IMG/VR virus record: IMGVR_UViG_3300048503_000086
Source of the DNA: a virus
Lineage: Duplodnaviria > Heunggongvirae > Uroviricota > Caudoviricetes
DNA: 64,000 bases
Reading direction: 5' to 3' (one strand)
In this document: piece after piece, positions 1 through 64,000 of the stretch
How positions within the stretch are numbered: position 1 is the first letter of the stretch
Layout: each line of letters opens with the position of its first letter
Made by a program: the position numbers and the translations under genes
Notes under the pieces: model-generated
The model's input: the letters and a program-made list of their open reading frames with translations, nothing else
Database searches by the model: none
What the model was told of the DNA's origin: nothing

Positions 1-663
1 GTCGCCCAGGACGACCTCCGTCGCCATGACGTGGGCCTTCTTTTCCGTGGTGATGGGCTTGCCGTCCGGGCCGGGCTGCGGAGTGCTCTCGGAAACATCC
101 TTCAATTCGACTTCGGTACGCCGCATCTCGAAGAGGCCCTTGGCAAGCTGCTCCTCGACGACCTGATTGAACTCGGCCTTGCGGCTGGCCTGGTTCTCGC
201 TGGCGGACATCATCGGCCCCGTGCTCTTGATGCAGTTCGTAAGGTGCGAGCGCACGGCGTCCAGGACGTTGGCCGGGTTGGCATTGAAGTCCTGGTGCAT
301 GAGCATACGGTGCTCGTTGTCGGTCGGCAGTTGGATCTTGACGAAGCTACTGATGTGGGCCGTGCCGCCGTCGTTGAAGGTGACCCGGATCGAGTCGTCC
401 TGCGGGCCGCCCTCTTTCGTGCTCGCTGAGTAGTAGGCTTGCATGGCACGCGGGTAGGTCCAGATCGTGGCGAACCCCTTGAAGTAGTAGCCCGAGGAGT
501 CGATGATGGAGACCTTGCCGGTGATCGACTGGCAGACCTGCCAGTTCTGGGAGTCGTTGTGGCCGATCATGCCGGACCAGAGGATGCCGGTGACGATCAG
601 GACGACCATCACGGCGAGAAGGGCACAGGTGATTTTCACCTTTGCGGGAAGAGACAAGGACAT
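1..663 (-). CDS. Membrane-anchored protein, possibly SPFH/band-7-like. The 5' end is in the window; the gene runs off the window start.
   Basis: Hand-translated minus-strand frame from ATG at 663-661: MSLSLPAKVKITCALLAVMVVLIVTGILWSG... (N-terminal TM helix), then a globular region ending ...KGLFEMRRTEVELKDV. No stop before position 1. Not in the ORF track because it is truncated. Confidence 0.5.
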   Translation of the reverse strand, partial: MSLSLPAKVKITCALLAVMVVLIVTGILWSGMIGHNDSQNWQVCQSITGKVSIIDSSGYYFKGFATIWTYPRAMQAYYSASTKEGGPQDDSIRVTFNDGGTAHISSFVKIQLPTDNEHRMLMHQDFNANPANVLDAVRSHLTNCIKSTGPMMSASENQASRKAEFNQVVEEQLAKGLFEMRRTEVELKDVSESTPQPGPDGKPITTEKKAHVMATEVVLGD

Positions 664-719
664 TGGTGTAGCTCCAAAAGGAAACTTGGAATAGGTGCGT
701 CAAGCACCAGGCTCACATA

Positions 720-750
720 AAGAGTTGCGAAAACTCTCAAACTGGTTTTA
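720..750 (-). promoter_or_regulatory. Copy 1 of the conserved motif AAGAGTTGC-N13-CTGGTT (candidate phage promoter)
   Basis: Sequence aAAGAGTTGCgaaaactctcaaaCTGGTTtta. Intergenic, about 55 nt upstream of the ATG at 663. Confidence 0.5.
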
Positions 751-797
751 GCGTTCCTCGCTTTTCTTACGGGCGACGCGCCGCTTGCGCGGCTTGG

Positions 798-1052
798 TTA
801 TTTCCGACCGGAGGGTTTGTGCGGTCTGGGGATCTCCGCCGCTTGCAGATCGGCGGCGTTGGCAGCCTGCCGGGCGTCGATTTGGTCGGCGCGAAGACGA
901 GCGACGACCTCCTGGCCGCTGGCCGGCGGCGGTTCGATGACTTCGCTCACGAATCGGGTGAACCACCGGCTGCGTATCAGCAGCTTGTAGACGAGAAGCC
1001 CCAAGAAGACTATGACAAACGTTGCCAGAACTTCGATGGTTGCCATCAGCAT
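798..1052 (-). CDS. Small membrane protein (1 TM helix)
   Basis: 84 aa: MLMATIEVLATFVIVFLGLLVYKLL... AGGAG ribosome-binding site 5 nt upstream of the ATG. Confidence 0.5.
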   Translation of the reverse strand: MLMATIEVLATFVIVFLGLLVYKLLIRSRWFTRFVSEVIEPPPASGQEVVARLRADQIDARQAANAADLQAAEIPRPHKPSGRK

Positions 1053-1062
1053 GACTCCTGGT

Positions 1063-1599
1063 TCAGATTCTCGGGTTCACGTCCAGCACCTTCCCGAAAC
1101 GAGTGAAAGATGCCCTGAAGGAGGGCGCTCTTCGTCCCCAGTACACGAAGCAACAGGACATGGGTGCTCCCTTCTCGACCACCTTGCCAGCCAGCAGGAA
1201 CTTCAGCCGGGGCACCCGCAAGAAGCAAATACTCCTTGCTCTTAGGAACACGTTGTCCTGCCAATGGCGCGTGTTGGTTGCCACGGGGATGAGGGCGATG
1301 ATTTCCGACTCATGTTGCTCGTGGGCATTGCTGCACCTCAGCAGCCATTCTTTGATGCTGGTCCCGTTCGTATTCCTGCCGTAGGGCGGGTTGACGTAGA
1401 TCGTGGGGAAATCCCAGGTCTCTCGCAACCCGTTGTGTTTCGGCAGCTTGTACTCCACTTTCGCTCCGACGAGAGCGTAGTCATTGGAGCACGGGTCAAG
1501 AGCAATCCAGCCACCGAAGAAATCCCGGATGACCTGGACATACTCCGCGGGCGTATTCCAATCCTTTGTTAGTGAGGTGACGTGTCTTCCGGCGGTCAT
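1063..1599 (-). CDS. Phage-type N6-adenine DNA methyltransferase
   Basis: IYVNPPYG (NPPY catalytic motif IV); about 178 aa, a typical size for phage Dam-like methyltransferases. Confidence 0.8.
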   Translation of the reverse strand: MTAGRHVTSLTKDWNTPAEYVQVIRDFFGGWIALDPCSNDYALVGAKVEYKLPKHNGLRETWDFPTIYVNPPYGRNTNGTSIKEWLLRCSNAHEQHESEIIALIPVATNTRHWQDNVFLRARSICFLRVPRLKFLLAGKVVEKGAPMSCCFVYWGRRAPSFRASFTRFGKVLDVNPRI

Positions 1600-1639
1600 G
1601 CGGTGTTGCCGCCGATCTTATGAATTGCTTTCATTGCCT

Positions 1640-2533
1640 TCACAGCGCCTTTCCCGCGCGGCGGACGCCGGTTCGGATAAGACGGACTACCATTTCCGCG
1701 TCCTCTACGGCGGTGTGGGCGACTTTGCCCTTGATCCCGGCCCGTTCCATACAGGTCTTCGAGTCGGGCAGCCTTTCGTCCGTGCCGGGCAGCCAGTAGA
1801 AAAGGGTCGGGTCGAGGACGCGGTGGTTCAGCTTGACCGTCTGCTTGAAACCGGGCAGTCTGTCGAGAAACTGCTTGTCGAAGCTGGCAAAGTTCTTGCC
1901 CGCAGGCGTCAAGCTAGTCTTGCCATCCCAGCCCTGCGCCCGCAGCCAGGAGCAAAAGCTCTCGGCAACCTCGCCCGGCGACAGGACGGAGTTGTCGCGT
2001 GGCCCGGACAAACGTTTCAAGATTTTCGCGTTGAGGGCCAGGGCATAGGGCTCGCCGGTGTAGACGGGATGGGCGATGTAGCGGTGGAAGATCGGCAGGG
2101 TATCAAGCATACCGCCATTGTCATAGATGGCCCCGATCTCAAGAATCTGGCAGGTCTCGGGGTCAAGGCCAGTCGTCTCCAGGTCGATCGAGACATAGGG
2201 CATCTTGATCTTGGAGGGCAGTTCCTTGAGGCCCTTGCCGGCGTGGCCGTTCCAATGGCACTGGCAACACTGGAAGATTGCTTCGCTTTCTTCCCGCTGT
2301 GTGAGCACGGCATGGCATACGGGACAGTACATGATGGCCTCGACGACGATGGTGTTATGAGCTGCGAGCACGTCGCGCACCCAGCCTTCGTTCTCGCTGT
2401 GAGTAGCCCCGCAGGCACACGGGCCCACCAGCATGTCGCACGGCGTACTGCCGTTGAAGCGTCTGAAGGTCCAGTCGGCGGGCCAAGGCACCATGCCGCT
2501 GCGCAGATACTTTCGCAGGACTCGTGGGTTCAC
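1640..2533 (-). CDS. DnaQ-like (DEDDh) 3'-5' exonuclease with N-terminal zinc ribbon
   Basis: Exo I motif YVSIDLETTGLDPE; Exo III motif HTAVEDAEMV. N-terminal CxxC...CxxC pairs. GTG start with GAGAGG ribosome-binding site. Confidence 0.8.
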   Translation of the reverse strand: MNPRVLRKYLRSGMVPWPADWTFRRFNGSTPCDMLVGPCACGATHSENEGWVRDVLAAHNTIVVEAIMYCPVCHAVLTQREESEAIFQCCQCHWNGHAGKGLKELPSKIKMPYVSIDLETTGLDPETCQILEIGAIYDNGGMLDTLPIFHRYIAHPVYTGEPYALALNAKILKRLSGPRDNSVLSPGEVAESFCSWLRAQGWDGKTSLTPAGKNFASFDKQFLDRLPGFKQTVKLNHRVLDPTLFYWLPGTDERLPDSKTCMERAGIKGKVAHTAVEDAEMVVRLIRTGVRRAGKAL

Positions 2534-2922
2534 TCTGGGCCTCTCAGAAGTGTCTTGACGGCTTTGTAGTCAGCGTCTACTGTGGCTTTGTGCCACTGTA
2601 CAAAGTTCATTTCGTCCGTGGCGTCGGCCGTTGTAACCGCTATCAACCGTTGCACAGTCTCCATGTCATGCCGAAGCTGCTCAGCGGATAGAATCGCGTT
2701 GATCTGGCCGGTGCCCGGGACAACTGCGGCTTCATATTCCACCAGGAAGGAGGCGGCTAGCTCGCGGTAGATGGCGACCAGGATCTTGAGCCTCTCGCTG
2801 AGTTGCTTTATGCGGACAATGTGCCTCTCACTCAGTCGCACGGTTGCCTGAAAGGTCTCCAGTGCCTTCGTCATTTCCGGTGTGGCAGGTGTCGCTTTAG
2901 GGTCGGAGTCCAGGTTGCTCAT
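2530..2922 (-). CDS. Hypothetical protein (130 aa)
   Basis: Internal ATG at 2922 with GAGGAG ribosome-binding site. The long ORF 2530-4278 upstream of this start is RG-rich off-frame translation. Confidence 0.5.
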   Translation of the reverse strand: MSNLDSDPKATPATPEMTKALETFQATVRLSERHIVRIKQLSERLKILVAIYRELAASFLVEYEAAVVPGTGQINAILSAEQLRHDMETVQRLIAVTTADATDEMNFVQWHKATVDADYKAVKTLLRGPE

Positions 2923-3266
2923 TCCGTTTTCTCCTCGGACTCGTCCAGAGGACCGACCTCGGGGTGCGCGACCCCGAAAATCCTCAGTAGGCTTTCCAGG
3001 CACGAGGCGACGGCCCCTCGAACCTCTTGCATCTCGTGTCGCTCGACGTTGCCGTGTTCGCAGGCCAATTCCACGAGGAGTTCCTTGCGGCAAATGTCCC
3101 GGTACAAGTCGAGTGCCTGCATGACGCTGGTGGCCAGTTCGCCGGTGTGCGGCGGCTTCGTCAGGGCCTCGCACTGGCCGCCCCACCAGCCGCACGCCAG
3201 ACACAAACGGTCTGGCTCGGGCGTCACCTGGAGCGGTTTGCCGCACTTGGGACAGAATTCGCTCAT
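2919..3266 (-). CDS. Zinc-ribbon protein
   Basis: MSEFCPKCGK...CLACGWWGG. Overlaps the downstream gene by 4 nt (ATGA). Confidence 0.5.
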   Translation of the reverse strand: MSEFCPKCGKPLQVTPEPDRLCLACGWWGGQCEALTKPPHTGELATSVMQALDLYRDICRKELLVELACEHGNVERHEMQEVRGAVASCLESLLRIFGVAHPEVGPLDESEEKTE

Positions 3267-3275
3267 GGCGATCTC

Positions 3276-3656
3276 CTACTGGACCGGCCCCATGCCGGGC
3301 CCGACGTTGCGGACCAGGTTCACGTCCTGGATGCCCTTGAAGGTCAGGTTGAACTCGCGGACCGCGCGCTTGAACTCGGGGTCCCCGAAGCGCTGGCGAA
3401 TCTGTGCCAGGGCCAGTTTCACCTTGTCCTTGGAGGCTTTGGCCGCCGCACTCCGGCCGCCCATCGTGCCAGCATCGGTCTTGATCTGCTCCCGCAGGGC
3501 GGCGAGCTGCGCCTTGCCGCGGTCCTTCTGGTTTCCGACCAGCTTGAGTTGGGCGCGGGCCTCGCGCTGACCGCCGCTGGAGGCCGCCGCCTTGAGGGGC
3601 ATTACCACGTCGAGTTTGCGGGCTCGGGCAGGGTTGCTCGCTTTCGCTTTGACCAT
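3276..3656 (-). CDS. Lys/Ala-rich basic protein (possible DNA-binding)
   Basis: 126 aa. AGGAGCC ribosome-binding site upstream of the ATG. Confidence 0.5.
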   Translation of the reverse strand: MVKAKASNPARARKLDVVMPLKAAASSGGQREARAQLKLVGNQKDRGKAQLAALREQIKTDAGTMGGRSAAAKASKDKVKLALAQIRQRFGDPEFKRAVREFNLTFKGIQDVNLVRNVGPGMGPVQ

Positions 3657-3707
3657 TTTCTGGCTCCTGGTTTAGTGGTTTGCTTGTTTCCGGGCGACGG
3701 CATGAAA

Positions 3708-4100
3708 TCACACGCCTAGCTCCCGGAGGGCTTGGACTTCCTCTGCCGTGAGCTTCTTGATCGCTTGCCGCCGGGCTTTGACGAGCCCTTCGTACTCTTT
3801 CGCTTCTTGGCGGAACCGGGCGATTGCCTCTTGGTAGGCTTTGCGGCAGGCTTCCTTCGTCCCTTGGCCGGAGCCTCCGCAGGCGGCGCAGGGTACGGTG
3901 CGTCGGTTTCGGTTGCCTTCGACCGGGTACGGCGGGTCTTGCGGGTCGTAGATCCATCCTCGGCCGGAACAAGCGAGGCAGGGCCACTTGTCGGCAGGGT
4001 GCAGTCCGAGCCAGTGCTGCTTGGTGGCAAACTCTTGCAGACTTCGGTAGGGTCGGACGGGCTTGACATGCTTCCATCCGGTGCTGAAGGTGCAGGGCAT
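3708..4100 (-). CDS. Cys-rich zinc-ribbon protein with helical C-terminus
   Basis: CLACSGRG...CAACGGSG. High third-position GC. GAGGAAG ribosome-binding site 7 nt upstream of the ATG. Confidence 0.5.
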   Translation of the reverse strand: MPCTFSTGWKHVKPVRPYRSLQEFATKQHWLGLHPADKWPCLACSGRGWIYDPQDPPYPVEGNRNRRTVPCAACGGSGQGTKEACRKAYQEAIARFRQEAKEYEGLVKARRQAIKKLTAEEVQALRELGV

Positions 4101-4528
4101 TCGTCTTCCTCTTCGTAGCGCGGCGTGACGTATCGTGTGAGAAGCTCAAAGGTCTTGCGGCTGAGCTTCTTGCGAGCCCACACGGGAATCCCCGTGGGCA
4201 GCTTGCCGAAGATTTCCACCAGGCCCCGCACGCCCGTCGCTTCGCAGGCTTTGGTCCAGAGCCGCTTGTGACGTTCACAGGATTCCCGGGCCTTCGCCAA
4301 GACCTTGAAGAGGCGATGGCCGGAGTCCGTGAAGTCCCACATCGGGAAGTTCTCGCCCTCCTTGCCGCCGAAGTTCGGGACGATGATGCGGACGGTCGCC
4401 TGGTAGCGGCCAGGCATCCGCACGCCGTCGTACTCTCTGCGCCAGACGATTCGGTATCCGTCTTCGGAGAGCCAGGTCCGCCGGACCTTTCCCTTCTGGC
4501 CGCGTTTCTTCTTACGCGTGAACTCCAT
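3716..4528 (-). CDS. Hypothetical protein. The globular N-terminal ~145 aa looks real; the C-terminal half overlaps 3708-4100 in another frame and looks off-frame.
   Basis: MEFTRKKKRGQKGKVRRTWLSEDGYRIVWRREYDG... with GGGGAG ribosome-binding site. The S/P/K/R-rich tail begins exactly where ORF 3708-4100 starts. Possibly one gene split by a frameshift. Confidence 0.35.
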   Translation of the reverse strand: MEFTRKKKRGQKGKVRRTWLSEDGYRIVWRREYDGVRMPGRYQATVRIIVPNFGGKEGENFPMWDFTDSGHRLFKVLAKARESCERHKRLWTKACEATGVRGLVEIFGKLPTGIPVWARKKLSRKTFELLTRYVTPRYEEEDECPAPSAPDGSMSSPSDPTEVCKSLPPSSTGSDCTLPTSGPASLVPAEDGSTTRKTRRTRSKATETDAPYPAPPAEAPAKGRRKPAAKPTKRQSPGSAKKRKSTKGSSKPGGKRSRSSRQRKSKPSGS

Positions 4529-4667
4529 TACTTGGGCTCCCCGTGAACGCAACCGAACTCGGGACCAGGGACCAGTCCCCAGCCCTCGTCGTCTTCAATG
4601 CACATGGTTCGCACCTTTCCTAGCGGGGCGGACGAGCGCCCCGCCAGGGTTTGCTGGAGGCCGGCGA

Positions 4668-4870
4668 TCAGTAGCCCCGGCCACGATTGGCACGAGGGTG
4701 CATCGGCGAGTAGTGAGAGTGAAATGCCGGCAGGCGCGTCAGCATCTTGTGCGGTTTCTTCTCGGTTCCGCACCTTTTGGGGCACCTCTGCGGTCCCGGC
4801 TCATGGATGCCGTGGAACACCTCGAACTCAGATCCACACGCAGGGCAACGGTAATCGTAGGTAGGCAAGG
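4668..4870 (-). CDS. FmdB-family zinc-ribbon protein
   Basis: (M)PTYDYRCPACGSEFEV...CPKCG. TTG start preceded by AGGAGG 7 nt upstream. Confidence 0.5.
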
Positions 4871-4878
4871 CACACCTC

Positions 4879-5091
4879 CTAGACGATGGACTCGGTGAGC
4901 GGTTGGACCACGACACAGTTCTTCAAGTTGCGGACGGTGATCCGCCGGCCCTCGGCGTTGAAGCCGGTGATGTGGTCGTCATCGACCTGGGTGACGTTCA
5001 GCTTGTTCAGCCACATCGAACTGCCGCGGCGCACGGGGTAACAGACCGTGTCGCCGGCCGCAATGGCGCGGCCTAAGAAGTCTCGGCTCAT
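4879..5091 (-). CDS. Hypothetical protein (70 aa)
   Basis: ORF in a compact, co-oriented gene array. Confidence 0.4.
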   Translation of the reverse strand: MSRDFLGRAIAAGDTVCYPVRRGSSMWLNKLNVTQVDDDHITGFNAEGRRITVRNLKNCVVVQPLTESIV

Positions 5092-5345
5092 GCGATTCCC
5101 TCGGGAACTAAGGACTCGAAACGGGTGATAGACGACGGTGCAGGGACCTCGAAGATGTGCGCGTAAGGGGCAGACAGAGCCACCATCGCCTCATCCAAGG
5201 CCGCCTTGTAGTTGGTGACATGCTTCAGGCGGGTCCGCATCTCCCTGCTCGGCCGCCTGCCATGCATAACCAGGGCAAAGAACTCCGGCCGATACTTCGG
5301 GCTCATCTCGTGACGCTCGCAGATCGCATTCAGGTCAAGACTCAT
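5088..5345 (-). CDS. Hypothetical protein (85 aa)
   Basis: ATGA overlap with the downstream gene. Confidence 0.45.
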   Translation of the reverse strand: MSLDLNAICERHEMSPKYRPEFFALVMHGRRPSREMRTRLKHVTNYKAALDEAMVALSAPYAHIFEVPAPSSITRFESLVPEGIA

Positions 5346-5402
5346 GGTTGCGCTCCCTTGGGGTTAAGTTGCGGGGCAGCCTAGTCCGCGCTCCGCCATA
5401 CC

Positions 5403-5433
5403 AAGAGTTGCGCAATCCTGAAAACTGGTTTTC
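5403..5433 (-). promoter_or_regulatory. Copy 2 of the conserved motif
   Basis: cAAGAGTTGCgcaatcctgaaaaCTGGTTttc. Between the stop at 5437 and the start at 5345. Confidence 0.5.
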
Positions 5434-5436
5434 CGA

Positions 5437-5700
5437 TCAGCGAATTTTGTTGCGTTCGCCGATTACGGCGGCCAGCGAGCGGCAGAGAAGGTCCCAGGCG
5501 AGCAGTCGCTTCCGCGGGAAGCCGAGGATCGTGCCGTGCCGCCAGGGACGGCCTGCTTTGTCCCGCAGGTCCACGAAGTAGTTGCCTACGGCCGGTCCGC
5601 CTGTGCCGAGGTTGGTGATCGTGCCCGTTGCAAGGGTCGTCTTGCGGGCCTCACAGCCGCCGGGCCATAGTTCGATCGTTATCTTCAGCATTACCGGCAC
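5437..5700 (-). CDS. Hypothetical protein (87 aa)
   Basis: ORF track; plausible globular sequence. Confidence 0.45.
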   Translation of the reverse strand: MPVMLKITIELWPGGCEARKTTLATGTITNLGTGGPAVGNYFVDLRDKAGRPWRHGTILGFPRKRLLAWDLLCRSLAAVIGERNKIR

Positions 5701-5709
5701 CCCCGCGGA

Positions 5710-6984
5710 TCATGGCCCCTCCCAGATGGCCCGATGGACGTAGCCGCTGCGGATCAGCCCGTGTTCCGCCGCGATCTTTTCGCAGTAGCCCCTGTCGATC
5801 TCGAAAAGGGAGCAGGGCAGGCCGAGACGTTTACACACTCTCAGCGTTGTCCCCGTACCGGCGAACGGATCGACCACGACGCCCCCGGGCGGCGTCGTCA
5901 GCTTCAGGCACCGTTCGACCAACCCCTCGTTCAGTTGGGTCGGGTGCCACGGGCGGCGCTGCTTGCTGTTGCCCGTCACCCGGGTGAAATTGAAGACATC
6001 GCTTAGCGACAAGTCACCAGTGACGTGCTGCCATGTCTTCCCGTCCTTGATGCTGCGAATGTTGGCCTCCGTGACGCCGTATTGTTTGGCAAGATCGACC
6101 AGGCGGTCGGCTGATTGGTAGATATGGATTACATTTTCGGTTGTCAGTTTCGTCAGTCCATTGGCTTCGCCGGTTGGATGCTGTCCTCGTCGCTTGATTT
6201 CCTTGTCACGGTTGTTGTCTCCATCTGATCCAATGAATAGATGGTTGGGATTACAGCAGCCAGGGTTGTCACAGGTGTGCAATATAAGCTGGCCGATGGG
6301 GTCAACTCCGTGTGTCAGTCGCCACATCAGACGTGTGGCGACGTATAGCTGTTCACCGATGCGAAAGCGGCCGTAACCCGCACGCTTACCGGCAGTCCAC
6401 TCCCAGCAGTTTTCCTCATTGCATCGGTCTATTTTCGCCAGGAACCGTTCAACATCCTGCGCGGTCCAATTCGGCAGCGGCAGTGTATCACGCTCACCGT
6501 AAGCAAAGTGAGCCACATCGCCTGGCACCCGCCCGCGGGGATCAGCACGCTTGTCGCCGTTCTCCTGCCGCCAACTTGGCACGCGGATGGCGTCCGGGTA
6601 GAGCGGGGCGTCGGACCAGCGAAGTCGCAAGAGCGGCCGATGGTTGTTGCCCAGGTCGTGGTGGCTATGCTGACCGAAAGTGAACGTCTGGACGCAGGGC
6701 TTGGCCTCGATCGCGCTGCCGTGCTGGCCCTCGATCTCGGTCACGATGCGGCCTACTTGGAAGGTCCATTTCGCGTTGTAGGAGAGCCATACCGTCTTTG
6801 CCCTCGTGATGAAGCAGTTGAGCCAGCCGCGGAGCAAGTCGATGTAATCGCTCTCGGTGCGACGATCCCTGTAGGTGTCGTAGCCCAGGCCGATGTTGTC
6901 CGGCGGATCGGCGAACAAGGTGTCCACCCGATCTGCCCCGGGCATCCACTCCATGCAGTCAGCATTGACAAGCGAGTATTTCAT
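5710..6984 (-). CDS. Beta-class DNA methyltransferase (N4/N6 family) with an inserted HNH endonuclease domain
   Basis: FADPPDNIG (motif IV) at the N-terminus and VVDPFAGTGTT (motif I) at the C-terminus. Between them: CWEWTAGKRAGYGRF...HTCDNPGCCNPNHLFIGSDGDN (HNH). The true start is the internal ATG at 6984 (MKYSLVNADCMEWM), which overlaps the upstream stop (ATGA). Confidence 0.8.
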   Translation of the reverse strand: MKYSLVNADCMEWMPGADRVDTLFADPPDNIGLGYDTYRDRRTESDYIDLLRGWLNCFITRAKTVWLSYNAKWTFQVGRIVTEIEGQHGSAIEAKPCVQTFTFGQHSHHDLGNNHRPLLRLRWSDAPLYPDAIRVPSWRQENGDKRADPRGRVPGDVAHFAYGERDTLPLPNWTAQDVERFLAKIDRCNEENCWEWTAGKRAGYGRFRIGEQLYVATRLMWRLTHGVDPIGQLILHTCDNPGCCNPNHLFIGSDGDNNRDKEIKRRGQHPTGEANGLTKLTTENVIHIYQSADRLVDLAKQYGVTEANIRSIKDGKTWQHVTGDLSLSDVFNFTRVTGNSKQRRPWHPTQLNEGLVERCLKLTTPPGGVVVDPFAGTGTTLRVCKRLGLPCSLFEIDRGYCEKIAAEHGLIRSGYVHRAIWEGP

Positions 6985-7661
6985 GTTGGGTCCAGTGCGG
7001 TCTCCGGCAGGAAGTAGTGGGAGCCGATGCCCTTGACGTTGAAGATCAGGATCTCTGCGTGAAACTCCACACCGGGGAACGTGTCCAGCGGGAGCGACAC
7101 GATGCTGGTCAGCTTGGCACCGCAATCCCGCAGCCATCGCCAGCGGGTGCTCTTGCGCCGTTGATTGAGGCGCATCCCCATCGGTGCGAACATGACCGTT
7201 GGCGTCCCGTACCCGAACAGCGTGAACGTGTGCTCCAGGAAGACCTCCGGGTACAGCCTCCGGCCGCTGGCCCCGTTGAAGGGCGGATTGCAGAGTACGA
7301 GATCCGGGCGCACCATGTCCGTTTGATCTTCATACCGGCCGTGACAGAACTCATTGCAGTAGGCGCTTCCTCGGTCGTCAATGTCGCAGCCGTAGATGTA
7401 GTGGCCGCCGTTGACCCAAGGGGCGGTCAATCGGCCGGTGCCAATGGCCGGGTCCAGGACAAGATGGAACGAATCCCGGCAGCGACCGCCCCCGGCACAC
7501 GGCCCGCGAGCGGCTCGCAAGGGCCGGGCATTGCACAGCGTTGTGTAAAGGAACTGTGCAACGCTGCTCGGCGTGTAGATGTCGCTCCGCTTCGGGTTGG
7601 CGGTGTAGTCGTTTCGTTTGACGGTCAGCGGGCTCACCATTACTTTGTCTCTTCGGACCAT
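6981..7661 (-). CDS. Gamma-class N6-adenine DNA methyltransferase
   Basis: LDPAIGTGRLT (motif I) precedes LVLCNPPFNGASG (motif IV). Start ATG at 7661, or at 7640 (TAATG coupling). Confidence 0.75.
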   Translation of the reverse strand: MVRRDKVMVSPLTVKRNDYTANPKRSDIYTPSSVAQFLYTTLCNARPLRAARGPCAGGGRCRDSFHLVLDPAIGTGRLTAPWVNGGHYIYGCDIDDRGSAYCNEFCHGRYEDQTDMVRPDLVLCNPPFNGASGRRLYPEVFLEHTFTLFGYGTPTVMFAPMGMRLNQRRKSTRWRWLRDCGAKLTSIVSLPLDTFPGVEFHAEILIFNVKGIGSHYFLPETALDPT

Positions 7662-7915
7662 GTTGTCTGTCGTTTGCAGTACCGAACGGTCAGATAGGTC
7701 CCCAGCCAGTTTCCGAGCCCGTAGGCGACAATGGCCGCGGCGCACCGTTCGACGACCAACAGGGTTGACACCAGGCCAAGCATGTAAATCAGCAAGGCGA
7801 GGTGCGCGGCCCGTGCAGCATGACGGTCGCGGACGGAGTTCACGCAGAGCGCCCAGAGAATGTCGAAAACGAAGCCACACAGGAACGCCACGGCGACGAG
7901 CGAATAGGCGCTCAT
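7640..7915 (-). CDS. Small membrane protein (about 3 TM helices)
   Basis: MSAYSLVAVAFLCGFVFDILWALCV... GGGAGGA ribosome-binding site. Confidence 0.5.
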   Translation of the reverse strand: MSAYSLVAVAFLCGFVFDILWALCVNSVRDRHAARAAHLALLIYMLGLVSTLLVVERCAAAIVAYGLGNWLGTYLTVRYCKRQTTWSEETK

Positions 7916-8073
7916 AATGATCCTCCCACCTCCCCGGCCATCGCGTGGCACTCGGGGCACTCCAGGTTGGACGACTCCTCAGTCGAAAACACGGCCACCC
8001 AGGTGTGGCTGCAAACCCGGCAGCAGGCGAAGCCGCTGGCCCATTGGGGCTCGTCGCTCAACTGCTCAACCAT
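7912..8073 (-). CDS. Small zinc-ribbon protein (about 53 aa)
   Basis: Hand translation: MVEQLSDEPQWASGFACCRVCSH...CPECHAMAGEVGGSL. GGAGGG ribosome-binding site. Its stop overlaps the next start (ATGA). Confidence 0.35.
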   Translation of the reverse strand: MVEQLSDEPQWASGFACCRVCSHTWVAVFSTEESSNLECPECHAMAGEVGGSL

Positions 8074-8113
8074 CGGACCCTCCAGCCCTCGTGCTTGCTT
8101 TCAGTCATGGCGG

Positions 8114-8767
8114 TCAGACCTTGAGGCGGACACTGTAGTCGCACGATACAACGTCGTCGCGCTTCATGGCGTATCCCATGCACTTGCCCGCCAAAGCGTT
8201 GCCGAAGCGGTCAAAGACGGCCAACGACTTCAGGTTGGCTTCCTTCACAGCCGTCAGGCGGCCAAAGTGCAGTGTGAGGGACGCCCCATCGGGCCGGATG
8301 TCGCGCGTGATTCGCTTGGGATTGCCAAGATCATAGGTATATTGCCCGGTCACCAGCCTGCCGCGCCAAGACTCGAAGCAGTCGATCGACGCCTCGAACA
8401 GTGACAAGACCTTCCTGGTGTGGTCAAGAATGCCGCGAGGCGCAGTCGCGGGGGCGCTCAGCTTAGAGGTGTCCGATGGGTCCACCTCCTTGAACTCGCT
8501 TCGCCGAGGAGCCAGGCAACTGATCTGCCAGACCTGGCCCGAGGGGCCAGCCTCGTCAGCTATGTCCGGGCCAACGATGTAGTTGACGGACGTAGGCAGA
8601 TTGGACAAGTTGGTTGCCTGCGGATCGGCAAACCCGCTCAAGGAGTCAAGCAGATCCTCGACTCTCTTCTGGCGGCGTGTCTTCCGGGAGGCGGCCAAAG
8701 CGGACTTCGACGTTGACGTTGCCGTCTTGCGCGTTGACTTGCGCACCGTTTTGCGCATCTTCTTCAT
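8114..8767 (-). CDS. Hypothetical protein with basic N-terminus
   Basis: 217 aa ORF. Confidence 0.5.
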   Translation of the reverse strand: MKKMRKTVRKSTRKTATSTSKSALAASRKTRRQKRVEDLLDSLSGFADPQATNLSNLPTSVNYIVGPDIADEAGPSGQVWQISCLAPRRSEFKEVDPSDTSKLSAPATAPRGILDHTRKVLSLFEASIDCFESWRGRLVTGQYTYDLGNPKRITRDIRPDGASLTLHFGRLTAVKEANLKSLAVFDRFGNALAGKCMGYAMKRDDVVSCDYSVRLKV

Positions 8768-9029
8768 GGGTGCGTTCTCTTGAGGCGGTGAAGGACAAAG
8801 TAATAACAGGGATGAGTTCGTCAGACCCGACGAATTCGTCCTCGTCCCTGTAGCTGATGGTCAGGGCAAGACCGGTATCATCCAAGTGGTTCACAGCAGC
8901 CAGCAGCTTCTCGAAAGCCCTTACGAAGTGCTCGGGTGCCAGTTTGGACGTGCGGAGTCGTTCCAGGGCGGCGGGAAGGATCGTCTTCGGGTGCCTCTGT
9001 TGGTCAGTAGTGATACTCGCGTCCGTCAT
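8646..9029 (-). CDS. Hypothetical protein (127 aa). Its 3' end overlaps 8114-8767 by about 120 nt in another frame.
   Basis: GAGGGA ribosome-binding site at the start. The acidic C-terminal tail may be off-frame. Confidence 0.45.
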   Translation of the reverse strand: MTDASITTDQQRHPKTILPAALERLRTSKLAPEHFVRAFEKLLAAVNHLDDTGLALTISYRDEDEFVGSDELIPVITLSFTASRERTHEEDAQNGAQVNAQDGNVNVEVRFGRLPEDTPPEESRGSA

Positions 9030-9216
9030 ACCGTCCCTCGCTGTGGCAAGCGTGCCTCGTTGTGCAAATCAGGATGGCGATAAGCGGCCAGACGAAAAGC
9101 GACGGCACCAGGTTCTCGTACCACTCGGTCTTGTAGGTGGCGAACATCGCGTCCGCCTTAACGGTGACGGCGGCACCAATGATCCAAAGGCAGAGCAGGG
9201 CAATGAGCAGGTACAT
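9004..9216 (-). CDS. Small membrane protein (2 TM helices)
   Basis: MYLLIALLCLWIIGAAVTV... Confidence 0.3.
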   Translation of the reverse strand: MYLLIALLCLWIIGAAVTVKADAMFATYKTEWYENLVPSLFVWPLIAILICTTRHACHSEGRYDGREYHY

Positions 9217-9219
9217 GGT

Positions 9220-10221
9220 TCACCATTTCTTCGTGCGGACGCATTCCGCAAAAAAGTCCTCCTTCACCGATCCATCCGACATGAGGCCGCCGGCCATGTT
9301 GTCGAGTACCTCACAACGGGACCGACTTTCTTCGGGGGTCATGTCGGTAAAGACATGGCCGCTGGTAATGGCGGTCCAGCACTGGGCGACCCGCTTCACG
9401 AGGGATTCCTGATGGGCCTTGCTCACGCGACCGCGGTGGTTTGCCACGCGGAGCAGCGGCCTCACGTCGGGGCCCATGTACTTGGCGACGATCTCGTCGA
9501 TCATCAGGACGACGTTCTCATCGCCCACGGCCTCGCCCAAAAGCCAGCCGTAGAGGCAGAGCTGATCGGCGTACTCGTTGTTGCACCCCTCCATGTAGCC
9601 GGAGTTGATTAACAGGCCGTGGTAGTTCATGCCCAGGAAGTTGGCGTGCTCCTTGCAATGGCTGCGGCTCGGCTTGTCAAACAAGTAGCCATCGCGGCAG
9701 AGCATATAGCCCTTGGACGGGCTCGCCCCATACTTGGAGCAGTAGCCGTGGACTTTCCAGTCGAGGATGACGTGGATCGGTCCGTCGCCCAGATCGAGTA
9801 CGAAGCGGCAGTCCGGCTTGCCCAGGAAGGGAGCGCCGCCGATGAGCCCCTCGACCTTGAACTCGAAGCGTGGCGGCTCGATGCTTCTCTGCAAAAGGAC
9901 AAACAACTCCTCGTAGGCCCCGGTCAGCTTGTAGCACTTCCAGATATGCTTGCCGGCCTTCAGGGCGAAGTCGCGGCACTGCGGCTCGACCTGGCTCTCG
10001 AAGATCGTGCCGAACTCGAATTGCGGATTGCTGCTCACGCCGAACAGTTGCGAGTGCAGGGCGGCCTTGACGAAGGCGTCGAAGGCAGACCCTACGGCCA
10101 TCGGCGGCTCCTGTGGCAGGCGCGGTGCGGCCTTGTCCGCCAGGTAGCGCATGTAGAACTCCTCGATGTCCTTCTCGAAGAGGCTGAGGGACGAGTAGCT
10201 GAGGGATCTGGGTGTCTTCAT
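9220..10221 (-). CDS. PD-(D/E)XK-like nuclease (RecB/Cas4-like fold, putative)
   Basis: LDLGDGPIHVILDWKVHGY (D...D/E-x-K pattern); several conserved Cys; 333 aa. Confidence 0.45.
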   Translation of the reverse strand: MKTPRSLSYSSLSLFEKDIEEFYMRYLADKAAPRLPQEPPMAVGSAFDAFVKAALHSQLFGVSSNPQFEFGTIFESQVEPQCRDFALKAGKHIWKCYKLTGAYEELFVLLQRSIEPPRFEFKVEGLIGGAPFLGKPDCRFVLDLGDGPIHVILDWKVHGYCSKYGASPSKGYMLCRDGYLFDKPSRSHCKEHANFLGMNYHGLLINSGYMEGCNNEYADQLCLYGWLLGEAVGDENVVLMIDEIVAKYMGPDVRPLLRVANHRGRVSKAHQESLVKRVAQCWTAITSGHVFTDMTPEESRSRCEVLDNMAGGLMSDGSVKEDFFAECVRTKKW

Positions 10222-10224
10222 GGG

Positions 10225-10644
10225 TCAGGTCCAGAGCAGGCCCCGCAGGGCGATCAGTTTGTGGAGCATCTTGGTGTCGGTCTCGTAGTCGTCAAACTGG
10301 TCGTCGTTCTTACGCTGCCGCCACCAGGAATAGAGCGCCCGCAACTCCTGCCACTCGGTCGCTCGACGGCGGGCCTCTCCTTCGCCACAGTCCAGGTAAA
10401 GCGTGTAAACGTCCTGATGGAAGTGACCTTCTTCCTGGGTCACAAAGTCTTCAAGGATCTGGAAGGCCGCGTAGAGCAGCAGGTGGTCACGGTCGCACCA
10501 GGTCGGCCCCAGGGATTGGCAGACCACGACGTTGTAGCGGTGCCAGAGGCGGCATGTGAGCCAGTACCAGCGGTCGCGCAGCCAGCGCCGGGCGTCTCCC
10601 AACCGCCGCCAAGGGCTCCGCTTTCGCTTTTGTTGCTTGCTCAT
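10225..10644 (-). CDS. Trp-rich hypothetical protein
   Basis: 139 aa. Confidence 0.5.
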   Translation of the reverse strand: MSKQQKRKRSPWRRLGDARRWLRDRWYWLTCRLWHRYNVVVCQSLGPTWCDRDHLLLYAAFQILEDFVTQEEGHFHQDVYTLYLDCGEGEARRRATEWQELRALYSWWRQRKNDDQFDDYETDTKMLHKLIALRGLLWT

Positions 10645-10958
10645 GGCTTGTTGGGAGGTTTGGATGCGATCCCGGAGTCGGGCCTGGACTCGGGTTCAGC
10701 CGGCGGCTTGACCTTGGGCTCGACCGGCTTGATCTCGGGCTCGATTGGCTCGATCCTGGGCTCGGCCGGCGGCAGCGGCGCTGGCTCCGTGTCAGGCGGC
10801 AGCGGGAGCCGCAGTACCTCCCAGTTACCCGTGGTCGAAGGTGGCTGTGGAGCCGGTCGAATGGCCGGCTTGCCCATGACAATGGCCGCTGCGATCAAGG
10901 CCGACATCGCCATGAGGCCGAGCAGGATGCTGAGGGGGTTGTCGTTGTTCCGGTTCAT
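10641..10958 (-). CDS. Membrane-anchored protein with a Pro/Glu-rich repeat tail
   Basis: Internal ATG at 10958: MNRNNDNPLSILLGLMAMSALIAAAIV then EPRIEPIEPEIKPVEPKVKPPAEPE. The sequence upstream of this ATG is RG-rich off-frame translation. Confidence 0.5.
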   Translation of the reverse strand: MNRNNDNPLSILLGLMAMSALIAAAIVMGKPAIRPAPQPPSTTGNWEVLRLPLPPDTEPAPLPPAEPRIEPIEPEIKPVEPKVKPPAEPESRPDSGIASKPPNKP

Positions 10959-11602
10959 GTTGGCATTCCAGGTGGTGAGAAGATTCCCGTGAAGGCGGTG
11001 GCGTCCGACCAGAACTCTTTGAGGTGCGGAAGCCCGACTTTCAGGATGCAGCAGCCGCGGAGCCAGTTGAGGAGACCCTCGGGCGTGAGAACGTGGGGGT
11101 GGCAGTCGTCCGCCGGGATGTAGAGCCACTCGAAGATGCGCAGGACGCCGTGGGGCGAGACGCAGGCGACAGCATTGGCTACGACCTTGGCCGGGTCCTG
11201 GACGTGCTGGAGCACGTTGTACAGCCACACCTCGTCGAACAGGGCGTTGCCGAGGTGTTGGCTGCCCAGGGCCTCGCCCGGGGCCTGGATAAACTCGATC
11301 TTGTAGTTGGCGTATCGCCTGTGAACTGAAGGCGGCCATTCGCAGGGGTCCGCCACAACCAACCGCTTCGCACCAATGCAACGGAGCGTCATGCTGATAG
11401 GCCCTCCGCCTACGTCCAGGACGGTCTTGCCCGGCATATACAGCTCACCATTGAGTGTGCCGTAGTCCTCGAACAGTCTCATTTCGCGGCCGTACATTTC
11501 GCCTTTGCAGAACTCGCCCCAGGCCGTCATTCCCTGGCAAGTTCCCCAGTATTGCTTCTCGTGTTTCTGGGCTTCTTGCCAGCGGGTATTGGATTCAGCC
11601 AT
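10955..11602 (-). CDS. Class I SAM-dependent methyltransferase (substrate unknown)
   Basis: VLDVGGGPISMT (SAM-binding motif I). GGAGAA ribosome-binding site. Confidence 0.7.
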   Translation of the reverse strand: MAESNTRWQEAQKHEKQYWGTCQGMTAWGEFCKGEMYGREMRLFEDYGTLNGELYMPGKTVLDVGGGPISMTLRCIGAKRLVVADPCEWPPSVHRRYANYKIEFIQAPGEALGSQHLGNALFDEVWLYNVLQHVQDPAKVVANAVACVSPHGVLRIFEWLYIPADDCHPHVLTPEGLLNWLRGCCILKVGLPHLKEFWSDATAFTGIFSPPGMPT

Positions 11603-12072
11603 GCGAATTCTCCATGATGTTCGAGTGCTAACTTGTTGTAGGCTTTCGTAGCCTCGACAATGGTGTGGAAGCGACGCGACTTATAACGCCTCCCCCTTGC
11701 CATAAGTTCTGCCCGATACCGGCCTGTGAATGCCTCAAAGTAGACACCTTTTGGCCCGGCTTTATTGTTGCGGTTTGGTCCACGGTTGGATTGGTTCTCG
11801 AATCCGTCTGCCAAGCGCAGGTTAGATCGTCGGTCGTCTAGGCCATTACCGTCCCTATGGTCATAATGGCCTGGCACCATGCCTGCTCGACGCGCGACCT
11901 CTTGATGGATGAAGACAGTCCTCTTGTGGCCGGTCGAATAGTCTGTTCGGCCGCCATAAAACAGGCCCTTATCTCGTGAGCGCGCAGCGTGCCACCTCCA
12001 CCGCATCAGGTACTCGTAGTCCTGATCGTCTACCAGGGCCTCCTTGCCTTGTGTGAGCGGGATACGCTTCAT
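11527..12072 (-). CDS. HNH homing endonuclease with AP2 DNA-binding domain
   Basis: IPLTQGKEALVDDQDYEYL...HRDGNGLDDRRSNLRL, then GVYFEAFTGRYRAEL (AP2-like). Confidence 0.8.
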   Translation of the reverse strand: MKRIPLTQGKEALVDDQDYEYLMRWRWHAARSRDKGLFYGGRTDYSTGHKRTVFIHQEVARRAGMVPGHYDHRDGNGLDDRRSNLRLADGFENQSNRGPNRNNKAGPKGVYFEAFTGRYRAELMARGRRYKSRRFHTIVEATKAYNKLALEHHGEFAWLNPIPAGKKPRNTRSNTGELARE

Positions 12073-12539
12073 CGACCCTGGACCCCGTCGCTACCACTGA
12101 AGTCATAGGAGCCGCACGGTCCCGGCGGCTCGACGACCGGCTCGGCCCGCCCTTGGTGTCCGCTCGTGCCCTCCCCGGCGCGCATATCATTGGAGCCGGT
12201 CTCCCCGGTCAGGCTGGCGGCGACGATGGCCTGGGCGAGACTGTCGGTGGCGGCAGCGGCAGTACCGGCTGCGGCATTGACGGCGGCGAACTTTGCGGCG
12301 ACGGCGGCCGTCACCGGCTGCCGCTCTCCGAAGTGCCCCAGAATCTTGGCGGCAACGACCTGCTCGCGGAGGGCCGGCGGCATGTCCTCCAGCGCCTGGA
12401 TCTTCTTCAGGCAGCAGCGTTTGGCCTTCTTGCCGGAGCCACAGGGACAAGGATCGTTCCGGCCGACGTAAATCGACCCCTGTGCCGAAGCCCTCTTCCG
12501 TTTTGCCGCGACGAGTCGCTTCCTGGTCTTGGTGCTCAT
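12069..12539 (-). CDS. SEC-C metal-binding motif protein
   Basis: NDPCPCGSGKKAKRCC. Internal ATG at 12539 overlaps the upstream stop (ATGA). Confidence 0.6.
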   Translation of the reverse strand: MSTKTRKRLVAAKRKRASAQGSIYVGRNDPCPCGSGKKAKRCCLKKIQALEDMPPALREQVVAAKILGHFGERQPVTAAVAAKFAAVNAAAGTAAAATDSLAQAIVAASLTGETGSNDMRAGEGTSGHQGRAEPVVEPPGPCGSYDFSGSDGVQGR

Positions 12540-12757
12540 GGTCGTCGAGCCTTTCCAAAGGGGATTTGATGCCACAGTCGTTCGTGGAAGTAGAACAGGA
12601 TCAGCTTCACGATGAAGCAGATGAGGGTGAACACGGCACAGCCGCCCACGTTGCCAAACATGGCGAAAGCCAAGGCGAAGCAGACAAGGTTGCTGAAAGT
12701 TTCCCAAGTCAGTGCCTTGGCGACGGTACGCTTTGGTGCGCTAGGGTCGGGCTTCAT
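12536..12757 (-). CDS. Small membrane protein (2 TM helices)
   Basis: MKPDPSAPKRTVAKALTWETFSNLVCFALAFAMFGNVGGCAVFTLICFIV. GAGGGAAG ribosome-binding site. Confidence 0.5.
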   Translation of the reverse strand: MKPDPSAPKRTVAKALTWETFSNLVCFALAFAMFGNVGGCAVFTLICFIVKLILFYFHERLWHQIPFGKARRP

Positions 12758-13374
12758 TTCTTCCCTCGCTTCACGGCTCGCTTGGTAGCCAGGGGCTTCT
12801 TCCGGCCGATGTACCGGCTTGCGGACTCGACGCAAGGTTTTCCCATCCAGTTGAAGAAGTACCAGCGGTTGAGCCGGTCGATCACCGGGTCGTGGTCGAT
12901 GTGCCGCAGGTAGGTCTTCACTTCGTCCCACGTCGAGAAGATCATCTCGAAGGGGAGCGTGCCGAAGAGCCAATCCGGGCAGTTCTCGATGCCCTGAGCC
13001 ACGCGAACGAGGATGGGCTTCTTTTCCCGGTTGGCCAGGAACAACTCTTCGTAGGTGCCCGTTGCGTGAACTTGCAGGTCGATGTTCACGATCAGGAAGT
13101 CGGCCACGTCCACCATCCGCAGATCGACCGGGCGAATCTGCTTCATCTGGTTGCGGACGAACTCGAAGTCGCCGGATCGCTTCGCCTTGTGGCGCAGTTC
13201 GCGGTTTTCCAGGTCTTCGACGCCGATGTCGATGGGCTTTCGGCACGGGTCGAGCCAGAGGATGTTCAGGTCGCTCAACGAGTCGATCAGGTCTTGACGC
13301 CAGCCGATGCCGCCGTCAATCACGCGGTCCATTGCCCCGCACAGGTAGCCCCGGTTCAGGGCCAGCCGGTTCAT
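12754..13374 (-). CDS. Nucleoside 2-deoxyribosyltransferase-like protein
   Basis: MNRLALNRGYLCGAMD...HATGTYEELFLA resembles the deoxyribosyltransferase fold (P-loop-like N-terminus, catalytic Glu). Internal ATG at 13374. Confidence 0.45.
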   Translation of the reverse strand: MNRLALNRGYLCGAMDRVIDGGIGWRQDLIDSLSDLNILWLDPCRKPIDIGVEDLENRELRHKAKRSGDFEFVRNQMKQIRPVDLRMVDVADFLIVNIDLQVHATGTYEELFLANREKKPILVRVAQGIENCPDWLFGTLPFEMIFSTWDEVKTYLRHIDHDPVIDRLNRWYFFNWMGKPCVESASRYIGRKKPLATKRAVKRGKK

Positions 13375-13400
13375 GGCGGGCTTTCTCACGGCCTGTTTCT

Positions 13401-14096
13401 TCACGGGAGCAATTCCTGGAACTTGGACGAGCCGATGCGAGTGCAACCCATGTCCAGGTAACGGACTGCATCAGCGTGAGTGTTGATCCCGCCGCTGGCC
13501 TTGACTCCGCACCGATATTCGCCCCCTACGGCGTCGAGCATGATCTGCACCACGTCTGGGGTTGCTCCGTGCGGGGCGAAGCCGGTCGAGGTCTTGATGT
13601 AATCCACGCCGCAATCAGCGCACAGGCGGGAGGCGTCCCTGATCTGGGTCGGCGTGTAATAGCAAGTCTCCAAAATGGCTTTGACGATCGCCCCTCGCGG
13701 GCGGGCCTCGGCGACGATGCGGGTCAACTCCGTTCTTATTGGGCCCGGGTCGCCATCCAGGAGCCGGCCGTAGTTGACCACTACGTCGATCTCCTTCGCC
13801 CCGGAACCCATTGCCTCCACGGCCTCCACCGTCTTGGTAAACGGAGTGGTGTTGCCGTGCGGGAAACCGACAACAGCACACACTCGGTCCGTATAAAGAG
13901 TTGCAAAAGAGACAAAACTGGTTGGGACGCAGACGGATTTTATTCCGTAGCGGCTCACCATCTCGCAGGCTGCGCGCACCTCGGCCGCCGTTGCGGTGGG
14001 CTTCAACACTGCCAGGTCCAGGGAATCGGCAATGCGCTTTACAGCGGTTGAGCGGTCGTCGGGTGTGGCTTCAGGCTTGATCTGACTGTTGTTCAT
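13401..14096 (-). CDS. deoC: Deoxyribose-phosphate aldolase
   Basis: Motifs GFPHG, EIDVVVNY, VKAILETC, VKASGGI. Aligns along its full length to class I DeoC enzymes of about 220 aa. Confidence 0.85.
   Translation of the reverse strand: MNNSQIKPEATPDDRSTAVKRIADSLDLAVLKPTATAAEVRAACEMVSRYGIKSVCVPTSFVSFATLYTDRVCAVVGFPHGNTTPFTKTVEAVEAMGSGAKEIDVVVNYGRLLDGDPGPIRTELTRIVAEARPRGAIVKAILETCYYTPTQIRDASRLCADCGVDYIKTSTGFAPHGATPDVVQIMLDAVGGEYRCGVKASGGINTHADAVRYLDMGCTRIGSSKFQELLP
13896..13926 (-). promoter_or_regulatory. Copy 3 of the conserved motif, embedded in-frame inside deoC
   Basis: aAAGAGTTGCaaaagagacaaaaCTGGTTggg. Encodes ...PTSFVSFATLYT... in a variable DeoC loop. Confidence 0.45.
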
Positions 14097-14165
14097 TGCC
14101 GTTGGCAGTGGTGTTGGTTGACCTCAAAGCCGAGAAGCTGGTTACGCTTGGTCATGGCTGCGGTC

Positions 14166-14924
14166 TCAGAAGTTGGTGAAGAGAATCTCGACCTTGTTGC
14201 TGCACTCGCCCCGGCGCTCGCAGGCTCCCCGACGGGGTGTGTCCCGCGCGATCCGGTTCCAATGTGGGTAGCAACACGCAGCCGCTAGCGACTCGGACAC
14301 GATCACCTTGGCACTGGCCGAGTTCAGCAATTCGACCATTGCCGGATAGTCAACGCGGTAGCGGTACTCGTCCTCGTGGCCCACGTAGGGTGGATCGACG
14401 TAGATCAGGGCCTCGGAGTCGTTGTAGACCCGCTGGATTGCGGCCAGTGCGTCCTCGTGCAGCAGCGCGACCCCGCGCATCCGGTTGGCGGCCGGGAGCA
14501 CCCGTTGGAACCAATCGGCCCAGACTTCCTGCTTCGGCTTGTGCGGGGCCGGGCACTTGTCCAGCGACCATGTGGAAGAATTGCCATTGCCGCAGTAGAA
14601 CTGTGCGCCCTGCGCCATCAGCAGCACCGCCTGGTCGATGTCGCCCACTGGCCGCTGCCGCCAGTTGGCGGCCGTATAGGGCGTGGCCCACAACAGCGCC
14701 GCCAGTTGCTCGGGTTGCGATTTGATGGCCCGCCACATGCCCATGACCACCTCGTCCAGATCGTTAACGATCTCAACGAATGACCGCGGCTTGGCCAACA
14801 GCACGGCGGCCGAGGCGCAGCACGGCTCCATGTAAACCCGGTGCTGCGGGAAGTGGGAGACGATCCACTTGGCGATGGACGCCTTGCCGCCATATTGGCG
14901 ATAGGTGATCTTGGGCGTGGCCAT
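14166..14924 (-). CDS. dam: Dam-family (alpha-class) DNA adenine methyltransferase
   Basis: N-terminal YGGK motif and IYVDPPYVG (DPPY). Confidence 0.85.
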   Translation of the reverse strand: MATPKITYRQYGGKASIAKWIVSHFPQHRVYMEPCCASAAVLLAKPRSFVEIVNDLDEVVMGMWRAIKSQPEQLAALLWATPYTAANWRQRPVGDIDQAVLLMAQGAQFYCGNGNSSTWSLDKCPAPHKPKQEVWADWFQRVLPAANRMRGVALLHEDALAAIQRVYNDSEALIYVDPPYVGHEDEYRYRVDYPAMVELLNSASAKVIVSESLAAACCYPHWNRIARDTPRRGACERRGECSNKVEILFTNF

Positions 14925-15307
14925 CAGTCTTCGTCGCCCTCTTCCTTGGCAACGATGTCTAATGCCTCCCCCATCAGGTACTCGGCCGCCAGGGCTCCGG
15001 CCTTCTCGACGAGGACGGCGGCCCAGTGGACGATCAAAGGCTGGTCGTCGTTCAGCTTGGCCTCCTCCAAAGTGACCAGGGCTTCCAGGACCAACTTGCC
15101 TTTCTTGGTGAGATGGCCGTCATCCAGGGCGTGGGCGTCGTTTTCCTCTTCCTGGAGGGTCAGGATATTCTCCAGGGTGGCCTCAAGCTGGGCGTCCTGT
15201 GACTCCGTGGCAGCGGCCCCGCAGCCGTTACGTTGCTTCATTGCCTCCAAGAGTCCCTGGGCCTTCGTCCAAAGCTGGATCACTTCGCGTAAGGTCGCTT
15301 TATTCAT
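14924..15307 (-). CDS. Acidic hypothetical protein
   Basis: Internal ATG at 15307: MNKATLREVIQLWTKAQ... Its stop and the Dam start overlap (TGATG). Confidence 0.5.
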   Translation of the reverse strand: MNKATLREVIQLWTKAQGLLEAMKQRNGCGAAATESQDAQLEATLENILTLQEEENDAHALDDGHLTKKGKLVLEALVTLEEAKLNDDQPLIVHWAAVLVEKAGALAAEYLMGEALDIVAKEEGDED

Positions 15308-15893
15308 GGCTCGCCTCAAAGGTGAAAGTGGAGTCGATCTGGTTTCCCCATTGATCCCAGCCTGGCCGCGGCCTGCGGGCAAACAGTTCCAGGTAAGGCC
15401 CGGGGCTCTGCTCTTCGATCAGGTCGTAGAAGAAATCGGGCTTGACGCTGTGCGGTGCCCGCGGCAACAAGTAGGCTGTCGGCCGGCACGGGCCCGCCAG
15501 ACGCAGGCTTCCACGCACTGCGAACAGAAGATGCTCTGTCGCACTGCGGTAGTAGTAGCCGGTCTTCATCGACGGGCTGCCGTCCGCCTTCACCTTCACC
15601 CAGGTCAGCACCGTCTTGGGAACAAAGCCCCAGGCCCCTACAATCTCATGTGCTTCAACCAGGAACGAGTTGGTGGTCCACAGGTACAGGTGGGCGGCAT
15701 TTACTGCCGCCTCTCGCACCGGCAGGGCTTCGATCTCGCGGATGGACATGCTGCCGTAGCGGCCGGCAGAACTCACCGAGCCGGTCACTTTGTTCCAACT
15801 ATTCGGCCGATGGCCTGGAGCAGCCCGTGGACCGTCCACGTTGTCGTAGGGCCACGGCGGGTCGGCGTAGATGGTGCTATACATGGTGGCCAT
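15300..15893 (-). CDS. MT-A70 family N6-adenine methyltransferase
   Basis: IYADPPWPY (DPPW motif). Internal ATG about 15893. Confidence 0.8.
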   Translation of the reverse strand: MATMYSTIYADPPWPYDNVDGPRAAPGHRPNSWNKVTGSVSSAGRYGSMSIREIEALPVREAAVNAAHLYLWTTNSFLVEAHEIVGAWGFVPKTVLTWVKVKADGSPSMKTGYYYRSATEHLLFAVRGSLRLAGPCRPTAYLLPRAPHSVKPDFFYDLIEEQSPGPYLELFARRPRPGWDQWGNQIDSTFTFEASHE

Positions 15894-15894
15894 G

Positions 15895-16125
15895 TCAAAG
15901 TTGCATCGCGCTCTTGTAGTAGCAGGCAGGGCACAGGACAACCGGCGTGTCATCGTCAGCGATGTTGGCGTCAAAGGGATCGGCAATCGGGATGGCATCG
16001 ACGCCAATTAGCAGGGCTCCGCAGTCCCGGCAGCAGCCCTCCAGGTCGCGGAGGTCGATCCAAACGCAGCGGAAGGCCGCCGGATCGGCTTCGTACCCCA
16101 GGTAGGCCAGCTCGCCCTTTTCCAC
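15895..16125 (-). CDS. Small zinc-ribbon protein (paralog A)
   Basis: GTG start preceded by AGGAGG. GCCRDCG...CPAC. Paralogous to 16127-16375. Confidence 0.5.
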   Translation of the reverse strand: MEKGELAYLGYEADPAAFRCVWIDLRDLEGCCRDCGALLIGVDAIPIADPFDANIADDDTPVVLCPACYYKSAMQL

Positions 16126-16126
16126 G

Positions 16127-16375
16127 TCAGACCTCCTGGTTGCTGGCCTCGCGGCAGGTCTTGCACTGGACGATCTTGGTGCTGATGCCCTTGATCTCGC
16201 TGTCGTAAGGGTCAGCGGCCGGCAGGGCGTCGGTGCCCTGCAACACTTTTCCGCAGTCGCGGCAACAGCCCACAAGCTGCTGGAGGTCGTAGGTCTTGCG
16301 ATGGAATGTTGCTGGGTTGACGCAATGGCCCTTGTAGACCAATTGGCCGGGCTTCAGCGGGGTCGTCTTGGTCAT
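16127..16375 (-). CDS. Small zinc-ribbon protein (paralog B)
   Basis: VGCCRDCGKVLQG...CKTC. ATGA overlap with the upstream gene. Confidence 0.55.
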   Translation of the reverse strand: MTKTTPLKPGQLVYKGHCVNPATFHRKTYDLQQLVGCCRDCGKVLQGTDALPAADPYDSEIKGISTKIVQCKTCREASNQEV

Positions 16376-16409
16376 GGCTGGTAAAAGGACTTGATCCGCG
16401 GCGTCATGG

Positions 16410-16583
16410 TTACCTCACGATCCAGTGGTAGCAGTTGACCGGCCAACTCAAGGCCCACATCAGTTGATCGGGCGTGAGCCTGTGGTGGACCTGTTCCAGG
16501 GCCATCACCAGGGCAAACGCGCCACCGGCCCAAAAGATCAGGGTGTTGGTTATCAGGGCCAGGGTGAAGGAGATCAGTCGCAT
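16410..16583 (-). CDS. Small membrane protein (57 aa)
   Basis: Hand translation: MRLISFTLALITNTLIFWAGGAFALVMALEQV... GGGAGAA ribosome-binding site. Preferred over the junk-like track ORF 16372-16641. Confidence 0.35.
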   Translation of the reverse strand: MRLISFTLALITNTLIFWAGGAFALVMALEQVHHRLTPDQLMWALSWPVNCYHWIVR

Positions 16584-16747
16584 GGTTCTCCCGCCTCGCG
16601 GCGGTCCTTGTGTTGAAGATGTTGACGGACTTGCTTTGCACCCTTCCGCTTCAGCCGCTTGCCAATGCCTCGGCGCACGTTATGACAGCGGCTATCGGTA
16701 TCTTGCGTGCGGGCCGTGGCCATGATTTCGGCACGTTTCGTATCCAT
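16574..16747 (-). CDS. Small basic protein (57 aa)
   Basis: MDTKRAEIMATARTQ... AGGGA ribosome-binding site. Lies just downstream of motif copy 4. Confidence 0.35.
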   Translation of the reverse strand: MDTKRAEIMATARTQDTDSRCHNVRRGIGKRLKRKGAKQVRQHLQHKDRREAGEPCD

Positions 16748-16766
16748 GCCACATCCCTGCCCAATA

Positions 16767-16797
16767 AAGAGTTGCAAAACACGGTTAACTGGTTTTC
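16767..16797 (-). promoter_or_regulatory. Copy 4 of the conserved motif
   Basis: aAAGAGTTGCaaaacacggttaaCTGGTTttc, about 20 nt upstream of the ATG at 16747. Confidence 0.5.
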
Positions 16798-16938
16798 AGC
16801 GGCTTGCGAATTCTCACTGCCTTGTAGCTGTCGTACAGAACGCCCCCTTCAGCGAGCAGTGCTGTAACGCTCGGGCATTTTCCTTGCCGTAGGCCAGTAA
16901 CACCGATGGGCCGCCGGCGTTGCCCTTGCCTGTCTTCG

Positions 16939-17921
16939 TCATAGGGCGACTTGCTGAGTTCTTTGGATTCGTTGAAGGGCTTGCTCGTACACGGCCTGGT
17001 TGATCTCGGCGGCAAATGCCATTCGGCCGGCTTCCCCCGCCGCAATCGAGGCGGTGCAAAGGCCGCCGAACGGCTCCCACACCACGTCGCCCGGGTCCGA
17101 GCAACTTTTCACGAGCAACTGCATGAGTGCGAGCGGCTTCTGGTTGGGATGGACCACGCTGCCCTGGACCTTGATCCGTTCCTTGCCGCGCACCGCCGGG
17201 ACGTGCCAGACGTTGGTTACCCCGGCTTCACAGTGAAACTTCCCGCGAAGCTGCTCCCACTGTGAAGCCGCAAGGCTCGTCTCGCCGTCAACCGAAAAAT
17301 AGGGACGGCCCGAGGGGTCGCCGTGCGTGTTGGCGTAGTCCACCAGCCGTTGGAACACGTCGGGCGGCGGGAAGTACCACAGATAATCGCTGGTGAGATA
17401 CTTGCGAGTGGCGGCGTTCTTCACGCCGCACGCCTCGTTCGACTTGGCGAGAGGCAGTCCGGTCCGCCGCCATTCCGCCCGGAGCCACTGCTGGGCAGAA
17501 AGCGGAGAGTCCGCGGCGGTCAATCGGAACTGGGGTTGCCGGACGTAGTGGACGCATACCTCGGTGACAACGGGGAACTTCCGCAGCGTTTGCGTGTTCG
17601 TGTTGCCGGCGACGTGGGCCAGACCCTTGTCCCAGACGCAGCACGCCGGTAAATCCAGCCCGCGTCCCGCAGGACGGGGTGGACTTCCGCCCAGCCGACC
17701 TCCGTGTTCCATAACCAAAGCGTCGTGCTCGCGGTAGCACGGCGGGTCCATGCCGCAACGTGCGGCTCGTACCACTGGCGGAGTTGCTCCGGCCGTGCGA
17801 GGTCGCCGTCGTAGCCGCTGAGACCGTAGGGTCCATCGGAAACGATGAGCGCCGGCGAGTCCCACTGATCGTAGAAGATCAGCGCGTCCCCACGGCAGAG
17901 ATGGATCAAGGCGTCATTCAT
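16939..17921 (-). pseudogene. Beta-class N4/N6 DNA methyltransferase split by a frameshift near 17640-17655
   Basis: N-terminal part (frame of ORF 17520-18038): MNDALIH...SDGPYGLSGYDGD...TLWLWNTEVGW. C-terminal part (frame of ORF 16939-17865): ...CVWDKG...HPNQKPLALMQLLVKSCSDPGDVVWEPFGGLCTAS. The two frames overlap about 135 nt with no stop. Confidence 0.6.
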
Positions 17922-18044
17922 AGCAAGTAAGCAAGGAAGGCAATGACAGACCCGCAGGCTGCCAGAATCGAGACGGTGATGACTCAAGACGTGAAGGCAT
18001 TGACGGCTGACCACCGATGCCCACGGGCTTGCTGGCAATTGCCC

Positions 18045-18072
18045 TTGACGGTCAGGGGATTGCGCATAAAAT
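18045..18072 (+). promoter_or_regulatory. Sigma-70-like promoter for the plus-strand ParB-methyltransferase gene
   Basis: TTGACG, 16-nt spacer, TAAAAT, then AAAGGAG ribosome-binding site and ATG at 18095. Confidence 0.4.
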
Positions 18073-18094
18073 GAACCAGTGAAAAGGAGACGCT

Positions 18095-19096
18095 ATGCCT
18101 CGTACCGCTGCACGGAAAGTTGTCTACAGGCCGTTGGTCCATCTGCCTCCGTTGTCTGCCGAAGACTGCGAAGGACTCCGGGCGTCGATTGCCGTAAGCG
18201 GCGTCGTAGTGCCGATCGTCGTCTGGCCAAAGGGCAAGACCAGATTCGTCATCGACGGCTCCTATCGGAAGAAGATCGCGGATGAGCTAAGCTACGAGTG
18301 TCCTGAACTGGTCCGCTCTGATCTCACCGAGGAAGAGGCTCGGATCATGGCTCGCGCCTTGAACCTTGCCCGTCGCCAGCTTGATCGAGGGCAGAAACGT
18401 CAAATCATTGCAGACCAAGTCGAAGAAACACCCGATCGTTCGGCCCGCTGGGTCGCCAAGATGCTCGGTGTCAGTCCCCAGACTGTCGCCAGTGTCCGCG
18501 ACGAACTCCGACATAACTGTGCAGGTGCTCAAATTGAGCACCTGCACAGTTGTGTCGGTGGGGATGGCAAGTCTTATCCCTCTCATTCCTTGTCAGCGGA
18601 CATTGATCGTGTTACGCCAGTCAATCACGAACGCTACACGCCTCCCGAATTGACGAGCATGGTTCAGCGCGCCTTGTGCAAGATCGACCTCGATCCAGCT
18701 TCCAGTCGGGAGGCGAACAAGACCGTTAAGGCTGCATCCTTCTTCACGAAACAGATGGACGGGCTAAAGCAGCGGTGGCGCGGCTGCGTCTTTCTCAATC
18801 CGCCTTTTGATAATTGGCCTGCTTGGGTGGCAAAGCTGGATCAGGAAATCAAGGCCGGCCGCGTGAAGCAGGCGGTCGTTATCGGTCCGGCCAACATCTC
18901 GGCGTTTCGACCCTTGCTCAAGCACGGCGGCTATCTTTTCCTCCCGAATGAGCGGCCCAAATACTACAGTCCGGGCGACGATAAACGGATTGACCCTCCC
19001 TTTGGCTCCCTGATATGTTACGTGGGGCCAAAGCCAGCCCGTTTTCTTTCGGTGTTCGGCAAGCAGGGGTTGATCCTCAAGGCAGTCAGGCCCTGA
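18095..19096 (+). CDS. Fusion of ParB-like N-terminal domain with phage-type N6-adenine methyltransferase
   Basis: N-terminus VVPIVVWPKGKTRFVIDGSYRK (ParB/Srx fold); central HTH; C-terminus CVFLNPPFDNWPAWV (NPPF motif). The only plus-strand gene in the 1-42 kb block. Confidence 0.8.
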   Translation: MPRTAARKVVYRPLVHLPPLSAEDCEGLRASIAVSGVVVPIVVWPKGKTRFVIDGSYRKKIADELSYECPELVRSDLTEEEARIMARALNLARRQLDRGQKRQIIADQVEETPDRSARWVAKMLGVSPQTVASVRDELRHNCAGAQIEHLHSCVGGDGKSYPSHSLSADIDRVTPVNHERYTPPELTSMVQRALCKIDLDPASSREANKTVKAASFFTKQMDGLKQRWRGCVFLNPPFDNWPAWVAKLDQEIKAGRVKQAVVIGPANISAFRPLLKHGGYLFLPNERPKYYSPGDDKRIDPPFGSLICYVGPKPARFLSVFGKQGLILKAVRP

Positions 19097-20060
19097 TCTT
19101 CAGGGGCTTGCGGCAGGCTTCCAGGAAATTGCCGACAGCCTCACCGTCAAAGAAGAGGCCATTGTTCGACAGGTCCTTGGCGAGCCATGTGCCAACGCCG
19201 TGCAGCCGGCGGCCGGCGGCCATGTGCTCTGTCACACGGCTCACGGCGCGGTGCGCGGCACCGGTGCCGCCCGTTTTGCAAGACATGCTGAGGTAGAACA
19301 GGAGCAGGAAGTTCGTCGGCTTGCCGTTGCACTCGTTGTCGAGCATGTCGAGGGCAACTTGGGCGATCTGCTTCTCGTTGTCACCGACGAGCACTCGCAG
19401 GACGACGTTGTAGCTCTCGGAGAGCTTCTCGGTCAGGTCCTTGTAAGTGGCGCACTCCCAGCAGAGCAGCGACCTGAAGGCTTTCAAGGCCCCGCCCTGC
19501 GCATCGCGGTCGCTCTGAAACCACTTGATCGCGCCCGGCTTCTTCTGCCCTTCCAGTTTCACCAGCAGCCCCCCGCCGCGCGTCACACGCGCACGGGCTG
19601 CGTCCTCGGAGCAGCCTTGCAGCTCCGCAATCTCCTTGTAGCTCAGACCGTGCTCGTGGTGCAGCCGGTGGGCGTTGGCCGCGTGCTCCTTCAGCGTGTG
19701 TCCGCGCTGAGTCAGTTGCTTGTTGTTGTCCGTGAGAGAGATGTACTGGGCATTCCTCAGCGCGTTCGGGCCCTTGACAATATCAACATTGAGTCGCTCC
19801 CATCCGAGCTTGATAGCTCCGCACCTGCGTCCGAGGCCGGCGGGAATGTAGTTCACGCCATCCTCCTGGTAAACGACGATGTTGTTGGCGAAGTCCGTCC
19901 TCCCGTCAGCGAGGCAGGCCCTTGCGATTTCGTCGCCGCGGACCTTGGCGTTGTCGTGCTCCCGAGTCTGGAAGCGCGTGCTGGGGGAAAGATCGGAGAC
20001 GAGCATCTCCTGCGTTTCAACAGTGATGTGGCGGTTGCCAAAACGTCGTTTCATGGTCAA
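19086..20060 (-). CDS. ParB-like nuclease-domain protein with C-terminal sigma-region-4-like HTH
   Basis: YIPAGLGRRCGAIKLGWERLNVDIV; LSYKEIAELQGCSEDAARARVTRG. Confidence 0.65.
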   Translation of the reverse strand: MTMKRRFGNRHITVETQEMLVSDLSPSTRFQTREHDNAKVRGDEIARACLADGRTDFANNIVVYQEDGVNYIPAGLGRRCGAIKLGWERLNVDIVKGPNALRNAQYISLTDNNKQLTQRGHTLKEHAANAHRLHHEHGLSYKEIAELQGCSEDAARARVTRGGGLLVKLEGQKKPGAIKWFQSDRDAQGGALKAFRSLLCWECATYKDLTEKLSESYNVVLRVLVGDNEKQIAQVALDMLDNECNGKPTNFLLLFYLSMSCKTGGTGAAHRAVSRVTEHMAAGRRLHGVGTWLAKDLSNNGLFFDGEAVGNFLEACRKPLKIRA

Positions 20061-20105
20061 GAACTCCAGCTAAAATGTGAGGGGAGAGTGAGAGTGAGAG
20101 TGCGA

Positions 20106-20594
20106 TCAGCAGTCGGTAAGCTCGCCGGGAAGACGCTTGCCATTCCAAGGTGCCGAGTTAATGAGCCCCCTGGCATCCGCGTAGTTGTACTTGGCATCGC
20201 GGGGTACATCGTTCTCTGGGACAAAGGCATAGGTGATGCGCGGCGCTGCGGTGACATCGACCAAGAGGAAGCCGTCAAGCAGTTGCCGCGCATACTGGTA
20301 CTCCAGCTTATCGAACTTACGCCGGGTGCCGTTCTGCTTGTGCGGGTTCAAGGCGGTCCCATTCGCCGTGACCATACGGACCTGGAAGACGTAATCACCT
20401 TTGGCAATGCAGTCGCGGGGGTAGTCGGGGTCGCGGTTACGCTTCAGATCGCTGAACCGCCCCAGCAGATGCTCGAAGACAAGGAACGCAGCGGCACGCC
20501 CGTCACGGAGCGTTTGGGCCAGTCGTTTCTGGCTTACGCAGCCGAAGGCCACAGGCAGCTCGTCCGTGTAAATCGTGTCCAGCTTGAATCTCAT
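20106..20594 (-). CDS. Hypothetical protein, translationally coupled (ATGA) to the upstream gamma-class methyltransferase; speculative restriction-endonuclease partner
   Basis: 162 aa, no recognisable motif. Position and size are consistent with a small Type II endonuclease. Confidence 0.45.
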   Translation of the reverse strand: MRFKLDTIYTDELPVAFGCVSQKRLAQTLRDGRAAAFLVFEHLLGRFSDLKRNRDPDYPRDCIAKGDYVFQVRMVTANGTALNPHKQNGTRRKFDKLEYQYARQLLDGFLLVDVTAAPRITYAFVPENDVPRDAKYNYADARGLINSAPWNGKRLPGELTDC

Positions 20595-21472
20595 GCTCCA
20601 CCTTTGATCTTGAGGATGTAACGGGCAAGGAGTTGACGCTTGAGTAGCTCGTCGAGCTGGCGGGCGGACAGACTGAGCTGGTGCGTGGTCAGATCGGCCT
20701 CCTCGTGCTTGCCGAGGTTTTGGAAAGCCTCCCTGACTTCGGGGTAGGGTGTGCGGATGTAATACTTGCCCTGTCCCGTCCCGTTGCAGGCGGCCACTTT
20801 CCCGGCGGTCGCGCCGCAGCGCTGAACGATGATGTTGTAGTCATCATCCACGGTGACAATGCTGTAGAGCCCCTCGGGGTCAGCCGCAATCGCCGTGGGC
20901 CGTCGGCCGGTGCAACCCGCAGGCATCAGGAACCATTCCTGCCAGTTGCACTTGGCCTCGGTGGTCTCGAAGCCACCCTCGATCTGGCACTCATAGATCA
21001 GCTCCAGACGAGGGTTGACTGGTCCGCAGCCGTGGGCTCCGTGCATCGAGCGTGGGAGAACGAAGCAGATCCACGCTGCATACTCGGCCGCCTTATTCAG
21101 GAAGGCGCGAGCCAGGTGACCGTTACGACCGAAAGGCGGGTTGCCGACTATGATCGTTGTCTCCGGCTTCCACCTATTGACTCCAAGCGTCTTGCGGGTG
21201 GACTCCAGGAAATCACCGTGCGCGTCTGCCGATAGTTTCCTGTCGATTTCCAACGAACGGATGCGCCGGAGCGGCACGCCGGCGGCACGCAGGGCCTCCA
21301 CAAAGGCCCCCTTACCGCAGGATGGCTCGATATAGCGGCGCGCACATGCCGGATCAAGTCTCTGGATCAGCGACTCGATCAGCTTCACCGCCTTGTCGGC
21401 ATCCGTAAAATGTTGATCCAGGTCTCGTTTCACTCCACGTCCCTCCGCCGCCAGTATCGCTATACTGGCCAT
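20591..21472 (-). CDS. Gamma-class N6-adenine DNA methyltransferase
   Basis: YIEPSCGKGAFVEAL (motif I) and IIVGNPPFG (NPPF). Confidence 0.8.
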   Translation of the reverse strand: MASIAILAAEGRGVKRDLDQHFTDADKAVKLIESLIQRLDPACARRYIEPSCGKGAFVEALRAAGVPLRRIRSLEIDRKLSADAHGDFLESTRKTLGVNRWKPETTIIVGNPPFGRNGHLARAFLNKAAEYAAWICFVLPRSMHGAHGCGPVNPRLELIYECQIEGGFETTEAKCNWQEWFLMPAGCTGRRPTAIAADPEGLYSIVTVDDDYNIIVQRCGATAGKVAACNGTGQGKYYIRTPYPEVREAFQNLGKHEEADLTTHQLSLSARQLDELLKRQLLARYILKIKGGA

Positions 21473-21493
21473 AGGTGATCTTGAGCGTTGCGA

Positions 21494-21949
21494 TCACGCT
21501 GCAAACTCGCCAAAGTGCTCTTGTTCTGCTTTGCGGCGGGCCGCAGTAGCCTCACCAACAGTGTCGTAGGTGCCAAAGTTGAGAATCTTCCCGTTGGCCG
21601 TCAACCTTGCTTGCCAGCGGCCGTTTGTGTTCGCGTACACGCCCTTCACGCCGCTCCGCGCCAGCACAACATGCCTGTTCATCTGATTCTGAGCGTTGGT
21701 CGCCGGCCGCAGATTGTGCCGCATGTTGTTCAGTCGATTGCCGTCTCGGTGGTCAATCTGCTTCGCAGTTCCGTATCCGGCTCGTTCCGCCACCATTCGG
21801 TGCATCAGAATGGGCCTGCCATCGTTCCAAGTTTGAGCGTAAGGTCGCTCACGCTTCCCGGAGCAATACCACTTGAACTGACGAAGGCAGGCGTAATCCC
21901 GGTCGCTTACAGAAGCGACTTTGCCACGAGTGAGGGGAATCGTCTTCAT
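21494..21949 (-). CDS. HNH-AP2 homing endonuclease (second copy)
   Basis: MKTIPLTRGKVASVSDRDY...HRDGNRLNNMRHNLR...GVYANTNGRWQARL. ATG at 21949 overlaps the ligase stop (ATGA). Confidence 0.75.
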   Translation of the reverse strand: MKTIPLTRGKVASVSDRDYACLRQFKWYCSGKRERPYAQTWNDGRPILMHRMVAERAGYGTAKQIDHRDGNRLNNMRHNLRPATNAQNQMNRHVVLARSGVKGVYANTNGRWQARLTANGKILNFGTYDTVGEATAARRKAEQEHFGEFAA

Positions 21950-23055
21950 TCGGCGTCGCGTATCCTCCACAACCGTGCTTCTTTCGGAATGCCGTCGTCG
22001 GACAACTCTCTATACTTGAAGCTCACGATTTGGCCGATCTTAAACGACCGGCCCTGAAATGATTGAGGCATGTCCACGCCCGGGTTGGCCGAGGCGAAGA
22101 CGCCCATCTCGCCGGAGGCAAACTCGCGCTCGATGTCGGTCAGGCCGGAGAGTTCCAGCCGTTTGCCGCCGTAGTCAACGATCAAAGCACCAATTCGGCC
22201 CAGATGCTTGCTGCCCTTGTCCGTCTCCCGCCCGGATGTGAAGCCGACGATCGTCGCCTCGGCGTCGGAGAATGGTTTGTACTTGAGGATGCCCCGATGC
22301 CGCTTCGGCGTCCAAGTTGCCTGCGGATTGCGGACGACCACGCCTTCGCCGCCCTGGTCGAGCACCTTTTGCAGGAAGGCTTCGACCTGTTTGGCCGCCT
22401 CTTCCACCGTGTCGATCAGCTTCGTCTGCTGGTGCATGTAGCAGGCGGACAGGTCAGTGTTCTCCAGGGCGGTTCCCAGGAACTCCAACTCCTCGGCGAA
22501 GGTCGCCCGGCGGTTGATGAGACAGAAGTCCCCCTCGAAGTCTCCAAGTCGCCCCTTGACCCATCCTTCAACCGCCTCGTAGTTGATGGCGGCGTGCAGG
22601 TTGGCGTTCTTAATCACGCCGGAGGCAAACACCGAAGTGAGCGGCGGCGAGGAGTAGACGGCATACTGAATCTGCCGGAACCGCGGATCGGGTGTGTCGC
22701 CGCCGCAGATCGACCGGCAAAGCTGGAAGTTCCCGCGGCCAGCCCACAGCTCGCCGTCCAGCAGGCAGCACGGCAAGAGATTCAGGAACCAGTCCGGGGC
22801 GAGGATCGGATTGCCGTAGCGGCTCCACAGGCCCGTGGCGACCGGCTTGATTTTGGCCTTCATCCTGCCCGTCTTCGGGTCGATGACCGAGGCCCAGGGG
22901 ACCTCCACGGTCGGCATCCCTCGGCTCAAGCCGCCGTCCCAGAAACAGCGGGTGCCGTCGAGCTTCTCGGAGACAAGCCAGCCGGCAACGTCGTGCTTGG
23001 CCCGGTCGTAGTGGTCGGCCAGTTGCAGGAACTCGCGGCGATTCGATGATGCCAT
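21946..23055 (-). CDS. ATP-dependent DNA ligase
   Basis: SEKLDGTRC (KxDG adenylation motif I) with downstream OB-fold region. ATG at 23055 with GAGGCAC ribosome-binding site. Confidence 0.85.
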   Translation of the reverse strand: MASSNRREFLQLADHYDRAKHDVAGWLVSEKLDGTRCFWDGGLSRGMPTVEVPWASVIDPKTGRMKAKIKPVATGLWSRYGNPILAPDWFLNLLPCCLLDGELWAGRGNFQLCRSICGGDTPDPRFRQIQYAVYSSPPLTSVFASGVIKNANLHAAINYEAVEGWVKGRLGDFEGDFCLINRRATFAEELEFLGTALENTDLSACYMHQQTKLIDTVEEAAKQVEAFLQKVLDQGGEGVVVRNPQATWTPKRHRGILKYKPFSDAEATIVGFTSGRETDKGSKHLGRIGALIVDYGGKRLELSGLTDIEREFASGEMGVFASANPGVDMPQSFQGRSFKIGQIVSFKYRELSDDGIPKEARLWRIRDAE

Positions 23056-23085
23056 TGTGACGTGCCTCAACGGTGCTCAGATGGG

Positions 23086-23247
23086 TTATGATGAGAATGC
23101 GGCTCGAAGCACTCGTTCGACCCGTTCATCCTCGCGGCGAACGTGTAAACGCCGCTCGACCTGGATCGGCCGGCTGTAGACGATCAGACCGGGGCACCAA
23201 GCGGCATGTTCCAAGTAGCGGGTGCTGATGAATTCGACCGTCTGCAT
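23086..23247 (-). CDS. Small hypothetical protein (53 aa)
   Basis: MQTVEFISTRYLEHAAWCPG... AAGAGGGG ribosome-binding site. Lies 37 nt downstream of motif copy 5. Confidence 0.35.
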   Translation of the reverse strand: MQTVEFISTRYLEHAAWCPGLIVYSRPIQVERRLHVRREDERVERVLRAAFSS

Positions 23248-23621
23248 TCGCAACCCCTCTTGGTTGACTGCCCTTGTCCAAATAAAGAGTTGCAAAATAC
23301 GGCCAACTGGTTTTCAGCGTTACTCGCATTTTCAGCCGTGCCGACTCTAGGCGATGGCCTCACCTCTGGCCTGAACTCCGGCTTGGGCTCTGGGCGGGGC
23401 CCTGGTTCAGGCCACTTGGGGTGCGGAATCCGGTGCTTAGCGAGCAGGTCTTCACACCGGCGAATGTATTCGTCGCGCACACCCAGGGCACGTTGCAGAC
23501 TGTCAGCCGTTTCGCAGACCGCGATGAACCCTTCATGCTCCCGGGCGATCTCCCGGGCGTGGTCGATCTCCGCCAGGACGACAAACGCAAGCACTAGGAC
23601 GAGGATCAAGATTCTCTGCAT
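23184..23621 (-). CDS. Signal-peptide / Pro-rich protein. The 3' extent is uncertain because the ORF runs through motif copy 5 and the small gene at 23086-23247.
   Basis: MQRILILVLVLAFVVLAEIDHAREIAREHEGF... then PEPGPRPEPKPEFRPEVRP. Confidence 0.3.
   Translation of the reverse strand: MQRILILVLVLAFVVLAEIDHAREIAREHEGFIAVCETADSLQRALGVRDEYIRRCEDLLAKHRIPHPKWPEPGPRPEPKPEFRPEVRPSPRVGTAENASNAENQLAVFCNSLFGQGQSTKRGCECRRSNSSAPATWNMPLGAPV
23285..23315 (-). promoter_or_regulatory. Copy 5 of the conserved motif
   Basis: aAAGAGTTGCaaaatacggccaaCTGGTTttc. Confidence 0.5.
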
Positions 23622-24217
23622 GACTTGTGCTCTCTTTGATAAGCCAGTAGCCGGCCGAAACACTCAACCAGATAGAGGGACGTGCAGGAATGCCCCAGCC
23701 TGTTCCAGGGGCGCGGCACCAGGACGACGTGACCATCATTGCCGGGCTGCTCGAAGAGATCCGTATTCGCCTCACTATCGTCTACCAGCAGGGCGTCGGG
23801 GCGCGCGAAGAGCCATTTGCGGGGTGTGATGGCGTACTGCCGGTGCATCCACGGCGGGAAGTGCTTCTGAATCCACTGGACCTTGCCGGCCGCACAATCA
23901 GGGTCTTTCGTGGGACTGGTGGCAATGATGATGTTCTCCCGCCCGACCAGCCGCTCGCATTGCTCCAGCAGCCAGGGGAACTCCGGCGTCTCCGGCACGG
24001 AAGCCCAGTCGTCTCGCGTGAACGACTGCCAGAACGAGGGCCGAGTGAACCGCTTCTCGCCCAGCAGCCGATTGGCGATGTCGGCAAGATCAAACACCGA
24101 GCCTGCGGGCAGATCGCCGTAATCCGTAGGACTGACCTTGCAGCCCACAAGCGTCAGGAAGTACATGGACAGCGTATTGCACACGTCGTCCAGGTCGAGG
24201 TAGATTCGGCGGATCAT
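23606..24217 (-). CDS. 5'(3')-deoxyribonucleotidase (NT5C / HAD-like)
   Basis: IYLDLDDV (HAD motif I, DxDxV); LLVDDS. Confidence 0.7.
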   Translation of the reverse strand: MIRRIYLDLDDVCNTLSMYFLTLVGCKVSPTDYGDLPAGSVFDLADIANRLLGEKRFTRPSFWQSFTRDDWASVPETPEFPWLLEQCERLVGRENIIIATSPTKDPDCAAGKVQWIQKHFPPWMHRQYAITPRKWLFARPDALLVDDSEANTDLFEQPGNDGHVVLVPRPWNRLGHSCTSLYLVECFGRLLAYQREHKSCRES

Positions 24218-24924
24218 TTGCTGCCCTTCTTGATATGCCTTAACTCGGCCTTGGCCAGCGTGCGTTGGTACAGCCCTTCCTTCATGCGGTACGTGGAAGC
24301 CAGCGACATGCCGATGGCATCCGCAATCTCTTGCAGCGAGTAGCCGGCCTCACGCATTTCGACGTAGGTTCGCTCCTCCTGGCGGCAACAGCAGGATGCG
24401 ATCAGATCACGCATCTCCAAGACGGAATCGTCGCCGTCGCAAAGAGATGTCTCAGGCAAGATGCCGGAAGGCAGCATCGCCTTGATCCGCTTGCCATTGG
24501 CCGTCGCCTTCCACTGCGTCCCATGCGGGATGCGGATCATGGGTTCCGCCTCGGCAAATTGTCCCAAGCGGGAGGCAACCGCCACGCCGATGTACTCGAC
24601 AGGCGCAGTGACGCCGCACCCTTTCTCCGCCATGAGGTTTACAGCCGCCACCAGGCCCATGAAGCCGACACTTGTCAGATCATCCCGCAAATAGCCGTAC
24701 TCGGGAAAATCGCGGATGTAGGCACTCACTTTTGACACAACCAGCGGCATGTTGCCCTCAATCATCTGGCGACGTGCTTCCAAATCGCCCGCCGCCACCC
24801 TCGGCGCAAGCGCCAGATTGCCCTCTGTGCTCAGCGGCGGGGTCATCTGGGAAATGAGTTCAGTGTTGTATTGGCTCACGATCACTCTTTCGGAAGGAGA
24901 ATGGCGTCCATGCGCCAGGCGCAC
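24214..24924 (-). CDS. Sigma-70-family RNA polymerase sigma factor
   Basis: Region 2: AAGDLEARRQMIEGNMPLVVSKVSAYIRDF...LRDDLTSVGFMGLVAAVNLM. Region 4 HTH: YSLQEIADAIGMSLASTYRMKEGLYQRTLAKAEL. Confidence 0.8.
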   Translation of the reverse strand: MRLAHGRHSPSERVIVSQYNTELISQMTPPLSTEGNLALAPRVAAGDLEARRQMIEGNMPLVVSKVSAYIRDFPEYGYLRDDLTSVGFMGLVAAVNLMAEKGCGVTAPVEYIGVAVASRLGQFAEAEPMIRIPHGTQWKATANGKRIKAMLPSGILPETSLCDGDDSVLEMRDLIASCCCRQEERTYVEMREAGYSLQEIADAIGMSLASTYRMKEGLYQRTLAKAELRHIKKGSK

Positions 24925-25382
24925 AAAGGCTGGAAGCCGTGAAGATCGAAATCGAACCAGGCGTACTCGAAACCGTCCGGGTCATAGATGTGTCCACGGT
25001 CGTAGGCGACCATGTGGCCGCTGTGGGCACCCTGCCCCTCAAGGACGCCGCGCGTCGTGCAAAGCGTGTCGTAGAAGCGGTTCGTCCGGTCGTGGTCGCT
25101 AAGATGGTGGCCGGCGTAGGTCCGACCACGCACGTCGCGCAGCATCGGGCAGAATTCGATCGGCGTCACGGCGAGGCCGCGCTTCAGGCACAGATCAATC
25201 AACTCCTGGATGTGAAAACCACGGCGGCCTTCCAGGCCGGCCGGACCGGGAGCTTCCTGCCAGAGCACTTCGCCGCCGTCATGGCCCAACTCGTCGAGCA
25301 GGGCGCTGACGGGCATATCCAGCACAATCGCAAACGACGTTGGCACACACTGCCAGCGTTCAGGCTTTCGCTGTAGGCGCAT
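24882..25382 (-). CDS. Hypothetical protein (possible Cys/His peptidase)
   Basis: 166 aa; contains WQCVPTSFAIVL and a later GHMVAYDRGH. Confidence 0.45.
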   Translation of the reverse strand: MRLQRKPERWQCVPTSFAIVLDMPVSALLDELGHDGGEVLWQEAPGPAGLEGRRGFHIQELIDLCLKRGLAVTPIEFCPMLRDVRGRTYAGHHLSDHDRTNRFYDTLCTTRGVLEGQGAHSGHMVAYDRGHIYDPDGFEYAWFDFDLHGFQPLCAWRMDAILLPKE

Positions 25383-25424
25383 AGCATCCCTCAGTTGGTG
25401 ACTTATGACGGGGGTGGGAACCGG

Positions 25425-25838
25425 CTAATCGAGTTGCGCGCGCTCCAGCGCTTCGCGGTCTAGCTCGTCAAGCAGTGCGCCGATGTCAGGAATCTGGCCC
25501 CATGACTCTTTCCAATACTCGCGCCAGTTGGGCCGCTTGAACAACTTGCCGTATTCGGCTTCATTGGCGGCAGTGAGTATCCAGATGCCAATTCCTTTGG
25601 CGTCCCACAGAGGCCACTTCTGTTTCTGTGCCTTCGTGAAGGTGTAGTGCTTGGGCTGCTTGCAGTCGATCCAGCGTGTGCCCCACTTCTCGTGGGCGAC
25701 AAACAAGTCAGGGAAGCCGGTCTGATAAAGGTTTCCGTGGGTATGCTCAACCATCCAGCCGCGGGCTTTCAGAAAGCCGATGAGGGCTTGCTGGATATAC
25801 CACTCGGGACCGTGGGCCGGCTGCCGGATCTTCCTCAC
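25425..25838 (-). CDS. VRR-NUC domain nuclease
   Basis: PEWYIQQALIGFLKARGW...GFPDLFVAHEKWGTRWIDCKQPKH. Confidence 0.6.
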   Translation of the reverse strand: MRKIRQPAHGPEWYIQQALIGFLKARGWMVEHTHGNLYQTGFPDLFVAHEKWGTRWIDCKQPKHYTFTKAQKQKWPLWDAKGIGIWILTAANEAEYGKLFKRPNWREYWKESWGQIPDIGALLDELDREALERAQLD

Positions 25839-28336
25839 CGCATCTCCTTGGCCCGGATCTTCACCGTGTCGGCCATGCCTTTCTTCTCGGCCCAGTTCTG
25901 CATTTCCTTGTGCCAGGTAATGCCGATCAGGGGCACCTTGGGGCGGAAGCTCTCCACGTTCTCTCGCACGACATCGACGATGGTGTCGCCCAATTCCGGC
26001 CGGGTGACGCAGAGCAACTCGTCGTGGACGTTCATAATCATCAGCCGCAGCTCATGGACGCCCGCAGGCTGCAATTCCCACAGCTTTCGCTGGACGGCTT
26101 TCGTGATCTGGGCACCGGGGCTCTGGATTTCGTGGTTCGCCGCCGCCCGCATATTGGCAGCCTGCATGGCGAACGACGCACCGTAGAGGGCAGAGGAGAC
26201 TGCGCCGCCGGCCGTCTGGACACGATCGCGCCGCACGACCTTCACCTTGACGCCGGCCCAGTTCTTGGGTGGCTTGCGGGCCAGGTCAAAGAGCGCCTTG
26301 CAAATCTTGTTTTCCAGGCTGAAGTAGCGGCGGAACCCCAGGAAGGACTCGATGTACTCGGCCGGGTCCGCCCAGACCACCGCAGAGCCAAGGCCGCCCG
26401 GCTGCTTCATGGAGCAGAAGGCGTCGAACGTCTTCTGTCGGGCCTTGGGGATGCCCGGGAACTTCCTGAAAAATCCCTCCTCGGCACGCTGGGCGACTTC
26501 CGGCGAGAGACCGAACTTGCCCACAAGGGTGTTCCAGTCGCCGCCGTAGATCATGCCGAAGACGCCCTGCTTGCCCTTGGTGTACATATCGAACTCGGTG
26601 TCGGCCGAGGCCAAGATGTCTTCGTAGGTCTTGCCGGGGTACATCTCCATGCCGAACAGGGCATGGATCTTCTTCCCACTGCACAAGGCCGCGCGCAGGG
26701 ACGGGTCGTTGTACACGGCGTCCGCCAGCGTCACCTCGAAGGAATCAAAGTCGCCGCCGCAGAGGATGTAGCCGTACCAGGAAAGCGGGAACATTCGGCG
26801 CACGTCCTTGGTGTGCTTGATGCCCTGCGGGTTCAGGCCGTCTGCACCGGCCATGCGGCTCGACAGTGTGCCGATCACAACGAACGAGGCGTGGAACTTG
26901 CCGGCCAGGAGCAGCTTCTGGTAGAGTTCCACCTCCTTGGCGGCGATCTTCACGTCGAGGATCTTGCCGGCGCGCAGCGCGGCAGGGTGCCGCCCGACCC
27001 GCATGACGCCCGTGCCCCCGCAGCGGGGACATTGTGGATCGGTCTGTTCCACGCACCTCGTACAGGGTTCGTCTTCAGCGACCTCCCATTCGCGGATGGC
27101 TTCGAGGTTGGCCTTCTTCGTGGAAGCCTCCAGGATGATGCCTTCCGTCTCGTCCATCGCGGCGGTGACGTAGCCGCGGACTTCACCCGGCTTGTTGATG
27201 TTCACCGGGGCGTTGTCCACGACGGCCTGGGCCTTTGCCAGCAGCCCCTTCATGCCGGGGATGTCGATCTGGAAGCCGTGCCAGCGGACGACCGGGACCA
27301 TGCAGGCCAGGATCGAATCATCGTCGCCCGGCGGCGGGTCGCCAAAGTGGTGGTCCAGGGCCCGCGTGTAAACGATGTCGTCGTTGGCGTACTCGCGGGC
27401 GTCCGGCCGGGTCGCCCAGTGCTCGATGTGCTTGCCGATCACGCCCGGCCAGGCGTAGCCCAGCAGCCTGTCTACGCCGGCCTTCGGCTTCTTGGGGCGT
27501 TCATCGTCGTCGTGCGTATCACCCAACTGGGCGTCCAGACCGGCGAGCATCACGGGCTCTTCGTTCAGAACCTGGACGCTCCCCTTCTTCTTGCCCCACA
27601 CCTCCCAGTTCTTTTCTGGCGACGACACGGCCAACGCCGTGGGCGCATAGCCCAACTCGTAGGGCCGCCAAGAAGTCTGCGGCTCTACGTCCTTGAAGTG
27701 GAACTTGGGCTTGAAGCCCATCGCGTGCTCGGCCAGGAACTTGAGACCGCCGGCAGGGTTGAAGCGCAGCACCACGTCCTTGAACTCGGTGTCAAGGTCG
27801 CCGAAGCGATCCTTGCGGTCGAAGACTTGCCAGCGGGGAGCGTCGGGGTCGGCCGACTTGGCGAAATAGATACTGTCGAGCTGGATACGACGTTCCAGCT
27901 CACCAGCCAGCGCGTAGGCGAGTGCGGTGGGGACCCGTTTGATGCGGATGTCTTCACGGGCCATGAGGGCCTGGTAGGGACCCTTGCGGCTGTGCAGCAG
28001 CAAGTCCAGGGCTGAAGCGGGCTTGACGGAGGGGCCATCCTGACCCTTGGGCTCAAGCAGGGCGATCTCGTTGACGTGCTCCTGCGGAATCCAGTCCGGG
28101 TCGCAGAGGCGGAAGATCGTGTAGAGCTTGACGATGTGAAACCAGTCGAACGACAAATTGAAGCCCACCACGCACCCCTCGCATAGCCACTCAATGAGAT
28201 CGAGCGTCGTGCGAACGGGATTCCGCCAGACTTCGTGAAGATGGATCGGACCTTCACCTTCGGCGTACTGCAACAGGACTGCCATGCTGTGCAGGCCGCA
28301 GGTTTCCGAATCGAGGTAACGCTTAATCAACGGCAT
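25835..28336 (-). CDS. Family A DNA polymerase with N-terminal 3'-5' exonuclease
   Basis: Exo I LDSETCGL; pol motif A GGDFDSFEVTL; motif B KGKQGVFGMIYGG; motif C MNVHDELL. 833 aa. Confidence 0.9.
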   Translation of the reverse strand: MPLIKRYLDSETCGLHSMAVLLQYAEGEGPIHLHEVWRNPVRTTLDLIEWLCEGCVVGFNLSFDWFHIVKLYTIFRLCDPDWIPQEHVNEIALLEPKGQDGPSVKPASALDLLLHSRKGPYQALMAREDIRIKRVPTALAYALAGELERRIQLDSIYFAKSADPDAPRWQVFDRKDRFGDLDTEFKDVVLRFNPAGGLKFLAEHAMGFKPKFHFKDVEPQTSWRPYELGYAPTALAVSSPEKNWEVWGKKKGSVQVLNEEPVMLAGLDAQLGDTHDDDERPKKPKAGVDRLLGYAWPGVIGKHIEHWATRPDAREYANDDIVYTRALDHHFGDPPPGDDDSILACMVPVVRWHGFQIDIPGMKGLLAKAQAVVDNAPVNINKPGEVRGYVTAAMDETEGIILEASTKKANLEAIREWEVAEDEPCTRCVEQTDPQCPRCGGTGVMRVGRHPAALRAGKILDVKIAAKEVELYQKLLLAGKFHASFVVIGTLSSRMAGADGLNPQGIKHTKDVRRMFPLSWYGYILCGGDFDSFEVTLADAVYNDPSLRAALCSGKKIHALFGMEMYPGKTYEDILASADTEFDMYTKGKQGVFGMIYGGDWNTLVGKFGLSPEVAQRAEEGFFRKFPGIPKARQKTFDAFCSMKQPGGLGSAVVWADPAEYIESFLGFRRYFSLENKICKALFDLARKPPKNWAGVKVKVVRRDRVQTAGGAVSSALYGASFAMQAANMRAAANHEIQSPGAQITKAVQRKLWELQPAGVHELRLMIMNVHDELLCVTRPELGDTIVDVVRENVESFRPKVPLIGITWHKEMQNWAEKKGMADTVKIRAKEMR

Positions 28337-28381
28337 AGCGGTAGCTTGGGGTAGTGCTCAGTGCTGAAGAGTGAAACGGAA

Positions 28382-28573
28382 TCAGGCAGCTTCGATGCGG
28401 GGCCCGCCGGCCTCGGCCATAGCGCCCTCTTCGAGCAAGGTCGCCCTCGCGGCCCGCATTTGCTTCAGCGATGCGAACATGCCCCGCATGTCCCACTCCA
28501 ACACACATTCGATGAACACCTCGTAGGCAAGCGCCAACGTCTTCCAGGCTTCGCACTCGTGTCTCAGATTCAT
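28382..28573 (-). CDS. Hypothetical protein (63 aa)
   Basis: Internal ATG at 28573 with GAGGAA ribosome-binding site. Confidence 0.4.
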   Translation of the reverse strand: MNLRHECEAWKTLALAYEVFIECVLEWDMRGMFASLKQMRAARATLLEEGAMAEAGGPRIEAA

Positions 28574-28590
28574 GGTTTCCTCGGTTCTTG

Positions 28591-28725
28591 GAGGGCTCCC
28601 GGCACGTCGCATGACTGCCCGCCAGCCACGGTGGGCGTTACCATTACGGCCGGGCTACGGTCCATCCCAGTCAACAGCCATGCGGTTATGGGTTCAGCGC
28701 ATGTCCGCGCAGACCGGGAGCCCTC
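28591..28725. repeat. 12-bp inverted repeat (GAGGGCTCCCGG / CCGGGAGCCCTC) separated by about 111 nt, in the 5' leader region
   Basis: Read directly from the sequence. The spacing is too large for a terminator; possible RNA structure or binding-site pair. Confidence 0.3.
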
Positions 28726-28769
28726 TTGACCATCATTCGCGGATCAGGTGCCGGCATCCGACACCTGGA

Positions 28770-29147
28770 CTAGAACACGTCGTAGGTCCAGCCGGGGCCG
28801 ATGACACTGGCCGCAATGACAGGAGCGGACATCAAGTTGCCGTTGCGAAAGCGTATGAACATCTGAAGCGTTCGGCCGATCCAGGCGTCCAGGCCGACGT
28901 TGGCATCCAGGGCATAGACGCCTCGTAGGTACTGGCCCACGGTGGACTCCCGTAGGAGGGGCAAGGTGCTGCTCACTTCCACCAGACCGGAAGCGGGGTT
29001 GAGTACGGTGATCTCGAAGAGGTGGTTATCAGTCTCAACCATGATCTTGGTGCCCTTCCTTTGCCGTGTCAGGTCGATTCCTGGCTGGGCTTTCAGGGCC
29101 TTGAGAGCTTCTTCAGGGGTCGGCAGTGCAGGCATCATTCGCTCCAC
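28770..29147 (-). CDS. Hypothetical protein
   Basis: Probable ATG at 29138 (MMPALPTPEE...) with GGAGCGA ribosome-binding site. Lies immediately downstream of motif copy 6. Confidence 0.5.
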   Translation of the reverse strand: MERMMPALPTPEEALKALKAQPGIDLTRQRKGTKIMVETDNHLFEITVLNPASGLVEVSSTLPLLRESTVGQYLRGVYALDANVGLDAWIGRTLQMFIRFRNGNLMSAPVIAASVIGPGWTYDVF

Positions 29148-29148
29148 A

Positions 29149-30012
29149 TTAAGAGTTGCAAAACGACCCTTTCTGGTTTTCCTCTTCGATGTCTTTTATC
29201 AACGCGGCGTCGTCAATCTCAGCCATCGCCCAGGCCAGCGCCCGGGTAGCCAGCCCGTTGACCCCAGCCTCAAACATTCTGAGGATCATCGCATTGATCT
29301 GCTCTTTGGTGCGGCGAAACCGGAAGCGACGCTTGTACGTTTCATCGAGTCCCGGCAACTTGCCGCTCGATCCCCGCCGCCGGGCCTCCGCCGTTTTCTC
29401 GGCAAGGAACAACTGCTCCTCCGGCGCTTCCTTGTACAGCCGCTCGATCGAGACCTGCGACAAGAGGCCGTTGGCAGCCATCTCTTGGATTTCGACCGGG
29501 AGATCCAGCAGCCGGAAGCGTGCCGCAATCCACTTCGTGGGCCGATGCAATTCCTTATTGGCCTGCCGAAGCGACACGCCGTCAGGGTACAGACGCTTGA
29601 GCGCGATGGCCTCTTGCAGCATGTTCAGGTCTTTACGCTCCAGATTCTCCGTGAAGTTGAGCAGGCGGGCCTGGTAGTCCGTCAACTCGTGTCGGACCAT
29701 CGCCGGAATGTTTGCCCACTTCAGAAAGAACTCGACCGCTCGAAATCGCCGGTGGCCGGCAATCAGGCGATAGTCAAAACCCGAAGGCACAGTGCCCACG
29801 ACCTCGACCGTGGGCTGCACCACGACGGGAAAATCGAGGCCCCTTAGCTCGACACCCCCTCCCTTTTGGCGAATGCTCTCGGCCAATTCCGAGACCGACT
29901 CCAGCGTGAACTGCCCTCGGCAGTTGAAATCGGCATCGTAGTAGATGCGGCTCAACGGCAGAGCGAACACGTCATATTCCTGGAGTCTCTCCGCCACCGG
30001 CCGTCTCCCCAA
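29149..30012 (-). CDS. ParB/Spo0J-family protein
   Basis: YRLIAGHRRFRAVEF (the GHRRxxA ParB box) plus a downstream HTH region. Confidence 0.75.
   Translation of the reverse strand: MGRRPVAERLQEYDVFALPLSRIYYDADFNCRGQFTLESVSELAESIRQKGGGVELRGLDFPVVVQPTVEVVGTVPSGFDYRLIAGHRRFRAVEFFLKWANIPAMVRHELTDYQARLLNFTENLERKDLNMLQEAIALKRLYPDGVSLRQANKELHRPTKWIAARFRLLDLPVEIQEMAANGLLSQVSIERLYKEAPEEQLFLAEKTAEARRRGSSGKLPGLDETYKRRFRFRRTKEQINAMILRMFEAGVNGLATRALAWAMAEIDDAALIKDIEEENQKGSFCNS
29151..29181 (-). promoter_or_regulatory. Copy 6 of the conserved motif. It overlaps the stop codon of the upstream parB-like gene.
   Basis: tAAGAGTTGCaaaacgaccctttCTGGTTttc. Confidence 0.5.
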
Positions 30013-30015
30013 CGC

Positions 30016-30792
30016 TCATTCCAGGACGATGTTGTTCGGAATCGGGCCGTGATCCCAGTCGTAGACCCGCACCGAGTCGCCGGTGATGTTGACGAAGCTG
30101 TTCATCTGGGTACACCAGGAGCCCGAGTTGTAGTACCATTCCCCCTGACGCCCAGGGGTGTGCGTATGGCCGCCAATCACGATCTCGCACTCGCCGTTGT
30201 CCACGGGCTGCTTCAGACCGGCGATCAGTTCTTGATCCCGCGGCTTCTTGCCCCAAAGCCACTCGTGGAAGGCGACCATCTTTTCCAGGCTGCCGACAAA
30301 CAGGTCCTCGATGCTTGATCGCCCCTTCATGGGGCCGCCGTTCTTGTCCTCCAGCAGCCCCGTGATCGTGGCCAGAATGCGGCTGAAATCGGGCATCTCG
30401 TTGGAGCAATACTTATCGGCCTCGTGGCCGTGCATGATCTTGATCCGCCGGCGGCCGTTATTCAGAACGAACGGACCGCACAAGGTGTCGAACAGCGGGT
30501 GATTCAGGAAGTGCGTGCCGGTGAAGTGGAGCAAGTCAATGTCGTGATTGCCCACAACGTAAATGGCGTGCATCGCCGCCAGGCGATCCAACAAGGGGCC
30601 ATAGTGCTCGACGGACCGGCTGAAGTTGCACTGCCAGAGATCGAACAAGTCGCCCGCAATAATCAAGCGGCCGTCTTGCTGCTCCACGAAGTTCAGGAAG
30701 CGATCGAACTGCTTCGGCCGATCGTTCCACGCGAAGCGGTCGCGGGGGCCGCCGTCGCACAGGTGGAGATCAGAGACTACGAAATGATTCAT
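30016..30792 (-). CDS. Calcineurin-like metallophosphoesterase
   Basis: VSDLHL, IIAGDLFD, VVGNHD, IMHGH, GGHTH. Confidence 0.8.
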   Translation of the reverse strand: MNHFVVSDLHLCDGGPRDRFAWNDRPKQFDRFLNFVEQQDGRLIIAGDLFDLWQCNFSRSVEHYGPLLDRLAAMHAIYVVGNHDIDLLHFTGTHFLNHPLFDTLCGPFVLNNGRRRIKIMHGHEADKYCSNEMPDFSRILATITGLLEDKNGGPMKGRSSIEDLFVGSLEKMVAFHEWLWGKKPRDQELIAGLKQPVDNGECEIVIGGHTHTPGRQGEWYYNSGSWCTQMNSFVNITGDSVRVYDWDHGPIPNNIVLE

Positions 30793-30806
30793 CGGACCTC
30801 TCCAGA

Positions 30807-31097
30807 CTATTCAGGGTTCTTGCGGCACTTCTCCCGCAACTCGGCGATCACGTCCTCAAGGGTCTTGTATTCGCCGCGCTCATAGGCTTCGATGCACCGC
30901 CGCTCCATCTCGGCGTCGTACTTGACCACCACGTCGTCCGTGGCGAAGTGCATACCGAACCACTCCCACCAAACGGTGAAGTGCAATTGGTGCTGTGCGT
31001 CCCAGTACCAGTTGCGACGGCAGAGCGGCACGAGGGTCTGAAAGAGGAATACGAAGTCGGACAAGAACGTGACCAGGGGCAGGACGATGCGGAACAT
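30807..31097 (-). CDS. Small membrane protein
   Basis: Internal ATG at 31097 with AAGGAGA ribosome-binding site: MFRIVLPLVTFLSDFVFLFQTLV... Confidence 0.5.
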   Translation of the reverse strand: MFRIVLPLVTFLSDFVFLFQTLVPLCRRNWYWDAQHQLHFTVWWEWFGMHFATDDVVVKYDAEMERRCIEAYERGEYKTLEDVIAELREKCRKNPE

Positions 31098-31110
31098 AGT
31101 TGTCTCCTTC

Positions 31111-31548
31111 TTATCGGTGGCCTCCGCCGCCATGACTGCCACCGCCACGTGGACCAGGGGCAGGACCAGGACGCGGACCCGGAGTGTAGCGCGGCTCGGG
31201 CCGTCGCGGTTCGGGCCGCGGTTCCGGCCGTCGCGGTTCGGGTCGCATTCCAGGGCGGTCGCCTGGCACGATGATGGGCGGTCCGACAATGACAGGCGGC
31301 TCTACGACGATGGGCGGTTCCACCACAATGGGCGGCTCGAAAGCCGGTGGCTGGAGAATGACAGGAGGCCGGATGACCGGCGTGACAATCACGGAGCCGT
31401 CAGGGATCAGGAACCTGCTGCCGTCCGGCGTCACGAGAATTGAGCCGTTGGGAACGGTGACCGTGTCAGCCTTGACAGGCGTGCATGTTCCCAGAACAAG
31501 CAGCAGCAAGACAATCAAGAGAACGATGCCGAAGGTGAAGCGAATCAT
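31111..31548 (-). CDS. Secreted Pro-rich repeat protein
   Basis: Signal peptide MIRFTFGIVLLIVLLLLVLGTC; repeats EPPIVVEPPIVVEPPVIV and PEPRRPEPRPEPRRPEPR. Confidence 0.5.
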   Translation of the reverse strand: MIRFTFGIVLLIVLLLLVLGTCTPVKADTVTVPNGSILVTPDGSRFLIPDGSVIVTPVIRPPVILQPPAFEPPIVVEPPIVVEPPVIVGPPIIVPGDRPGMRPEPRRPEPRPEPRRPEPRYTPGPRPGPAPGPRGGGSHGGGGHR

Positions 31549-31889
31549 GGTTGGTCAATCTCCAGTTTGGCAAAGACAATCTTGCGCATGTCGTCAAGGT
31601 GGTGTTGTGTGGCCTCCAGGCAGCCCGCGCTGGCCTTGGCCTCCGTCGGCCGCAGGCCGCAGGACCATAGCTGGTTCATCAGGGCCTGGGCCTCCTCGCG
31701 GAACAATCGAAAGGTCGGCTCGACCTGCGCACCCTGGGGAATCGTGGTATCGAATTCCAAGGGCTTGCAGATGCGCCGCCGCTCACCGTTGTGATGGCGG
31801 ACAAGGACAAAGCTCATGCACTCGTCGTACCACGGCACGTTGAAGGCCGCGGCGCTAATGAAATCGTGGAACTCGGGCAGTTCACGCAC
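31545..31889 (-). CDS. Hypothetical protein
   Basis: GTG at 31889 with GAGGAGAGAGG ribosome-binding site. Confidence 0.4.
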   Translation of the reverse strand: MRELPEFHDFISAAAFNVPWYDECMSFVLVRHHNGERRRICKPLEFDTTIPQGAQVEPTFRLFREEAQALMNQLWSCGLRPTEAKASAGCLEATQHHLDDMRKIVFAKLEIDQP

Positions 31890-32172
31890 AGCCTCTCTCC
31901 TCGTGCATCGCGGCGTAGTGATCGAGCAGCTTCTGTAGCACTTGGTCATCCGACAGGGTACTCAGCTTGAAGAGGCGGACGGGCTGCTGCTCGCCGATCA
32001 GGACCTCGCGGTACTGAACCTTCTGAAATGGAGGCGGTACTTCAACGCGCAGAGGCACCGCGAGCGGGACGGGCCTCTTCGGTGGCACGCAGGCATAGAG
32101 CACCGTCAACCGATCGTCCACGGTTCGGACACAGCCGTCCATCGGACCGCCAATCAGTACGGCGCGCTTCAT
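31882..32172 (-). CDS. Hypothetical protein (96 aa)
   Basis: ORF track; globular-looking. Confidence 0.5.
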   Translation of the reverse strand: MKRAVLIGGPMDGCVRTVDDRLTVLYACVPPKRPVPLAVPLRVEVPPPFQKVQYREVLIGEQQPVRLFKLSTLSDDQVLQKLLDHYAAMHEERGCA

Positions 32173-32639
32173 GGCAGCTTCCTATGGCTCAATGCCGCCC
32201 GGTAGACACGTTCCAGTGCGGTGGCCAGCCTGGGATTGTTCTCGTGGTCAAAGCATGGGCACGTCTCCGGGACGTAGACCGAGATCGAGCACCCGCACTT
32301 CAACGGGACGGTCACGTAGTCGCCATCCTTCGTCCGCTTCGGGTCATCGTTCAACGGCTCGTTCAGGTCCCGCTCGGACGACAAAACCAGCGCCTTGAGA
32401 TTCTCCAAGGCACGGCCGAGATCAGGATAGTACCTTCCACAGCAGTCCGTGTTGGAGCGAATCCGCAGCGTGCAGCCGCAGTGCAACGTCACCCGCAAGT
32501 AGGCCGGCGTCTCGGGGACATACGGCACGACAGGGGGCTTGAGAAACGGATTGGCGGCCGGCCTGTCGCAGCCGTTCAGGAGCACGAAGCCCAGCACCGC
32601 CAGCAGAACCAGCGTTATGAGACATCCACAGCCTCGCAT
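32169..32639 (-). CDS. Putative lipoprotein
   Basis: Signal peptide plus lipobox (LLNGC); paired Cys clusters. Confidence 0.55.
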   Translation of the reverse strand: MRGCGCLITLVLLAVLGFVLLNGCDRPAANPFLKPPVVPYVPETPAYLRVTLHCGCTLRIRSNTDCCGRYYPDLGRALENLKALVLSSERDLNEPLNDDPKRTKDGDYVTVPLKCGCSISVYVPETCPCFDHENNPRLATALERVYRAALSHRKLP

Positions 32640-32642
32640 AGG

Positions 32643-32855
32643 TCACCTCACGTTTTGCAGCAGGAAGTCCACAAGCCCCTGCGGGTCAAATCGAAGCTCG
32701 TCGCCCGTGTCCAACACAATCATGCCAGGCGGAAAGACGACCCTCGCAACACCATTGATCGCGGTGATGGTCGTACTCGCCAGGTCGATGCTCTCGATCC
32801 GTTCACCGTCACGCCAGTGTTCAATTGCGCATTGCATTGGAGCCTCTACATCCAA
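32643..32855 (-). CDS. Hypothetical protein (70 aa)
   Basis: ORF track. Confidence 0.4.
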   Translation of the reverse strand: MDVEAPMQCAIEHWRDGERIESIDLASTTITAINGVARVVFPPGMIVLDTGDELRFDPQGLVDFLLQNVR

Positions 32856-33160
32856 AGATGAATCAGCCAGCCCAGCGTTGTGGAAGCCAATGCGCCTGCG
32901 AGAGACTGCCAGACGTTACACTTCGCCTCAAGCCGATGAAGCCCCAGCAACACGACAAGGGCCAAGGTCAGGCCGATAGCAGCGAGGATGCCGATAGGCG
33001 GCAGGCCCAAAGGCACAACGAACCAGAGCCACAGCTTCGTCACGCACCAAGCCCTGACAATAACCGCCGCGGCGAGCATGAGGATGGATGTGAAAGTGAT
33101 CGCGCCGACGCCGGCCGCGACAATCGCTTCCAGCTTCTTGAACTCTTCGTTGTTCTTCAT
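32846..33160 (-). CDS. Membrane protein (about 3 TM helices)
   Basis: AIVAAGVGAITFTSILMLAAAVIV... Confidence 0.5.
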   Translation of the reverse strand: MKNNEEFKKLEAIVAAGVGAITFTSILMLAAAVIVRAWCVTKLWLWFVVPLGLPPIGILAAIGLTLALVVLLGLHRLEAKCNVWQSLAGALASTTLGWLIHLWM

Positions 33161-33302
33161 GGGAGACCCAGGGAGTGGAGGAGAGGGTTAGGACTTCAGC
33201 GGTCCAATATCCCGGCCGCCGTCGATCAGGCATCATTTGGGCCATTCCTTTCGGCCGGATACTTGAGCTTGCAGTTGAGACGCCAGGCGACGCCGTGCTT
33301 GG

Positions 33303-33830
33303 CTAGACAATCAGGGCCATCTGTTCGCCGTGCCCTCTTCGGAAATGCACGGCTCCACAGGCCCATCCAAATCCGAAGCCCACAGCGCGACCCGTCCACG
33401 GTGCGTAAACCTCGACAATCCCGCCATAGCGCTTAACCATCAACAACCGTTTCCGGCTGCCGAAGACCTTGGCGATCGGCAAGAGGTAGACCACGTTGGC
33501 CGCCAACGCGAAACTGTGCTCAAGCCACGCATTGAGGATCGAGTAAGGTGGGTTGCCGATAATCCAGTCCACGGGCTGCTTCCAATCGAAGAAGTCTCGG
33601 CCCTCTCTGATCTCGCACCACAGACACTCCGGCACATGGCGGCTAAACGCACGATCGCCAGCGCAGGGGTCCAGCACCTTTCCTGTTGGCCGATAGCGAC
33701 GAACGATCGCCGCGGCGACATGATCGGGCGTAAAGACCACATCTCGATCCTTGAAGTCCTTCGAGTTGTCAGACCGCAGGTGCGTCATCGGCAAGAACTC
33801 AAGGTCGTATAGTGAACAGGCATTGGGCAC
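33303..33830 (-). CDS. Small gamma-class N6-adenine DNA methyltransferase
   Basis: VLDPCAGDRAF (motif I) precedes WIIGNPPY (NPPY). Confidence 0.75.
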   Translation of the reverse strand: MPNACSLYDLEFLPMTHLRSDNSKDFKDRDVVFTPDHVAAAIVRRYRPTGKVLDPCAGDRAFSRHVPECLWCEIREGRDFFDWKQPVDWIIGNPPYSILNAWLEHSFALAANVVYLLPIAKVFGSRKRLLMVKRYGGIVEVYAPWTGRAVGFGFGWACGAVHFRRGHGEQMALIV

Positions 33831-33842
33831 AGGAGCCTCGGA

Positions 33843-35161
33843 TTAGCCACGCAGGAGTCCAACGTCCCGGCCGCCGTCGATCAGGTAGCGCTTGGGACCA
33901 TTCTTCTCGGCTGCGTGCCTCAGCTTGCAGTTGAGACGCCACGTCACACCATGCTTCGGATTAACGCCGTGGAGCCATTGGGCCGGCTCGCGGTAGCCAG
34001 AAAACGAGTTGTAGGAATAGCTATCGGTGCCGACCCAGGCACCGTTTACCATCATTTCGCCATCAATGTCCGAGAGGGTTGCGGCGGCATGATGGTGGCC
34101 AATGCAGTAGTACCGAATGCGCTGGCCGCCGGCCGCCGCACCCAGGGCGACGAGGCCCTTTTGCCGGCGGACCAACCCGTACCAAGGAATTCCGAGGTTC
34201 CCCCGCACATCGTCACCGTGCGCGACATTGAAGCCCACGCCGCCGATATTGATGTTGGCCGACCAGGCATCAGGAATCTGGAAGCTGACGTTCTCCAAGC
34301 CGCGGCAATGCAACCGCGCGATCTCGGCGATTAGGTAATCGAAGTTGTCGTGGGCACCGCCGTAGTCCTTCTTGACTGTTCGGCGGCCGTGGTTGCCGGC
34401 CAGGTACAGGACGTTGACACTCTCGAAATGGGCCGCAAGATCGCGCAACATCAGAGCGTGCAACTGACCAATGGCCAGGCAGTTCTTGAACGTGTTGCGG
34501 TAGTAGGACCGCTGCGTGGCGTTGTGGATCTCGCCGCTGGTGAAGTCCCCATAGGCCAGCACCGTCAGCGTGGGGAACTGGAACTTGGGCACCAGGGTGT
34601 CCTGGGTCCACTCGATCACGGTGTCCACCAGCCGCTCGGCGCGGGCACAGGAGATCGGGAAGTTGTACTCCTCCAGGCCGCCCACCTCCTCCGGCCGCAC
34701 GACCTGATCGTGGTGGCCATCCGAGAGGTGCAGCACGCAGGCTTCCGTGATCTGGGCCTTGCGGCGGAAGTCCAGCGCCGGCGGCAGGGCCGTGAAGGGC
34801 TTGATCCGCTGTTCCATCTCACCCACGATGGCCTTGAACAGGCCAGCGACCTTGGCCCCGGCCTTGACCTTCTGCCGCTCGCGGTTCCGCTCGTCGGTCA
34901 GGTGAACGATCTCCGACTCCAGCTCCAGGATGCGGTTGTTCGTCGGATCATAGTCGGGCTCCGGCTTCCGCTGACCGCCGGCCTTCTTGGGACAGGGTTG
35001 CGCATCGTCGGGCCAGGGCACATCCTTGTGGAGGCGGCCGGTGGCGATGTCCGAGACCACCGAGCGGCTGACCTTGAATTGCTTGGCGATTCTTGGCTGG
35101 GTGACCCCTCGGCCACTTGTGCCTTGATGGCGGCGACTCTCTTATCGGATAACTTCGTCAT
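33843..35161 (-). CDS. Metallophosphoesterase (Mre11/SbcD-like or phosphatase) with an N-terminal HTH that is disrupted by a 1-nt frameshift in a C4 homopolymer near 35105-35108
   Basis: VLHLSDGHHD, AYGDFTSGE, LAGNHG, HGDD, GHHH. Upstream frame gives MTKLSDKRVAAIKAQVAEG, then the shifted frame gives VTQPRIAKQFKVSRSVVSDIATGR (HTH). Confidence 0.6.
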
Positions 35162-35173
35162 GGTGTTCCTTCG

Positions 35174-35332
35174 TCAGTCATAGGCCCGCGCGTCGAGGGG
35201 CTTGTCGTGAGACTCTGGATTCTGCTTGGCCTTCCGCCGGTTACGTCGATGGAGGGCCTTCTTGAACTCGCGCTTTCGACCCGCCGAGCCCACGGCACGG
35301 GCGGCCTTCTTCCAAGCGTGTGGGCGTCCCAT
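35174..35332 (-). CDS. Small basic protein (52 aa)
   Basis: MGRPHAWKKAARAVGSAGRKREFKKALHRRNRRKAKQ... Confidence 0.35.
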   Translation of the reverse strand: MGRPHAWKKAARAVGSAGRKREFKKALHRRNRRKAKQNPESHDKPLDARAYD

Positions 35333-35372
35333 AGGTGCCTGAAGCCTCCTTGACGGGGAGGCAGCGGGATCA

Positions 35373-36235
35373 TCAGGCGGCTGGCCTGTAGATCGCACTG
35401 TCCCCACTGTCGTCGTCAGCGTTGTCGCCGCCCTCGTCGTCGGGGTTCAACACGCAAGCGCCTGAGTAGTCGGGAGGCAACTTCTCCGTGCCGTCCGTAA
35501 GCTTGGGAACGGCCGCCACCGGAGTCTCGGGATTCAGGGCCCACAGGATGCCCATCTTCTTGGCCCAAGGAATGATCCGACGCATCGGAATGATGAAGTT
35601 CAGACCAGGACCGGCACCCTGGGTCAGCATTCCGATGTACTTGCCGTCTTCCAGATAGACGCCGCCGCCAGACGAGCCGGGGTAGCCCATCACGGTAGTC
35701 TGCTCGAACATCTTGCCGGTCTTGAGCAGGTCACGGTCGGTCTGCGAAATGATGCCGAGGCTTACCGAGTCATAGGTGCCCAGCGTGCAACCGACGTGAA
35801 TCAGCTTCGTTCCGATCTGCTGGATCGAACCCGTCAGATCAAACTTCGCACTGACCGTCGTAGGCCGGAAGTTGTCTTGCAGAACTTCCAAGAGGGCCAG
35901 GTCTTCCCCGTCGTCCGGGTCGCTGTAGGCAATGACCTTGGCCTCGATGTCCGACTTGCCGATCGCACGGCCGCCATCGCGGAATTCCTGCTTGATCGTC
36001 GGATTCTTGAACGTGCCGTCCGGCTGCATGAGATGCTGGACGACGTGCCCTGCCGTCCAGATGTAGGTGCGGGTGACCTCCCGACCTGGCGGGTCACCAG
36101 GACTCCGGTGCCGAGGCCCTTGCCGACATCGACGAGGCAGGTTGTGGCTTGCAGCTTGTCGTAGACATTGGCGAAGGCCGTGCCCGCAAACAGCAGCACA
36201 GCGCACAGAGACAGAATCACGGAACGAGACTTCAT
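35373..36235 (-). pseudogene. Trypsin-like (S1) serine protease with signal peptide, disrupted by a 20-nt insertion
   Basis: N-terminal frame: MKSRSVILSLCAVLLFAGTAFA...GKGLGTGVLVTRQ. C-terminal frame: REVTRTYIWTAGHVV...GYPGSSGGGVY. Removing the 20 nt between the two 10-bp GCGGGT(G/C)ACC direct repeats (36069-36098) restores ...VLVTRTYIWTAGHVV... Confidence 0.55.
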
Positions 36236-36277
36236 GTTGCAAGGCTCCAGATGCAGGGTTTGGACTTCACGCGGGTT

Positions 36278-36590
36278 TCACACGAGAGCGGTGTCCCGCT
36301 CGACTTCAAGCAGGCTGTCGTATTCGGGGGCCAGCCGAGAAATCAGGGCCTCGTAGAGGATGTCGCCCAAGAGTTCGGCGTCAGACGATTCGCTGCCCAC
36401 CTCTACGTGAACAACCAGGCAGACGCCTTCGTCATGCTCACCGTCGTCGGGAAGCCTGAAGCTGACCGCCTCCACGCGATCCCAGGGGCGACCGTAGAAA
36501 GCTCGCTTCAGGAGCAAGTAATGACGGCGCGAGTCGGGTTGACCTTCCAGTAGCCGTGGTACAGCCGCAGGTCGTAAGTCATGCGGTTCA
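36278..36590 (-). pseudogene. Small hypothetical protein with a 1-nt frameshift near 36520
   Basis: MNRMTYDLRLYHGYWKVNPTR in one frame, then HYLLLKRAFYGRPWDRVEAV... in the next. Confidence 0.3.
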
Positions 36591-36639
36591 TGTCCGGTAC
36601 TCCTCGAACTCGCCTTCTTTCGTGGCGGCGTCGTCCCAA

Positions 36640-39600
36640 TCAACGCCTTCCATCACTTCGCCCATCGTCATCAGCTCCAGCTTCCGGTTGGCGCGGATCA
36701 CGTCGAGCACGCGGCCGTCGCTCGGCAAATGGATCAGATCGACGATGGTGCAGCCCAAGTTCATCGTCCATGCCCAATGCGATGGATGCGGTCCTCGCTC
36801 TGGTGCGGTATTCCGGCTTATAGGAGTTGGACCAGTAGACCGCCATGCGGGCCTCCACCAGCGTCAGGCTCATGCCGCCCGACTCGGGATTGGCCACGAA
36901 GGCAACCGCGATGGTTCACCTCCCTGTTGGCCCAGTAGTCCAGCGGCTCTTCCGTCACGGGCGAGTCATGGGCTGTCGTGCGGCAGGACTTGGAAGTTGC
37001 CCTGGTCGCAGCGCACCACGTCCCACTTTTCCTTCACACAGCTTGACGATGCGATCCACCGAGCCGGTGAAGCCGGCGAACACCACGATGCGGCCCGTCT
37101 CCTCGTTCTCGTCCAAGAGCATCTTCAGGCGGCGTCCTTCGGGCAGGCAACCTCGCGGGTCGTGCGGACCATCTTGGCACTTCCTTCGTGCCGCCGCACG
37201 CGGGCAGGCACCGTCTGCTTGACCAGCCGGGCCTATGACCTCTTCCGGGAGCAGATCGATGCCGGGATAGACGTGGCTCCGGGTCTTCCGGGTCCAGCCA
37301 GATCCGTCACCGTGCCATCCGTGCAATGCGTGCAGCGGGTCATGCCGTCCTGCTGCCTCGCGGTACTGGAAGCCGTCGCTCAGCTCGCGCAGGAGGTCAT
37401 GCCCGTCACGGCGTTGGGTGCCGCTTCCACAAGGGCCTCGGCCACGCGCAGTGTGCTGGCGGTCGGCTTGCAGACGATCTTGCGGTATCGCTTCTCGGGC
37501 AGGTCAGGCAGTCCTTCTTGTGCTTGATGACCACCAGCCCTTGAGCCGTTCGTAGAGGTAGGCGACCTCGTTCTTGCTGGGCGTGAACGGTGGTACTCGG
37601 GGTCGGTCAAGCCGTCCAGTTCGTGCGGCCCCTCCTCACGACGTCTCGCCGCACTGGCGCATTTCCGATTCGTCGTCCTTCCAGCCGATGCGCTTCTTGA
37701 AGGCCGGTCGTCGAATTGCTGATCGACCATGAAGGCCAGCCGCTCTTCCATCGCCCGGCGGCTGCCCTCGCGCAGGAAGCCGGGCCAGGCGATCTCGCAC
37801 TGGCTCCACCAGTCCACGGGCGTCTTGGGCGACGGCGTGCCGGACATCTCGATCACGTAGCCTGCTCCAGGCCGTACTTCTCGCGGATCATGTCCGCGAG
37901 CTTTGGCAGGCGCGGGAGCGCTGCGAGGTGTCGTTCTTGCACCGGCTCGATTCATCGCCACGAAGGCCGTGCGGGGCAAGGTCTGCGAGCCTCCCACTCG
38001 TCCATCACGCGGACCAGCCCCTCGTAGGTGAAGAACTCGACCTGGAATGCGGTCGAAGGGGAACCCCACATGCGGAACTCGCGCTTGATGTTCGGCAGGC
38101 TGGTCTTCGGGCCGCCCAGAACCAGATCGACGCCCGACTTTCTCGATCACCTCTTGGGCCGGCCAGGGTCTTGCCGGTGCCCATTTCGGCCGCCGAAATC
38201 TGGTAGTGGTAGGTCAGGCCGGCATCGGCCAGGTCCATTTGCATGTCTGCGGCATCAGCGGTCAACGGCCGGTACTCGTGCCGCACCAGCGGCCGGTCGA
38301 ACCAGGCGTAACACGTCCTCGCCGCAGAGATAACCGATCTGGAAGCGGTTGCGCTGGCAGTCGTCCACCGACCAGACCTTTGATCTTGGCGTACTCGCCC
38401 TCGTCGTCGTAGCCGTGGAAGTGCGCGCCGCGCATGGCCTTGACTTCCGCCATCAGCCCATAGCGCGTCTTCGTGCCGACTCTTGCCGTCCCAGAAATAG
38501 ATGCGGCCGTCCTTCTTCTCCAAGGCGACCGGCACGCGAATCCGCGTGCCGCTGGATGTCTGGGCCTCGACTTTCACGGATTCAAGCGACATGCAATCTG
38601 AGGCCTCGGGCGATCTCGCAGTTATGCTCGTCAACTCGACGCCGATCGAGCGGCGGCCGAGCCGCTGGGCGGCCAAGAGCGTGGTGCCGCTGCCGGCAAA
38701 CGGGTCCAGAATCACGCCGCCATCGGGGTCGAAAGCAGCGTGAGCAGAGTATTCCATCAGGGCCAGCGGCTTGACCGTGGGTGGTCGTTGCCTCGTCCCG
38801 CGCTCCTTCCGAGTCGCCTTGGCACAGTAGAAGAACCGGCTCGCTCCGCCTGTGTCGCCGTAGCTCACCTGAACGTCGCCGGCCTTGCCGAGACCGCCGT
38901 GATAGCCGTCGCCGGACTTCGTGCGGACGCAGTTGGTGCCGCTGGTGAGCGTGCCGGTCTGAGCATCCAATTGGCGGCGGCCTCTTCGTCCAAGAGCAGA
39001 TTCGCCGGCCAGCGGCCCGGACTCATGAACTGGGCCCCTTCACGGCGACCGCTTCGATGCTCGACTCAGCCAGCTGTTTGCCGTCAAGCTCGTCCCGTTC
39101 CGCGCGTTGTACTTGTAGCCGGGGTTTCGCCGATGCGGGAGGCGTCGATGTTCATGCCCGCCACGCCCCAGGTCAGGGCGTTGTGGGCAATCGTGCCGTC
39201 CAGCGGCTTCATCGCCAGGACGATTGGCTCCCAGGCCGGCTTCAGGGCCATCGCCCAGCCGGTCCACCTCGCGGCCTCGGGAGTGGCCGGGGCGGTTATC
39301 TGCGCGGCGCGAAGCCGAGCGTCCGTGCCGGGGGCATGGAGTCCGTTGCCGCCGCCGTAGCACCCGTTCCCCTTGCCCTCGTGCAAGTGATAGCCGGGAC
39401 GGTCCAGCTTGTCGCCAATGACCTCGCGCTCCGCGCCTTTCGACTTGTCGATCAGCTTGCCGATGTCGCCGCACTTGGGCATCCCCTGCCCATAGAGCCA
39501 CATCAGCGCGTCCCGAATCTCCCAGCCGGCGTCTTCGATTGCACAGTCAGCCGGTGATAGGTCCGCGTGCCGCCAAAGGCGAGCAAGAGCACCGGGCTTG

Positions 39601-39792
39601 CACACGCGGGCAATGGCCCGCCAATACTCGGGTCCGGGAACCTCGTGGTCCCAGTCCTTCTCCATGAAGCTGAGTCCGTAGGGCGGGTCCGTCACCACGA
39701 AGTCCACCGCACGCCTCGGGCAAGGCCGGCAGCACATCGCGCAGATCGCCGTCGTAGAGGGCGATGTTGCCGTCTGTGTGGTAAGGTCTCAA
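36640..39792 (-). pseudogene. Remnant of a large fusion of a beta-class DNA methyltransferase with an SNF2-family helicase (resembling the P1 anti-restriction protein DarB), broken by several frameshifts
   Basis: Pieces in different frames: MRPYHTDGNIALYDGDLRDVLPALPEA | AVDFVVTDPPYG...NIDASRI | SRFFYCAKA...HPTVKPLALMEY...ILDPFAGSGTT | AAEMGTGKT (helicase motif I) | MSGTPSPKTPVDWWSQ (SNF2 motif III region) | LLDENEETGRIVVFAGFTGSVDRIV (helicase C). Confidence 0.5.
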
Positions 39793-39842
39793 GGATCGCC
39801 TTTCGTGGCTGTCGAGCAGGCCAATGCGTTGAACGCCACATC

Positions 39843-39873
39843 AAGAGTTGCAAAACGCAGAAAACTGGTTTGG
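39843..39873 (-). promoter_or_regulatory. Copy 7 of the conserved motif
   Basis: cAAGAGTTGCaaaacgcagaaaaCTGGTTtgg, upstream of the methyltransferase-helicase remnant. Confidence 0.5.
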
Positions 39874-39879
39874 CCGACC

Positions 39880-40407
39880 TCAACGATTTCTCTTGTCTTC
39901 CAGGTAGAAGGTCTGCTGGTCCGGCGCGGTCCGGGCGCAGAAGTCGGTCCACACGCTCAAGTCCGCAGCCTCAAAGAGGGTGAAGATCCGGTTGAAGCAC
40001 TGCCGCACCGGCATCGTGGCAGTCGGATCGCTGCCCGATCTGACGGCATCCCGCCACTGGGCCAACGTCCCGGTTATGACGGCAATCTGGATGTTGTTGG
40101 CAATCGTGTTCGCCACGACGAAGGGCATACCCGCAGCACACTGCAAGATCGCCAGCATGTCGCGTTCGTCGGCGGCAACGAAGACACTGAAGCTGACGTG
40201 GGCAAGTAGACTCGGGACAAAACCCACCGGAGCCTTGGCGTCGCGCATCGCCGCCAAGTAGCTCAGAAAACGCTCGGCATCCGACAACTCACGCGGGCAC
40301 AAGTCGGCCTTGTCCGTCAGGCTGTACCCCAGCGCGCGGTGGCTCAAGCCCAAGAAGGTCGTGAAGTCGATGGTCGGCTTGTTAATCAGGACGGCATCCG
40401 GCTTCAT
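39880..40407 (-). CDS. Hypothetical protein
   Basis: Internal ATG at 40407: MKPDAVLINKPTIDFTTFLG... Confidence 0.5.
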   Translation of the reverse strand: MKPDAVLINKPTIDFTTFLGLSHRALGYSLTDKADLCPRELSDAERFLSYLAAMRDAKAPVGFVPSLLAHVSFSVFVAADERDMLAILQCAAGMPFVVANTIANNIQIAVITGTLAQWRDAVRSGSDPTATMPVRQCFNRIFTLFEAADLSVWTDFCARTAPDQQTFYLEDKRNR

Positions 40408-40443
40408 GGCACTGCGACCCCGCAAAGGAGGAAAAAAGACAAT

Positions 40444-40552
40444 AGACACCGCCGGGACTCGAACCCGGACGCACCGAAAGCTGACGACGAGGCTTTATGG
40501 GATGAATCTGTGTGCTCGCGCAGACGGTGTTGCTGCCTTACAACACGGTGTC
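40444..40552 (-). other. tRNA-like element: canonical T-arm plus a 7-bp acceptor pairing, but 109 nt with no clear anticodon arm. Possibly the 3' end of a host tRNA (attachment-site core) or an unusual tRNA.
   Basis: Minus strand: ...GGTGCGT-CCGGG-TTCGAGT-CCCGG-CGGTGTC-T. The 5' strand GACACCG pairs with CGGTGTC about 100 nt upstream. Confidence 0.25.
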
Positions 40553-40752
40553 TTCGAGGGCCGCAGGCGGTGCGCGCCGCCTGCGGCTGCGGACGAAAGA
40601 CCCACCGAGAGTGAGCGTGCCCTGTGGCAGAGGCCCGATGGGTTTACTGATCTACTCGCCCATGATGCACGTCACCGTCGAACGGGAGCGGTGCGGCGAG
40701 TGTGATAACCCTGCCGGCGGCCTTGCGGCTGACCCGGCAGGGAGCCGATGCG

Positions 40753-41493
40753 CTAGCGGGCGCGGGCCTTCTTGCCCTCGGGCTCCTTCACGGTCTCGAC
40801 GCCATCGCCCTTGCAGTTGATGAACCGCGTGATCTCCTTCACGATCTGGTCCTTCGAGGGCAGCTTGGGGAACGGCTGGGCGCACTTCACGATGACGGGC
40901 ACGTGCCAGGAATACGTGCCCTTCTCGACGAGCCGGCTCTTGAGCGTCAACGGCAGCGGGCCGTGGGGCTCCAGGTCGGCGACATCGTTGCCAGCGGCCT
41001 TCTGGCGGGCGATGTCGGTGGCCGTCAGCGGCAGGAACGGGTAGACCTTCTTGGCTTCGCTCCGCGTGCTCTTCGTGCCGCAGAAGAACTCCAGGAAGCG
41101 GTTGGTGCTCCGCTCGTAGACGAGGAAGCTGGGGCCGTACATGCAGTGCGACTCCTTTTCCAGCGACTGCGCCGCGATCCGCTTGAACTCATCCGACTCG
41201 GGATCGTAGTTGACGATCAGGGCGTCGCTGTCGGTCATGTCGATGGCCTTCGGCCGGCGTGCCAGCGGGATGATGTGGATGGTGTCGGTCAGGTCGGCGA
41301 CCTCTTCGCCATCGGGAATGCCGTAGTGGCCGGGGCGGACCTGGCCCTTGTTGACGGCCTTGCCCTTGGTGTACAGTTGCAGGCGGCCGATGAAGTCGGC
41401 GCTCTTGGCCAGTTCGATGAACTGATCGTCAGTTCCGAGCTGGGTGGAGGGAAGTTGCGCAAGATCGACGGGGACCAGCGAGCTGTCGGACAT
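40753..41493 (-). CDS. Hypothetical protein (246 aa)
   Basis: ORF track. Confidence 0.5.
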   Translation of the reverse strand: MSDSSLVPVDLAQLPSTQLGTDDQFIELAKSADFIGRLQLYTKGKAVNKGQVRPGHYGIPDGEEVADLTDTIHIIPLARRPKAIDMTDSDALIVNYDPESDEFKRIAAQSLEKESHCMYGPSFLVYERSTNRFLEFFCGTKSTRSEAKKVYPFLPLTATDIARQKAAGNDVADLEPHGPLPLTLKSRLVEKGTYSWHVPVIVKCAQPFPKLPSKDQIVKEITRFINCKGDGVETVKEPEGKKARAR

Positions 41494-41585
41494 GAGTGTG
41501 CCTCAGAGTTGAAACGAGAATAGGGGCGTGGACAGGAACAGGAAAAGCAAGCTGCAAACGCGGCCGGTGATGACAGGGTGTTACT

Positions 41586-42494
41586 TCATGGTTCGGTCTC
41601 CTCGGTAAAGTGCCTCCTCATACGCTCCCGTAGCTTTCCTCTCTGCTCTTCAAGACTGTTGGCGTCGAGGTGCATGATCCACTCCAGGCAGGCGTTCCAA
41701 CCGTCGACCGCCGTCCGTGCATTCCTGGCGGCAAGCATCATGGGCCCGGCATCGGGTCTTTCTTTCTCGGCCAGAACTTCCCGCAGGTTGCGAAGGTGGG
41801 CGACGGGCGTGAACTCGTTGTTGAACAGCACGTCCAGCTTTCCTTGCCGCGCCGCCTCGCGCTGCTGCTTAATGAAGGCAGCGACCGTGACCTTGAACAC
41901 GTGGACGGGAGCCGTCCTGGCAAGATCAAGAAACCGGTGCTGTTGGCTGCGAAGGACGCGAGACAGCACGTAGCCCGACATCAAAGGGATCTCCCCGCGG
42001 TCCACGGCCTTCTGCACCTGGGGTTGCAGACGCAGGAGACCCAGTTGCTCTCCGATCCAATGCGGACTCTTGTGGATCAGCCCTTGTAGTCGCGCGTGCG
42101 ACATGCCGGGGTTGGCGTCCAGGATCTTCTTCAACTGCCTTGCAAAGTCGGTTGCCTTGGTGGTCGGCCGTATGGCATTGGCTTGAATCTGCGCGGCCAC
42201 AACCATTTCATCGGTCATGCCGTACCGGACCAGGCAGGGCACAGGCGATAGCTCCAACTCCTGGTAAGCGGTGTAGCGGTACATGCCGTCCACCACTTCC
42301 CACTTGCCGGGAAAACGGGGCGAGGGCCTGACGCAGATCGAGTTCAGCGGGCCGTTGGCCGCCAGCGAGTCTCGCAACTCGATGTACTCCAGCGACTCCT
42401 TTTCCACCAATCGGAGCAGCAGGCGGGTCTCGTGGATGTCGCAGAGCGGAATGTCACGAGACTCGATCTTCACGGTGGACTCCGGGATCAACAA
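41586..42494 (-). CDS. ParB-like nuclease-domain protein
   Basis: ICVRPSPRFPGKWEVVDGMYRYTAYQELEL (ParB/Srx-like N-terminal domain). Confidence 0.7.
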   Translation of the reverse strand: MLIPESTVKIESRDIPLCDIHETRLLLRLVEKESLEYIELRDSLAANGPLNSICVRPSPRFPGKWEVVDGMYRYTAYQELELSPVPCLVRYGMTDEMVVAAQIQANAIRPTTKATDFARQLKKILDANPGMSHARLQGLIHKSPHWIGEQLGLLRLQPQVQKAVDRGEIPLMSGYVLSRVLRSQQHRFLDLARTAPVHVFKVTVAAFIKQQREAARQGKLDVLFNNEFTPVAHLRNLREVLAEKERPDAGPMMLAARNARTAVDGWNACLEWIMHLDANSLEEQRGKLRERMRRHFTEETEP

Positions 42495-42496
42495 CT

Positions 42497-42590
42497 ACAC
42501 CTACAGGAGATGTCAAAAACGGGCGGTTTTTTCAGAAAAGGGGCACCGTTTGTGAAAAAAACACTCGTATCTGACATCTCCTGTAGGTGT
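42497..42590. repeat. Perfect 19-bp inverted repeat (ACACCTACAGGAGATGTCA / TGACATCTCCTGTAGGTGT) flanking a 56-bp AT-rich spacer, in the divergent intergenic region
   Basis: Read directly from the sequence. Confidence 0.7.
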
Positions 42591-42630
42591 AGCTATGCCA
42601 CCGACTTCCACGCCGGCTCTCAGCGCCGGA

Positions 42631-42695
42631 AAGCGTGTAAACGCATCTATCGGGGCTAGACGATCCTCTCTCAAGAGCGTGTAAACGCATCTATC
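42631..42695. promoter_or_regulatory. Two 20-bp direct repeats (AGCGTGTAAACGCATCTATC) spaced about 46 bp, each with internal dyad GCGT-N4-ACGC. Candidate operator or iteron sites next to the primase gene.
   Basis: Read directly from the sequence; lies just upstream of the plus-strand operon start. Confidence 0.5.
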
Positions 42696-42703
42696 AGCCC
42701 ACA

Positions 42704-43399
42704 ATGAAAACAAGACCCATCCCTCCGCTCACACGCAAGGAAATCAACCGATTCTGGTTGCGTGTTGAAATTAGTGGACCTGACGAATGCTGGGAGTGGC
42801 AAAGAAGGAGAGACGACGATGGCTACGGGCTCATAAAGTTCCGCCACAAAATGTTCCGGGCACATCGAGTGGCATTCTTTCTTACCTTTGGTCAGCCGAT
42901 ACCCGACCTGCTCATTTGTCACAGTTGTGATAATCCGGGATGCTGCAATCCGAGACATCTTTGGCAAGGCACGGCAGCAGACAACAATGCTGACCGCAGT
43001 AGAAAGGGCAGAACGAAAAGGCAGCTCGGCGAAGAGCACGGGCTGACAACACTCACGAACGCAATGGTCACTCAGATCCTATTATCTGACGCAACACAGG
43101 TGGCTCTTGCCGGACAGTTCGGTGTCTCCTGTACGTCAATCAAGAACATTCACTGCGGTCGAACATGGGCCAATGTAGCACCTGACACTGCACGCCGGAC
43201 GGTAGGTAGACTGCCATCGCACACCTGTCGCGGTGAAAAGTGCCACACGGCCAAGCTCAAGGCCAGTGACATCCCGCTGATTAGGTCGTCAAAAGAAACA
43301 AACTGCCATCTCGCCGCACAATTCAATGTTTCGGATGTCGCCATCAGCTACGCCCGTAATGGCAAGACCTGGAAGCACGTCGTACAAGGAACGCCATGA
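42704..43399 (+). CDS. HNH endonuclease with NUMOD-like repeats
   Basis: ECWEWQRRRDDDGYGLIKF...HSCDNPGCCNPRHLWQGT. Same HNH type as the domain inserted into the methyltransferase at 5710-6984. Confidence 0.8.
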   Translation: MKTRPIPPLTRKEINRFWLRVEISGPDECWEWQRRRDDDGYGLIKFRHKMFRAHRVAFFLTFGQPIPDLLICHSCDNPGCCNPRHLWQGTAADNNADRSRKGRTKRQLGEEHGLTTLTNAMVTQILLSDATQVALAGQFGVSCTSIKNIHCGRTWANVAPDTARRTVGRLPSHTCRGEKCHTAKLKASDIPLIRSSKETNCHLAAQFNVSDVAISYARNGKTWKHVVQGTP

Positions 43400-46116
43400 A
43401 AGTCACTGAAGCCATCAAAGTCTTCCTCAACGCCAGGAAGCTGCCCGCCAACGCCGATCTGGTTGCGCGCTGGAGCGCCTGCATGGAGACCCAACTGAAT
43501 GTCGCCGCGGGCAATGGCGAGCCTGTCGAAGGCAAACGGACGACCTACAGCGATGGGATCAATGAATGGTGGAACATTCGCCTGCCGAAGAACGCCAACA
43601 GCGACCCATCCTGGGACGACTACGAGCTTCGATTTCCATTCGAGCTTCACGCCGAGGGAATCGGGTGTACGGGCTGGGACTGGGCAGCACGCCGATCTCG
43701 TTGGTGCGCGTTTGATTTTGACAGTCTCACCACGCACGCCAGGGGCATCGGCGTTACCGACGAGGAACTGGAGAAGATCAAGCTGGCGGCCGAGGCCCTA
43801 CCCTATGTTGAGACCAGGTTGAGTACGGGCGGAAAAGGCATCCACCTCTATTGCTACTTTGATGACGCCGGCGTCCCCACAGACAACCACACCGAGCACG
43901 CCGCCCTGGCTCGCTGTGTACTGGGAATGATGTCTTCGGACACCGGCTTCGACTTCGCCTCGCAGATCGACTGCTGCGGAGGGGTCATGTGGCTGTGGCA
44001 CCGCAAGATGACCGCCGAGAATGGCGGCCTGTCTCTCGTGAAGCCAGCCACCAAGACGCTCTCCGTCTCCGGTCTGCCGGCCAATTGGCACGATCACATT
44101 GAAGTCGTGACCAAGAAGCGGAGCAAAGTGCGTGTAAACGAGGTGGCCGAGGACGACCTTGACCCGTTCGAGGCCCTGGCAACATCCCGCAAGATCATTC
44201 CCCTGGACGACGGCCACAAGGCCCAGATCGAAAGCCTGATGCGGTCCGGCTTCACCACGCTTTGGATCGCCGACCACCACCTGCTCCAGACGCACACCTG
44301 CGCGCTGGCCAAGCTGATGGGCGAGGCTGACCTGAAGCTGGTCGGCTACTTCCACACCATCTCCGAAGGCAAGAATCCGGGGTCACCCAACTGTTTCCTC
44401 TTCCCGCTCCCCAGCGGGGCCTGGAAGGTCTACCGCTTCTCGCCCGGGATCGCCGAGGCCGAGACCTGGACCCAGGACGGCAACGGGTGGACGACCTGCT
44501 ACTTCAACCGCACACCGGACCTTTCCGTCGCCGCCAAGGCCCACGGTGCCCTCGAAGACCCAGACAAGATAGGCGAGTTCGTATTCCATGATGCTGCAAG
44601 GGCTCTGGAGGCGGCCGAGGCCCTGGGCCAGAAGATCACCCTCCTCGACGAGATGATGGACCGCGAAACCCGGCTCAAGTCCGGCAGGGACGGCCGGCTC
44701 GTCGTCGAGATCGAGAAGAGAGAAGAAGACGCCCCCATGCCGGGGTGGTTCGCCAAGAAGGGCAAGTGGTCTCGCATCTTCGACGTGAAGACCGACTCCA
44801 AGAAGTCCGACGAACTGGGCTTCAGCGAACACGACAACGTTCTCCGCGAGCTGGAGACCCCGGCTAAGGAATTCGCCGGCTGGGTCATCCACAAGGGCGG
44901 CGAGTGGGTCCGCGAGCCGCCGGCCAACGTGAAGATGCTCTTGCAGAGCCGCGGTTTCGACAAACCCGAGGCCGAGGCCATCATGGGCGGCGCGATCGGC
45001 AAGAGCTGGCGGCTGGTGAACCTGCCCTTCCACGAAGAGTATCCCGGCGGCCGGCAATGGAACATGGACGCCGCCCAGTTGCGCTATGAGCCGGCAATTC
45101 TGGGCGATGAAGAGCAGCCGAGCCACGCACATTGGGACAAGGTTCTCAACCATATCGGCCAGGAGTTGAACGCCGGGCTCCGTGAGTCGCTCTGGGCGCA
45201 GAAGGCAGGAATGAAGACGGGGGCTCAGTATCTATTGGCCTGGATCGCCTGCATGATCCGCTACCCTTTCTCGCCGCTGCCCTACCTGTTCCTCTACGGC
45301 CCGGAGAACAGCGGCAAGTCGATCTTCCACGAGGCCATCGCCCTCTTGATGACCAAGGGCTGCGTGCCGGCCGACCGGGCGTTGACCAGCGCCAGCGACT
45401 TCAACGGGGAACTGGCCAACTGCATCCTGGCGGTCGTCGAGGAAAAAGACATCTCCAAGGCCAAAGGGGCACTGGCCAAGATCAAGGAATGGGTCACGGC
45501 CCGCAACCTGTCCATCCGCAAGATGCGGACCGACAGCTACACGCAGCCCAACACGACCCACTGGGTCCAATGCGCCAACCGCCGGGAGAACTGCCCCATC
45601 TTTCCCGGCGACACGCGGATCACCGTGATCCATGTGCCGGACCTTCTGCCGGACCAGGAAATCCCCAAGGAGAAGCTGATCGAGCGTCTTACGGAAGAGG
45701 CCCAGCACTTCATGTACAGCCTGATGAACATGGAACTGCCGGAGGTGGTGGGGCGGCTGCGGCTCCCCATCGTGATTACCGACAGCAAGCTGCGGAGCGA
45801 GGAAGACAACCGCGATGCGTTCGAGGAATTCCTTGCCGACAACTGCTTCGAGGCCCCGGGGGCCTTAATGCCTTTCAAGGACCTGTTCGACAAGTTCTAC
45901 GAGTCACTGACCGTGAACGAGAAGGGCGAGTGGACAAAGCAGAGGGCGATCAAGAAGCTGCCCTCGCGGTTCCCCACGGGAAACGGTCCCGGCAACAAGA
46001 AGTATGTTGCCAACATCTCCCTTGAAGAAGTGACCTCTCCCGACGCAAAGCCCCTTCTGTACTTGGAGGGCAAGTTCGTTACACAGCCGCAAGAGCCACC
46101 GGAGGCCCAGCCATGA
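43396..46116 (+). CDS. DNA primase/helicase (prim-pol N-terminus with D5/P4-type SF3 helicase)
   Basis: 906 aa; Walker A LFLYGPENSGKS; N-terminal primase-polymerase-like region. Confidence 0.8.
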   Translation: MKVTEAIKVFLNARKLPANADLVARWSACMETQLNVAAGNGEPVEGKRTTYSDGINEWWNIRLPKNANSDPSWDDYELRFPFELHAEGIGCTGWDWAARRSRWCAFDFDSLTTHARGIGVTDEELEKIKLAAEALPYVETRLSTGGKGIHLYCYFDDAGVPTDNHTEHAALARCVLGMMSSDTGFDFASQIDCCGGVMWLWHRKMTAENGGLSLVKPATKTLSVSGLPANWHDHIEVVTKKRSKVRVNEVAEDDLDPFEALATSRKIIPLDDGHKAQIESLMRSGFTTLWIADHHLLQTHTCALAKLMGEADLKLVGYFHTISEGKNPGSPNCFLFPLPSGAWKVYRFSPGIAEAETWTQDGNGWTTCYFNRTPDLSVAAKAHGALEDPDKIGEFVFHDAARALEAAEALGQKITLLDEMMDRETRLKSGRDGRLVVEIEKREEDAPMPGWFAKKGKWSRIFDVKTDSKKSDELGFSEHDNVLRELETPAKEFAGWVIHKGGEWVREPPANVKMLLQSRGFDKPEAEAIMGGAIGKSWRLVNLPFHEEYPGGRQWNMDAAQLRYEPAILGDEEQPSHAHWDKVLNHIGQELNAGLRESLWAQKAGMKTGAQYLLAWIACMIRYPFSPLPYLFLYGPENSGKSIFHEAIALLMTKGCVPADRALTSASDFNGELANCILAVVEEKDISKAKGALAKIKEWVTARNLSIRKMRTDSYTQPNTTHWVQCANRRENCPIFPGDTRITVIHVPDLLPDQEIPKEKLIERLTEEAQHFMYSLMNMELPEVVGRLRLPIVITDSKLRSEEDNRDAFEEFLADNCFEAPGALMPFKDLFDKFYESLTVNEKGEWTKQRAIKKLPSRFPTGNGPGNKKYVANISLEEVTSPDAKPLLYLEGKFVTQPQEPPEAQP

Positions 46117-46280
46117 CGATCCTGGTCTACAAGATCACCGGCAGGCACACCCGCTCGATTGCGACAGCGACCCTCGTGGATCAAGTCGAGACGGGCAAAA
46201 TGCCCGACGACCAGATCGCGTTCGCTGAAGAACACGGCGGCGACTTCATCGAAGTGGCCGCAGAAACGGCAGGTGCTTGA
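46113..46280 (+). CDS. Small hypothetical protein (55 aa)
   Basis: ATGA overlap with the primase stop. Confidence 0.4.
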   Translation: MTILVYKITGRHTRSIATATLVDQVETGKMPDDQIAFAEEHGGDFIEVAAETAGA

Positions 46281-46522
46281 TGGCACAATTCATCCCGCAT
46301 GGCGGCGCGGTGTATGAAGTCCGCGCGGTGTTGGACATCGGTGACCTGCAACAGTTCGTCGGCGGCTTCGTGCGGTTCTTGGACATCGGCTTTGGGAACC
46401 ACGTCGTCTGCCACGAGGATGCTGAACTCGTCTACAGCAAGAACGCGCTGGCATCATCCCTATCCCAGCGGCCCGTTCACGGGCCTGCGATCATCTGTCG
46501 AATGAAAGAACTGGAGCTATGA
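46280..46522 (+). CDS. Hypothetical protein (80 aa)
   Basis: TGATG coupling; MAQFIPHGGAVYEV... Confidence 0.45.
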   Translation: MAQFIPHGGAVYEVRAVLDIGDLQQFVGGFVRFLDIGFGNHVVCHEDAELVYSKNALASSLSQRPVHGPAIICRMKELEL

Positions 46523-46977
46523 TGAAGTACAACATGACCGACAGCGGCAAGCGGCAGCAATTCGGCAGCAACCTCGCCATTCGAGACACGGCGGACGACA
46601 AGCCGCGCCCCGATCTGATCTCGCCTTTCGCCGAAGAGCGCCAGGGCCAATGGCTCCGCATGGGGGCCGCCAAGTATGCCGAACGCAACTGGGAACGCGG
46701 AATGCCCTTCACCCGCTGCGTCGCCTCGCTCAAGCGACACGTCATGCGATACCAGCAGGGCAAACGCGACGAGGACCACCTGGCCGCCATCATGTTCAAC
46801 GCAATGGCCCTGATCCACTACGAGGAGATGATCGAGCGCGGCCTGCTCCCGTCCGAACTGAACGACATGCCAGTCTACGGCAAGCCGGCGGCCAAGAAGA
46901 ATAAGAGCCGTCGCAGGCCCGCGGCCATGAAGAAACACAATCCGCGCAAGCCGGCCTCCCCCCACGAAGAGGCGTAG
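46519..46977 (+). CDS. Hypothetical protein
   Basis: 152 aa with a basic C-terminal tail. Confidence 0.5.
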   Translation: MMKYNMTDSGKRQQFGSNLAIRDTADDKPRPDLISPFAEERQGQWLRMGAAKYAERNWERGMPFTRCVASLKRHVMRYQQGKRDEDHLAAIMFNAMALIHYEEMIERGLLPSELNDMPVYGKPAAKKNKSRRRPAAMKKHNPRKPASPHEEA

Positions 46978-47018
46978 GTGAGTCCTACATGGCTTTGCCC
47001 GCATAGGCATCGGAATTC

Positions 47019-47049
47019 TGGAACCAGTTAGCCGGTTTCTGCAACTCTT
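47019..47049 (+). promoter_or_regulatory. Copy 9 of the conserved motif, inverted on the plus strand so that its orientation matches the plus-strand genes
   Basis: gaAACCAGttagccggtttctGCAACTCTTtaa, 33 nt upstream of the ATG at 47082. Confidence 0.5.
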
Positions 47050-47081
47050 TAAGAGGGCGGGCAGCACCTTGAGCACAGACC

Positions 47082-47696
47082 ATGAAAACCTACTCCTCGC
47101 TCGTGACCTGCAACGGCAATCTGTTGGTCTCCATCGACCTGGAGACAACCGGCACCCAGCCGGGCTACCACGAGATCATCCAGATCGCCATTGTGCCGCT
47201 GAACAGCGACATTCGCCCCATCGCGGAGTTACCGGTCTTCTACACCAACATGAAACCGAAGTTCCCGCGCCGCGCGGAGAAATCGGCCACTGCCAAACAC
47301 GGCATTACGATTTCCGACCTGCTGCAAGCGCCGGAGCCGGAAAAGGTCGAGGACATGCTGGTGGAGTGGTTCGAGCGGCTGGAACTGCCCTTCGGCAAAG
47401 TGCTCGTCCCGCTCGCCCACAATTGGGCCTTCGAGTCCAGCTTCCTGAAGGCATGGCTGGGGTGCCCGATGGTGGACCGCATCTTCCACTCGCACGCCCG
47501 GGACGGGATGCTCACTGCCATTGCGCTCAACGACCGGGCGGCCTTCGCCGGAGAGCCGGAGCCCTTTAACCGGGTGGGTCTCGGCTCCATCTGCCACAAA
47601 CTGGGGATCGTCAACACGAAGGCGCACGACGCCCTGGCCGACGCCTATGCCGGGGCCGAGGTGTACCGCGCAATGGCCCTGGGAATGGTGGGATAA
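47082..47696 (+). CDS. DnaQ-like 3'-5' exonuclease (second copy)
   Basis: VSIDLETTG (Exo I); HDALADAYA (Exo III). Confidence 0.8.
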   Translation: MKTYSSLVTCNGNLLVSIDLETTGTQPGYHEIIQIAIVPLNSDIRPIAELPVFYTNMKPKFPRRAEKSATAKHGITISDLLQAPEPEKVEDMLVEWFERLELPFGKVLVPLAHNWAFESSFLKAWLGCPMVDRIFHSHARDGMLTAIALNDRAAFAGEPEPFNRVGLGSICHKLGIVNTKAHDALADAYAGAEVYRAMALGMVG

Positions 47697-48061
47697 TGAG
47701 CGCAGAACCACGACCCGACCTGGCAGCCATCGAACTTACGCTCCCGCCGCCCGGCCCAAAGGACACGGAGCGGACCTTCCAACGCCCAATCTTCGAGCCC
47801 AATGGTGCGATCACCTACCCGAAGACTCAAGGCGACTGGGAGCCGCCGCAGGACATTAGCGGCTACGTCCGTGACCCCGACAACAAGTGGCGGTTCCTGC
47901 CACTCTGGCTACCCTGCGGCCTGCGGTCGCAGATGGCCTTCTTGAAGCCAAACTGCGGCTGCATCGACATCATCATGCGCTGCAACAACCCACAGGCACC
48001 CGTGTACGGTGAACGACTGTCCCACACCGTCTGTGAATCGTGCCCGAGGAGAGTAACATGA
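47696..48061 (+). CDS. Cys-rich hypothetical protein
   Basis: TAATG coupling. Paralog of 48058-48615 (GYVRDPDNKWRF vs GYVRDNQNPRVF). Confidence 0.5.
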   Translation: MSAEPRPDLAAIELTLPPPGPKDTERTFQRPIFEPNGAITYPKTQGDWEPPQDISGYVRDPDNKWRFLPLWLPCGLRSQMAFLKPNCGCIDIIMRCNNPQAPVYGERLSHTVCESCPRRVT

Positions 48062-48615
48062 AAGAACCCTGCACCGACTGTCCCCCGATCGCAATCCCGT
48101 TGCCGGGCAGCCAGCGGCCTGTAGCACCTGTCTCGACCGTCATTCTCAACTTCGGCGGCCCGCAGCAGCACTCCCATCGGTTGGTGGCGCAGGCCATCCC
48201 GGCCGACGCCGACCTGGCGCACGGGCGTCCCGCGTGCCATGACGACGGCTCGCTGGAGTTCCCCGTGGAAGGGCACCGGGACATCCACGGATACGTGCGG
48301 GACAACCAGAACCCGCGCGTCTTCCATCCGGCATGGCCGGAATGCGTCTACCGGGTGCTGCGCGTGACTGCGGACAAGCAGCTTGTCGTCACCGGACACT
48401 GCAATGGACCGCTAGCGGCACGCACGCGGCAGCCACTCACTACAGACATTTGCCAGGTGTGCCCCGCCCGGCGTGCCCACGTCACCCGGACGCTGCCTAA
48501 GAATGCCGATGAAATCAATGCTGCCGTGAGAGTCAGGTTGAAGCCTATTGATAGAACTGTGAGTGAGCCATCCCCGCCCGGTCAGCCTGGCTCATCATCA
48601 GCTTCAGTACCTTAG
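48058..48615 (+). CDS. Cys-rich hypothetical protein (paralog)
   Basis: ATG at 48058 with GAGGAGAG ribosome-binding site and ATGA overlap. The C-terminal tail may be over-extended. Confidence 0.5.
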   Translation: MKEPCTDCPPIAIPLPGSQRPVAPVSTVILNFGGPQQHSHRLVAQAIPADADLAHGRPACHDDGSLEFPVEGHRDIHGYVRDNQNPRVFHPAWPECVYRVLRVTADKQLVVTGHCNGPLAARTRQPLTTDICQVCPARRAHVTRTLPKNADEINAAVRVRLKPIDRTVSEPSPPGQPGSSSASVP

Positions 48616-49120
48616 TCTCAGCGAAGTCCACCAACTTCGAGCGGACAACGTGAACGCCAAACTGCCGCAACTCTTTGCGGACCGCCTTAGTCAACGTCGT
48701 GGTCAACGTGTCGTCTGCAATCCCCTTCATGATCTCGTCATAAGCGTGCGTGGCGATCACCCGCACAACGGCAGATTGCGTCAGGTCGTTAATGGTCGAG
48801 TCACAATCCCAATTGACCCGGCCGATAGCCTGCACAATGTCTCGAACTCGATAGACCACGAGTGTCTTAATCGTGACCTTCCTGCCGTCCTTCGTCGTAA
48901 GAACTTGGTCAGGGAGGCTGAGCGTCTGGCGGGCCGTGACCAGGACTTCCACCTCGGTCGTCAGGGGCCAGTACCAGTGCAAGCCCGGCGGCATGGCCTT
49001 GACCTTCCAGCCATGCACCCACTTCACCCCGGCATGAGTCGCCCGGACAATGACGATGCGAGGACAAAAACGAAAGACCGCCTCGATCAGTTGATTGAGC
49101 CACGCGAAGGCAGATTCCAT
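48545..49120 (-). CDS. SPFH/band-7 domain protein
   Basis: KDGRKVTIKTLVVYRVRDIVQAIGRV...AVRKELRQFGVHVVRSKLVDFAE. Confidence 0.65.
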   Translation of the reverse strand: MESAFAWLNQLIEAVFRFCPRIVIVRATHAGVKWVHGWKVKAMPPGLHWYWPLTTEVEVLVTARQTLSLPDQVLTTKDGRKVTIKTLVVYRVRDIVQAIGRVNWDCDSTINDLTQSAVVRVIATHAYDEIMKGIADDTLTTTLTKAVRKELRQFGVHVVRSKLVDFAETKVLKLMMSQADRAGMAHSQFYQ

Positions 49121-49225
49121 CGTAGGATCTCCAGAAAGAGAAAGGGTGTCCAGGCGTAAGCCGGGGCACCCTTTCGTCGTTTACGGCGTGCTGCGGGTCC
49201 CATTAGGGACCCTTTGGGAAAGCCG

Positions 49226-49498
49226 TCAGGGAATCGGGCACGGAGCGTCGGGGTCCGGGTTCGGACTGCCGGGCTGCAAAAGCTGCCGGCTGCGCGACGC
49301 CTCTCTCACGCTCATCAGCGTGCTCTTGAGATCGGATCTGCGAGGGTCGATGGAGTCCAGATCATGGGAGGCGCGAGCGGCCCGCGCCGCCTCCCGAGCG
49401 TCTTGAATGTCCCGGCCGACATCGTCAGGATTGCGGCCCTGGGCCTCAATCAAGGCGATGCCCGGCGTCGGGTTACTGGCCTTGGTTACGTTTTGCAT
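49226..49498 (-). CDS. Small-protein paralog 1 (MQNVxK...IxLIEAQGR family)
   Basis: MQNVTKASNPTPGIALIEAQGRNPDDVGRDIQDAR...DAPCPIP. AAGGAAG ribosome-binding site. Confidence 0.5.
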   Translation of the reverse strand: MQNVTKASNPTPGIALIEAQGRNPDDVGRDIQDAREAARAARASHDLDSIDPRRSDLKSTLMSVREASRSRQLLQPGSPNPDPDAPCPIP

Positions 49499-49515
49499 GG
49501 ATGCTCTTCCTTGGG

Positions 49516-49812
49516 CTACACGATGGGTTGTGGAGACGGGGCGGCCGTATCCGTGGCCACGGTCTTGGGGTAAGTCGCCAGGGCCGGCTCGCCTCCCCAC
49601 TCCCCGCCCCGCCTGTCCACGACCGCCTGCCTCATGGCCAGCAGCTTGCGTTGGACGGGCGTGTGGTCCACTGGCAAAGCGCGTTGGCGGACTTCCGCCT
49701 TGTGCCGAGCGTCCTGAACGTCCTGGTAGACCTCATCGTGACTGCGGCCCTGGGCCTCGATCATCACGATGTCCGGCGAGGCGCTGTTGGTGTTACCTAC
49801 GTACTGGGTCAT
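49516..49812 (-). CDS. Small-protein paralog 2
   Basis: MTQYVGNTNSASPDIVMIEAQGRSHDEVYQDVQDAR... Confidence 0.5.
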   Translation of the reverse strand: MTQYVGNTNSASPDIVMIEAQGRSHDEVYQDVQDARHKAEVRQRALPVDHTPVQRKLLAMRQAVVDRRGGEWGGEPALATYPKTVATDTAAPSPQPIV

Positions 49813-49900
49813 GGTCGCCTCGCGTCAGGGGATCGGACAACCCCATGACTGCGGCCTTGGGCCGCAATCATGGTGATGTCTGGGTGTCCCCTTCGTCTTG

Positions 49901-50179
49901 TCAGGGAATCGGGCACGGGGCATCCGTGTCCGGGGTCGTACCGATGGTGGGCGTCAGATCACGCTGGGCGTGCGCCTTCATCATCATGGCCTTCAACCTG
50001 TCCTTGACCCCGGAGGTGAGGGTGCCGGAGGGTGCCGCTTCGTGCGACAACCGCGCCGCCGCCACCGTCTGCCGGGCATTCTGGATGTCCTGGTGGACAG
50101 CGTCGCTGTCGCGGCCCTGGACCGGAATCAGCACGATGTCCGGCGAGGGGCTGGTGACGGGTTTTCCTACGTTCTGCAT
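49901..50179 (-). CDS. Small-protein paralog 3
   Basis: MQNVGKPVTSPSPDIVLIPVQGRDSDAVHQDIQNAR...DAPCPIP. GAAGGGA ribosome-binding site. Confidence 0.5.
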   Translation of the reverse strand: MQNVGKPVTSPSPDIVLIPVQGRDSDAVHQDIQNARQTVAAARLSHEAAPSGTLTSGVKDRLKAMMMKAHAQRDLTPTIGTTPDTDAPCPIP

Positions 50180-50243
50180 GGGAATGTCCCTTCTTGCGTG
50201 AGCAGCGATCGGTGCCTGGTCCACGAGACCGGCACAAGGTCGC

Positions 50244-50492
50244 TTACTCGGTGGCGCTGTCCGGCACGCTGGCCACGCCGGCGGCCTCGTTGACCTTCTG
50301 GCTGACGGGCTTCCAGCCGTCCTGGCCATAGACCTGAGCCTGGTCCCGCTCGGGAACCTGCCCCGTCGCCTTGTTGTACTCGTTGAGCGACTTGGCCATC
50401 GCCACGTCACGGTCCGTCTGGTCGCCCGTCGCGCCCTGGGCCTGGATCAGCACGGTGTCGGGGCACTTGCCCAAAGTTCCGATGTTCTGCAT
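50244..50492 (-). CDS. Small-protein paralog 4
   Basis: MQNIGTLGKCPDTVLIQAQGATGDQTDRDVAMAK... Confidence 0.45.
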   Translation of the reverse strand: MQNIGTLGKCPDTVLIQAQGATGDQTDRDVAMAKSLNEYNKATGQVPERDQAQVYGQDGWKPVSQKVNEAAGVASVPDSATE

Positions 50493-50578
50493 CTTCGTAC
50501 TCGCTTTCTGAAACAGAGAAAACAACACAACACAAACGGAAGCGGACCTACATCGGCCCACCTCTCACTCGCACTACG

Positions 50579-50758
50579 CTACTTCTTGCGATGCTTGGCG
50601 AACTGCGCCAGCCGCTTGGCCAACGCAACCTGCCGGTTGGTCGTCGCATCCTTGTGGGGCTTGGCCTCGAACTGGGAGAGCGTCATGCCCGCCGCCTTGG
50701 CCTTCGCCGTCAACGCCCCGGGGTGCTTGATCGCCCCCTGAATCCACTTGTCAGCCAC
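50579..50758 (-). CDS. Small basic protein (about 60 aa)
   Basis: GTG start preceded by AGGAGG. (V)ADKWIQGAIKHPGALTAKAKAAGMTLSQFEAKPHKD... Confidence 0.35.
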   Translation of the reverse strand: MADKWIQGAIKHPGALTAKAKAAGMTLSQFEAKPHKDATTNRQVALAKRLAQFAKHRKK

Positions 50759-50781
50759 GAGATGCCTCCTTCACGAAAAGG

Positions 50782-53700
50782 TTAGTAAACGATCGCCGAA
50801 ACCAGGGACGCAACAGTGCTCGCGTCGGTCTGAATTGCCGTGAACTGGGCCGAATTCAGCGTGACTCCCCACGCCTGAGACACAAAAGGCGCGATGAGAG
50901 TCACGGTACTGGCCATGCCGAGGGCCAGGTTCGACACGTCGGCCGCCAACCGGGCAACGTCCGTCCCAAGCCGAGTGGCCGCCGTCACAATCGCAGTCGT
51001 CGAGCCTACCGAGATGCCGCGCACCACATTGGCCACGGCATCCAGTTGCACGGTCGCTGCCGATCCCGGCACGTTGTAGAGGTAGTCCGACATGGCGGGT
51101 GTGTACGCGGCCTCGGCCTTCGCAAGATCCATCTTCAGGGCATACGTCGCGCTGGTGTTCGTGGGGTCGATCACCGGGGCACCGACCTGGCCCAGGCTAA
51201 AGAAATCCCCCAGGTAGCCAAAGTTCTTGGGACCGGGATTCTTGCTGTCCATGATCTTCGTCGTGGAAAGGTCGATCACCACGCTCACCGGGAGCGGGGT
51301 GTCGGAGATCACCGACTCCTCCAAGTAGTCCAGGGCCAGATCCAACAGCGCAGGCGTTCCCACGGTGTAGCTGGTATACTGGTTGGGAAGGACCACCGGC
51401 TGTGCCGCAAAACCCGTGTCCCCCGGCGTGGGGTCGCCCCAGTCGGGATGGGGACCGAAGATCACGTTCGGGCCGCCGACAAAGACCCCCTGGGCGATAG
51501 GCCGCACGCCGCCGGCGGGCACCGTCGAGCCGTTGCCCGTCAGGCTGCCGTTGGGGCCGACCGGGATGTAGTAGCTCGCCGAGGGCAACTGGCCGACCGG
51601 AAGGAGGCCGTTGGCGTTCATGCCGATGCCGCCGCCCCCGAAGCCCACCGTCTCCGTCACCGAGGGCGGCCAGGTGGTCGTGGTCGGCAAGGCCGAAGGC
51701 CAGTAGTAGGGGAACTGGACCATCGCCCCGGCGTTCACGGGGCACTCGCACTCGAAGTCGATGCTGTTCTCGGCCGAATTGTAGGCGGCCTTCTGCACCA
51801 GCACGGGCACGGCCGCCGAAGCCACCGCCCCCGGGACATCAAACGTCACGCAGTCGAAGGTCTCCAGGTTGAGCTTGTTCAAGAACGCGCGGAACCTGAT
51901 CCGCTTCCAGATCATGGAGTAACGGATGAGCCAGAAAGTGGCCATCTTGAGGATGATGTCCGGCTGATTGAAGATCCACCAGTCGTAGTCCTTCTCCCAG
52001 AGCCCATAGCGCGAGACATTGTGCCGCAAGACGATCAACTGCTCCTGCTGCTCTCCCGGCTCGGGGGCGTAGCCCATCCGCCACTTGACGTTCATCTTGG
52101 TGACCAGGTTCTCCGTGTCCGTGGAGGCGATCTCCATGCCGTGCTCGGAGTCGATGTCGCTGACGGTGATCGTGTCCACCGGCGTGGGCTCTTCCGGCAG
52201 GTAGGTGAGGTAGACCACCTCGTTCTCGATCCAGATCGCACAGCGGCACTGGAAGGCGATGTCCTTGAGCACTTGCAGCACATTCTTGCGCTCCAGCAAG
52301 GGGAAGTTGGCCGGGAAAGGGGCCAGCATCGTGCGGCAGTGGTTGAAGGAGGTCGCGTCCCAGGTGAGGTCCGTGTAGTTCTCGATCAGGTACTCCAGGA
52401 TGTCCACGATGTTCGGGCCGACCGACGACTGGAATGTGACGTAAAGCTGGTCCGACCAGCCCGTGATCCAGTTGCTGTTCAAGTCCTGATAGACCATCAG
52501 GGAGAGCCGCTGCTGGAGGACGATCTGCACGGCCGTAATGCTGCCGTACTGGACGGTCTCGACCGTGTACCAGCTCGGCGGCACCACGTTCAGCACCCGC
52601 TGGCCGTTGACCGTCTGGAACGCCTTGACGCAGAGCACCTGGCCGGGCACGATGGAGGCGATGAAATTGCAGCCCTGGTTGACGCCCAACTGGACCTTGG
52701 CTCCGGCGTCCGCCCAGAACTGCTTGGCGGTCAGCGTCGGCGGCTTCACGATGGGGTTGGTGGGCACCGTGAGGATCACGACCGCCTCGTCCAGCACGCA
52801 GGGGTTCGGAGCCGCAGGGGCAGCGCCGGGGGTGATCGGCACGCCCAAGGCGCTAGTCATGCTCAGCGTGCCGGTGGCGACCTCCGTGTTGAAGTTGATA
52901 ACATCACCCAGGCTGCCGCAGGGGATGTTGGCGGTAAAGTGCAGCGTGGCCGCCGGCGGCGGATTCAGCAGCGGGCAATCAATCAGGTGCTGCGCCGCCT
53001 TCAGTTCCGCGTTGGCCACTTCCAGGTTGTAGCGCACGATCACCTGCGGGTCCTCCGCGGAGGCGATCGTGAAAAGCTCGCCCTGGAACGACCCCGTAAG
53101 GTAGGCGCTGCCCAGGGTGATCTGAACTTGCTGGTTCTGCGGGAAGTCCTCTCCTCCCAGGATGTGGATCGGATTGGCCCCGGTATACCCGGCCAGCTCC
53201 GACAACTGCCGGGCGCGGGTAGCCAACATGCAGGCTTCCTTCTTGTTCAGCAGGAATTCCTCGTTGGCCATCTGGTTGGAAATCGCCTGGGCCATCTCCC
53301 GGTACTGCTGGTACTGGACAGGGTCCACGTCCTCCCAGAGGTCGGCCGCCTGGTTGTAGACGTTCAACTGCTGGCCCTGCTTCCAGAGGCCGAACAGCGT
53401 GGAGGGGTCGAAATCCGTGCCGTTGGCGTACAGCGGCAGGATCTCGCCGGTCCAGGTCACGAACCCCACGGGGTCCAAGGTCACGCCCTCGATGGCCATG
53501 TTGACTTCCAGGGCGGCGTAGTCGATGACCTCGCCGAAGACCATCGGCCAGGGCTTGCCGATCATCTCGCTGGGGATGTAGGGAAAGCTGCCCTCCTCCA
53601 CCGAGAAGCCGACTTCCAGGTTCTCCAGCGGCGAGACGATGGTGACCTTCAGGGTCCGGTCGCGCTCGTTCCAGGTCACCGGCGTATTGATCCGCCCGGC

Positions 53701-54048
53701 GAACACCAGGAACTTGTCGGACAGATCCAGCCCCGTGAACCACTGATAGATGCGGACGTGGACGTTGTAGATGTCGTAGGCGTCGAAGATCGCCTTGAGC
53801 GATCCGTCCGTATCGTCCAGCGTCAAGGCCACCTGCGCCGAGCTGCCGTTGAAGGCGAGGTCCAGCACGTCGTCCAGGTCGCCCAGGTCCACGATCTTGC
53901 CGGGGATGGGCGGTGGCCCGGGAAGATCCCGGTCGGCGTAAGACTGCGTGGCAGCACCCTTGTACCAGTCGATCTCGACGATCGAGATCGGCTCAGTCCC
54001 GTACTGGGCGGCGAGCTTGGCCAGGCCGTTGCTGGAAATCGTTCGCAT
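50782..54048 (-). CDS. Large tail protein (1088 aa; host-specificity / central tail-fibre-like)
   Basis: Size, position between the tail-fibre genes and the tape measure, and the motif-8 copy in its 5' leader. Confidence 0.65.
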   Translation of the reverse strand: MRTISSNGLAKLAAQYGTEPISIVEIDWYKGAATQSYADRDLPGPPPIPGKIVDLGDLDDVLDLAFNGSSAQVALTLDDTDGSLKAIFDAYDIYNVHVRIYQWFTGLDLSDKFLVFAGRINTPVTWNERDRTLKVTIVSPLENLEVGFSVEEGSFPYIPSEMIGKPWPMVFGEVIDYAALEVNMAIEGVTLDPVGFVTWTGEILPLYANGTDFDPSTLFGLWKQGQQLNVYNQAADLWEDVDPVQYQQYREMAQAISNQMANEEFLLNKKEACMLATRARQLSELAGYTGANPIHILGGEDFPQNQQVQITLGSAYLTGSFQGELFTIASAEDPQVIVRYNLEVANAELKAAQHLIDCPLLNPPPAATLHFTANIPCGSLGDVINFNTEVATGTLSMTSALGVPITPGAAPAAPNPCVLDEAVVILTVPTNPIVKPPTLTAKQFWADAGAKVQLGVNQGCNFIASIVPGQVLCVKAFQTVNGQRVLNVVPPSWYTVETVQYGSITAVQIVLQQRLSLMVYQDLNSNWITGWSDQLYVTFQSSVGPNIVDILEYLIENYTDLTWDATSFNHCRTMLAPFPANFPLLERKNVLQVLKDIAFQCRCAIWIENEVVYLTYLPEEPTPVDTITVSDIDSEHGMEIASTDTENLVTKMNVKWRMGYAPEPGEQQEQLIVLRHNVSRYGLWEKDYDWWIFNQPDIILKMATFWLIRYSMIWKRIRFRAFLNKLNLETFDCVTFDVPGAVASAAVPVLVQKAAYNSAENSIDFECECPVNAGAMVQFPYYWPSALPTTTTWPPSVTETVGFGGGGIGMNANGLLPVGQLPSASYYIPVGPNGSLTGNGSTVPAGGVRPIAQGVFVGGPNVIFGPHPDWGDPTPGDTGFAAQPVVLPNQYTSYTVGTPALLDLALDYLEESVISDTPLPVSVVIDLSTTKIMDSKNPGPKNFGYLGDFFSLGQVGAPVIDPTNTSATYALKMDLAKAEAAYTPAMSDYLYNVPGSAATVQLDAVANVVRGISVGSTTAIVTAATRLGTDVARLAADVSNLALGMASTVTLIAPFVSQAWGVTLNSAQFTAIQTDASTVASLVSAIVY

Positions 54049-54102
54049 GGCAAGACCTCAAACGTGCGATGGGGACGTGCAATGGGCGCGAGGCCCCGCT
54101 AT

Positions 54103-54133
54103 AAGAGTTGCAAGAACGGCGGAACTGGTTTCC
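54103..54133 (-). promoter_or_regulatory. Copy 8 of the conserved motif
   Basis: tAAGAGTTGCaagaacggcggaaCTGGTTtcc, 55 nt upstream of the ATG at 54048. Confidence 0.5.
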
Positions 54134-54151
54134 AGAATTCCGCGGACGCCT

Positions 54152-54556
54152 CTAGGCGGTTTGCAGCACTCCCTCGAATTCCAGCTCAATGGCCTGTTCC
54201 TCCCCGCGAAGCAAGGGCGGCCGTGCAGGGGCACCTCGTTCGGGGGTGTCAAGCTCGAAGGGATTACTGGTGAAGTAGCCGACCCAGTTCCGCCCCAAGT
54301 GGTCCAGCACGTAAATCTTCGAGGCGAAGTAGGACTGGATGAAGGCCCGCAGTTCCAGACCCTTGTTGCGAGTCAATTGGAAGGTCCACTTCAGCCTCCG
54401 CCGGCCGCCCTTGGTCTTGACGTAGGTCCGACGTGTGCCATCCATCGCCCGCTTCACGATCACCGCATCGGTCAGGTTCATGGCATCGCTGAACTTCGGC
54501 TCGGGGAGAACCGTCAAGGTCTGCAACGTCGGATAGGGGGCTTGGAGATAGAACAT
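54152..54556 (-). CDS. Tail-associated hypothetical protein
   Basis: 134 aa. Its C-terminus resembles the C-terminus of 54578-56176. Confidence 0.5.
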   Translation of the reverse strand: MFYLQAPYPTLQTLTVLPEPKFSDAMNLTDAVIVKRAMDGTRRTYVKTKGGRRRLKWTFQLTRNKGLELRAFIQSYFASKIYVLDHLGRNWVGYFTSNPFELDTPERGAPARPPLLRGEEQAIELEFEGVLQTA

Positions 54557-54577
54557 GATCGACTCCCACTGCTGAGC

Positions 54578-56176
54578 CTACGACACCAGTTGACCCTCAA
54601 ACTCCAAGCCAGCCGTGAAGCTGTACTTGCTGTCTTCCACCACTGGGTCATTGGGATTGGTGATGACACCGACCCAGTAATGGCCTTCCCAATCCGACAG
54701 GCCGATCTCCAGCCCGATGTGGTTCAGCATGAACTCCAGCAGGGCTTCGGCCTGCGTGGGCGTGAGCGCGGAAAAGGTCAGCACCAGGGTCTCCGTCTTC
54801 GGCCACATGGGGTCCGCGTAGACGATTAGCGTGCCGCCTCGCGTCTCGCGGCAGATGCGGTTGAACTGCAAGCGATCCTTGTTGCCGAACTCCGGGTCGC
54901 GCAGCGCCAGCGTGTCCGTAGCCGTTCCCGTGGATGGGTAGACCAGGGTGAAGGTCCCCGGTGCCGCCAGGTTGGGACCGGCCAAGGTGGCCGCGGGCGG
55001 CGTGGGATTGCCGGCCGTGCCCGCCCCGATGAAGGGTCGATAGTCCCTCTTCACCAGTCCAAAGGGCAGCGTGTAGCTGAAGGACTGCTCAATGACGATG
55101 TTGTCCTCGGCCGACAACAGCCGCACGACCACCACCGAGGCCCGGTCGCCGATGGTCAGCGGATCGGTGGTCGGCCTGCCGACGGCGACCAGAGCCATGT
55201 CGCCCAATTCAATCGCGTCAACGACATCGGGCGAAGGGCTCTTGACGGCCGCATCACTGAGGCTGAGGGCGTCCGTTGCCGCAAGCGCGATCGCCGTAGA
55301 ACGGATGACGCCGACCTGGATCGACTCGCCGAAGGAGAGCCGATCGGTTACGCTCTGAGCGCTGTGCCAGATGACCTCCGAGTTGCTGTCCTGCAAGCCC
55401 GTGTAAACGGTCCGCGAGACATTGTTCGTCGAATCCCAGACCTGGTCCGACGTTTGCAGCACGTCCACTGCGCCGGCGTAGATCGGGCCGATCTCATTGG
55501 CCGCATCGGCAATGCCAATCGCATCGGTGACCTGGAGGCTCCAGTGTTTCTGCTGCCAGACGGCCGTCGAATCCTGGACAGGTATCTGGTCGATCACGTC
55601 CAGGTGCTGGCTGGTGTCGTGGCCGGCGGCCGTATCCACCAGCGACAGCACGTCGGTCGCACCGGCCTGGATCACAGGGTTGGAGCCGGCCGCCGTGTCC
55701 GCCAGCGACAGCATGTCAGTCGCGCCGGCGTGGATCACAGGGTTGAAGCCGGCCGCCGTATCCGCCACCACAATGAAATCGGTGGCCTGCGGGCTGCCTA
55801 TTTTCTGGACCGTCGCACTCTGGGAGACCGTCAGCGGATCGGTGACATTCTTGCCGCTCGGGCCGATGGCATCCTCATGGAGCGACAGGCTATCGGTCGC
55901 ACCGACGATGTAGACCCAGGCAGATTGGGCCTGGTCCGCAACCGCCAAGGCGTCGGCCGCCGTCCGTGAGGCGACATGACACACCACAGCTTGATCGCCG
56001 AGCGAGAGAGCGGAGAGGGTGGAGCGAGCGGCAGCGTGCCCGACGTTTGCGGCATCGTTCAACGTCAGGGGATCTAGGGCGCTGGCGGTGTGCGCACTGA
56101 CCACCGTGTCCTGACCAAGGACAATGTTGCCCAGTTCCGCGTTGGCGACACCCAGCCGGCCGGTAGTTGCAGCCAT
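54578..56176 (-). CDS. Tail protein with internal tandem peptide repeats
   Basis: Repeats of about 20 aa: ...AGATDMLSLADTAAGSNPVIQAGATDVLSLVDTAAGHDT... Confidence 0.6.
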   Translation of the reverse strand: MAATTGRLGVANAELGNIVLGQDTVVSAHTASALDPLTLNDAANVGHAAARSTLSALSLGDQAVVCHVASRTAADALAVADQAQSAWVYIVGATDSLSLHEDAIGPSGKNVTDPLTVSQSATVQKIGSPQATDFIVVADTAAGFNPVIHAGATDMLSLADTAAGSNPVIQAGATDVLSLVDTAAGHDTSQHLDVIDQIPVQDSTAVWQQKHWSLQVTDAIGIADAANEIGPIYAGAVDVLQTSDQVWDSTNNVSRTVYTGLQDSNSEVIWHSAQSVTDRLSFGESIQVGVIRSTAIALAATDALSLSDAAVKSPSPDVVDAIELGDMALVAVGRPTTDPLTIGDRASVVVVRLLSAEDNIVIEQSFSYTLPFGLVKRDYRPFIGAGTAGNPTPPAATLAGPNLAAPGTFTLVYPSTGTATDTLALRDPEFGNKDRLQFNRICRETRGGTLIVYADPMWPKTETLVLTFSALTPTQAEALLEFMLNHIGLEIGLSDWEGHYWVGVITNPNDPVVEDSKYSFTAGLEFEGQLVS

Positions 56177-56212
56177 GTTATCACCTCACCCGGGTGTCGA
56201 TAAAGGAGGCCA

Positions 56213-57868
56213 CTAAAGTACGACCGTCGTGCCATTCGCGTTCAAGCCGCTGTACAGATTCGTGACCTCGGTCGAAGTGAGGGCCCGGTTGTAGATGCGC
56301 AGGTCGCACAGGTTGCCGATGAAGGGCATGTTCGACAAGGTGCTCTCGCCAGTGCCTAGCTCCACAAACCCGGTGGCCGTGCTGATATTCGATCCACTGG
56401 CGGTGCCCGTCGTTTGGAGCACTCCGTCCAAGTAGAACAGCACCTGGGAGTTCGCCGTAAAGCCGCTGGGCACGATCCAGACACCGTGGTGCCAGGTGTC
56501 GGCAGTGATCGTGCTGGTGGAGACGACACTGCCCGAATAGCAGTTCAGGCCCAGGCCCGAAGGCTGCATGTAGATATTGATGTTCTTCCCGGAGCTGCTT
56601 TGGCCATAGCAAAAGGCGACGTTGCTACGGGTGGTGCTCCAGGTGGAAGGGCACTTGAACCAGACGGAAATGGTTCTCGGTGCCGTGGACAATGGTAGGG
56701 GCCAGTCGCAAACGCCGCCGCTCTTATAAACGTCATCGGAGCCGTTGAACAGGGCGCTACGCCAGGCAGGGTTCGTCAGGGCGGTGGGCACGTCCGTGGA
56801 GACGGTCGGATAGCCGGACGACGGGTTCAGACAAATCTGGAAACCCGAGGAGTCCGCGTAGCCGCCCGTGGTGACCGTCTCATTCAGCTTGTACCAGCCG
56901 ACCAGGCCGGCCTCGGGCTGGCCGCTGGGCGCTCCCTCGTCCCAGGCCAGCAATACCACCGATGTAGGAGTGGAGTTGACCGTCGAGCAATAGAAGACCA
57001 GTTGGTCGGGCTCGTAGCCGCTGGGACTAAAGGTGGTGTCGGTGGGGGCGGCGCAGCCGTAGACCGGAATCCAATCGACCCCGTTGTTGGAGATGTAAAA
57101 GCCGCAACCCGTCTCACCGTTCTCCGAGGTGCAGCGGACCGCCTTCAGCCAAAGGCGATCGGTGGGAGAGATGGTTGTCAATGCCAACTTGGCAGGCGTC
57201 GTGCTATCCGCGGTCGCTGGGGCACGAACCGTGATGCTCGGGCCCGCAGACGACCAGAGCACCAGCTCGGCCTGCCCGTGCGTACTGTCGCGGAAGCCGA
57301 TCCCTACCAGGCCGGCCGTGCCGTAGTTGATGTAGGTCGCCGCATCCACACAGGCCACCAGCGTAACCACGCCGTTGGTGGCGCTAGGCATGGGCCGGGT
57401 CAGGTACACGCCCTCGTAGCTGCTGCCGCCGGTCTTGGCGATCGTCAGCGCGTTGCCGGTCTGCGTGACCGTGGTGTCACTGTGCGAGTCCACCTTCGTA
57501 AAATCGCTGACAACCAGGGCAGTGCCGGAGGAGTTCACGATGCGAAGGGGAGGCTGAACTGCCGCCCAGGAGCAATTGTCCGCCAGGAAAGTCTGCAAAC
57601 TGCCCGCTGTCAGGATCACGAGGACCGGCGCAGCGGAGGCGTGCGTGGCGGCCGTAGTGCCTTCGATGCCCCGCGTGACGGTCAAGGTCGTGCCGGCGCA
57701 GCCGGTGCAGAGCATGACTTCGCTGTCCACCAGCAGGCGAAAGTCACCCGTGGCCGGAAGCGCGGCGGCGCTGGCGACCGTCAGGGTCGTCGCCGTGGTC
57801 GAGGTGATGGCGGCCGACAGCGTCGTGGCTGCCGCATCGACAAGTTGCTCACGTCGTACCGCCATCAT
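56213..57868 (-). CDS. Tail fibre with C-terminal LamG/concanavalin-like domain
   Basis: Conserved N-terminal module (ATTLTVASAAALPATGDFRLLVDSEVMLCTG...TVTRGIEGTTAATHAS). C-terminus: WFKCPSTWS...LFYLDGVLQ...DLRIYNRALTSTEVTNLYSG. Confidence 0.7.
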   Translation of the reverse strand: MMAVRREQLVDAAATTLSAAITSTTATTLTVASAAALPATGDFRLLVDSEVMLCTGCAGTTLTVTRGIEGTTAATHASAAPVLVILTAGSLQTFLADNCSWAAVQPPLRIVNSSGTALVVSDFTKVDSHSDTTVTQTGNALTIAKTGGSSYEGVYLTRPMPSATNGVVTLVACVDAATYINYGTAGLVGIGFRDSTHGQAELVLWSSAGPSITVRAPATADSTTPAKLALTTISPTDRLWLKAVRCTSENGETGCGFYISNNGVDWIPVYGCAAPTDTTFSPSGYEPDQLVFYCSTVNSTPTSVVLLAWDEGAPSGQPEAGLVGWYKLNETVTTGGYADSSGFQICLNPSSGYPTVSTDVPTALTNPAWRSALFNGSDDVYKSGGVCDWPLPLSTAPRTISVWFKCPSTWSTTRSNVAFCYGQSSSGKNINIYMQPSGLGLNCYSGSVVSTSTITADTWHHGVWIVPSGFTANSQVLFYLDGVLQTTGTASGSNISTATGFVELGTGESTLSNMPFIGNLCDLRIYNRALTSTEVTNLYSGLNANGTTVVL

Positions 57869-57877
57869 GCACCTCGC

Positions 57878-59560
57878 TTACAAAGCCACCGCCGAGCCGT
57901 CGGCGTTCAAGCCGTTGTAAAGGTTTCCGATCCCGGTCGAGGTGAGGGCAGTGTTGTAGACCCGCACGTCGCAGACCTTGCCCGGAAAGTAGTTGCTCGC
58001 AGCCGGGCTGCGGCCGAAGAAGACGTTGCCAGGCTGCGTGTTCACCACGTGGGTGTCGCTGTGCCCTGTGGTCGTTAGCAGCGCGCCGTCCAGGTAAAAG
58101 ACGATCTGGGCGTTGCTGGTGCAACTCGTGGGCACGACCACCGCCAAGTGGTGCCAGCCGGTGTCCGGCCACGTCGAGCCGGAGAAATTGGTCCCCGGGG
58201 TCACGGTCGCGGTGGCGTTACCGCCATTAACGTCAAGTTCCAGGCCGGCCGTGGCCAGCGACAATTGGAAAAACTGTCCCGAAGCGTTGTAGCCCCAGCC
58301 CAAGAGCGCATACTCCGAGGGGATGGCACCGGCCGAAGCACACTTGAACCACAGCGAGAGCGTGCGCGGCGTGCTGCCCAAGGGCAGCAACTCCCAGTCC
58401 GTGGTCTGGGTGTAGTTCGATGTCCCGTTGAAGTCCAAGGTCTGCCGGCCGGGCAGCGCGCTGGGTGAGTCCAGAGTCGTTGTGGGGGTGGCAACCTGGC
58501 CGCCACTGATCGTGGCGTAGATCCGCTGGTGCAATTCCGCCGGCCCGTGGTCGAAAAGCGTCGCTTGGACGGGATTCTCGTTGCAGGGATACCAGCTCAC
58601 CAGGCCCGACTCCGCCACGTTGGCTCCCTCGTCCCAAGCCAGCAGGTTCGCTGCACTGGGATAGGGGCTGTTCGCCAGGTCCACGAAGATCAGGCTGTCC
58701 GGTGCGGTGCTGAAGAAGTCGCTCACCCGCTGAGAAAGGAGCGCCATCCAATTGATGCCAGTGTCCGAAATGCTGTAGCTGTAGCCGTCGCCCGTGTAAC
58801 AAATCCGCATCCACAGGTGTGGCGTGGGGCCGAGGTTGGCGGTGCCGGATGTGCCGTAGCCGTAGACCACGCCGGAAGACCCGCCGCTGGTGGTCGTTGG
58901 GGCGCTGAACTGCGTGATGTACAAGAAAGCACCCATGACGTTCATGGGCTGGTAGATGAAAGCGACGGCCTTGCCCGTGGACGAGCAGTACAGTCCCACG
59001 CCAACTTCCAAGTAGCCCCCGTACAGCCCCATGCCGTCCACACAGGCCGTCAGCACCGCGGGGCGCTGAGACGGCAGCGGGCGTATCATCCAGGTGCCAA
59101 ACGCCTGGCTGGCCATGCCGTTACGTGCGACCGTAATCGCCGTGCCCCTTTGCTTGACGACAGGCGGCGGTCCGACGCTGACCACGCCGAAGCTGGCCGT
59201 CGTCAAGGGGTTTCCCGAAGCGTCCACAAGCCGCAGGGGCGGTCGCTGGCCGGCCAGAGGAACATTGTCACCGAGAAGTGCCTGAAGGGCCCCCTGGGTC
59301 AAGACGTTGACCACGGCAACGCCGCTGGCATGGCTTGCCGCCGTCGTCCCTTCCACTCCGCGGACCACCGTCAGGGTCGTGCCCGAGATGGCCGTGCAAA
59401 GCATCATCTCCAGCTCGACCAGCAGGCGGAAGTCGCCACTGGCGGGAAAGAGGCTGGCGCTGGCCACGCTCAGCGTCGTGGCCGAACTGCTCAGGGCGCT
59501 GGTCAACGTCGTGGCGGCGTTATTCATCAGTAGCTCGCGGCTGCTCATGATTCGCTCCAA
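57878..59560 (-). CDS. Tail fibre paralog 2 (LamG-like C-terminus)
   Basis: Same N-terminal module as 56213-57868. C-terminus: LWFKCASAG...VFYLDGALL...DVRVYNTALTSTGIGNLYNG. Confidence 0.7.
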   Translation of the reverse strand: MERIMSSRELLMNNAATTLTSALSSSATTLSVASASLFPASGDFRLLVELEMMLCTAISGTTLTVVRGVEGTTAASHASGVAVVNVLTQGALQALLGDNVPLAGQRPPLRLVDASGNPLTTASFGVVSVGPPPVVKQRGTAITVARNGMASQAFGTWMIRPLPSQRPAVLTACVDGMGLYGGYLEVGVGLYCSSTGKAVAFIYQPMNVMGAFLYITQFSAPTTTSGGSSGVVYGYGTSGTANLGPTPHLWMRICYTGDGYSYSISDTGINWMALLSQRVSDFFSTAPDSLIFVDLANSPYPSAANLLAWDEGANVAESGLVSWYPCNENPVQATLFDHGPAELHQRIYATISGGQVATPTTTLDSPSALPGRQTLDFNGTSNYTQTTDWELLPLGSTPRTLSLWFKCASAGAIPSEYALLGWGYNASGQFFQLSLATAGLELDVNGGNATATVTPGTNFSGSTWPDTGWHHLAVVVPTSCTSNAQIVFYLDGALLTTTGHSDTHVVNTQPGNVFFGRSPAASNYFPGKVCDVRVYNTALTSTGIGNLYNGLNADGSAVAL

Positions 59561-60456
59561 GCCAGGAGGCTGCCCGAAGTCTGCTGGGCATTGTTGCTGC
59601 CGACCATGAAGAACGCCTGGTTGAAGAGGTCGCCGCTGTGGGTGTAATAGTCAGCAGACGTGGTGAGCACCAGCCAGTTCACTCCGTCCGCGGAGACCGA
59701 GTAGGTCGCCGTGTGGCTCGCGTCAATGGTGATCTTCATCCACGCCCGCGAGATGCGGCAAGTAGATGCAAGACTCAGCAGCCAGGTGCTCTCCGTGTCA
59801 GAATCCGTCCAGCCGGCGACGCCGATGTTGGAATTTGCAGCCGGGCAATAGACAATGCCGTAGGCATCTCCGTAGACGGAGTCGCAGAGCCCGATGCCGA
59901 GATAGTTCACGTTGGGTGATACGTCGTCGATGTTAATACCGCCGACGCAAGCGATTATCGTGCAGGGGCGGTTGGCCGTCAGCGCTCGAAGCAACCAGGT
60001 CCCGTGGTAAGCGCCGCCGGTCGGTTGCGTGAGGATCTGGATTTGGTTGCCAACCTGCCGTGCGGCCCCGATGTTGCTCTTGTCGTTGATGGTAAAATTG
60101 CCGAGCGTCAAAGGGTTTCCGTTGATGTCCAGCAGCCGGAACGACGGCCGGCTGATGGCCGCCAAGGGCACGCTATCCTGCAAGAGAGCAGTCAGACCGC
60201 CGGCCGTCAGGATGTGCGCCACGACCGCCGCGCTGGCGTGCGAGGCCGCCGTCGTGCCCTCGATGCCGCGGGTCACCGTCAGCGTGATGCCCGAGACGCC
60301 CGTGCAAAGCAGCAACTCGGTATCAATAATCAGGCGGAAGTTGCCACAAGCCGGAAAGGAAGCGTTGCTGGCCACGGTGATCGTCGCATCCGACGACCTC
60401 GCCGCAGAGGCAAGGGTCGTGGCCGCCAGGTTCGTAAACTGCTCGCGTGGGGCCAT
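59545..60456 (-). CDS. Tail fibre paralog 3 (shared N-terminal module, distinct C-terminus)
   Basis: ATTLASAARSSDATITVASNASFPACGNFRLIIDTELLLCTG...TVTRGIEGTTAASHAS. Confidence 0.65.
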   Translation of the reverse strand: MAPREQFTNLAATTLASAARSSDATITVASNASFPACGNFRLIIDTELLLCTGVSGITLTVTRGIEGTTAASHASAAVVAHILTAGGLTALLQDSVPLAAISRPSFRLLDINGNPLTLGNFTINDKSNIGAARQVGNQIQILTQPTGGAYHGTWLLRALTANRPCTIIACVGGINIDDVSPNVNYLGIGLCDSVYGDAYGIVYCPAANSNIGVAGWTDSDTESTWLLSLASTCRISRAWMKITIDASHTATYSVSADGVNWLVLTTSADYYTHSGDLFNQAFFMVGSNNAQQTSGSLLAWSES

Positions 60457-60530
60457 TGCGTCACCTGGGGAAAAGCGGGCCGGGGGCCGGTTGGAAGGCC
60501 GGCCCCCAACCCGGCGAGGGAGAGATCAGG

Positions 60531-61151
60531 CTAGGCGGTGACGGAGTAGGTGATCTTCAACTGGTCACCACTCTGAACGGCCACGTCACCGCTGGTGAAG
60601 GCGGCTGCGGACCAGAGCGTTGCACCGCTGCCGCTGGTGTGGTCGCCCTTCGTCTGGCAAATACTGTTGCCGCCCACGAGGAAGAGGCCCTTGATCGTGC
60701 CCGTCGCCGTGATGTCGAAGACCGAGGCGGTCGAATTGGCGACCGCGGCCACGTGAGAAGTGACCGAGACCGCGCCCGAGGTCCAGACCGGACGGGTGGC
60801 GCTACTGCCGCTGTTGAGGTCGTCGGTGTAGGCGGTGTTCTCCCGCCAGCCGTTGGTCCCGGCAAGCTGGCCGTAGGAGTCGCCCTGGGCGTAGGCGGTG
60901 AAGCTCACGCTGTCCACCAGGCCCATCCAGTAGGACGTGATCTGCGTGACCGAATGGAACATCACGCCCAACAGTGCCGTGCGGCCCTCGTCGGTGATGT
61001 AGTTGGGCGCTTCGTACTCCGCGATCAGCTTCCCGTCGCGCCAATGCTCGACGTGGTATAGGCCATGCGGCTCCAGCTTGTCGCTGACCGGCTTCGCGGG
61101 GCGGACCAGTTCGACGCTGGCCCGCTGGCCCACATTCAAGGTGTCCTTCAT
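60531..61151 (-). CDS. Hypothetical tail/baseplate-associated protein
   Basis: 206 aa, located in the tail gene block. Confidence 0.5.
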   Translation of the reverse strand: MKDTLNVGQRASVELVRPAKPVSDKLEPHGLYHVEHWRDGKLIAEYEAPNYITDEGRTALLGVMFHSVTQITSYWMGLVDSVSFTAYAQGDSYGQLAGTNGWRENTAYTDDLNSGSSATRPVWTSGAVSVTSHVAAVANSTASVFDITATGTIKGLFLVGGNSICQTKGDHTSGSGATLWSAAAFTSGDVAVQSGDQLKITYSVTA

Positions 61152-61177
61152 GGTGAACCTCCTTCAAGGATTGATTG

Positions 61178-63996
61178 CTAAAGGATTGAGGAGCCGCGCC
61201 GAAGTTCCCGGCGGAGTTCCGTGGCGATCGACCTGCCCGTTTGACGAGCCGAGCCGCCGCCGCTGACGCTCACGTTGATGTCGCCCACGTTGGTCACACT
61301 GCCGCCGTGGGTGTGATAGCTGGGCCTGACCCCAGCGTTCATGGCCGTCAGTTGCGAGGAAAACTTCCGTGCGCTGCCGGCGTTGATGACCATCTCGCCG
61401 GGGCTGAGCATGGCGCGGACGGTATCCGTGCCGCGCGGGAAACCGCCACCGGCGAGGAAGTTCCAGATGGCCCCGCCCCGGGCCTGTGCCGTCTGGGGAT
61501 TCAATTGGCCGGCGACGATCGGCACTTGCACGCCGTCGTAAGCGGCTTTCAGGATCTTCACCTGCTCGGCCCAGGCCGCGGTCCTGGCAGCCGCCTTGGA
61601 TGTCTCCGCCGCCGCCTGACCCGTATTCGCGCCAACATCCTTGGTGGCGTCTGCGAGATCCTGTGAGGCGGACACTCTCCCTGGCAGCGTATCGTTCAAT
61701 TGCCGCAAGTGGCTCTCACCGGCGACTGCGGGCCCTTGGTCTTTGTCCCTGATCTGCTGCTGAGTCTTCCGACGCTGCTCTTCGAGTTCCGTAATTCTCT
61801 GGAGCCGCTCGACGTTCGTACTGATGAGCCCTTCGGTTTCCCCAGCGCCGCTAAGAGGAAAAGCGTTATACCCTTGGGCCTTTGCCTTCCAGGCTTCCAC
61901 CTGGTCCTTCGTGATCGTCTCAGGCATCGTGGACGCATTGCGGATCTCTCCCAATGTCCGATACCGATCCTCCATCATTTCGCGCGTTTCCTTGGGACTG
62001 TCGCCGGTGAAGATGCTCCCGAAGTGAATCTTCGTCATCTCCCACATCCGCTTGTCCCAGCGATTGACGTTGGTCTCGCTGCTCCCTTGGACAAGCTCCC
62101 TGGTCTTGTTGATCTCACGCTGTAGGCTCTGCTCGTTGGCCTTCAGACTCTGGTAATCGGTGCTGGCCTTTTGCTGGTCCTTCAGCTTCTGCTCCGCCGC
62201 CGCGCGGGCCTGCTGCACCGTCTTGTCCTTCATCTCCTCCATGCTCAGGCCCGCAACCTTGGCGTAGATCGGAATGATGCCCAGGCCGTGCGTGATCTGC
62301 TCGTTCAACTTCGCCAGCGTTCCGGGGGCCGCTCTCATGTCCCTGATCTGCACGTCGGTGACGCCGGCCTTCATGTTGTCCGCCATCTTGCTCCGCAAGC
62401 TGGCATAGTCCAGAAGCTTGGAGGCGTCCCACTTTTGGCTGAAGGCCAGCTCCAGGAAGTTCGAGGTGTCCTGGGCGAAGGCCGCAGCATCCTTGGTCCG
62501 ATGTTCCGCGCTCTTCAGGTTGCCCTTCTCGTCGTACTGATTGGCTTCCTTGGCAATCTGCTTGGCCAAGACCCGCATCTGGTTGGCCTGCTGCTCTTCC
62601 TTGGCGGCGGCCTGAGCGGCGGCCTGGGCCTGCTCCGCTTTGACCTTGCGAATGGCCTCCTCGTACTGGAGTCGCGTCCCCAGCAGATTTTCGATCGTTT
62701 GCTCGGCCTCCTCCTGAAGCCGGATGTCCCCGGACGCCTTGGCCGCGGAAGCGGCCAACTGGGCGTATGCCTCCGCCCGCTTGAGGGTTAAGTCCGCCTT
62801 TTCCTGGTTCTCCGGCGAGGCCAGGTCCGAGCTGTTGCCGGCCTCATAGCCGCCGATCAAAGCGGGAGCCCCCGCCACGCTGACCGCCAGGCTCTTGGAC
62901 CGCGCCAGATAGGCCGCCTCCTCCGCACGCGCCGCCTCCTTGGCGTCCTTGTACGCCGCGGCCTTCTTCTTCAAGTCAACATCAAACCGCGTGTCGGCCA
63001 GCTTTGCTTGAAGATCGAGGGTCCTTTTCTGGGACTTCTCGATGTCCTTCTCGTCTTCCTTCGCCAGGTCACGCAGTAGGTGGGAGCCCTTTTCCTTGGC
63101 GGAGATCAATTGCTCCATCGTGGACTTGGTGCTGGCGACCAGGTCTCCGTCAGACTTCTTGGCGGCGTCAAGCTCGTCGTCGTAGACCTTGCTGACCTGC
63201 GCGATGTACTGGAGACCGCGCTGCACGATCTTGCCGTACAGCTCGTCGCTTGCGCGAATCCGCTCCCGATTGGCCGCGTCCTTCTTCTTGATCTCCTCGT
63301 CTTGCTCGGCCTCAAACTGCCTGGCGGCCTCCGCCGTCGCCCTCGTGCATCTTGGTGTCCACGAAATTGAAAGTCGCCCAGCCCGCCAAGACGGTCATCG
63401 CCCCGGAAGCGGCAAAACCAAAAGCCTTCATCTCGAACGTGGCGGCCTTGGCCTGCATCGAGGGCGAGGGCAAAATAGGTCCCAATCGCCGTGATCGCGC
63501 CTACGAAAACCGTCGCCGGTCCGATGACGGCGCTGATGGCGGACTTGAGCGTGCCCACGCCGCCCACGAAATCCACGATCTTGGCGAGGCTCTGCACAAG
63601 ACTCTCGCCGAGGTCCGTGGCGATGTAAGTCTTCAGGTCATTGATTTCTTTGTTGAGCCTGAAGGCGTCGGTGGCCTTGAACTTCGCACTCTCACTCTCC
63701 AGCAGCGCCGCACCGGACTTCCTCATGTTGTCATAGCCGGCTGCCGCCGCGTTGGCATTGGGTCCCGTGTCCGTGAGGATCGCGTTAAGGGCCCGGACAT
63801 TCGGGATCAGCTTCAGAATGCTCTGGAGATCGTTGTCCTGGCTGTTGGCCAGCGCTTGCAGCGCACCGATCAGGCCGCCCGACATGGCGATGAACTGCTC
63901 CCCGGAGTCGGCACCGAAGTTCTTCTTGAGGGCCTCGTGCAAGGGTCCAGAATCCTTGGCCAAGGCCACCATGACAGTACTCTGCGTTGATACCAC
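61178..63996 (-). CDS. Tail tape measure protein with at least two frameshifts near 63330-63450. The gene may continue beyond the window end.
   Basis: N-terminal frame (63106-63996): ...AMSGGLIGALQALA...TLKSAISAVIGPATVFVGAITAIGTYFALALDAGQ. Middle frame: GFAASGAMTVLAGWATFNFVDTKMHEGDGGG. C-terminal 682-aa frame (61178-63226) is coiled-coil and helix-rich. Confidence 0.65.
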
Positions 63997-64000
63997 TGCT

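Follow-up and report, generated by a model that had tools for sequence, protein, structure and literature searches.

In the window, by which we mean the entire stretch of 64,000 nucleotides analysed here, the conserved motifs of a DNA methyltransferase and of an SNF2-type helicase follow one another between 36.5 and 39.8 kb in a reading frame that is broken again and again, which raises the question of what this locus encodes and why it cannot be read through. The initial annotation regarded it as the decayed fusion of a methyltransferase with a helicase, comparable to the anti-restriction protein DarB of phage P1, and named an error-rich sequence as an alternative. Our analysis demonstrates that the region consists of two separate neighbouring genes and not of a fusion, and that these genes belong to a replication module. 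The phage is uncultivated, its genome measures ~60 kb or more, and its host probably belongs to the Planctomycetota. From our point of view, both are ordinary, functional-looking phage genes, and the ~45 one-base frame errors found in them are most likely assembly mistakes in a strain-variable stretch. The features that are discussed in the following are collected in Table 1.

Table 1. Features of the methyltransferase/helicase locus (positions refer to the window).
Feature	Position	Strand	Remarks
DNA methyltransferase gene, beta-class N6/N4 (PF01555)	38582-39792	-	~403 codons after frame correction; TTG start at 39792, corrected stop TGA at 38582-38584; 12-13 frameshifts
SNF2-family (SF2) helicase/ATPase gene	36588-38592	-	~671 codons after correction; ATG at 38592, TGA at 36588-36590; 30-34 frameshifts
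Missing base causing the apparent fusion	38631-38633	-	methyltransferase 3' end thrown into the helicase frame
Indel-rich patch	36513-39708		~47 frameshifting indels; ~25 common to Ga0562384_01484, ~22 window-only
Polymorphic module, alleles X/Y	36770-39748		from substitution density and multiple alignment
Small downstream gene	36278-36591	-	104 aa in relatives; frame interrupted by loss of 1 nt at 36513, private to the window

The minus-strand ORF fragments of 36588-39792 do contain all of the methyltransferase and helicase motifs initially noticed, and in the same order. In each of the six intact relatives (L001, L002, L005, L090, L094 and L105), however, these motifs belong to two genes with overlapping stop and start, one for a methyltransferase of 396-412 aa (PF01555) and one for an SNF2-like helicase of 655-678 aa. 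The same junction is found in the corrected window, where the methyltransferase stop and the helicase start overlap by 11 nt. As sequenced, the junction reads ...GVELT followed, across the break, by SITARSPEASDC-MSLESVK..., and with one base restored it becomes ...GVELTEHNCEIARGLRLHVA and a stop, which matches L105 (...EHNCEIARGRLHVA and a stop) as well as P0030. The two genes thus appear fused because a single base is missing from the window. The 1-nt shift that had been proposed near 39712 was also borne out, as an extra G at 39708 that is missing from all intact relatives. Immediately downstream, the small 104-aa gene, which is called in L005, L090 and L091, is interrupted in the window such that MNRMTYDLRLYHGYWKVNPTRAVI resumes in a different frame as LLKRAFYGRPWDRVE...; the C at 36513 that the window has lost is present in both L004 and L005. 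The gene order in the six intact relatives is DUF5906 primase, ParB_N, 246 aa, 175 aa, methyltransferase, helicase, 104 aa, trypsin-like and exonuclease, followed further on by Metallophos, ParB and PolA.

The similarity of both genes to the families named in the initial annotation proved to be real, and already a crude stitched translation finds homologues at E = 0. Even the uncorrected methyltransferase fragment of the window matches Pfam PF01555 (E 4.4e-14; 53.4 bits vs. a cut-off of 26.7) and PHROG methyltransferase families (E down to 4e-19), and the intact orthologues match PF01555 with E ~1e-27 and 97-98 bits. After frame correction, the translation is 81% identical to the methyltransferase of L001, with DPPY and DPFAGSGTT intact. 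The DPPY catalytic motif precedes the FxGxG AdoMet motif, which, together with a Pfam score above the cut-off, identifies the protein as a beta-class N6/N4 enzyme. It thereby resembles other phage members of this class (PF01555; phrog_67), such as the mycobacteriophage 'DNA methylase' genes, with an N-terminal DPPY and a C-terminal FxGSGT AdoMet motif. DNA-level similarity to cultured phages and plasmids is restricted to the methyltransferase core, and the methylases of Mycobacterium, Gordonia and Arthrobacter phages show 66-70% nucleotide identity over ~570 nt. In contrast to these relatives, the window copy is readable only after frame correction. Between its two motifs lies a long, variable region for target recognition, which in the relative P0030 is enlarged by an insert of ~170 aa. 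As judged from its family, the methyltransferase would methylate the DNA of the phage itself and in this way allow evasion of host restriction.

For the helicase, the translation after frame correction reaches 83.6% identity with P0001, one of the intact orthologues P0001-P0015 (655-678 aa). It matches the 'DNA helicase' family phrog_62 with E 3.7e-51, and all 27 matches of a profile search against the PDB are SNF2-family ATPases (best E 1.8e-6), including SNF2h, ISWI, LSH, Snf2, Sth1, SSO1653 and Rad54-like ATPases. With intact motifs I (GTGKT), II (DESS), III (SGTP), V (ESGGMSLTL) and VI (QSEDRIHR) in addition to this profile similarity, the protein is an SF2 helicase of the SNF2 type, in agreement with the JGI label of fragments as 'SNF2 family DNA or RNA helicase'. 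Its Pfam matches lie under the gathering score (SNF2-rel_dom 13.4-19.5 bits, cut-off 24.9; Helicase_C 15.6, cut-off 23.5), a few distant homologues carry PF00271, and the helicases of cultured phages are only ~25% identical to it. From other SNF2-family ATPases it is set apart by an N-terminal domain of its own (~130 aa) and by insertions rich in cysteine (CxxC), and inteins are present in some of the homologues. The family as well as the neighbourhood would suit an SNF2-family ATP-dependent DNA translocase or helicase with a role in replication or recombination.

An intact DarB-like fusion, injected as an anti-restriction factor and merely masked by sequencing errors, could be imagined given that a methyltransferase adjoins an SNF2-type helicase in the same orientation, and that P1 DarB, too, joins a methyltransferase with SNF2-rel_dom and Helicase_C domains. 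The likeness to DarB ends with this adjacency of functions, and an anti-restriction role of the window methyltransferase is plausible in general terms. The P1 protein is a single virion-packaged polypeptide of 2255 aa with an N-terminal capsid-targeting signal, and it acts together with DarA, Hdf, DdrA, DdrB and Ulx (PMC9024508), whereas the window encodes two proteins of ~400 and ~670 aa in a replication-module setting. BLASTP against P1 DarB gave E 0.30 for the helicase, over a short motif II-III stretch only. The methyltransferase gave E 0.026, but the part of DarB to which it aligned is not the methyltransferase one; neither stretch is homologous. The methyltransferase classes differ as well, with PF02384 (N6_Mtase/Eco57I type) and PF07669 in DarB vs. 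PF01555 in the window. A tblastn search of the window with the five P1 partner proteins returned nothing below E 0.07, and the neighbours of the two genes are those for a primase, ParB, an exonuclease and PolA rather than head genes. With two overlapping genes in every intact relative, the interpretation as a DarB-like fusion is already contradicted, and we give it practically no weight.

What remains to be explained is the state of the sequence. Frameshift-aware protein-to-DNA alignment, which yields 0 shifts for an intact relative, reveals ~42-47 frame breaks in 3.2 kb, corresponding to ~1 per 70 nt. The earlier impression that the reading frame is broken was right, yet the breaks are far more numerous than had been noted. 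Elsewhere in the window there are long intact ORFs, among them those of 833, 906 and 1088 aa, and the damage is hence local. A genome-wide Viterbi scan of codon usage likewise marks 36-40 kb as the outlier, in a scan otherwise confounded by gene boundaries and plus-strand genes. Nearly all indels of the patch are of +/-1 nt, with insertions about as numerous as deletions. A homopolymer or slippage source was ruled out, since run lengths at the affected bases equal the background and not a single indel falls in a run of four or more. Inspection of the indel contexts revealed no common sequence motif of the kind that a methylation-site artefact would leave.

The patch coincides with a polymorphic module. 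Near-identical genomes were found by exact-protein matching of the flanking genes. The module exists as two alleles: X, present in the window and in the public contig Ga0562384_01484, and Y, present in another eight contigs whose flanks match those of the window exactly or almost so. Y is intact and ~85% identical to X. The short-read run SRR30280143 has the same flanks as well, at 99.98% identity. Along the locus, the 509 substitutions private to L005 are dense from 39748 to ~36770, with 1 between 40000 and 42700. Short contigs with matching flanks (Logan, megahit-style, JGI) carry the intact other allele and not X. In four short contigs, which stem from Logan, JGI and megahit-style ENA (k141_) assemblies, the sequence breaks off no more than 90-135 codons into the methyltransferase. 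An origin of the patch as an X/Y chimera found no support, as the private differences of the window show no bias towards Y. Searches of viral, genome and metagenome collections with DNA patterns, either exact or allowing gaps, did not recover an intact copy of X; an allele-specific 26-mer retrieved only alleles of at most ~93% identity, a protein-guided locus search gave 85-86% at best, and nothing close emerged when a 228-aa segment was used for another protein search. The closest intact allele, at ~93%, belongs to a different phage (L105).

A comparison of assemblies is informative in this context. Over ~32 kb of flanks, a single mismatch and a single gap distinguish the window from Ga0562384_01484, while inside the patch (36-40 kb) there are 49 substitutions and 65 gap openings, such that the differences between the two assemblies are confined to the patch and consist mostly of 1-nt indels. 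At the same time, ~25 frameshifts are common to both; in the helicase these amount to 18 of 34, for a chance expectation of 6.5 and a 99th percentile of 12. Among the common sites are 39708, 38633, 37591 and 36804. The third noisy assembly, L092, shares indel sites only at chance level, on which basis we rejected a context-driven systematic error as the cause of the common sites. Hence, either the same reads or draft stand behind both sequences, or the shifts are real. Patches like that of the window also affect other genes in L004 and L092; the latter, a contig in ENA that is Flye-style and represents a related strain, has 71 one-base indels, which lie in patches. In Ga0562384_01484, 7 one-base indels form a second patch whose extent is exactly that of a 1.1-kb variant exonuclease allele (31 substitutions, 20 of them at codon position 3), where the window is intact.

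Could the genes be genuine pseudogenes, i.e., an allele X module that was gained by recombination and then inactivated, with at least ~25 shared frameshifts being real and sequencing errors lying on top? The frameshifts in common with Ga0562384_01484, which are far above chance and at sites that the third noisy assembly does not share, speak for this possibility and against assembly error, which leaves real decay some room. The same holds for the intact X allele that was found nowhere in the collections searched, and for the mildly raised dN/dS of the corrected genes (0.25-0.33, compared with 0.13-0.22 for intact pairs). An isolated shared 1-nt deletion at 35109, outside the patch, fits real decay too. 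Nevertheless, the corrected proteins have only 2 private replacements at columns that are invariant across 19 homologues, as against 0-3 in intact close homologues, whereas neutral decay that fixes 25 indels should yield dozens; neither a loss of conserved residues nor a dN/dS nearing 1, as expected under relaxed selection, was seen. Missense decay is thus absent. The indel spectrum is not a biological one either: natural variation in this lineage amounts to ~100 substitutions per indel (344:3 and 228:1), and a natural spectrum would have substitutions in large excess and indels of varied size in repeats or homopolymers, whereas those of the patch are single-base, at random positions outside homopolymers, and neither varied in size nor biased towards deletions. 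Moreover, ~36 private differences within the same patch require a local error process in any case. Dead DNA of 3 kb is, in addition, rarely kept by phages. We therefore consider pseudogenes, as proposed in the initial annotation, unlikely, and the reading favoured by the evidence is the error-rich sequence that it had named as an alternative.

One could also speculate that indels arose by local hypermutation in vivo, for example by mutagenic repair synthesis across a recombined tract, and that the differences between assemblies represent real population variation. In two different genes, segments that are recombinant or variant are the very ones that contain indel patches, and the flanks are identical where the patch differs at dozens of sites, both of which would agree with such a process. 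It would, however, need a more than 1000-fold local rise in rate, to ~1 indel per 70 nt, almost without substitutions, and we know of no process that gives such local, nearly substitution-free indel hypermutation. The same pattern is expected from a poorly supported consensus over minority haplotypes, and the similar patches in the related noisy assembly likewise speak against it, so that hypermutation is hardly to be expected. Somewhat less remote, if still very improbable, is the narrower possibility that the ~25 frameshifts shared with the independent-looking JGI contig are real. A phage lineage would then carry a methyltransferase/SNF2-helicase module that had only recently recombined and had been ruined by indels of one base with hardly any other change. 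In that case, an indel-specific mutagenic process would act on recombined tracts of phage genomes.

Most likely, the ~45 one-base indels would instead represent errors that remained in the consensus when the metagenome was assembled from long reads or in a hybrid approach. The module varies within the population, and the contig would follow a minority allele differing by ~15% from the majority allele; few reads would support it, and divergent short reads would be unable to map there, whereas the flanks would be supported and polished by all reads. The local confinement of the indels and their coincidence with the polymorphic module are direct observations; that the sequencing and polishing history is the reason for this confinement, with clean flanks and a noisy patch because the contig follows a poorly supported minority allele, is what we infer from them. 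Long-read viromes are reported to contain hundreds of indels per 100 kb, with residual frameshifts remaining after short-read polishing and viral 'genomic islands' with methyltransferases recruiting short reads poorly (PMC6487183; proovframe preprint 10.1101/2021.08.23.457338). The window resembles these cases in that one-base indels truncate genes after incomplete polishing, and the errors of long-read metagenomes are worst in just such microdiverse or 'genomic island' regions, which often encode methyltransferases (PMC6487183; 10.1101/2021.08.23.457338). With ~1,450 indels per 100 kb, the patch is ~3 times as dense as the 474 per 100 kb of unpolished assemblies (PMC6487183), and, unlike in known cases of long-read error, its flanks are essentially perfect and part of the errors is common to a second public contig.

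Overall, the locus calls for caution: where a metagenomic phage contig crosses an island that varies between strains, one-base consensus errors clustered there can mimic a 'decayed fusion gene', and a single one of them can join two genes into an apparent fusion. The helicase family is common in uncultivated phages, and a Pfam model for it is still lacking. The underlying biology is ordinary, namely that of a phage replication module that encodes, next to the SNF2-type helicase, a DNA methyltransferase for self-protection. Exchanged cassettes are the sites at which assemblies are least trustworthy, and here it is the methyltransferase-helicase module that serves as the cassette, swapped among phage genomes that are otherwise identical.

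All the methyltransferase and helicase motifs quoted in the initial annotation were found in the ORF list, scattered over ORF fragments in differing frames. The annotation had counted at least five frames; the GC3 frame plot and the codon-usage Viterbi path bear out the breaks themselves, but that count is too low, as there are dozens. Frameshift-aware protein-to-DNA alignment with intact homologues as reference placed 12–13 shifts in the methyltransferase part and 30–34 in the helicase part, a density of about one per 70 nt, and the identical procedure returned none on an intact relative. The observation is hence confirmed, if anything understated. Since long unbroken ORFs tile the rest of the 64-kb window, the damage is local, and the best explanation of the "decay" is, from our point of view, that poor sequence quality in this stretch has distorted two ordinary phage genes.

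That two genes are present, and not the fusion originally proposed, is seen from intact relatives. With the stitched crude translation as query, the closest relatives were two distinct proteins: the helicase part resembles a set of orthologues of about 678 aa (P0001–P0015) that are without Pfam annotation and start with MSLESVKVEAQTSSGTRIRV precisely at a window ATG, and the methyltransferase part resembles separate PF01555 proteins that end in ...GVELTEHNCEI.... In the related phage contigs L001, L002/L003, L005, L090, L094 and L105, a methyltransferase of 396–412 aa is followed by a separate helicase of 655–678 aa, the stop and the start either overlapping or separated by only a few bases. 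The window has matching gene order (DUF5906 primase, (HNH), ParB_N, 246 aa, 175 aa, methyltransferase, helicase, 104 aa, trypsin-like protease, exonuclease and, farther along, Metallophos, ParB and DNA polymerase A). In the window, one absent base shifts the last ~15 methyltransferase codons into the helicase frame; once it is restored, the methyltransferase ends in ...GVELTEHNCEIARGLRLHVA*, with its TGA 11 nt past the helicase ATG, as in L105. The apparent fusion is thus due to a single missing base, itself one of the frameshifts.

Eight other contigs with flanks identical or near-identical to those of the window carry an intact, different allele of the module, Y (allele-Y contigs: L090, L092–L095 and the short contigs L096–L099; Logan, megahit-style ENA, JGI). 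It shares ~85% nucleotide identity with allele X, the version in the window, and the indel patch falls inside the segment in which the two diverge. X and Y differ with a bias towards synonymous changes (dN/dS 0.30, dS 0.53), and allele X is therefore real; its closest intact relative, at about 93%, belongs to another phage, L105. The boundaries of the segment are sharp, inside the 5' end of the methyltransferase and the 3' end of the helicase gene. All four short contigs break off within the first 90–135 methyltransferase codons, which is assembly-graph behaviour at a strain-variable module.

The JGI contig Ga0562384_01484, a near-identical public copy of this phage recovered through exact-protein look-ups, shows 1 mismatch and 1 gap to the window over ~32 kb of flanks, against 49 mismatches and 65 gap openings within 36–40 kb. 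Such a >1000-fold local excess, mainly of indels, is unlike divergence between two phage genomes. By protein-referenced alignment it carries 39 frameshifts, of which ~25 coincide with the window's 47, the others being private to either record. It has a second patch, in the exonuclease gene, a gene left intact at this place in the window and in L005 and L090. Since 20 of its 31 private substitutions there are at third codon positions, this is a genuine variant allele, 2.8% divergent, and the gene is broken by 7 one-base indels lying exactly over it. A contig of a related strain with a Flye-style name (L092; ENA ERZ25039593 contig_42229) shows 71 one-base indels relative to L090, again in patches, with the DUF5906 primase, ParB, methyltransferase and helicase genes disrupted and the trypsin-like and exonuclease genes clean; indel density tends to track local divergence from L090, with exceptions. 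The exonuclease gene, 439 aa in L005, L090 and L092, also lacks in the window one nucleotide that L005 has (ccga[C]gggg); this lone deletion, 1.4 kb outside the patch, recurs in Ga0562384_01484 and removes the first ~17 codons (MTKLSDKRVAAIKAQVAE...).

Coordinates of the features in the window
Feature	Position	Strand	Remark
Fragments with methyltransferase and helicase motifs	36588-39792	-	
X/Y-divergent segment	36770-39748		starts at 39748, fades at ~36770; compared with L005, L090, L093-L099
Indel patch	39708 to 36765, plus 36513		
Absent base	38631-38633		
Helicase start	38592		ATG
Methyltransferase stop	38582-38584		TGA, base restored
Exonuclease gene	~33843-35161	-	ATG 35161
Second patch (Ga0562384_01484)	33942-35022		
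Exonuclease deletion	35109		
HNH-methyltransferase ORF	5710-7137	-	475 aa
Methyltransferase-like gene	1063-1599	-	annotation on near-identical contigs
Methyltransferase-like gene	18095-19096	+	annotation on near-identical contigs
Methyltransferase-like gene	~16939-17865	-	annotation on near-identical contigs
Methyltransferase-like gene	~15300-16007	-	annotation on near-identical contigs
ParB_N gene	41586-42494	-	
Imperfect palindrome	42495-42592		98 nt, intergenic
HNH-like gene	42704-43399	+	
High-GC3 ORF pair	2922-3671	-	2922-3275 and 3279-3671
Stop codon between the pair	3276-3278		
Overlapping ORF	2530-4278		582 aa, other frame

A pseudogene was one of the two readings offered in the initial annotation; genuine pseudogenisation of at least the sites common to both records appears unlikely. 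It would account for the fact that 18 of 34 helicase frameshift sites are common to the window and Ga0562384_01484 (chance mean 6.5, 99th percentile 12), and no intact allele X was found in the collections searched. However, neutral decay that fixed even 25 indels should have left dozens of changes at invariant positions. Once DNA alignment to L001 and L002 had been used to take out window-specific indels, the helicase and methyltransferase translations were 83.6% and 81% identical to the L001 proteins with every catalytic motif intact, and alignment of the corrected helicase with 19 homologues shows just 2 private replacements at columns that are invariant elsewhere, both of them where the sequence is variable and aligns poorly (0–3 such replacements occur in intact close homologues). 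The dN/dS relative to L001 is 0.25–0.33, and 0.13–0.22 for intact pairs. The indel spectrum is likewise unnatural: nearly all patch indels are of one base, insertions are about as frequent as deletions, and the affected bases lie in runs as long as the background distribution predicts, about half in runs of 1 and none in runs of ≥4, whereas natural variation among intact relatives comprises 344 substitutions to 3 indels in one comparison and 228 to 1 in another.

The shared excess would be explained if both records stem from the same reads or draft and were polished differently. A sequence-context artefact was rejected as its source, as the third noisy assembly, L092, shares sites at chance level only. 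For the preferred sequence-quality artefact, the most probable history is that the contig tracks a minority haplotype across a cassette ~15% different from the dominant one; the shared flanks would then be backed and polished by all reads, and the cassette would have few supporting reads and divergent short reads unable to polish it, so that raw-consensus indels would persist there at ~1,450 per 100 kb. In long-read viromes, polishing was reported to cut 474 indels per 100 kb to a residual 23, frameshift-shortened proteins persisted, and under-recruiting "genomic islands" often code for methyltransferases and anti-restriction functions (PMC6487183); the proovframe preprint describes matching experience with long-read frameshifts. 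Some more exotic cause is very improbable.

The suggested resemblance to the P1 anti-restriction protein DarB could not be substantiated. P1 DarB has 2255 aa with PF02384/Eco57I-type methyltransferase, SNF2-rel_dom and Helicase_C domains, and BLASTP aligned it with the intact helicase only over a short motif II–III stretch (E 0.30) and with the methyltransferase in a part of DarB outside its own methyltransferase (E 0.026); none of DarA, Hdf, DdrA, DdrB and Ulx had a match within the window. Whereas DarB, at 250 kDa, is packaged into the virion by way of an N-terminal capsid-targeting signal and injected (PMC9024508), here two mid-sized proteins are encoded in a replication module, and the likeness is limited to a methyltransferase beside an SF2/SNF2 motor.

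Tail-fibre, virion-protein, primase and exonuclease matches among the neighbouring genes identify the window as a phage genome, and the names on relatives (Thermoguttaceae, Planctomycetaceae) suggest a planctomycete host. Counting the one studied here, at least five genes of the phage are methyltransferase-like; the four others are annotated as Dam PF05869 (twice), a 312-aa PF01555 protein and an MT-A70 protein. A 475-aa ORF combines an HNH endonuclease (residues ~216–380) with a C-terminal AdoMet-binding methyltransferase part (phrog_67, residues 378–456); a homing-type HNH may have interrupted a methyltransferase here or become fused to it. An imperfect palindrome, 84% self-complementary, between the divergent ParB_N and HNH-like genes is a candidate regulatory site, origin or parS-like site. 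Elsewhere, two high-GC3 ORFs in one frame, separated by a lone stop codon and overlapped by an ORF without PHROG match, could reflect a nonsense error, readthrough or simply two genes.

Profile searches upheld the annotated methyltransferase and SNF2 similarity. The methyltransferase fragments match PF01555 (E 4.4e-14) and several PHROG DNA-methyltransferase families; the methyltransferase is of the beta-class N6/N4 type, with a PF01555 E of about 1e-27 and partial matches to CcrM-type NCBIfam models. The helicase fragments match phrog_62 "DNA helicase" weakly and the intact helicase does so at E 3.7e-51; a profile of 16 homologues retrieved only SNF2-family ATPases from the PDB (best E 1.8e-6; SNF2h, ISWI, LSH, Snf2, Sth1 and a Sulfolobus Rad54-like enzyme), matches to Pfam SNF2-rel_dom and Helicase_C were under threshold, and JGI annotates several fragments as "SNF2 family DNA or RNA helicase". 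The helicase family hosts inteins in some phages: some homologues (P0006, P0010, P0016 and P0020) have 835–942 aa with intein domains, PF14890 together with PF13392 HNH_3 or PF14528 LAGLIDADG_3. Another homologue, P0027 (NCBI/ENA, 3.96-Mb contig), has long internal out-of-frame-like stretches between in-frame conserved parts, which may point to a frameshifted prophage copy within a nearly complete genome or to a further assembly-error case. Judged from families and genomic context, the methyltransferase most likely modifies the phage DNA (N6-adenine or N4-cytosine) and would shield it from host restriction, and the likeliest role of the SNF2-like protein is that of an ATP-driven translocase on double-stranded DNA that would aid replication or recombination. 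The pair appears to act as an exchangeable cassette between genomes with identical or near-identical flanks.

Follow-up and report, generated by a model that had tools for sequence, protein, structure and literature searches.

The replication protein of the plasmid pRN1, ORF904, which combines a prim/pol with an SF3 helicase, requires a 100-nt stem-loop whose structure, not its sequence, is conserved, and a similar stem-loop lies beside the replication gene of the Bordetella phage BIP-1/BPP-1 (Berkner et al. 2014, PMC4234260). Although the pRN1 stem-loop is required, specific binding to it could not be shown (PMC4234260). In the origins of SaPI elements, self-loading Rep helicases bind iterons that face opposite ways on the two sides of an AT-rich centre (PMC9371898).

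Here we analysed a stretch of 64,000 nucleotides (the window) of an uncultured Planctomycetota phage or prophage of ~114 kb, with a focus on a region that is best explained as the cis-acting control centre of its replication module.

The locus resembles those of pRN1 and BIP-1 in its protein, an AEP prim/pol with an SF3 helicase of about 900 aa, and in a self-complementary element of ~100 nt (98 nt here) that adjoins the gene, is poorly conserved in sequence and keeps its self-complementarity among relatives, the spacer between its arms measuring 110-280 nt in ~10 of these. Their element lies downstream of the gene, whereas the one described here is upstream, in a divergent promoter region. 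Only its outer 14-29 nt are perfectly paired, unlike theirs, and some relatives have arms separated by as much as ~280 nt. Furthermore, pRN1 is an archaeal plasmid and the hosts here are bacteria of the phylum Planctomycetota. A role of the present element in replication is proposed on comparative evidence. With SaPI/PICI origins the locus shares oppositely oriented repeats around an AT-rich centre (21-bp arms and a 56-bp core) beside primase/helicase genes, as well as a specificity that differs between elements, and one of its relatives, L032, is itself satellite-like, with protease, capsid, primase and integrase genes. The SaPI origins, however, carry 6-12 short iterons (5-6 nt) immediately downstream of rep, and here there is one arm of ~20 nt per side, upstream.

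Layout of the locus

Gene direction flips at the locus. The ORFs between 1 and 42494 are nearly all on the minus strand and those from 42704 to ~49850 are on the plus strand (Table 1), in agreement with the first-pass annotation of a divergent control region just ahead of the primase-helicase operon. The ParB-like gene has a probable GTG start at 42473, with a GGAG at 42483-42480, and its N-terminus, MKIESRDI, aligns from residue 1 in the relatives L001-L003. Both GC and AT skews track the direction of transcription, including in the minus-strand block at 50-64 kb, and are therefore uninformative as markers of an origin.

Table 1. Features of the control region and flanking genes, in coordinates of the window
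Feature	Position	Strand	Remarks
ParB-like gene (ParB_N + HTH_ParB)	41586..42473	-	heads the leftward block; Pfam ParB_N 8.7e-07, HTH_ParB 9.5e-04; PHROGs ParB-like
98-bp near-palindrome	42495..42592	.	between the ParB-like gene and the HNH/primase ORFs
Left perfect arm	42495..42515	.	outward reading on minus strand is TGACATCTCCTGTAGGTGTAG; stops 21 nt short of the ParB-like GTG
AT-rich interior of imperfect symmetry (T6CAGAAAA ... TGA7)	42516..42571	.	candidate DNA-unwinding region
Right perfect arm	42572..42592	.	outward reading on plus strand is the left-arm sequence TGACATCTCCTGTAGGTGTAG
Direct repeat copy 1, AGCGTGTAAACGCATCTATC	42632..42651	+	contains the 12-bp dyad GCGTGTAAACGC at 42633-42644
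Unique 24-bp spacer between repeat copies	42652..42675	+	missing in HNH-less relatives; window-L001 alignment
Direct repeat copy 2, AGCGTGTAAACGCATCTATC	42676..42695	+	dyad GCGTGTAAACGC at 42677-42688; ends 8 nt before the HNH ATG
Free-standing HNH_3 endonuclease gene	42704..43399	+	Pfam HNH_3 5.4e-07; PHROGs HNH endonuclease 1e-31
AEP PrimPol + SF3 helicase (DUF5906) replication protein, 906 aa	43396..46116	+	candidate initiator acting on the palindrome
Internal dyad half-plus copy GCGTGTAAACG	44130..44140	+	inside the primase gene; rare codons GTG CGT GTA AAC

The inverted repeat described by the first-pass annotation is present with its 56-nt spacer, but its perfect arms span 21 nt instead of 19. 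It forms the outer part of a near-palindrome with 47-nt arms, 85% complementary, around a 4-nt centre, the spacer being itself partly self-complementary. Perfect symmetry is confined to the outer arms, and the centre is asymmetric, with loops of 3-8 nt and internal bubbles. The arms are not palindromic themselves and occur at one locus in 64 kb, a 20-mer of the arm being found at just 2 sites with up to 3 mismatches (0.00 expected from shuffles). The palindrome is also the 100-bp window with the lowest GC in the 64 kb (43%). As a single strand it folds with -59.9 kcal/mol (plus) and -64.6 kcal/mol (minus), corresponding to z scores of -9.7 and -12.0, and none of 200 shuffles was as stable. From its end to the HNH ATG there are 111 nt in the window, and to the primase ATG 73 nt in L001.

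A Pfam scan of ~75 ORFs of the window gave no sigma factor at E ≤ 1e-3, a protein that the first-pass annotation had named among the candidate binders, and no member of an RNA polymerase family. The window contained no tRNA and no Rfam match at the gathering threshold. A megablast search for cultured-phage relatives with positions 41000-47000 was empty, and tblastn with the primase against cultured phages matched the helicase part only, at 31% identity or less, with no annotated relative among the matches.

The palindrome is conserved among relatives

The first-pass annotation had set conservation in related phages as a check, and the palindrome passes it. In ~35 relatives, among them phages and prophages of Planctomycetota and one satellite-like element, an inverted arm pair occupies the same intergenic position. 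The two arms of one genome match perfectly over 14-29 nt in more than 20 lineages, and arms of different lineages are ~50% identical. The distance from arm to arm varies from 9 to ~280 nt, and an inner symmetry of the form TTTTYCA/TGRAAAA or TTTCCC/GGGAAA recurs. When aligned across lineages, the arms consist of a T-rich block, a variable block of 8-10 nt and then TRTA-GGTG, of which the core TRTA-G(G) is common to the relatives and precedes the start codon of the ParB-like gene by 11-30 nt.

The few mismatches between the two arms of a genome (position -3 in L002 and position +2 in L025) fall at positions that vary between lineages, a pattern that suits two equally constrained sites and not base pairing. 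The perfect arms contain no G-T pairs despite the ~50% divergence between lineages, and the difference in folding energy between the plus and minus strands goes both ways across more than 20 relatives, with no consistent bias. Together, the last two observations point to an element that acts as DNA, not RNA.

In two relatives, tblastn detected no ParB-like gene within 6 kb. One of them, L029, keeps the arm pair, and in the other, L032, the arms are present as 3-4 tandem units in the order protease-capsid-palindromes-primase-integrase, in which the left arms have no divergent gene to serve. These cases link the palindrome to the primase more than to ParB, and the notion of the ParB-like protein as its obligatory binder did not hold up. 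Overall, these comparisons support the inverted repeat as a conserved and, by all appearances, functional cis-element with a layout that fits an origin and/or operators.

Possible function of the palindrome

We read the palindrome tentatively, at close to even confidence, as an origin-type loading site within a divergent early promoter region. In its favour, the primase belongs to a type, AEP PrimPol with an SF3 helicase, that uses the pRN1 stem-loop origin and the inverted-iteron origins of SaPI elements. The palindrome would be the site where the adjacent PrimPol-SF3 helicase assembles and melts the DNA; one helicase complex per arm would load and then open the AT-rich centre, and extrusion of a hairpin or cruciform might aid melting, as proposed for the pRN1 stem-loop and the SaPI origins. 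The palindrome lies inside the stretch from which transcription of both divergent early operons has to start, so that an origin function would probably overlap with that of promoters or operators.

Viruses that encode their own origin-binding helicase offer a parallel. In the SV40/polyomavirus core origin, the papillomavirus E1 site and herpes simplex virus OriL and OriS, inverted initiator sites flank or adjoin an AT-rich segment, and OriL and OriS sit between divergently transcribed genes. There is, however, no homology to their DNA sites, and the half-site spacing is fixed in those origins while it varies widely here.

Several observations were counted against an origin. An arm spacing of 9 to ~280 nt is hard to fit to a fixed double-hexamer geometry or to a simple hairpin, and where the spacer is long each arm adjoins one gene start, as independent promoters or operators would. 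The TRTA-G(G) core near the ParB-like start resembles a promoter or transcription-start region, and the placement of the arm-to-arm mismatches was counted on the same side. The palindrome is upstream of the primase gene, whereas the pRN1, BIP-1 and SaPI origins are downstream of rep. Finally, a comparable repeat is absent near the primase homologues L031 and L040, and L028 is only doubtfully without one.

The main rival explanation is confined to transcription: the arms would be twin outward-facing promoter and/or operator elements, one serving the ParB-like operon and the other the HNH/primase operon. An element-specific factor (a repressor, an activator or a dedicated polymerase) whose specificity co-evolves with the arms would recognise them, and the palindrome would result only from the closeness of the two genes. 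Transcription does diverge at this region, and the left arm ends so near the ParB-like start that the 5' end of the ParB-like mRNA has to lie within the palindrome or past it. The succession of blocks in the arms resembles the promoters of single-subunit polymerases, with implied 5' leaders of 11-30 nt to the ParB-like start, the arms stay beside both gene starts even when 175-280 nt apart, and their mismatches lie at positions that tolerate variation. We nevertheless hold this explanation to be less likely than the origin reading. No sigma-70-type promoter (-35/-10 hexamers at a spacing of 16-18 nt) was present on either strand in 42300-42900, although this is weak evidence, as the consensus may not fit Planctomycetota, for whose promoters or phages we found nothing usable in the literature. 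The arm motif is used nowhere else in 64 kb with dozens of genes, and among the ~75 ORFs scanned there is no polymerase or sigma factor that could be assigned to it. In L032, 3-4 complete palindromes stand between co-directional genes, with left arms that face no gene. The interior is symmetric as well, and no other 100 bp of the window is richer in AT; control of transcription is in any case compatible with an origin at the same site. By eye, the arm blocks could be fitted neither to a sigma-54 spacing nor to one of the ECF type. A phage-specific polymerase promoter was also considered separately and survives only as a form of the transcriptional explanation, the core TRTAGG(T)G not being found upstream of other genes of the window; TGTAGG is, if anything, antisense-biased there.

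The very stable fold on both strands, the abutment of the hairpin on the ParB-like ribosome-binding site and the fact that the arms change between lineages yet remain complementary would suit an RNA hairpin transcribed in the 5' leader of the ParB-like or primase mRNA, acting as an RNase III site, an mRNA stabiliser or a source of small RNA. We consider this highly improbable given that neither strand is consistently favoured in energy, that G-U pairs are missing from perfect arms so divergent between lineages and that the arms are 110-280 nt apart in several relatives; the sole Rfam match in an E-value search of 42400-42760 was a sub-threshold, generic plant miRNA hairpin (33.6 bits against a gathering threshold of 95). 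A centromere-like or operator site of the parS or KorB type for the adjacent ParB-like protein appears about equally improbable. ParB-family proteins do bind palindromic sites near their own genes, and the palindrome adjoins a gene with ParB_N and HTH_ParB domains, but the window has two more ParB-like genes elsewhere, so adjacency is weak evidence. Such sites are compact palindromes of 13-16 bp, usually in multiple copies; here the arms are not palindromes of 14-16 bp themselves, the locus is single in 64 kb and the element is kept in L029 and L032, without dependence on a ParB gene. Most remote of all is a substrate for recombination, whether for the resolution of hairpin telomeres or for the inversion of a promoter segment between the repeats. 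The inverted repeat is long, and the relatives with spacers of 175-280 nt resemble known invertible promoters in geometry; spacers of 9-57 nt, however, are too short for inversion, and in telomere resolution sites symmetry is strongest in the middle, where this palindrome is asymmetric, its perfect symmetry being limited to the outer arms. Protelomerase, invertase and integrase families were absent from the ORFs scanned with Pfam, which lie in 64 kb of roughly 114 kb.

A large family of PrimPol-SF3 replicons

The PrimPol-SF3 helicase replicon family comprises more than 750 proteins in public data, mostly uncharacterised. Its members occur in Planctomycetota phages, prophages and a satellite-like element, and the same layout recurs in relatives whose bins are assigned to Verrucomicrobiota, Bacteroidota and further phyla. 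It is conceivable, though we are doubtful, that this very large family recognises its origins by means of the arm pair and that a long self-complementary origin of the pRN1 type is general for this class of initiator. If so, the arms might be kept identical within a genome by gene conversion through hairpin extrusion; alternatively, the C-terminal part of the protein, which is variable, might co-evolve with them. Relatives that differ in their arms vary most in the C-terminal 100 aa and in residues 460-600 of the primase, but relatives with the same arms are closer overall anyway.

The dozens of natural variants in arm sequence and spacing, each with its own protein, form a ready specificity series for binding and replication assays. 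In addition, a minimal replicon made of the palindrome and the primase gene could serve as the backbone of a vector for Planctomycetes, a group short of genetic tools.

The direct repeats and the HNH gene

Downstream of the palindrome, the first-pass annotation had reported two direct repeats and likened them to iterons or operators. Both copies of AGCGTGTAAACGCATCTATC exist, 100% identical, each with its dyad and 44 nt apart from start to start. No further copy was found in the 64 kb at up to 3 mismatches (0.00 expected). The repeats resemble iteron-type origins and tandem operator arrays in their unit of ~20 bp, their internal dyad, their place upstream of a replication gene and their spacing of 44 bp, about four helical turns. 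An array of either kind, however, has three or more repeats or a conserved repeat number, and here there are just two copies, in the HNH-bearing genome of the window only. L001 and L022, both with a primase 98% identical, and L152 have no HNH gene and a single GCGTGTAAACGCATCTATC, 11 nt before the primase ATG, and a single 12-bp dyad of the form GCGT-n-TA-n-ACGC is found at the same place in ~15 more distant relatives. The interpretation as iterons or a tandem operator array was thus not borne out. An exact search of metagenome contigs gave no match for the repeat 20-mer and two matches for a 19-mer, one to L152, HNH-less with one copy, and one to L151, an unrelated contig in which the match is probably due to chance given the size of the collection.

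The HNH gene is a separate nuclease ORF between conserved genes, present in the window and absent from its close relatives L001, L022 and L152. Its composition is foreign, with a GC of 53% and a GC3 of 56% against 62% and 83% for the primase, and it ends in an ATGA overlap with the start codon of the primase. Between repeat copy 2 and the HNH ATG we saw no Shine-Dalgarno sequence. The flanks of the gene are divergent as well. Identity to the HNH-less relatives drops to ~62% over the last 90 nt before the insertion. When the first 500 nt of the primase are split into five 100-nt bins, four have 80-91% identity and the other 95%, and farther from the insertion identity is mostly 94-100%. From the single copy in HNH-less relatives, the foreign composition and the divergent flanks, we infer that the repeat duplication came with the HNH insertion. 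In L023 an HNH gene of 40% identity fills this slot beside a single dyad, and the dyad is absent beside HNH homologues at other places.

Judged from these sequence comparisons, the direct repeats are a by-product of the recent insertion of a selfish HNH homing-endonuclease gene and not iterons. In the proposed course of events, the free-standing gene would have inserted between the dyad and the primase start codon, duplicated the 20 bp that include the dyad, which gave rise to the apparent direct repeat, and taken over the primase leader, so that the primase would have become translationally coupled to HNH. The single dyad, a few nt upstream of the primase ribosome-binding site, may be an operator-like site for a putative dimeric DNA-binding protein.

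Free-standing homing-endonuclease genes are known from other phages, for example seg/mob of T4 and intergenic insertions of the I-TevI type. The gene described here is like these in lying between conserved genes, in its presence or absence among near-identical genomes, in its foreign composition and in the raised divergence of its flanks, as expected from co-conversion. It differs in the duplication of 20 bp of leader or operator, which is no usual hallmark of homing, and cleavage by the enzyme is a prediction. Direct repeats in front of a replication gene need not be iterons; as in this case, they can be a scar left behind when a homing-endonuclease gene inserts.

A half-plus copy of the dyad also lies within the primase gene (Table 1). 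This internal GCGTGTAAACG is kept in L001-L004, and in L013 the internal copy changes in step with that genome's own upstream variant, GCGTATAAAC.

Palindrome anatomy and gene context

The inverted repeat and the two direct repeats that the first-pass annotation had described upstream of the primase operon are present and exceed chance expectation, the perfect arms of the inverted repeat being two nucleotides longer than annotated. The spacer is partly self-complementary, and the repeat finder therefore extends the arms to 47 nt with 85% complementarity around a 4-nt centre, giving a 98-nt near-palindrome. Its folding energies on the two strands are -59.9 and -64.6 kcal/mol (z of -9.7 and -12.0 against shuffles), and it forms the lowest-GC 100-nt window of the 64 kb (43% versus 61%). 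No further copy of the arm was found in the 64 kb at up to 3 mismatches, with a shuffle expectation of 0.00.

Features of the window discussed in the text
Feature	Position	Strand	Remarks
Inverted-repeat arms	42495-42515, 42572-42592		perfect, 21 nt; 56 nt between
ParB_N + HTH_ParB protein	41586-42473	-	first gene of leftward block; likely start GTG 42473, preceded by GGAG
Further ParB-like genes	29149-30012, 19086-20060		three separate genes in all
20-mer AGCGTGTAAACGCATCTATC	42632-42651, 42676-42695		GCGTGTAAACGC inside each copy
GCGTGTAAAC(G)	10401, 27364, 42633, 42677, 44130	+	five copies, 0.04 expected per strand; 10401 and 27364 are additional copies of GCGTGTAAACG
HNH_3 ORF	42704-43399	+	first in rightward block
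Primase-helicase, 906 aa	43396-46116	+	DUF5906; PrimPol at 43396-44445
MazZ-like diphosphohydrolase	46519-46977 (domain)	+	rightward block, after primase; dGTP_diPhyd_N, 4e-19
RNase_T exonuclease		+	follows the MazZ-like gene
Methyltransferase-type ORFs	5710-7137	-	
	16939-17865, 20591-21472, 39084-39737, more		
Perfect palindrome, 37 bp	18515-18551		AACTGTGCAGGTGCTCAA-A-TTGAGCACCTGCACAGTT

Judged by codon-position GC, genes lie nearly all on the minus strand from 1 to 42494, on the plus strand from 42704 to ~49850 and on the minus strand again from 50244 to 64000. Homologues of the ParB-like protein at the head of the leftward block align from the residue at its likely GTG start. Elsewhere, the window encodes a family A DNA polymerase, a ligase, many methyltransferases and tail-like proteins. 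A scan of ~75 ORFs turned up no family of sigma factors, RNA polymerases, repressors, integrases or protelomerases.

For the helicase part of the primase, the match is to PDB chains 6k9c and 6k9e, labelled 'Primase' (E about 3e-9). The N-terminal 350 residues of the primase gave no family detectable by sequence. DxD and sGxGxH motifs are invariant throughout the primase family. Together, the helicase match and these motifs identify the protein as an AEP PrimPol with a fused SF3 helicase, the same build as pRN1 ORF904.

Conservation of the palindrome in relatives

No cultured phage was found to be related. Related primases occur at 20 loci in IMG/VR, with identities between 98% and 43% (the L001 contig is 113.8 kb long), and at 30 additional loci in the species-representative genome collection, mostly MAGs of Pirellulales, Thermoguttaceae and Planctomycetaceae, among them L022, 98% identical and located on a 699-kb Pirellulales contig. 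The primase protein family has >750 members in public data, and the gene order g40753 - ParB-like / primase - MazZ-like - exonuclease is conserved widely among relatives.

Conservation in relatives, on which the first-pass annotation had made its reading depend, was found for the arm pair. More than 20 lineages carry a ParB-like/primase intergenic inverted repeat whose perfect arms measure 14-29 nt and are separated by 9-94 nt. In ~10 more relatives, among them contigs assigned by binning to Opitutales, Bacteroidetes and a Methanomassiliicoccales MAG, the arms measure 17-44 nt, are perfect or 76-93% complementary, and are spaced by 110-280 nt. Where the spacer is long, one arm lies close to each gene start. 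Outside this position, the loci (582 kb in all) and the window contain only about a dozen perfect inverted repeats of ≥15 nt, mostly short-loop hairpins. The two arms are identical within a genome, whereas between lineages arm identity averages ~50%. Read outward, the arms show a T-rich or TTGG block, 8-10 variable nt, TRTA and then GG(TG). The interior is imperfectly symmetric, and TTTTYCA/TGRAAAA or TTTCCC/GGGAAA pairs recur among relatives.

The arm pair follows the primase gene rather than the ParB-like gene. In L029 it is kept beside the primase and the ParB-like gene is absent. L032, a locus in a Lacipirellula MAG (NZ_CBDIIC010000001.1, 3400-10530), encodes a prohead protease, a capsid protein, a primase-helicase preceded by palindromic units (three at a ~200-nt period and a fourth, wider one) and a tyrosine integrase; it has no ParB-like gene, the genes upstream are co-directional with the primase, and the left arms face no gene. 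The element resembles a Planctomycetes phage satellite that encodes a capsid. The closed chromosome OY970289.1 holds two primase copies, L030 and L031. At L030:8808-8915, close to an integrase gene, 24-nt arms enclose 60 nt of AT-rich DNA, the pair lying downstream of the primase homologue by 156 nt; its equivalence to the other arm pairs is uncertain because each arm is itself palindromic (TGTCGGGGTAGTTACCCCGACA). No comparable repeat was found near the primase homologues of L031 and L040, and L028 is a doubtful case. The palindrome is a conserved cis-element that acts at the DNA level and goes with the PrimPol-SF3 helicase gene.

The ParB-like / inverted repeat / primase layout is also kept in L033, L035, L039 and L049 (binned to Opitutales, Izemoplasmatales, Bacteroidetes and the Methanomassiliicoccales MAG), reflecting either a module spread across phyla or mis-binned phage contigs.

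Direct repeats and the HNH gene

The 20-mer has no third copy in the 64 kb at up to 3 mismatches (shuffle expectation of 0.00). In the window, copy 1 is followed by a 24-nt unique spacer, copy 2, 8 nt and the HNH ATG, and the HNH stop codon overlaps the primase ATG. Three relatives, L001, L022 and L152, lack the HNH gene and have flanks almost identical to the window on both sides; each carries a single copy of GCGTGTAAACGCATCTATC, then AGGGAAGCGAA, then the primase ATG. Compared with these relatives, identity is mostly 94-100% over the ParB-like gene (the palindrome is exactly identical in L001), ~62% across the last 90 nt ahead of the insertion, then, over the initial 500 nt of the primase gene, 80-91% in four 100-nt bins and 95% in the other, and mostly 94-100% thereafter. 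This dip is the pattern that a homing-endonuclease gene would leave on carrying divergent flanks in. Given these flanks and its foreign composition (GC 53% and GC3 56%, versus 62% and 83% for the primase gene), the HNH gene is read as a recent insertion. The slot is a recurrent landing site: L023, whose primase is 62% identical, has a 40%-identical HNH_3 gene (L023:5160-5835) at the same place, after a single dyad, and the stop of this gene overlaps the GTG at which the primase starts.

The dyad motif is absent from 74 other HNH homologues in viral contigs, which makes it part of the primase leader and not of the HNH cassette. Very probably, the pair of direct repeats is a lineage-specific duplication, at the HNH insertion, of one operator-like dyad. 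The annotated 20-bp repeats with internal dyads therefore stand as sequences but not as origin iterons, since the HNH-less relatives have one copy and the second is lineage specific.

As a single copy between the palindrome and the primase ribosome-binding site, GCGT-n-TA-n-ACGC is found in ~15 lineages, with the variants GCGTGTAAACGC, GCGTTTATACGC, GCGTATAAACGC and GCGTTTACACGC. It is symmetric at 10 of 12 positions, the two variable positions are asymmetric, and covariation of stem positions was never seen; the dyad thus looks like a putative protein-binding site rather than an RNA hairpin. The window's clade has a second copy 735 nt into the primase gene; its codons (CGT GTA) are rare, the GC3 of this gene being 83%. 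At the internal site L013 has GCGTATAAAC, the same as its upstream variant, and other clades have CGC ATC or CGC GTC at that position without an internal copy. Of the relatives examined, only about half retain the polymerase-gene copy of the 10-mer. In another Planctomycetia element (L036 and L047), GTTTACACGC/GCGTGTAAAC occurs in intergenic pairs 21 nt apart (L036:3555-3600 and 4364-4398; L047:5130 and 5544), which suggests that the putative binder is common to a wider range of elements or host-encoded.

Possible function of the palindrome

We tentatively favour the palindrome as an origin-type loading and melting site overlapping divergent early promoters. Replication of pRN1 needs a 100-nt stem-loop adjoining orf904 whose stem integrity matters, the structure but not the sequence of this stem-loop is conserved in pRN plasmids, and phage BIP-1 has a similar one beside the equivalent gene (PMC4234260). 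In SaPI origins, opposite-pointing iterons flank an AT-rich centre, and each side is thought to receive one hexamer of the self-loading Rep helicase (PMC9371898).

A purely transcriptional role, in which the arms are twin outward-facing promoter or operator elements acting independently, is somewhat unlikely. It would accommodate the findings that count against a pure origin: the arm-to-arm distances of 9 to ~280 nt, the left arm ending just 21 nt ahead of the ParB-like start codon, the implied leaders of 11-30 nt in several lineages, and the rare arm-arm mismatches at positions also variable between lineages. However, a sigma-70-type promoter search found none, the arm motif is not reused within 64 kb, and the left arms of L032 have no gene to serve. 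The origin and promoter/operator readings are compatible. An RNA stem maintained by selection should contain wobble pairs and favour one strand; the perfect arms have no G-T pairs despite extensive sequence turnover, and the fold-energy difference between strands goes either way among relatives, making an RNA hairpin very improbable. A ParB site is also very improbable, and a recombination site hardly credible. The arm/protein pairs offer a natural series for studying how initiators of this class recognise their origins.

Other features

The MazZ-like dATP/dGTP diphosphohydrolase domain adjoins the PrimPol, whose closest solved structure comes from S-2L, a cyanophage that has 2-aminoadenine in its DNA. 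Since the scan of window ORFs found no PurZ-type (adenylosuccinate synthetase) family, this gives no more than a hint of a modified genome. Methyltransferase-type ORFs are unusually many (N6_N4_Mtase, MT-A70, Dam, D12 class and others), and one N6_N4 methylase ORF holds an HNH_3 / His-Me finger segment at residues 269-313, possibly from another HNH insertion or from a fusion. Apart from the 21-nt arms, the window's only perfect inverted repeat of ≥15 nt is the 37-bp palindrome, a candidate parS or operator ~0.5 kb from the second ParB-like gene (19086-20060).
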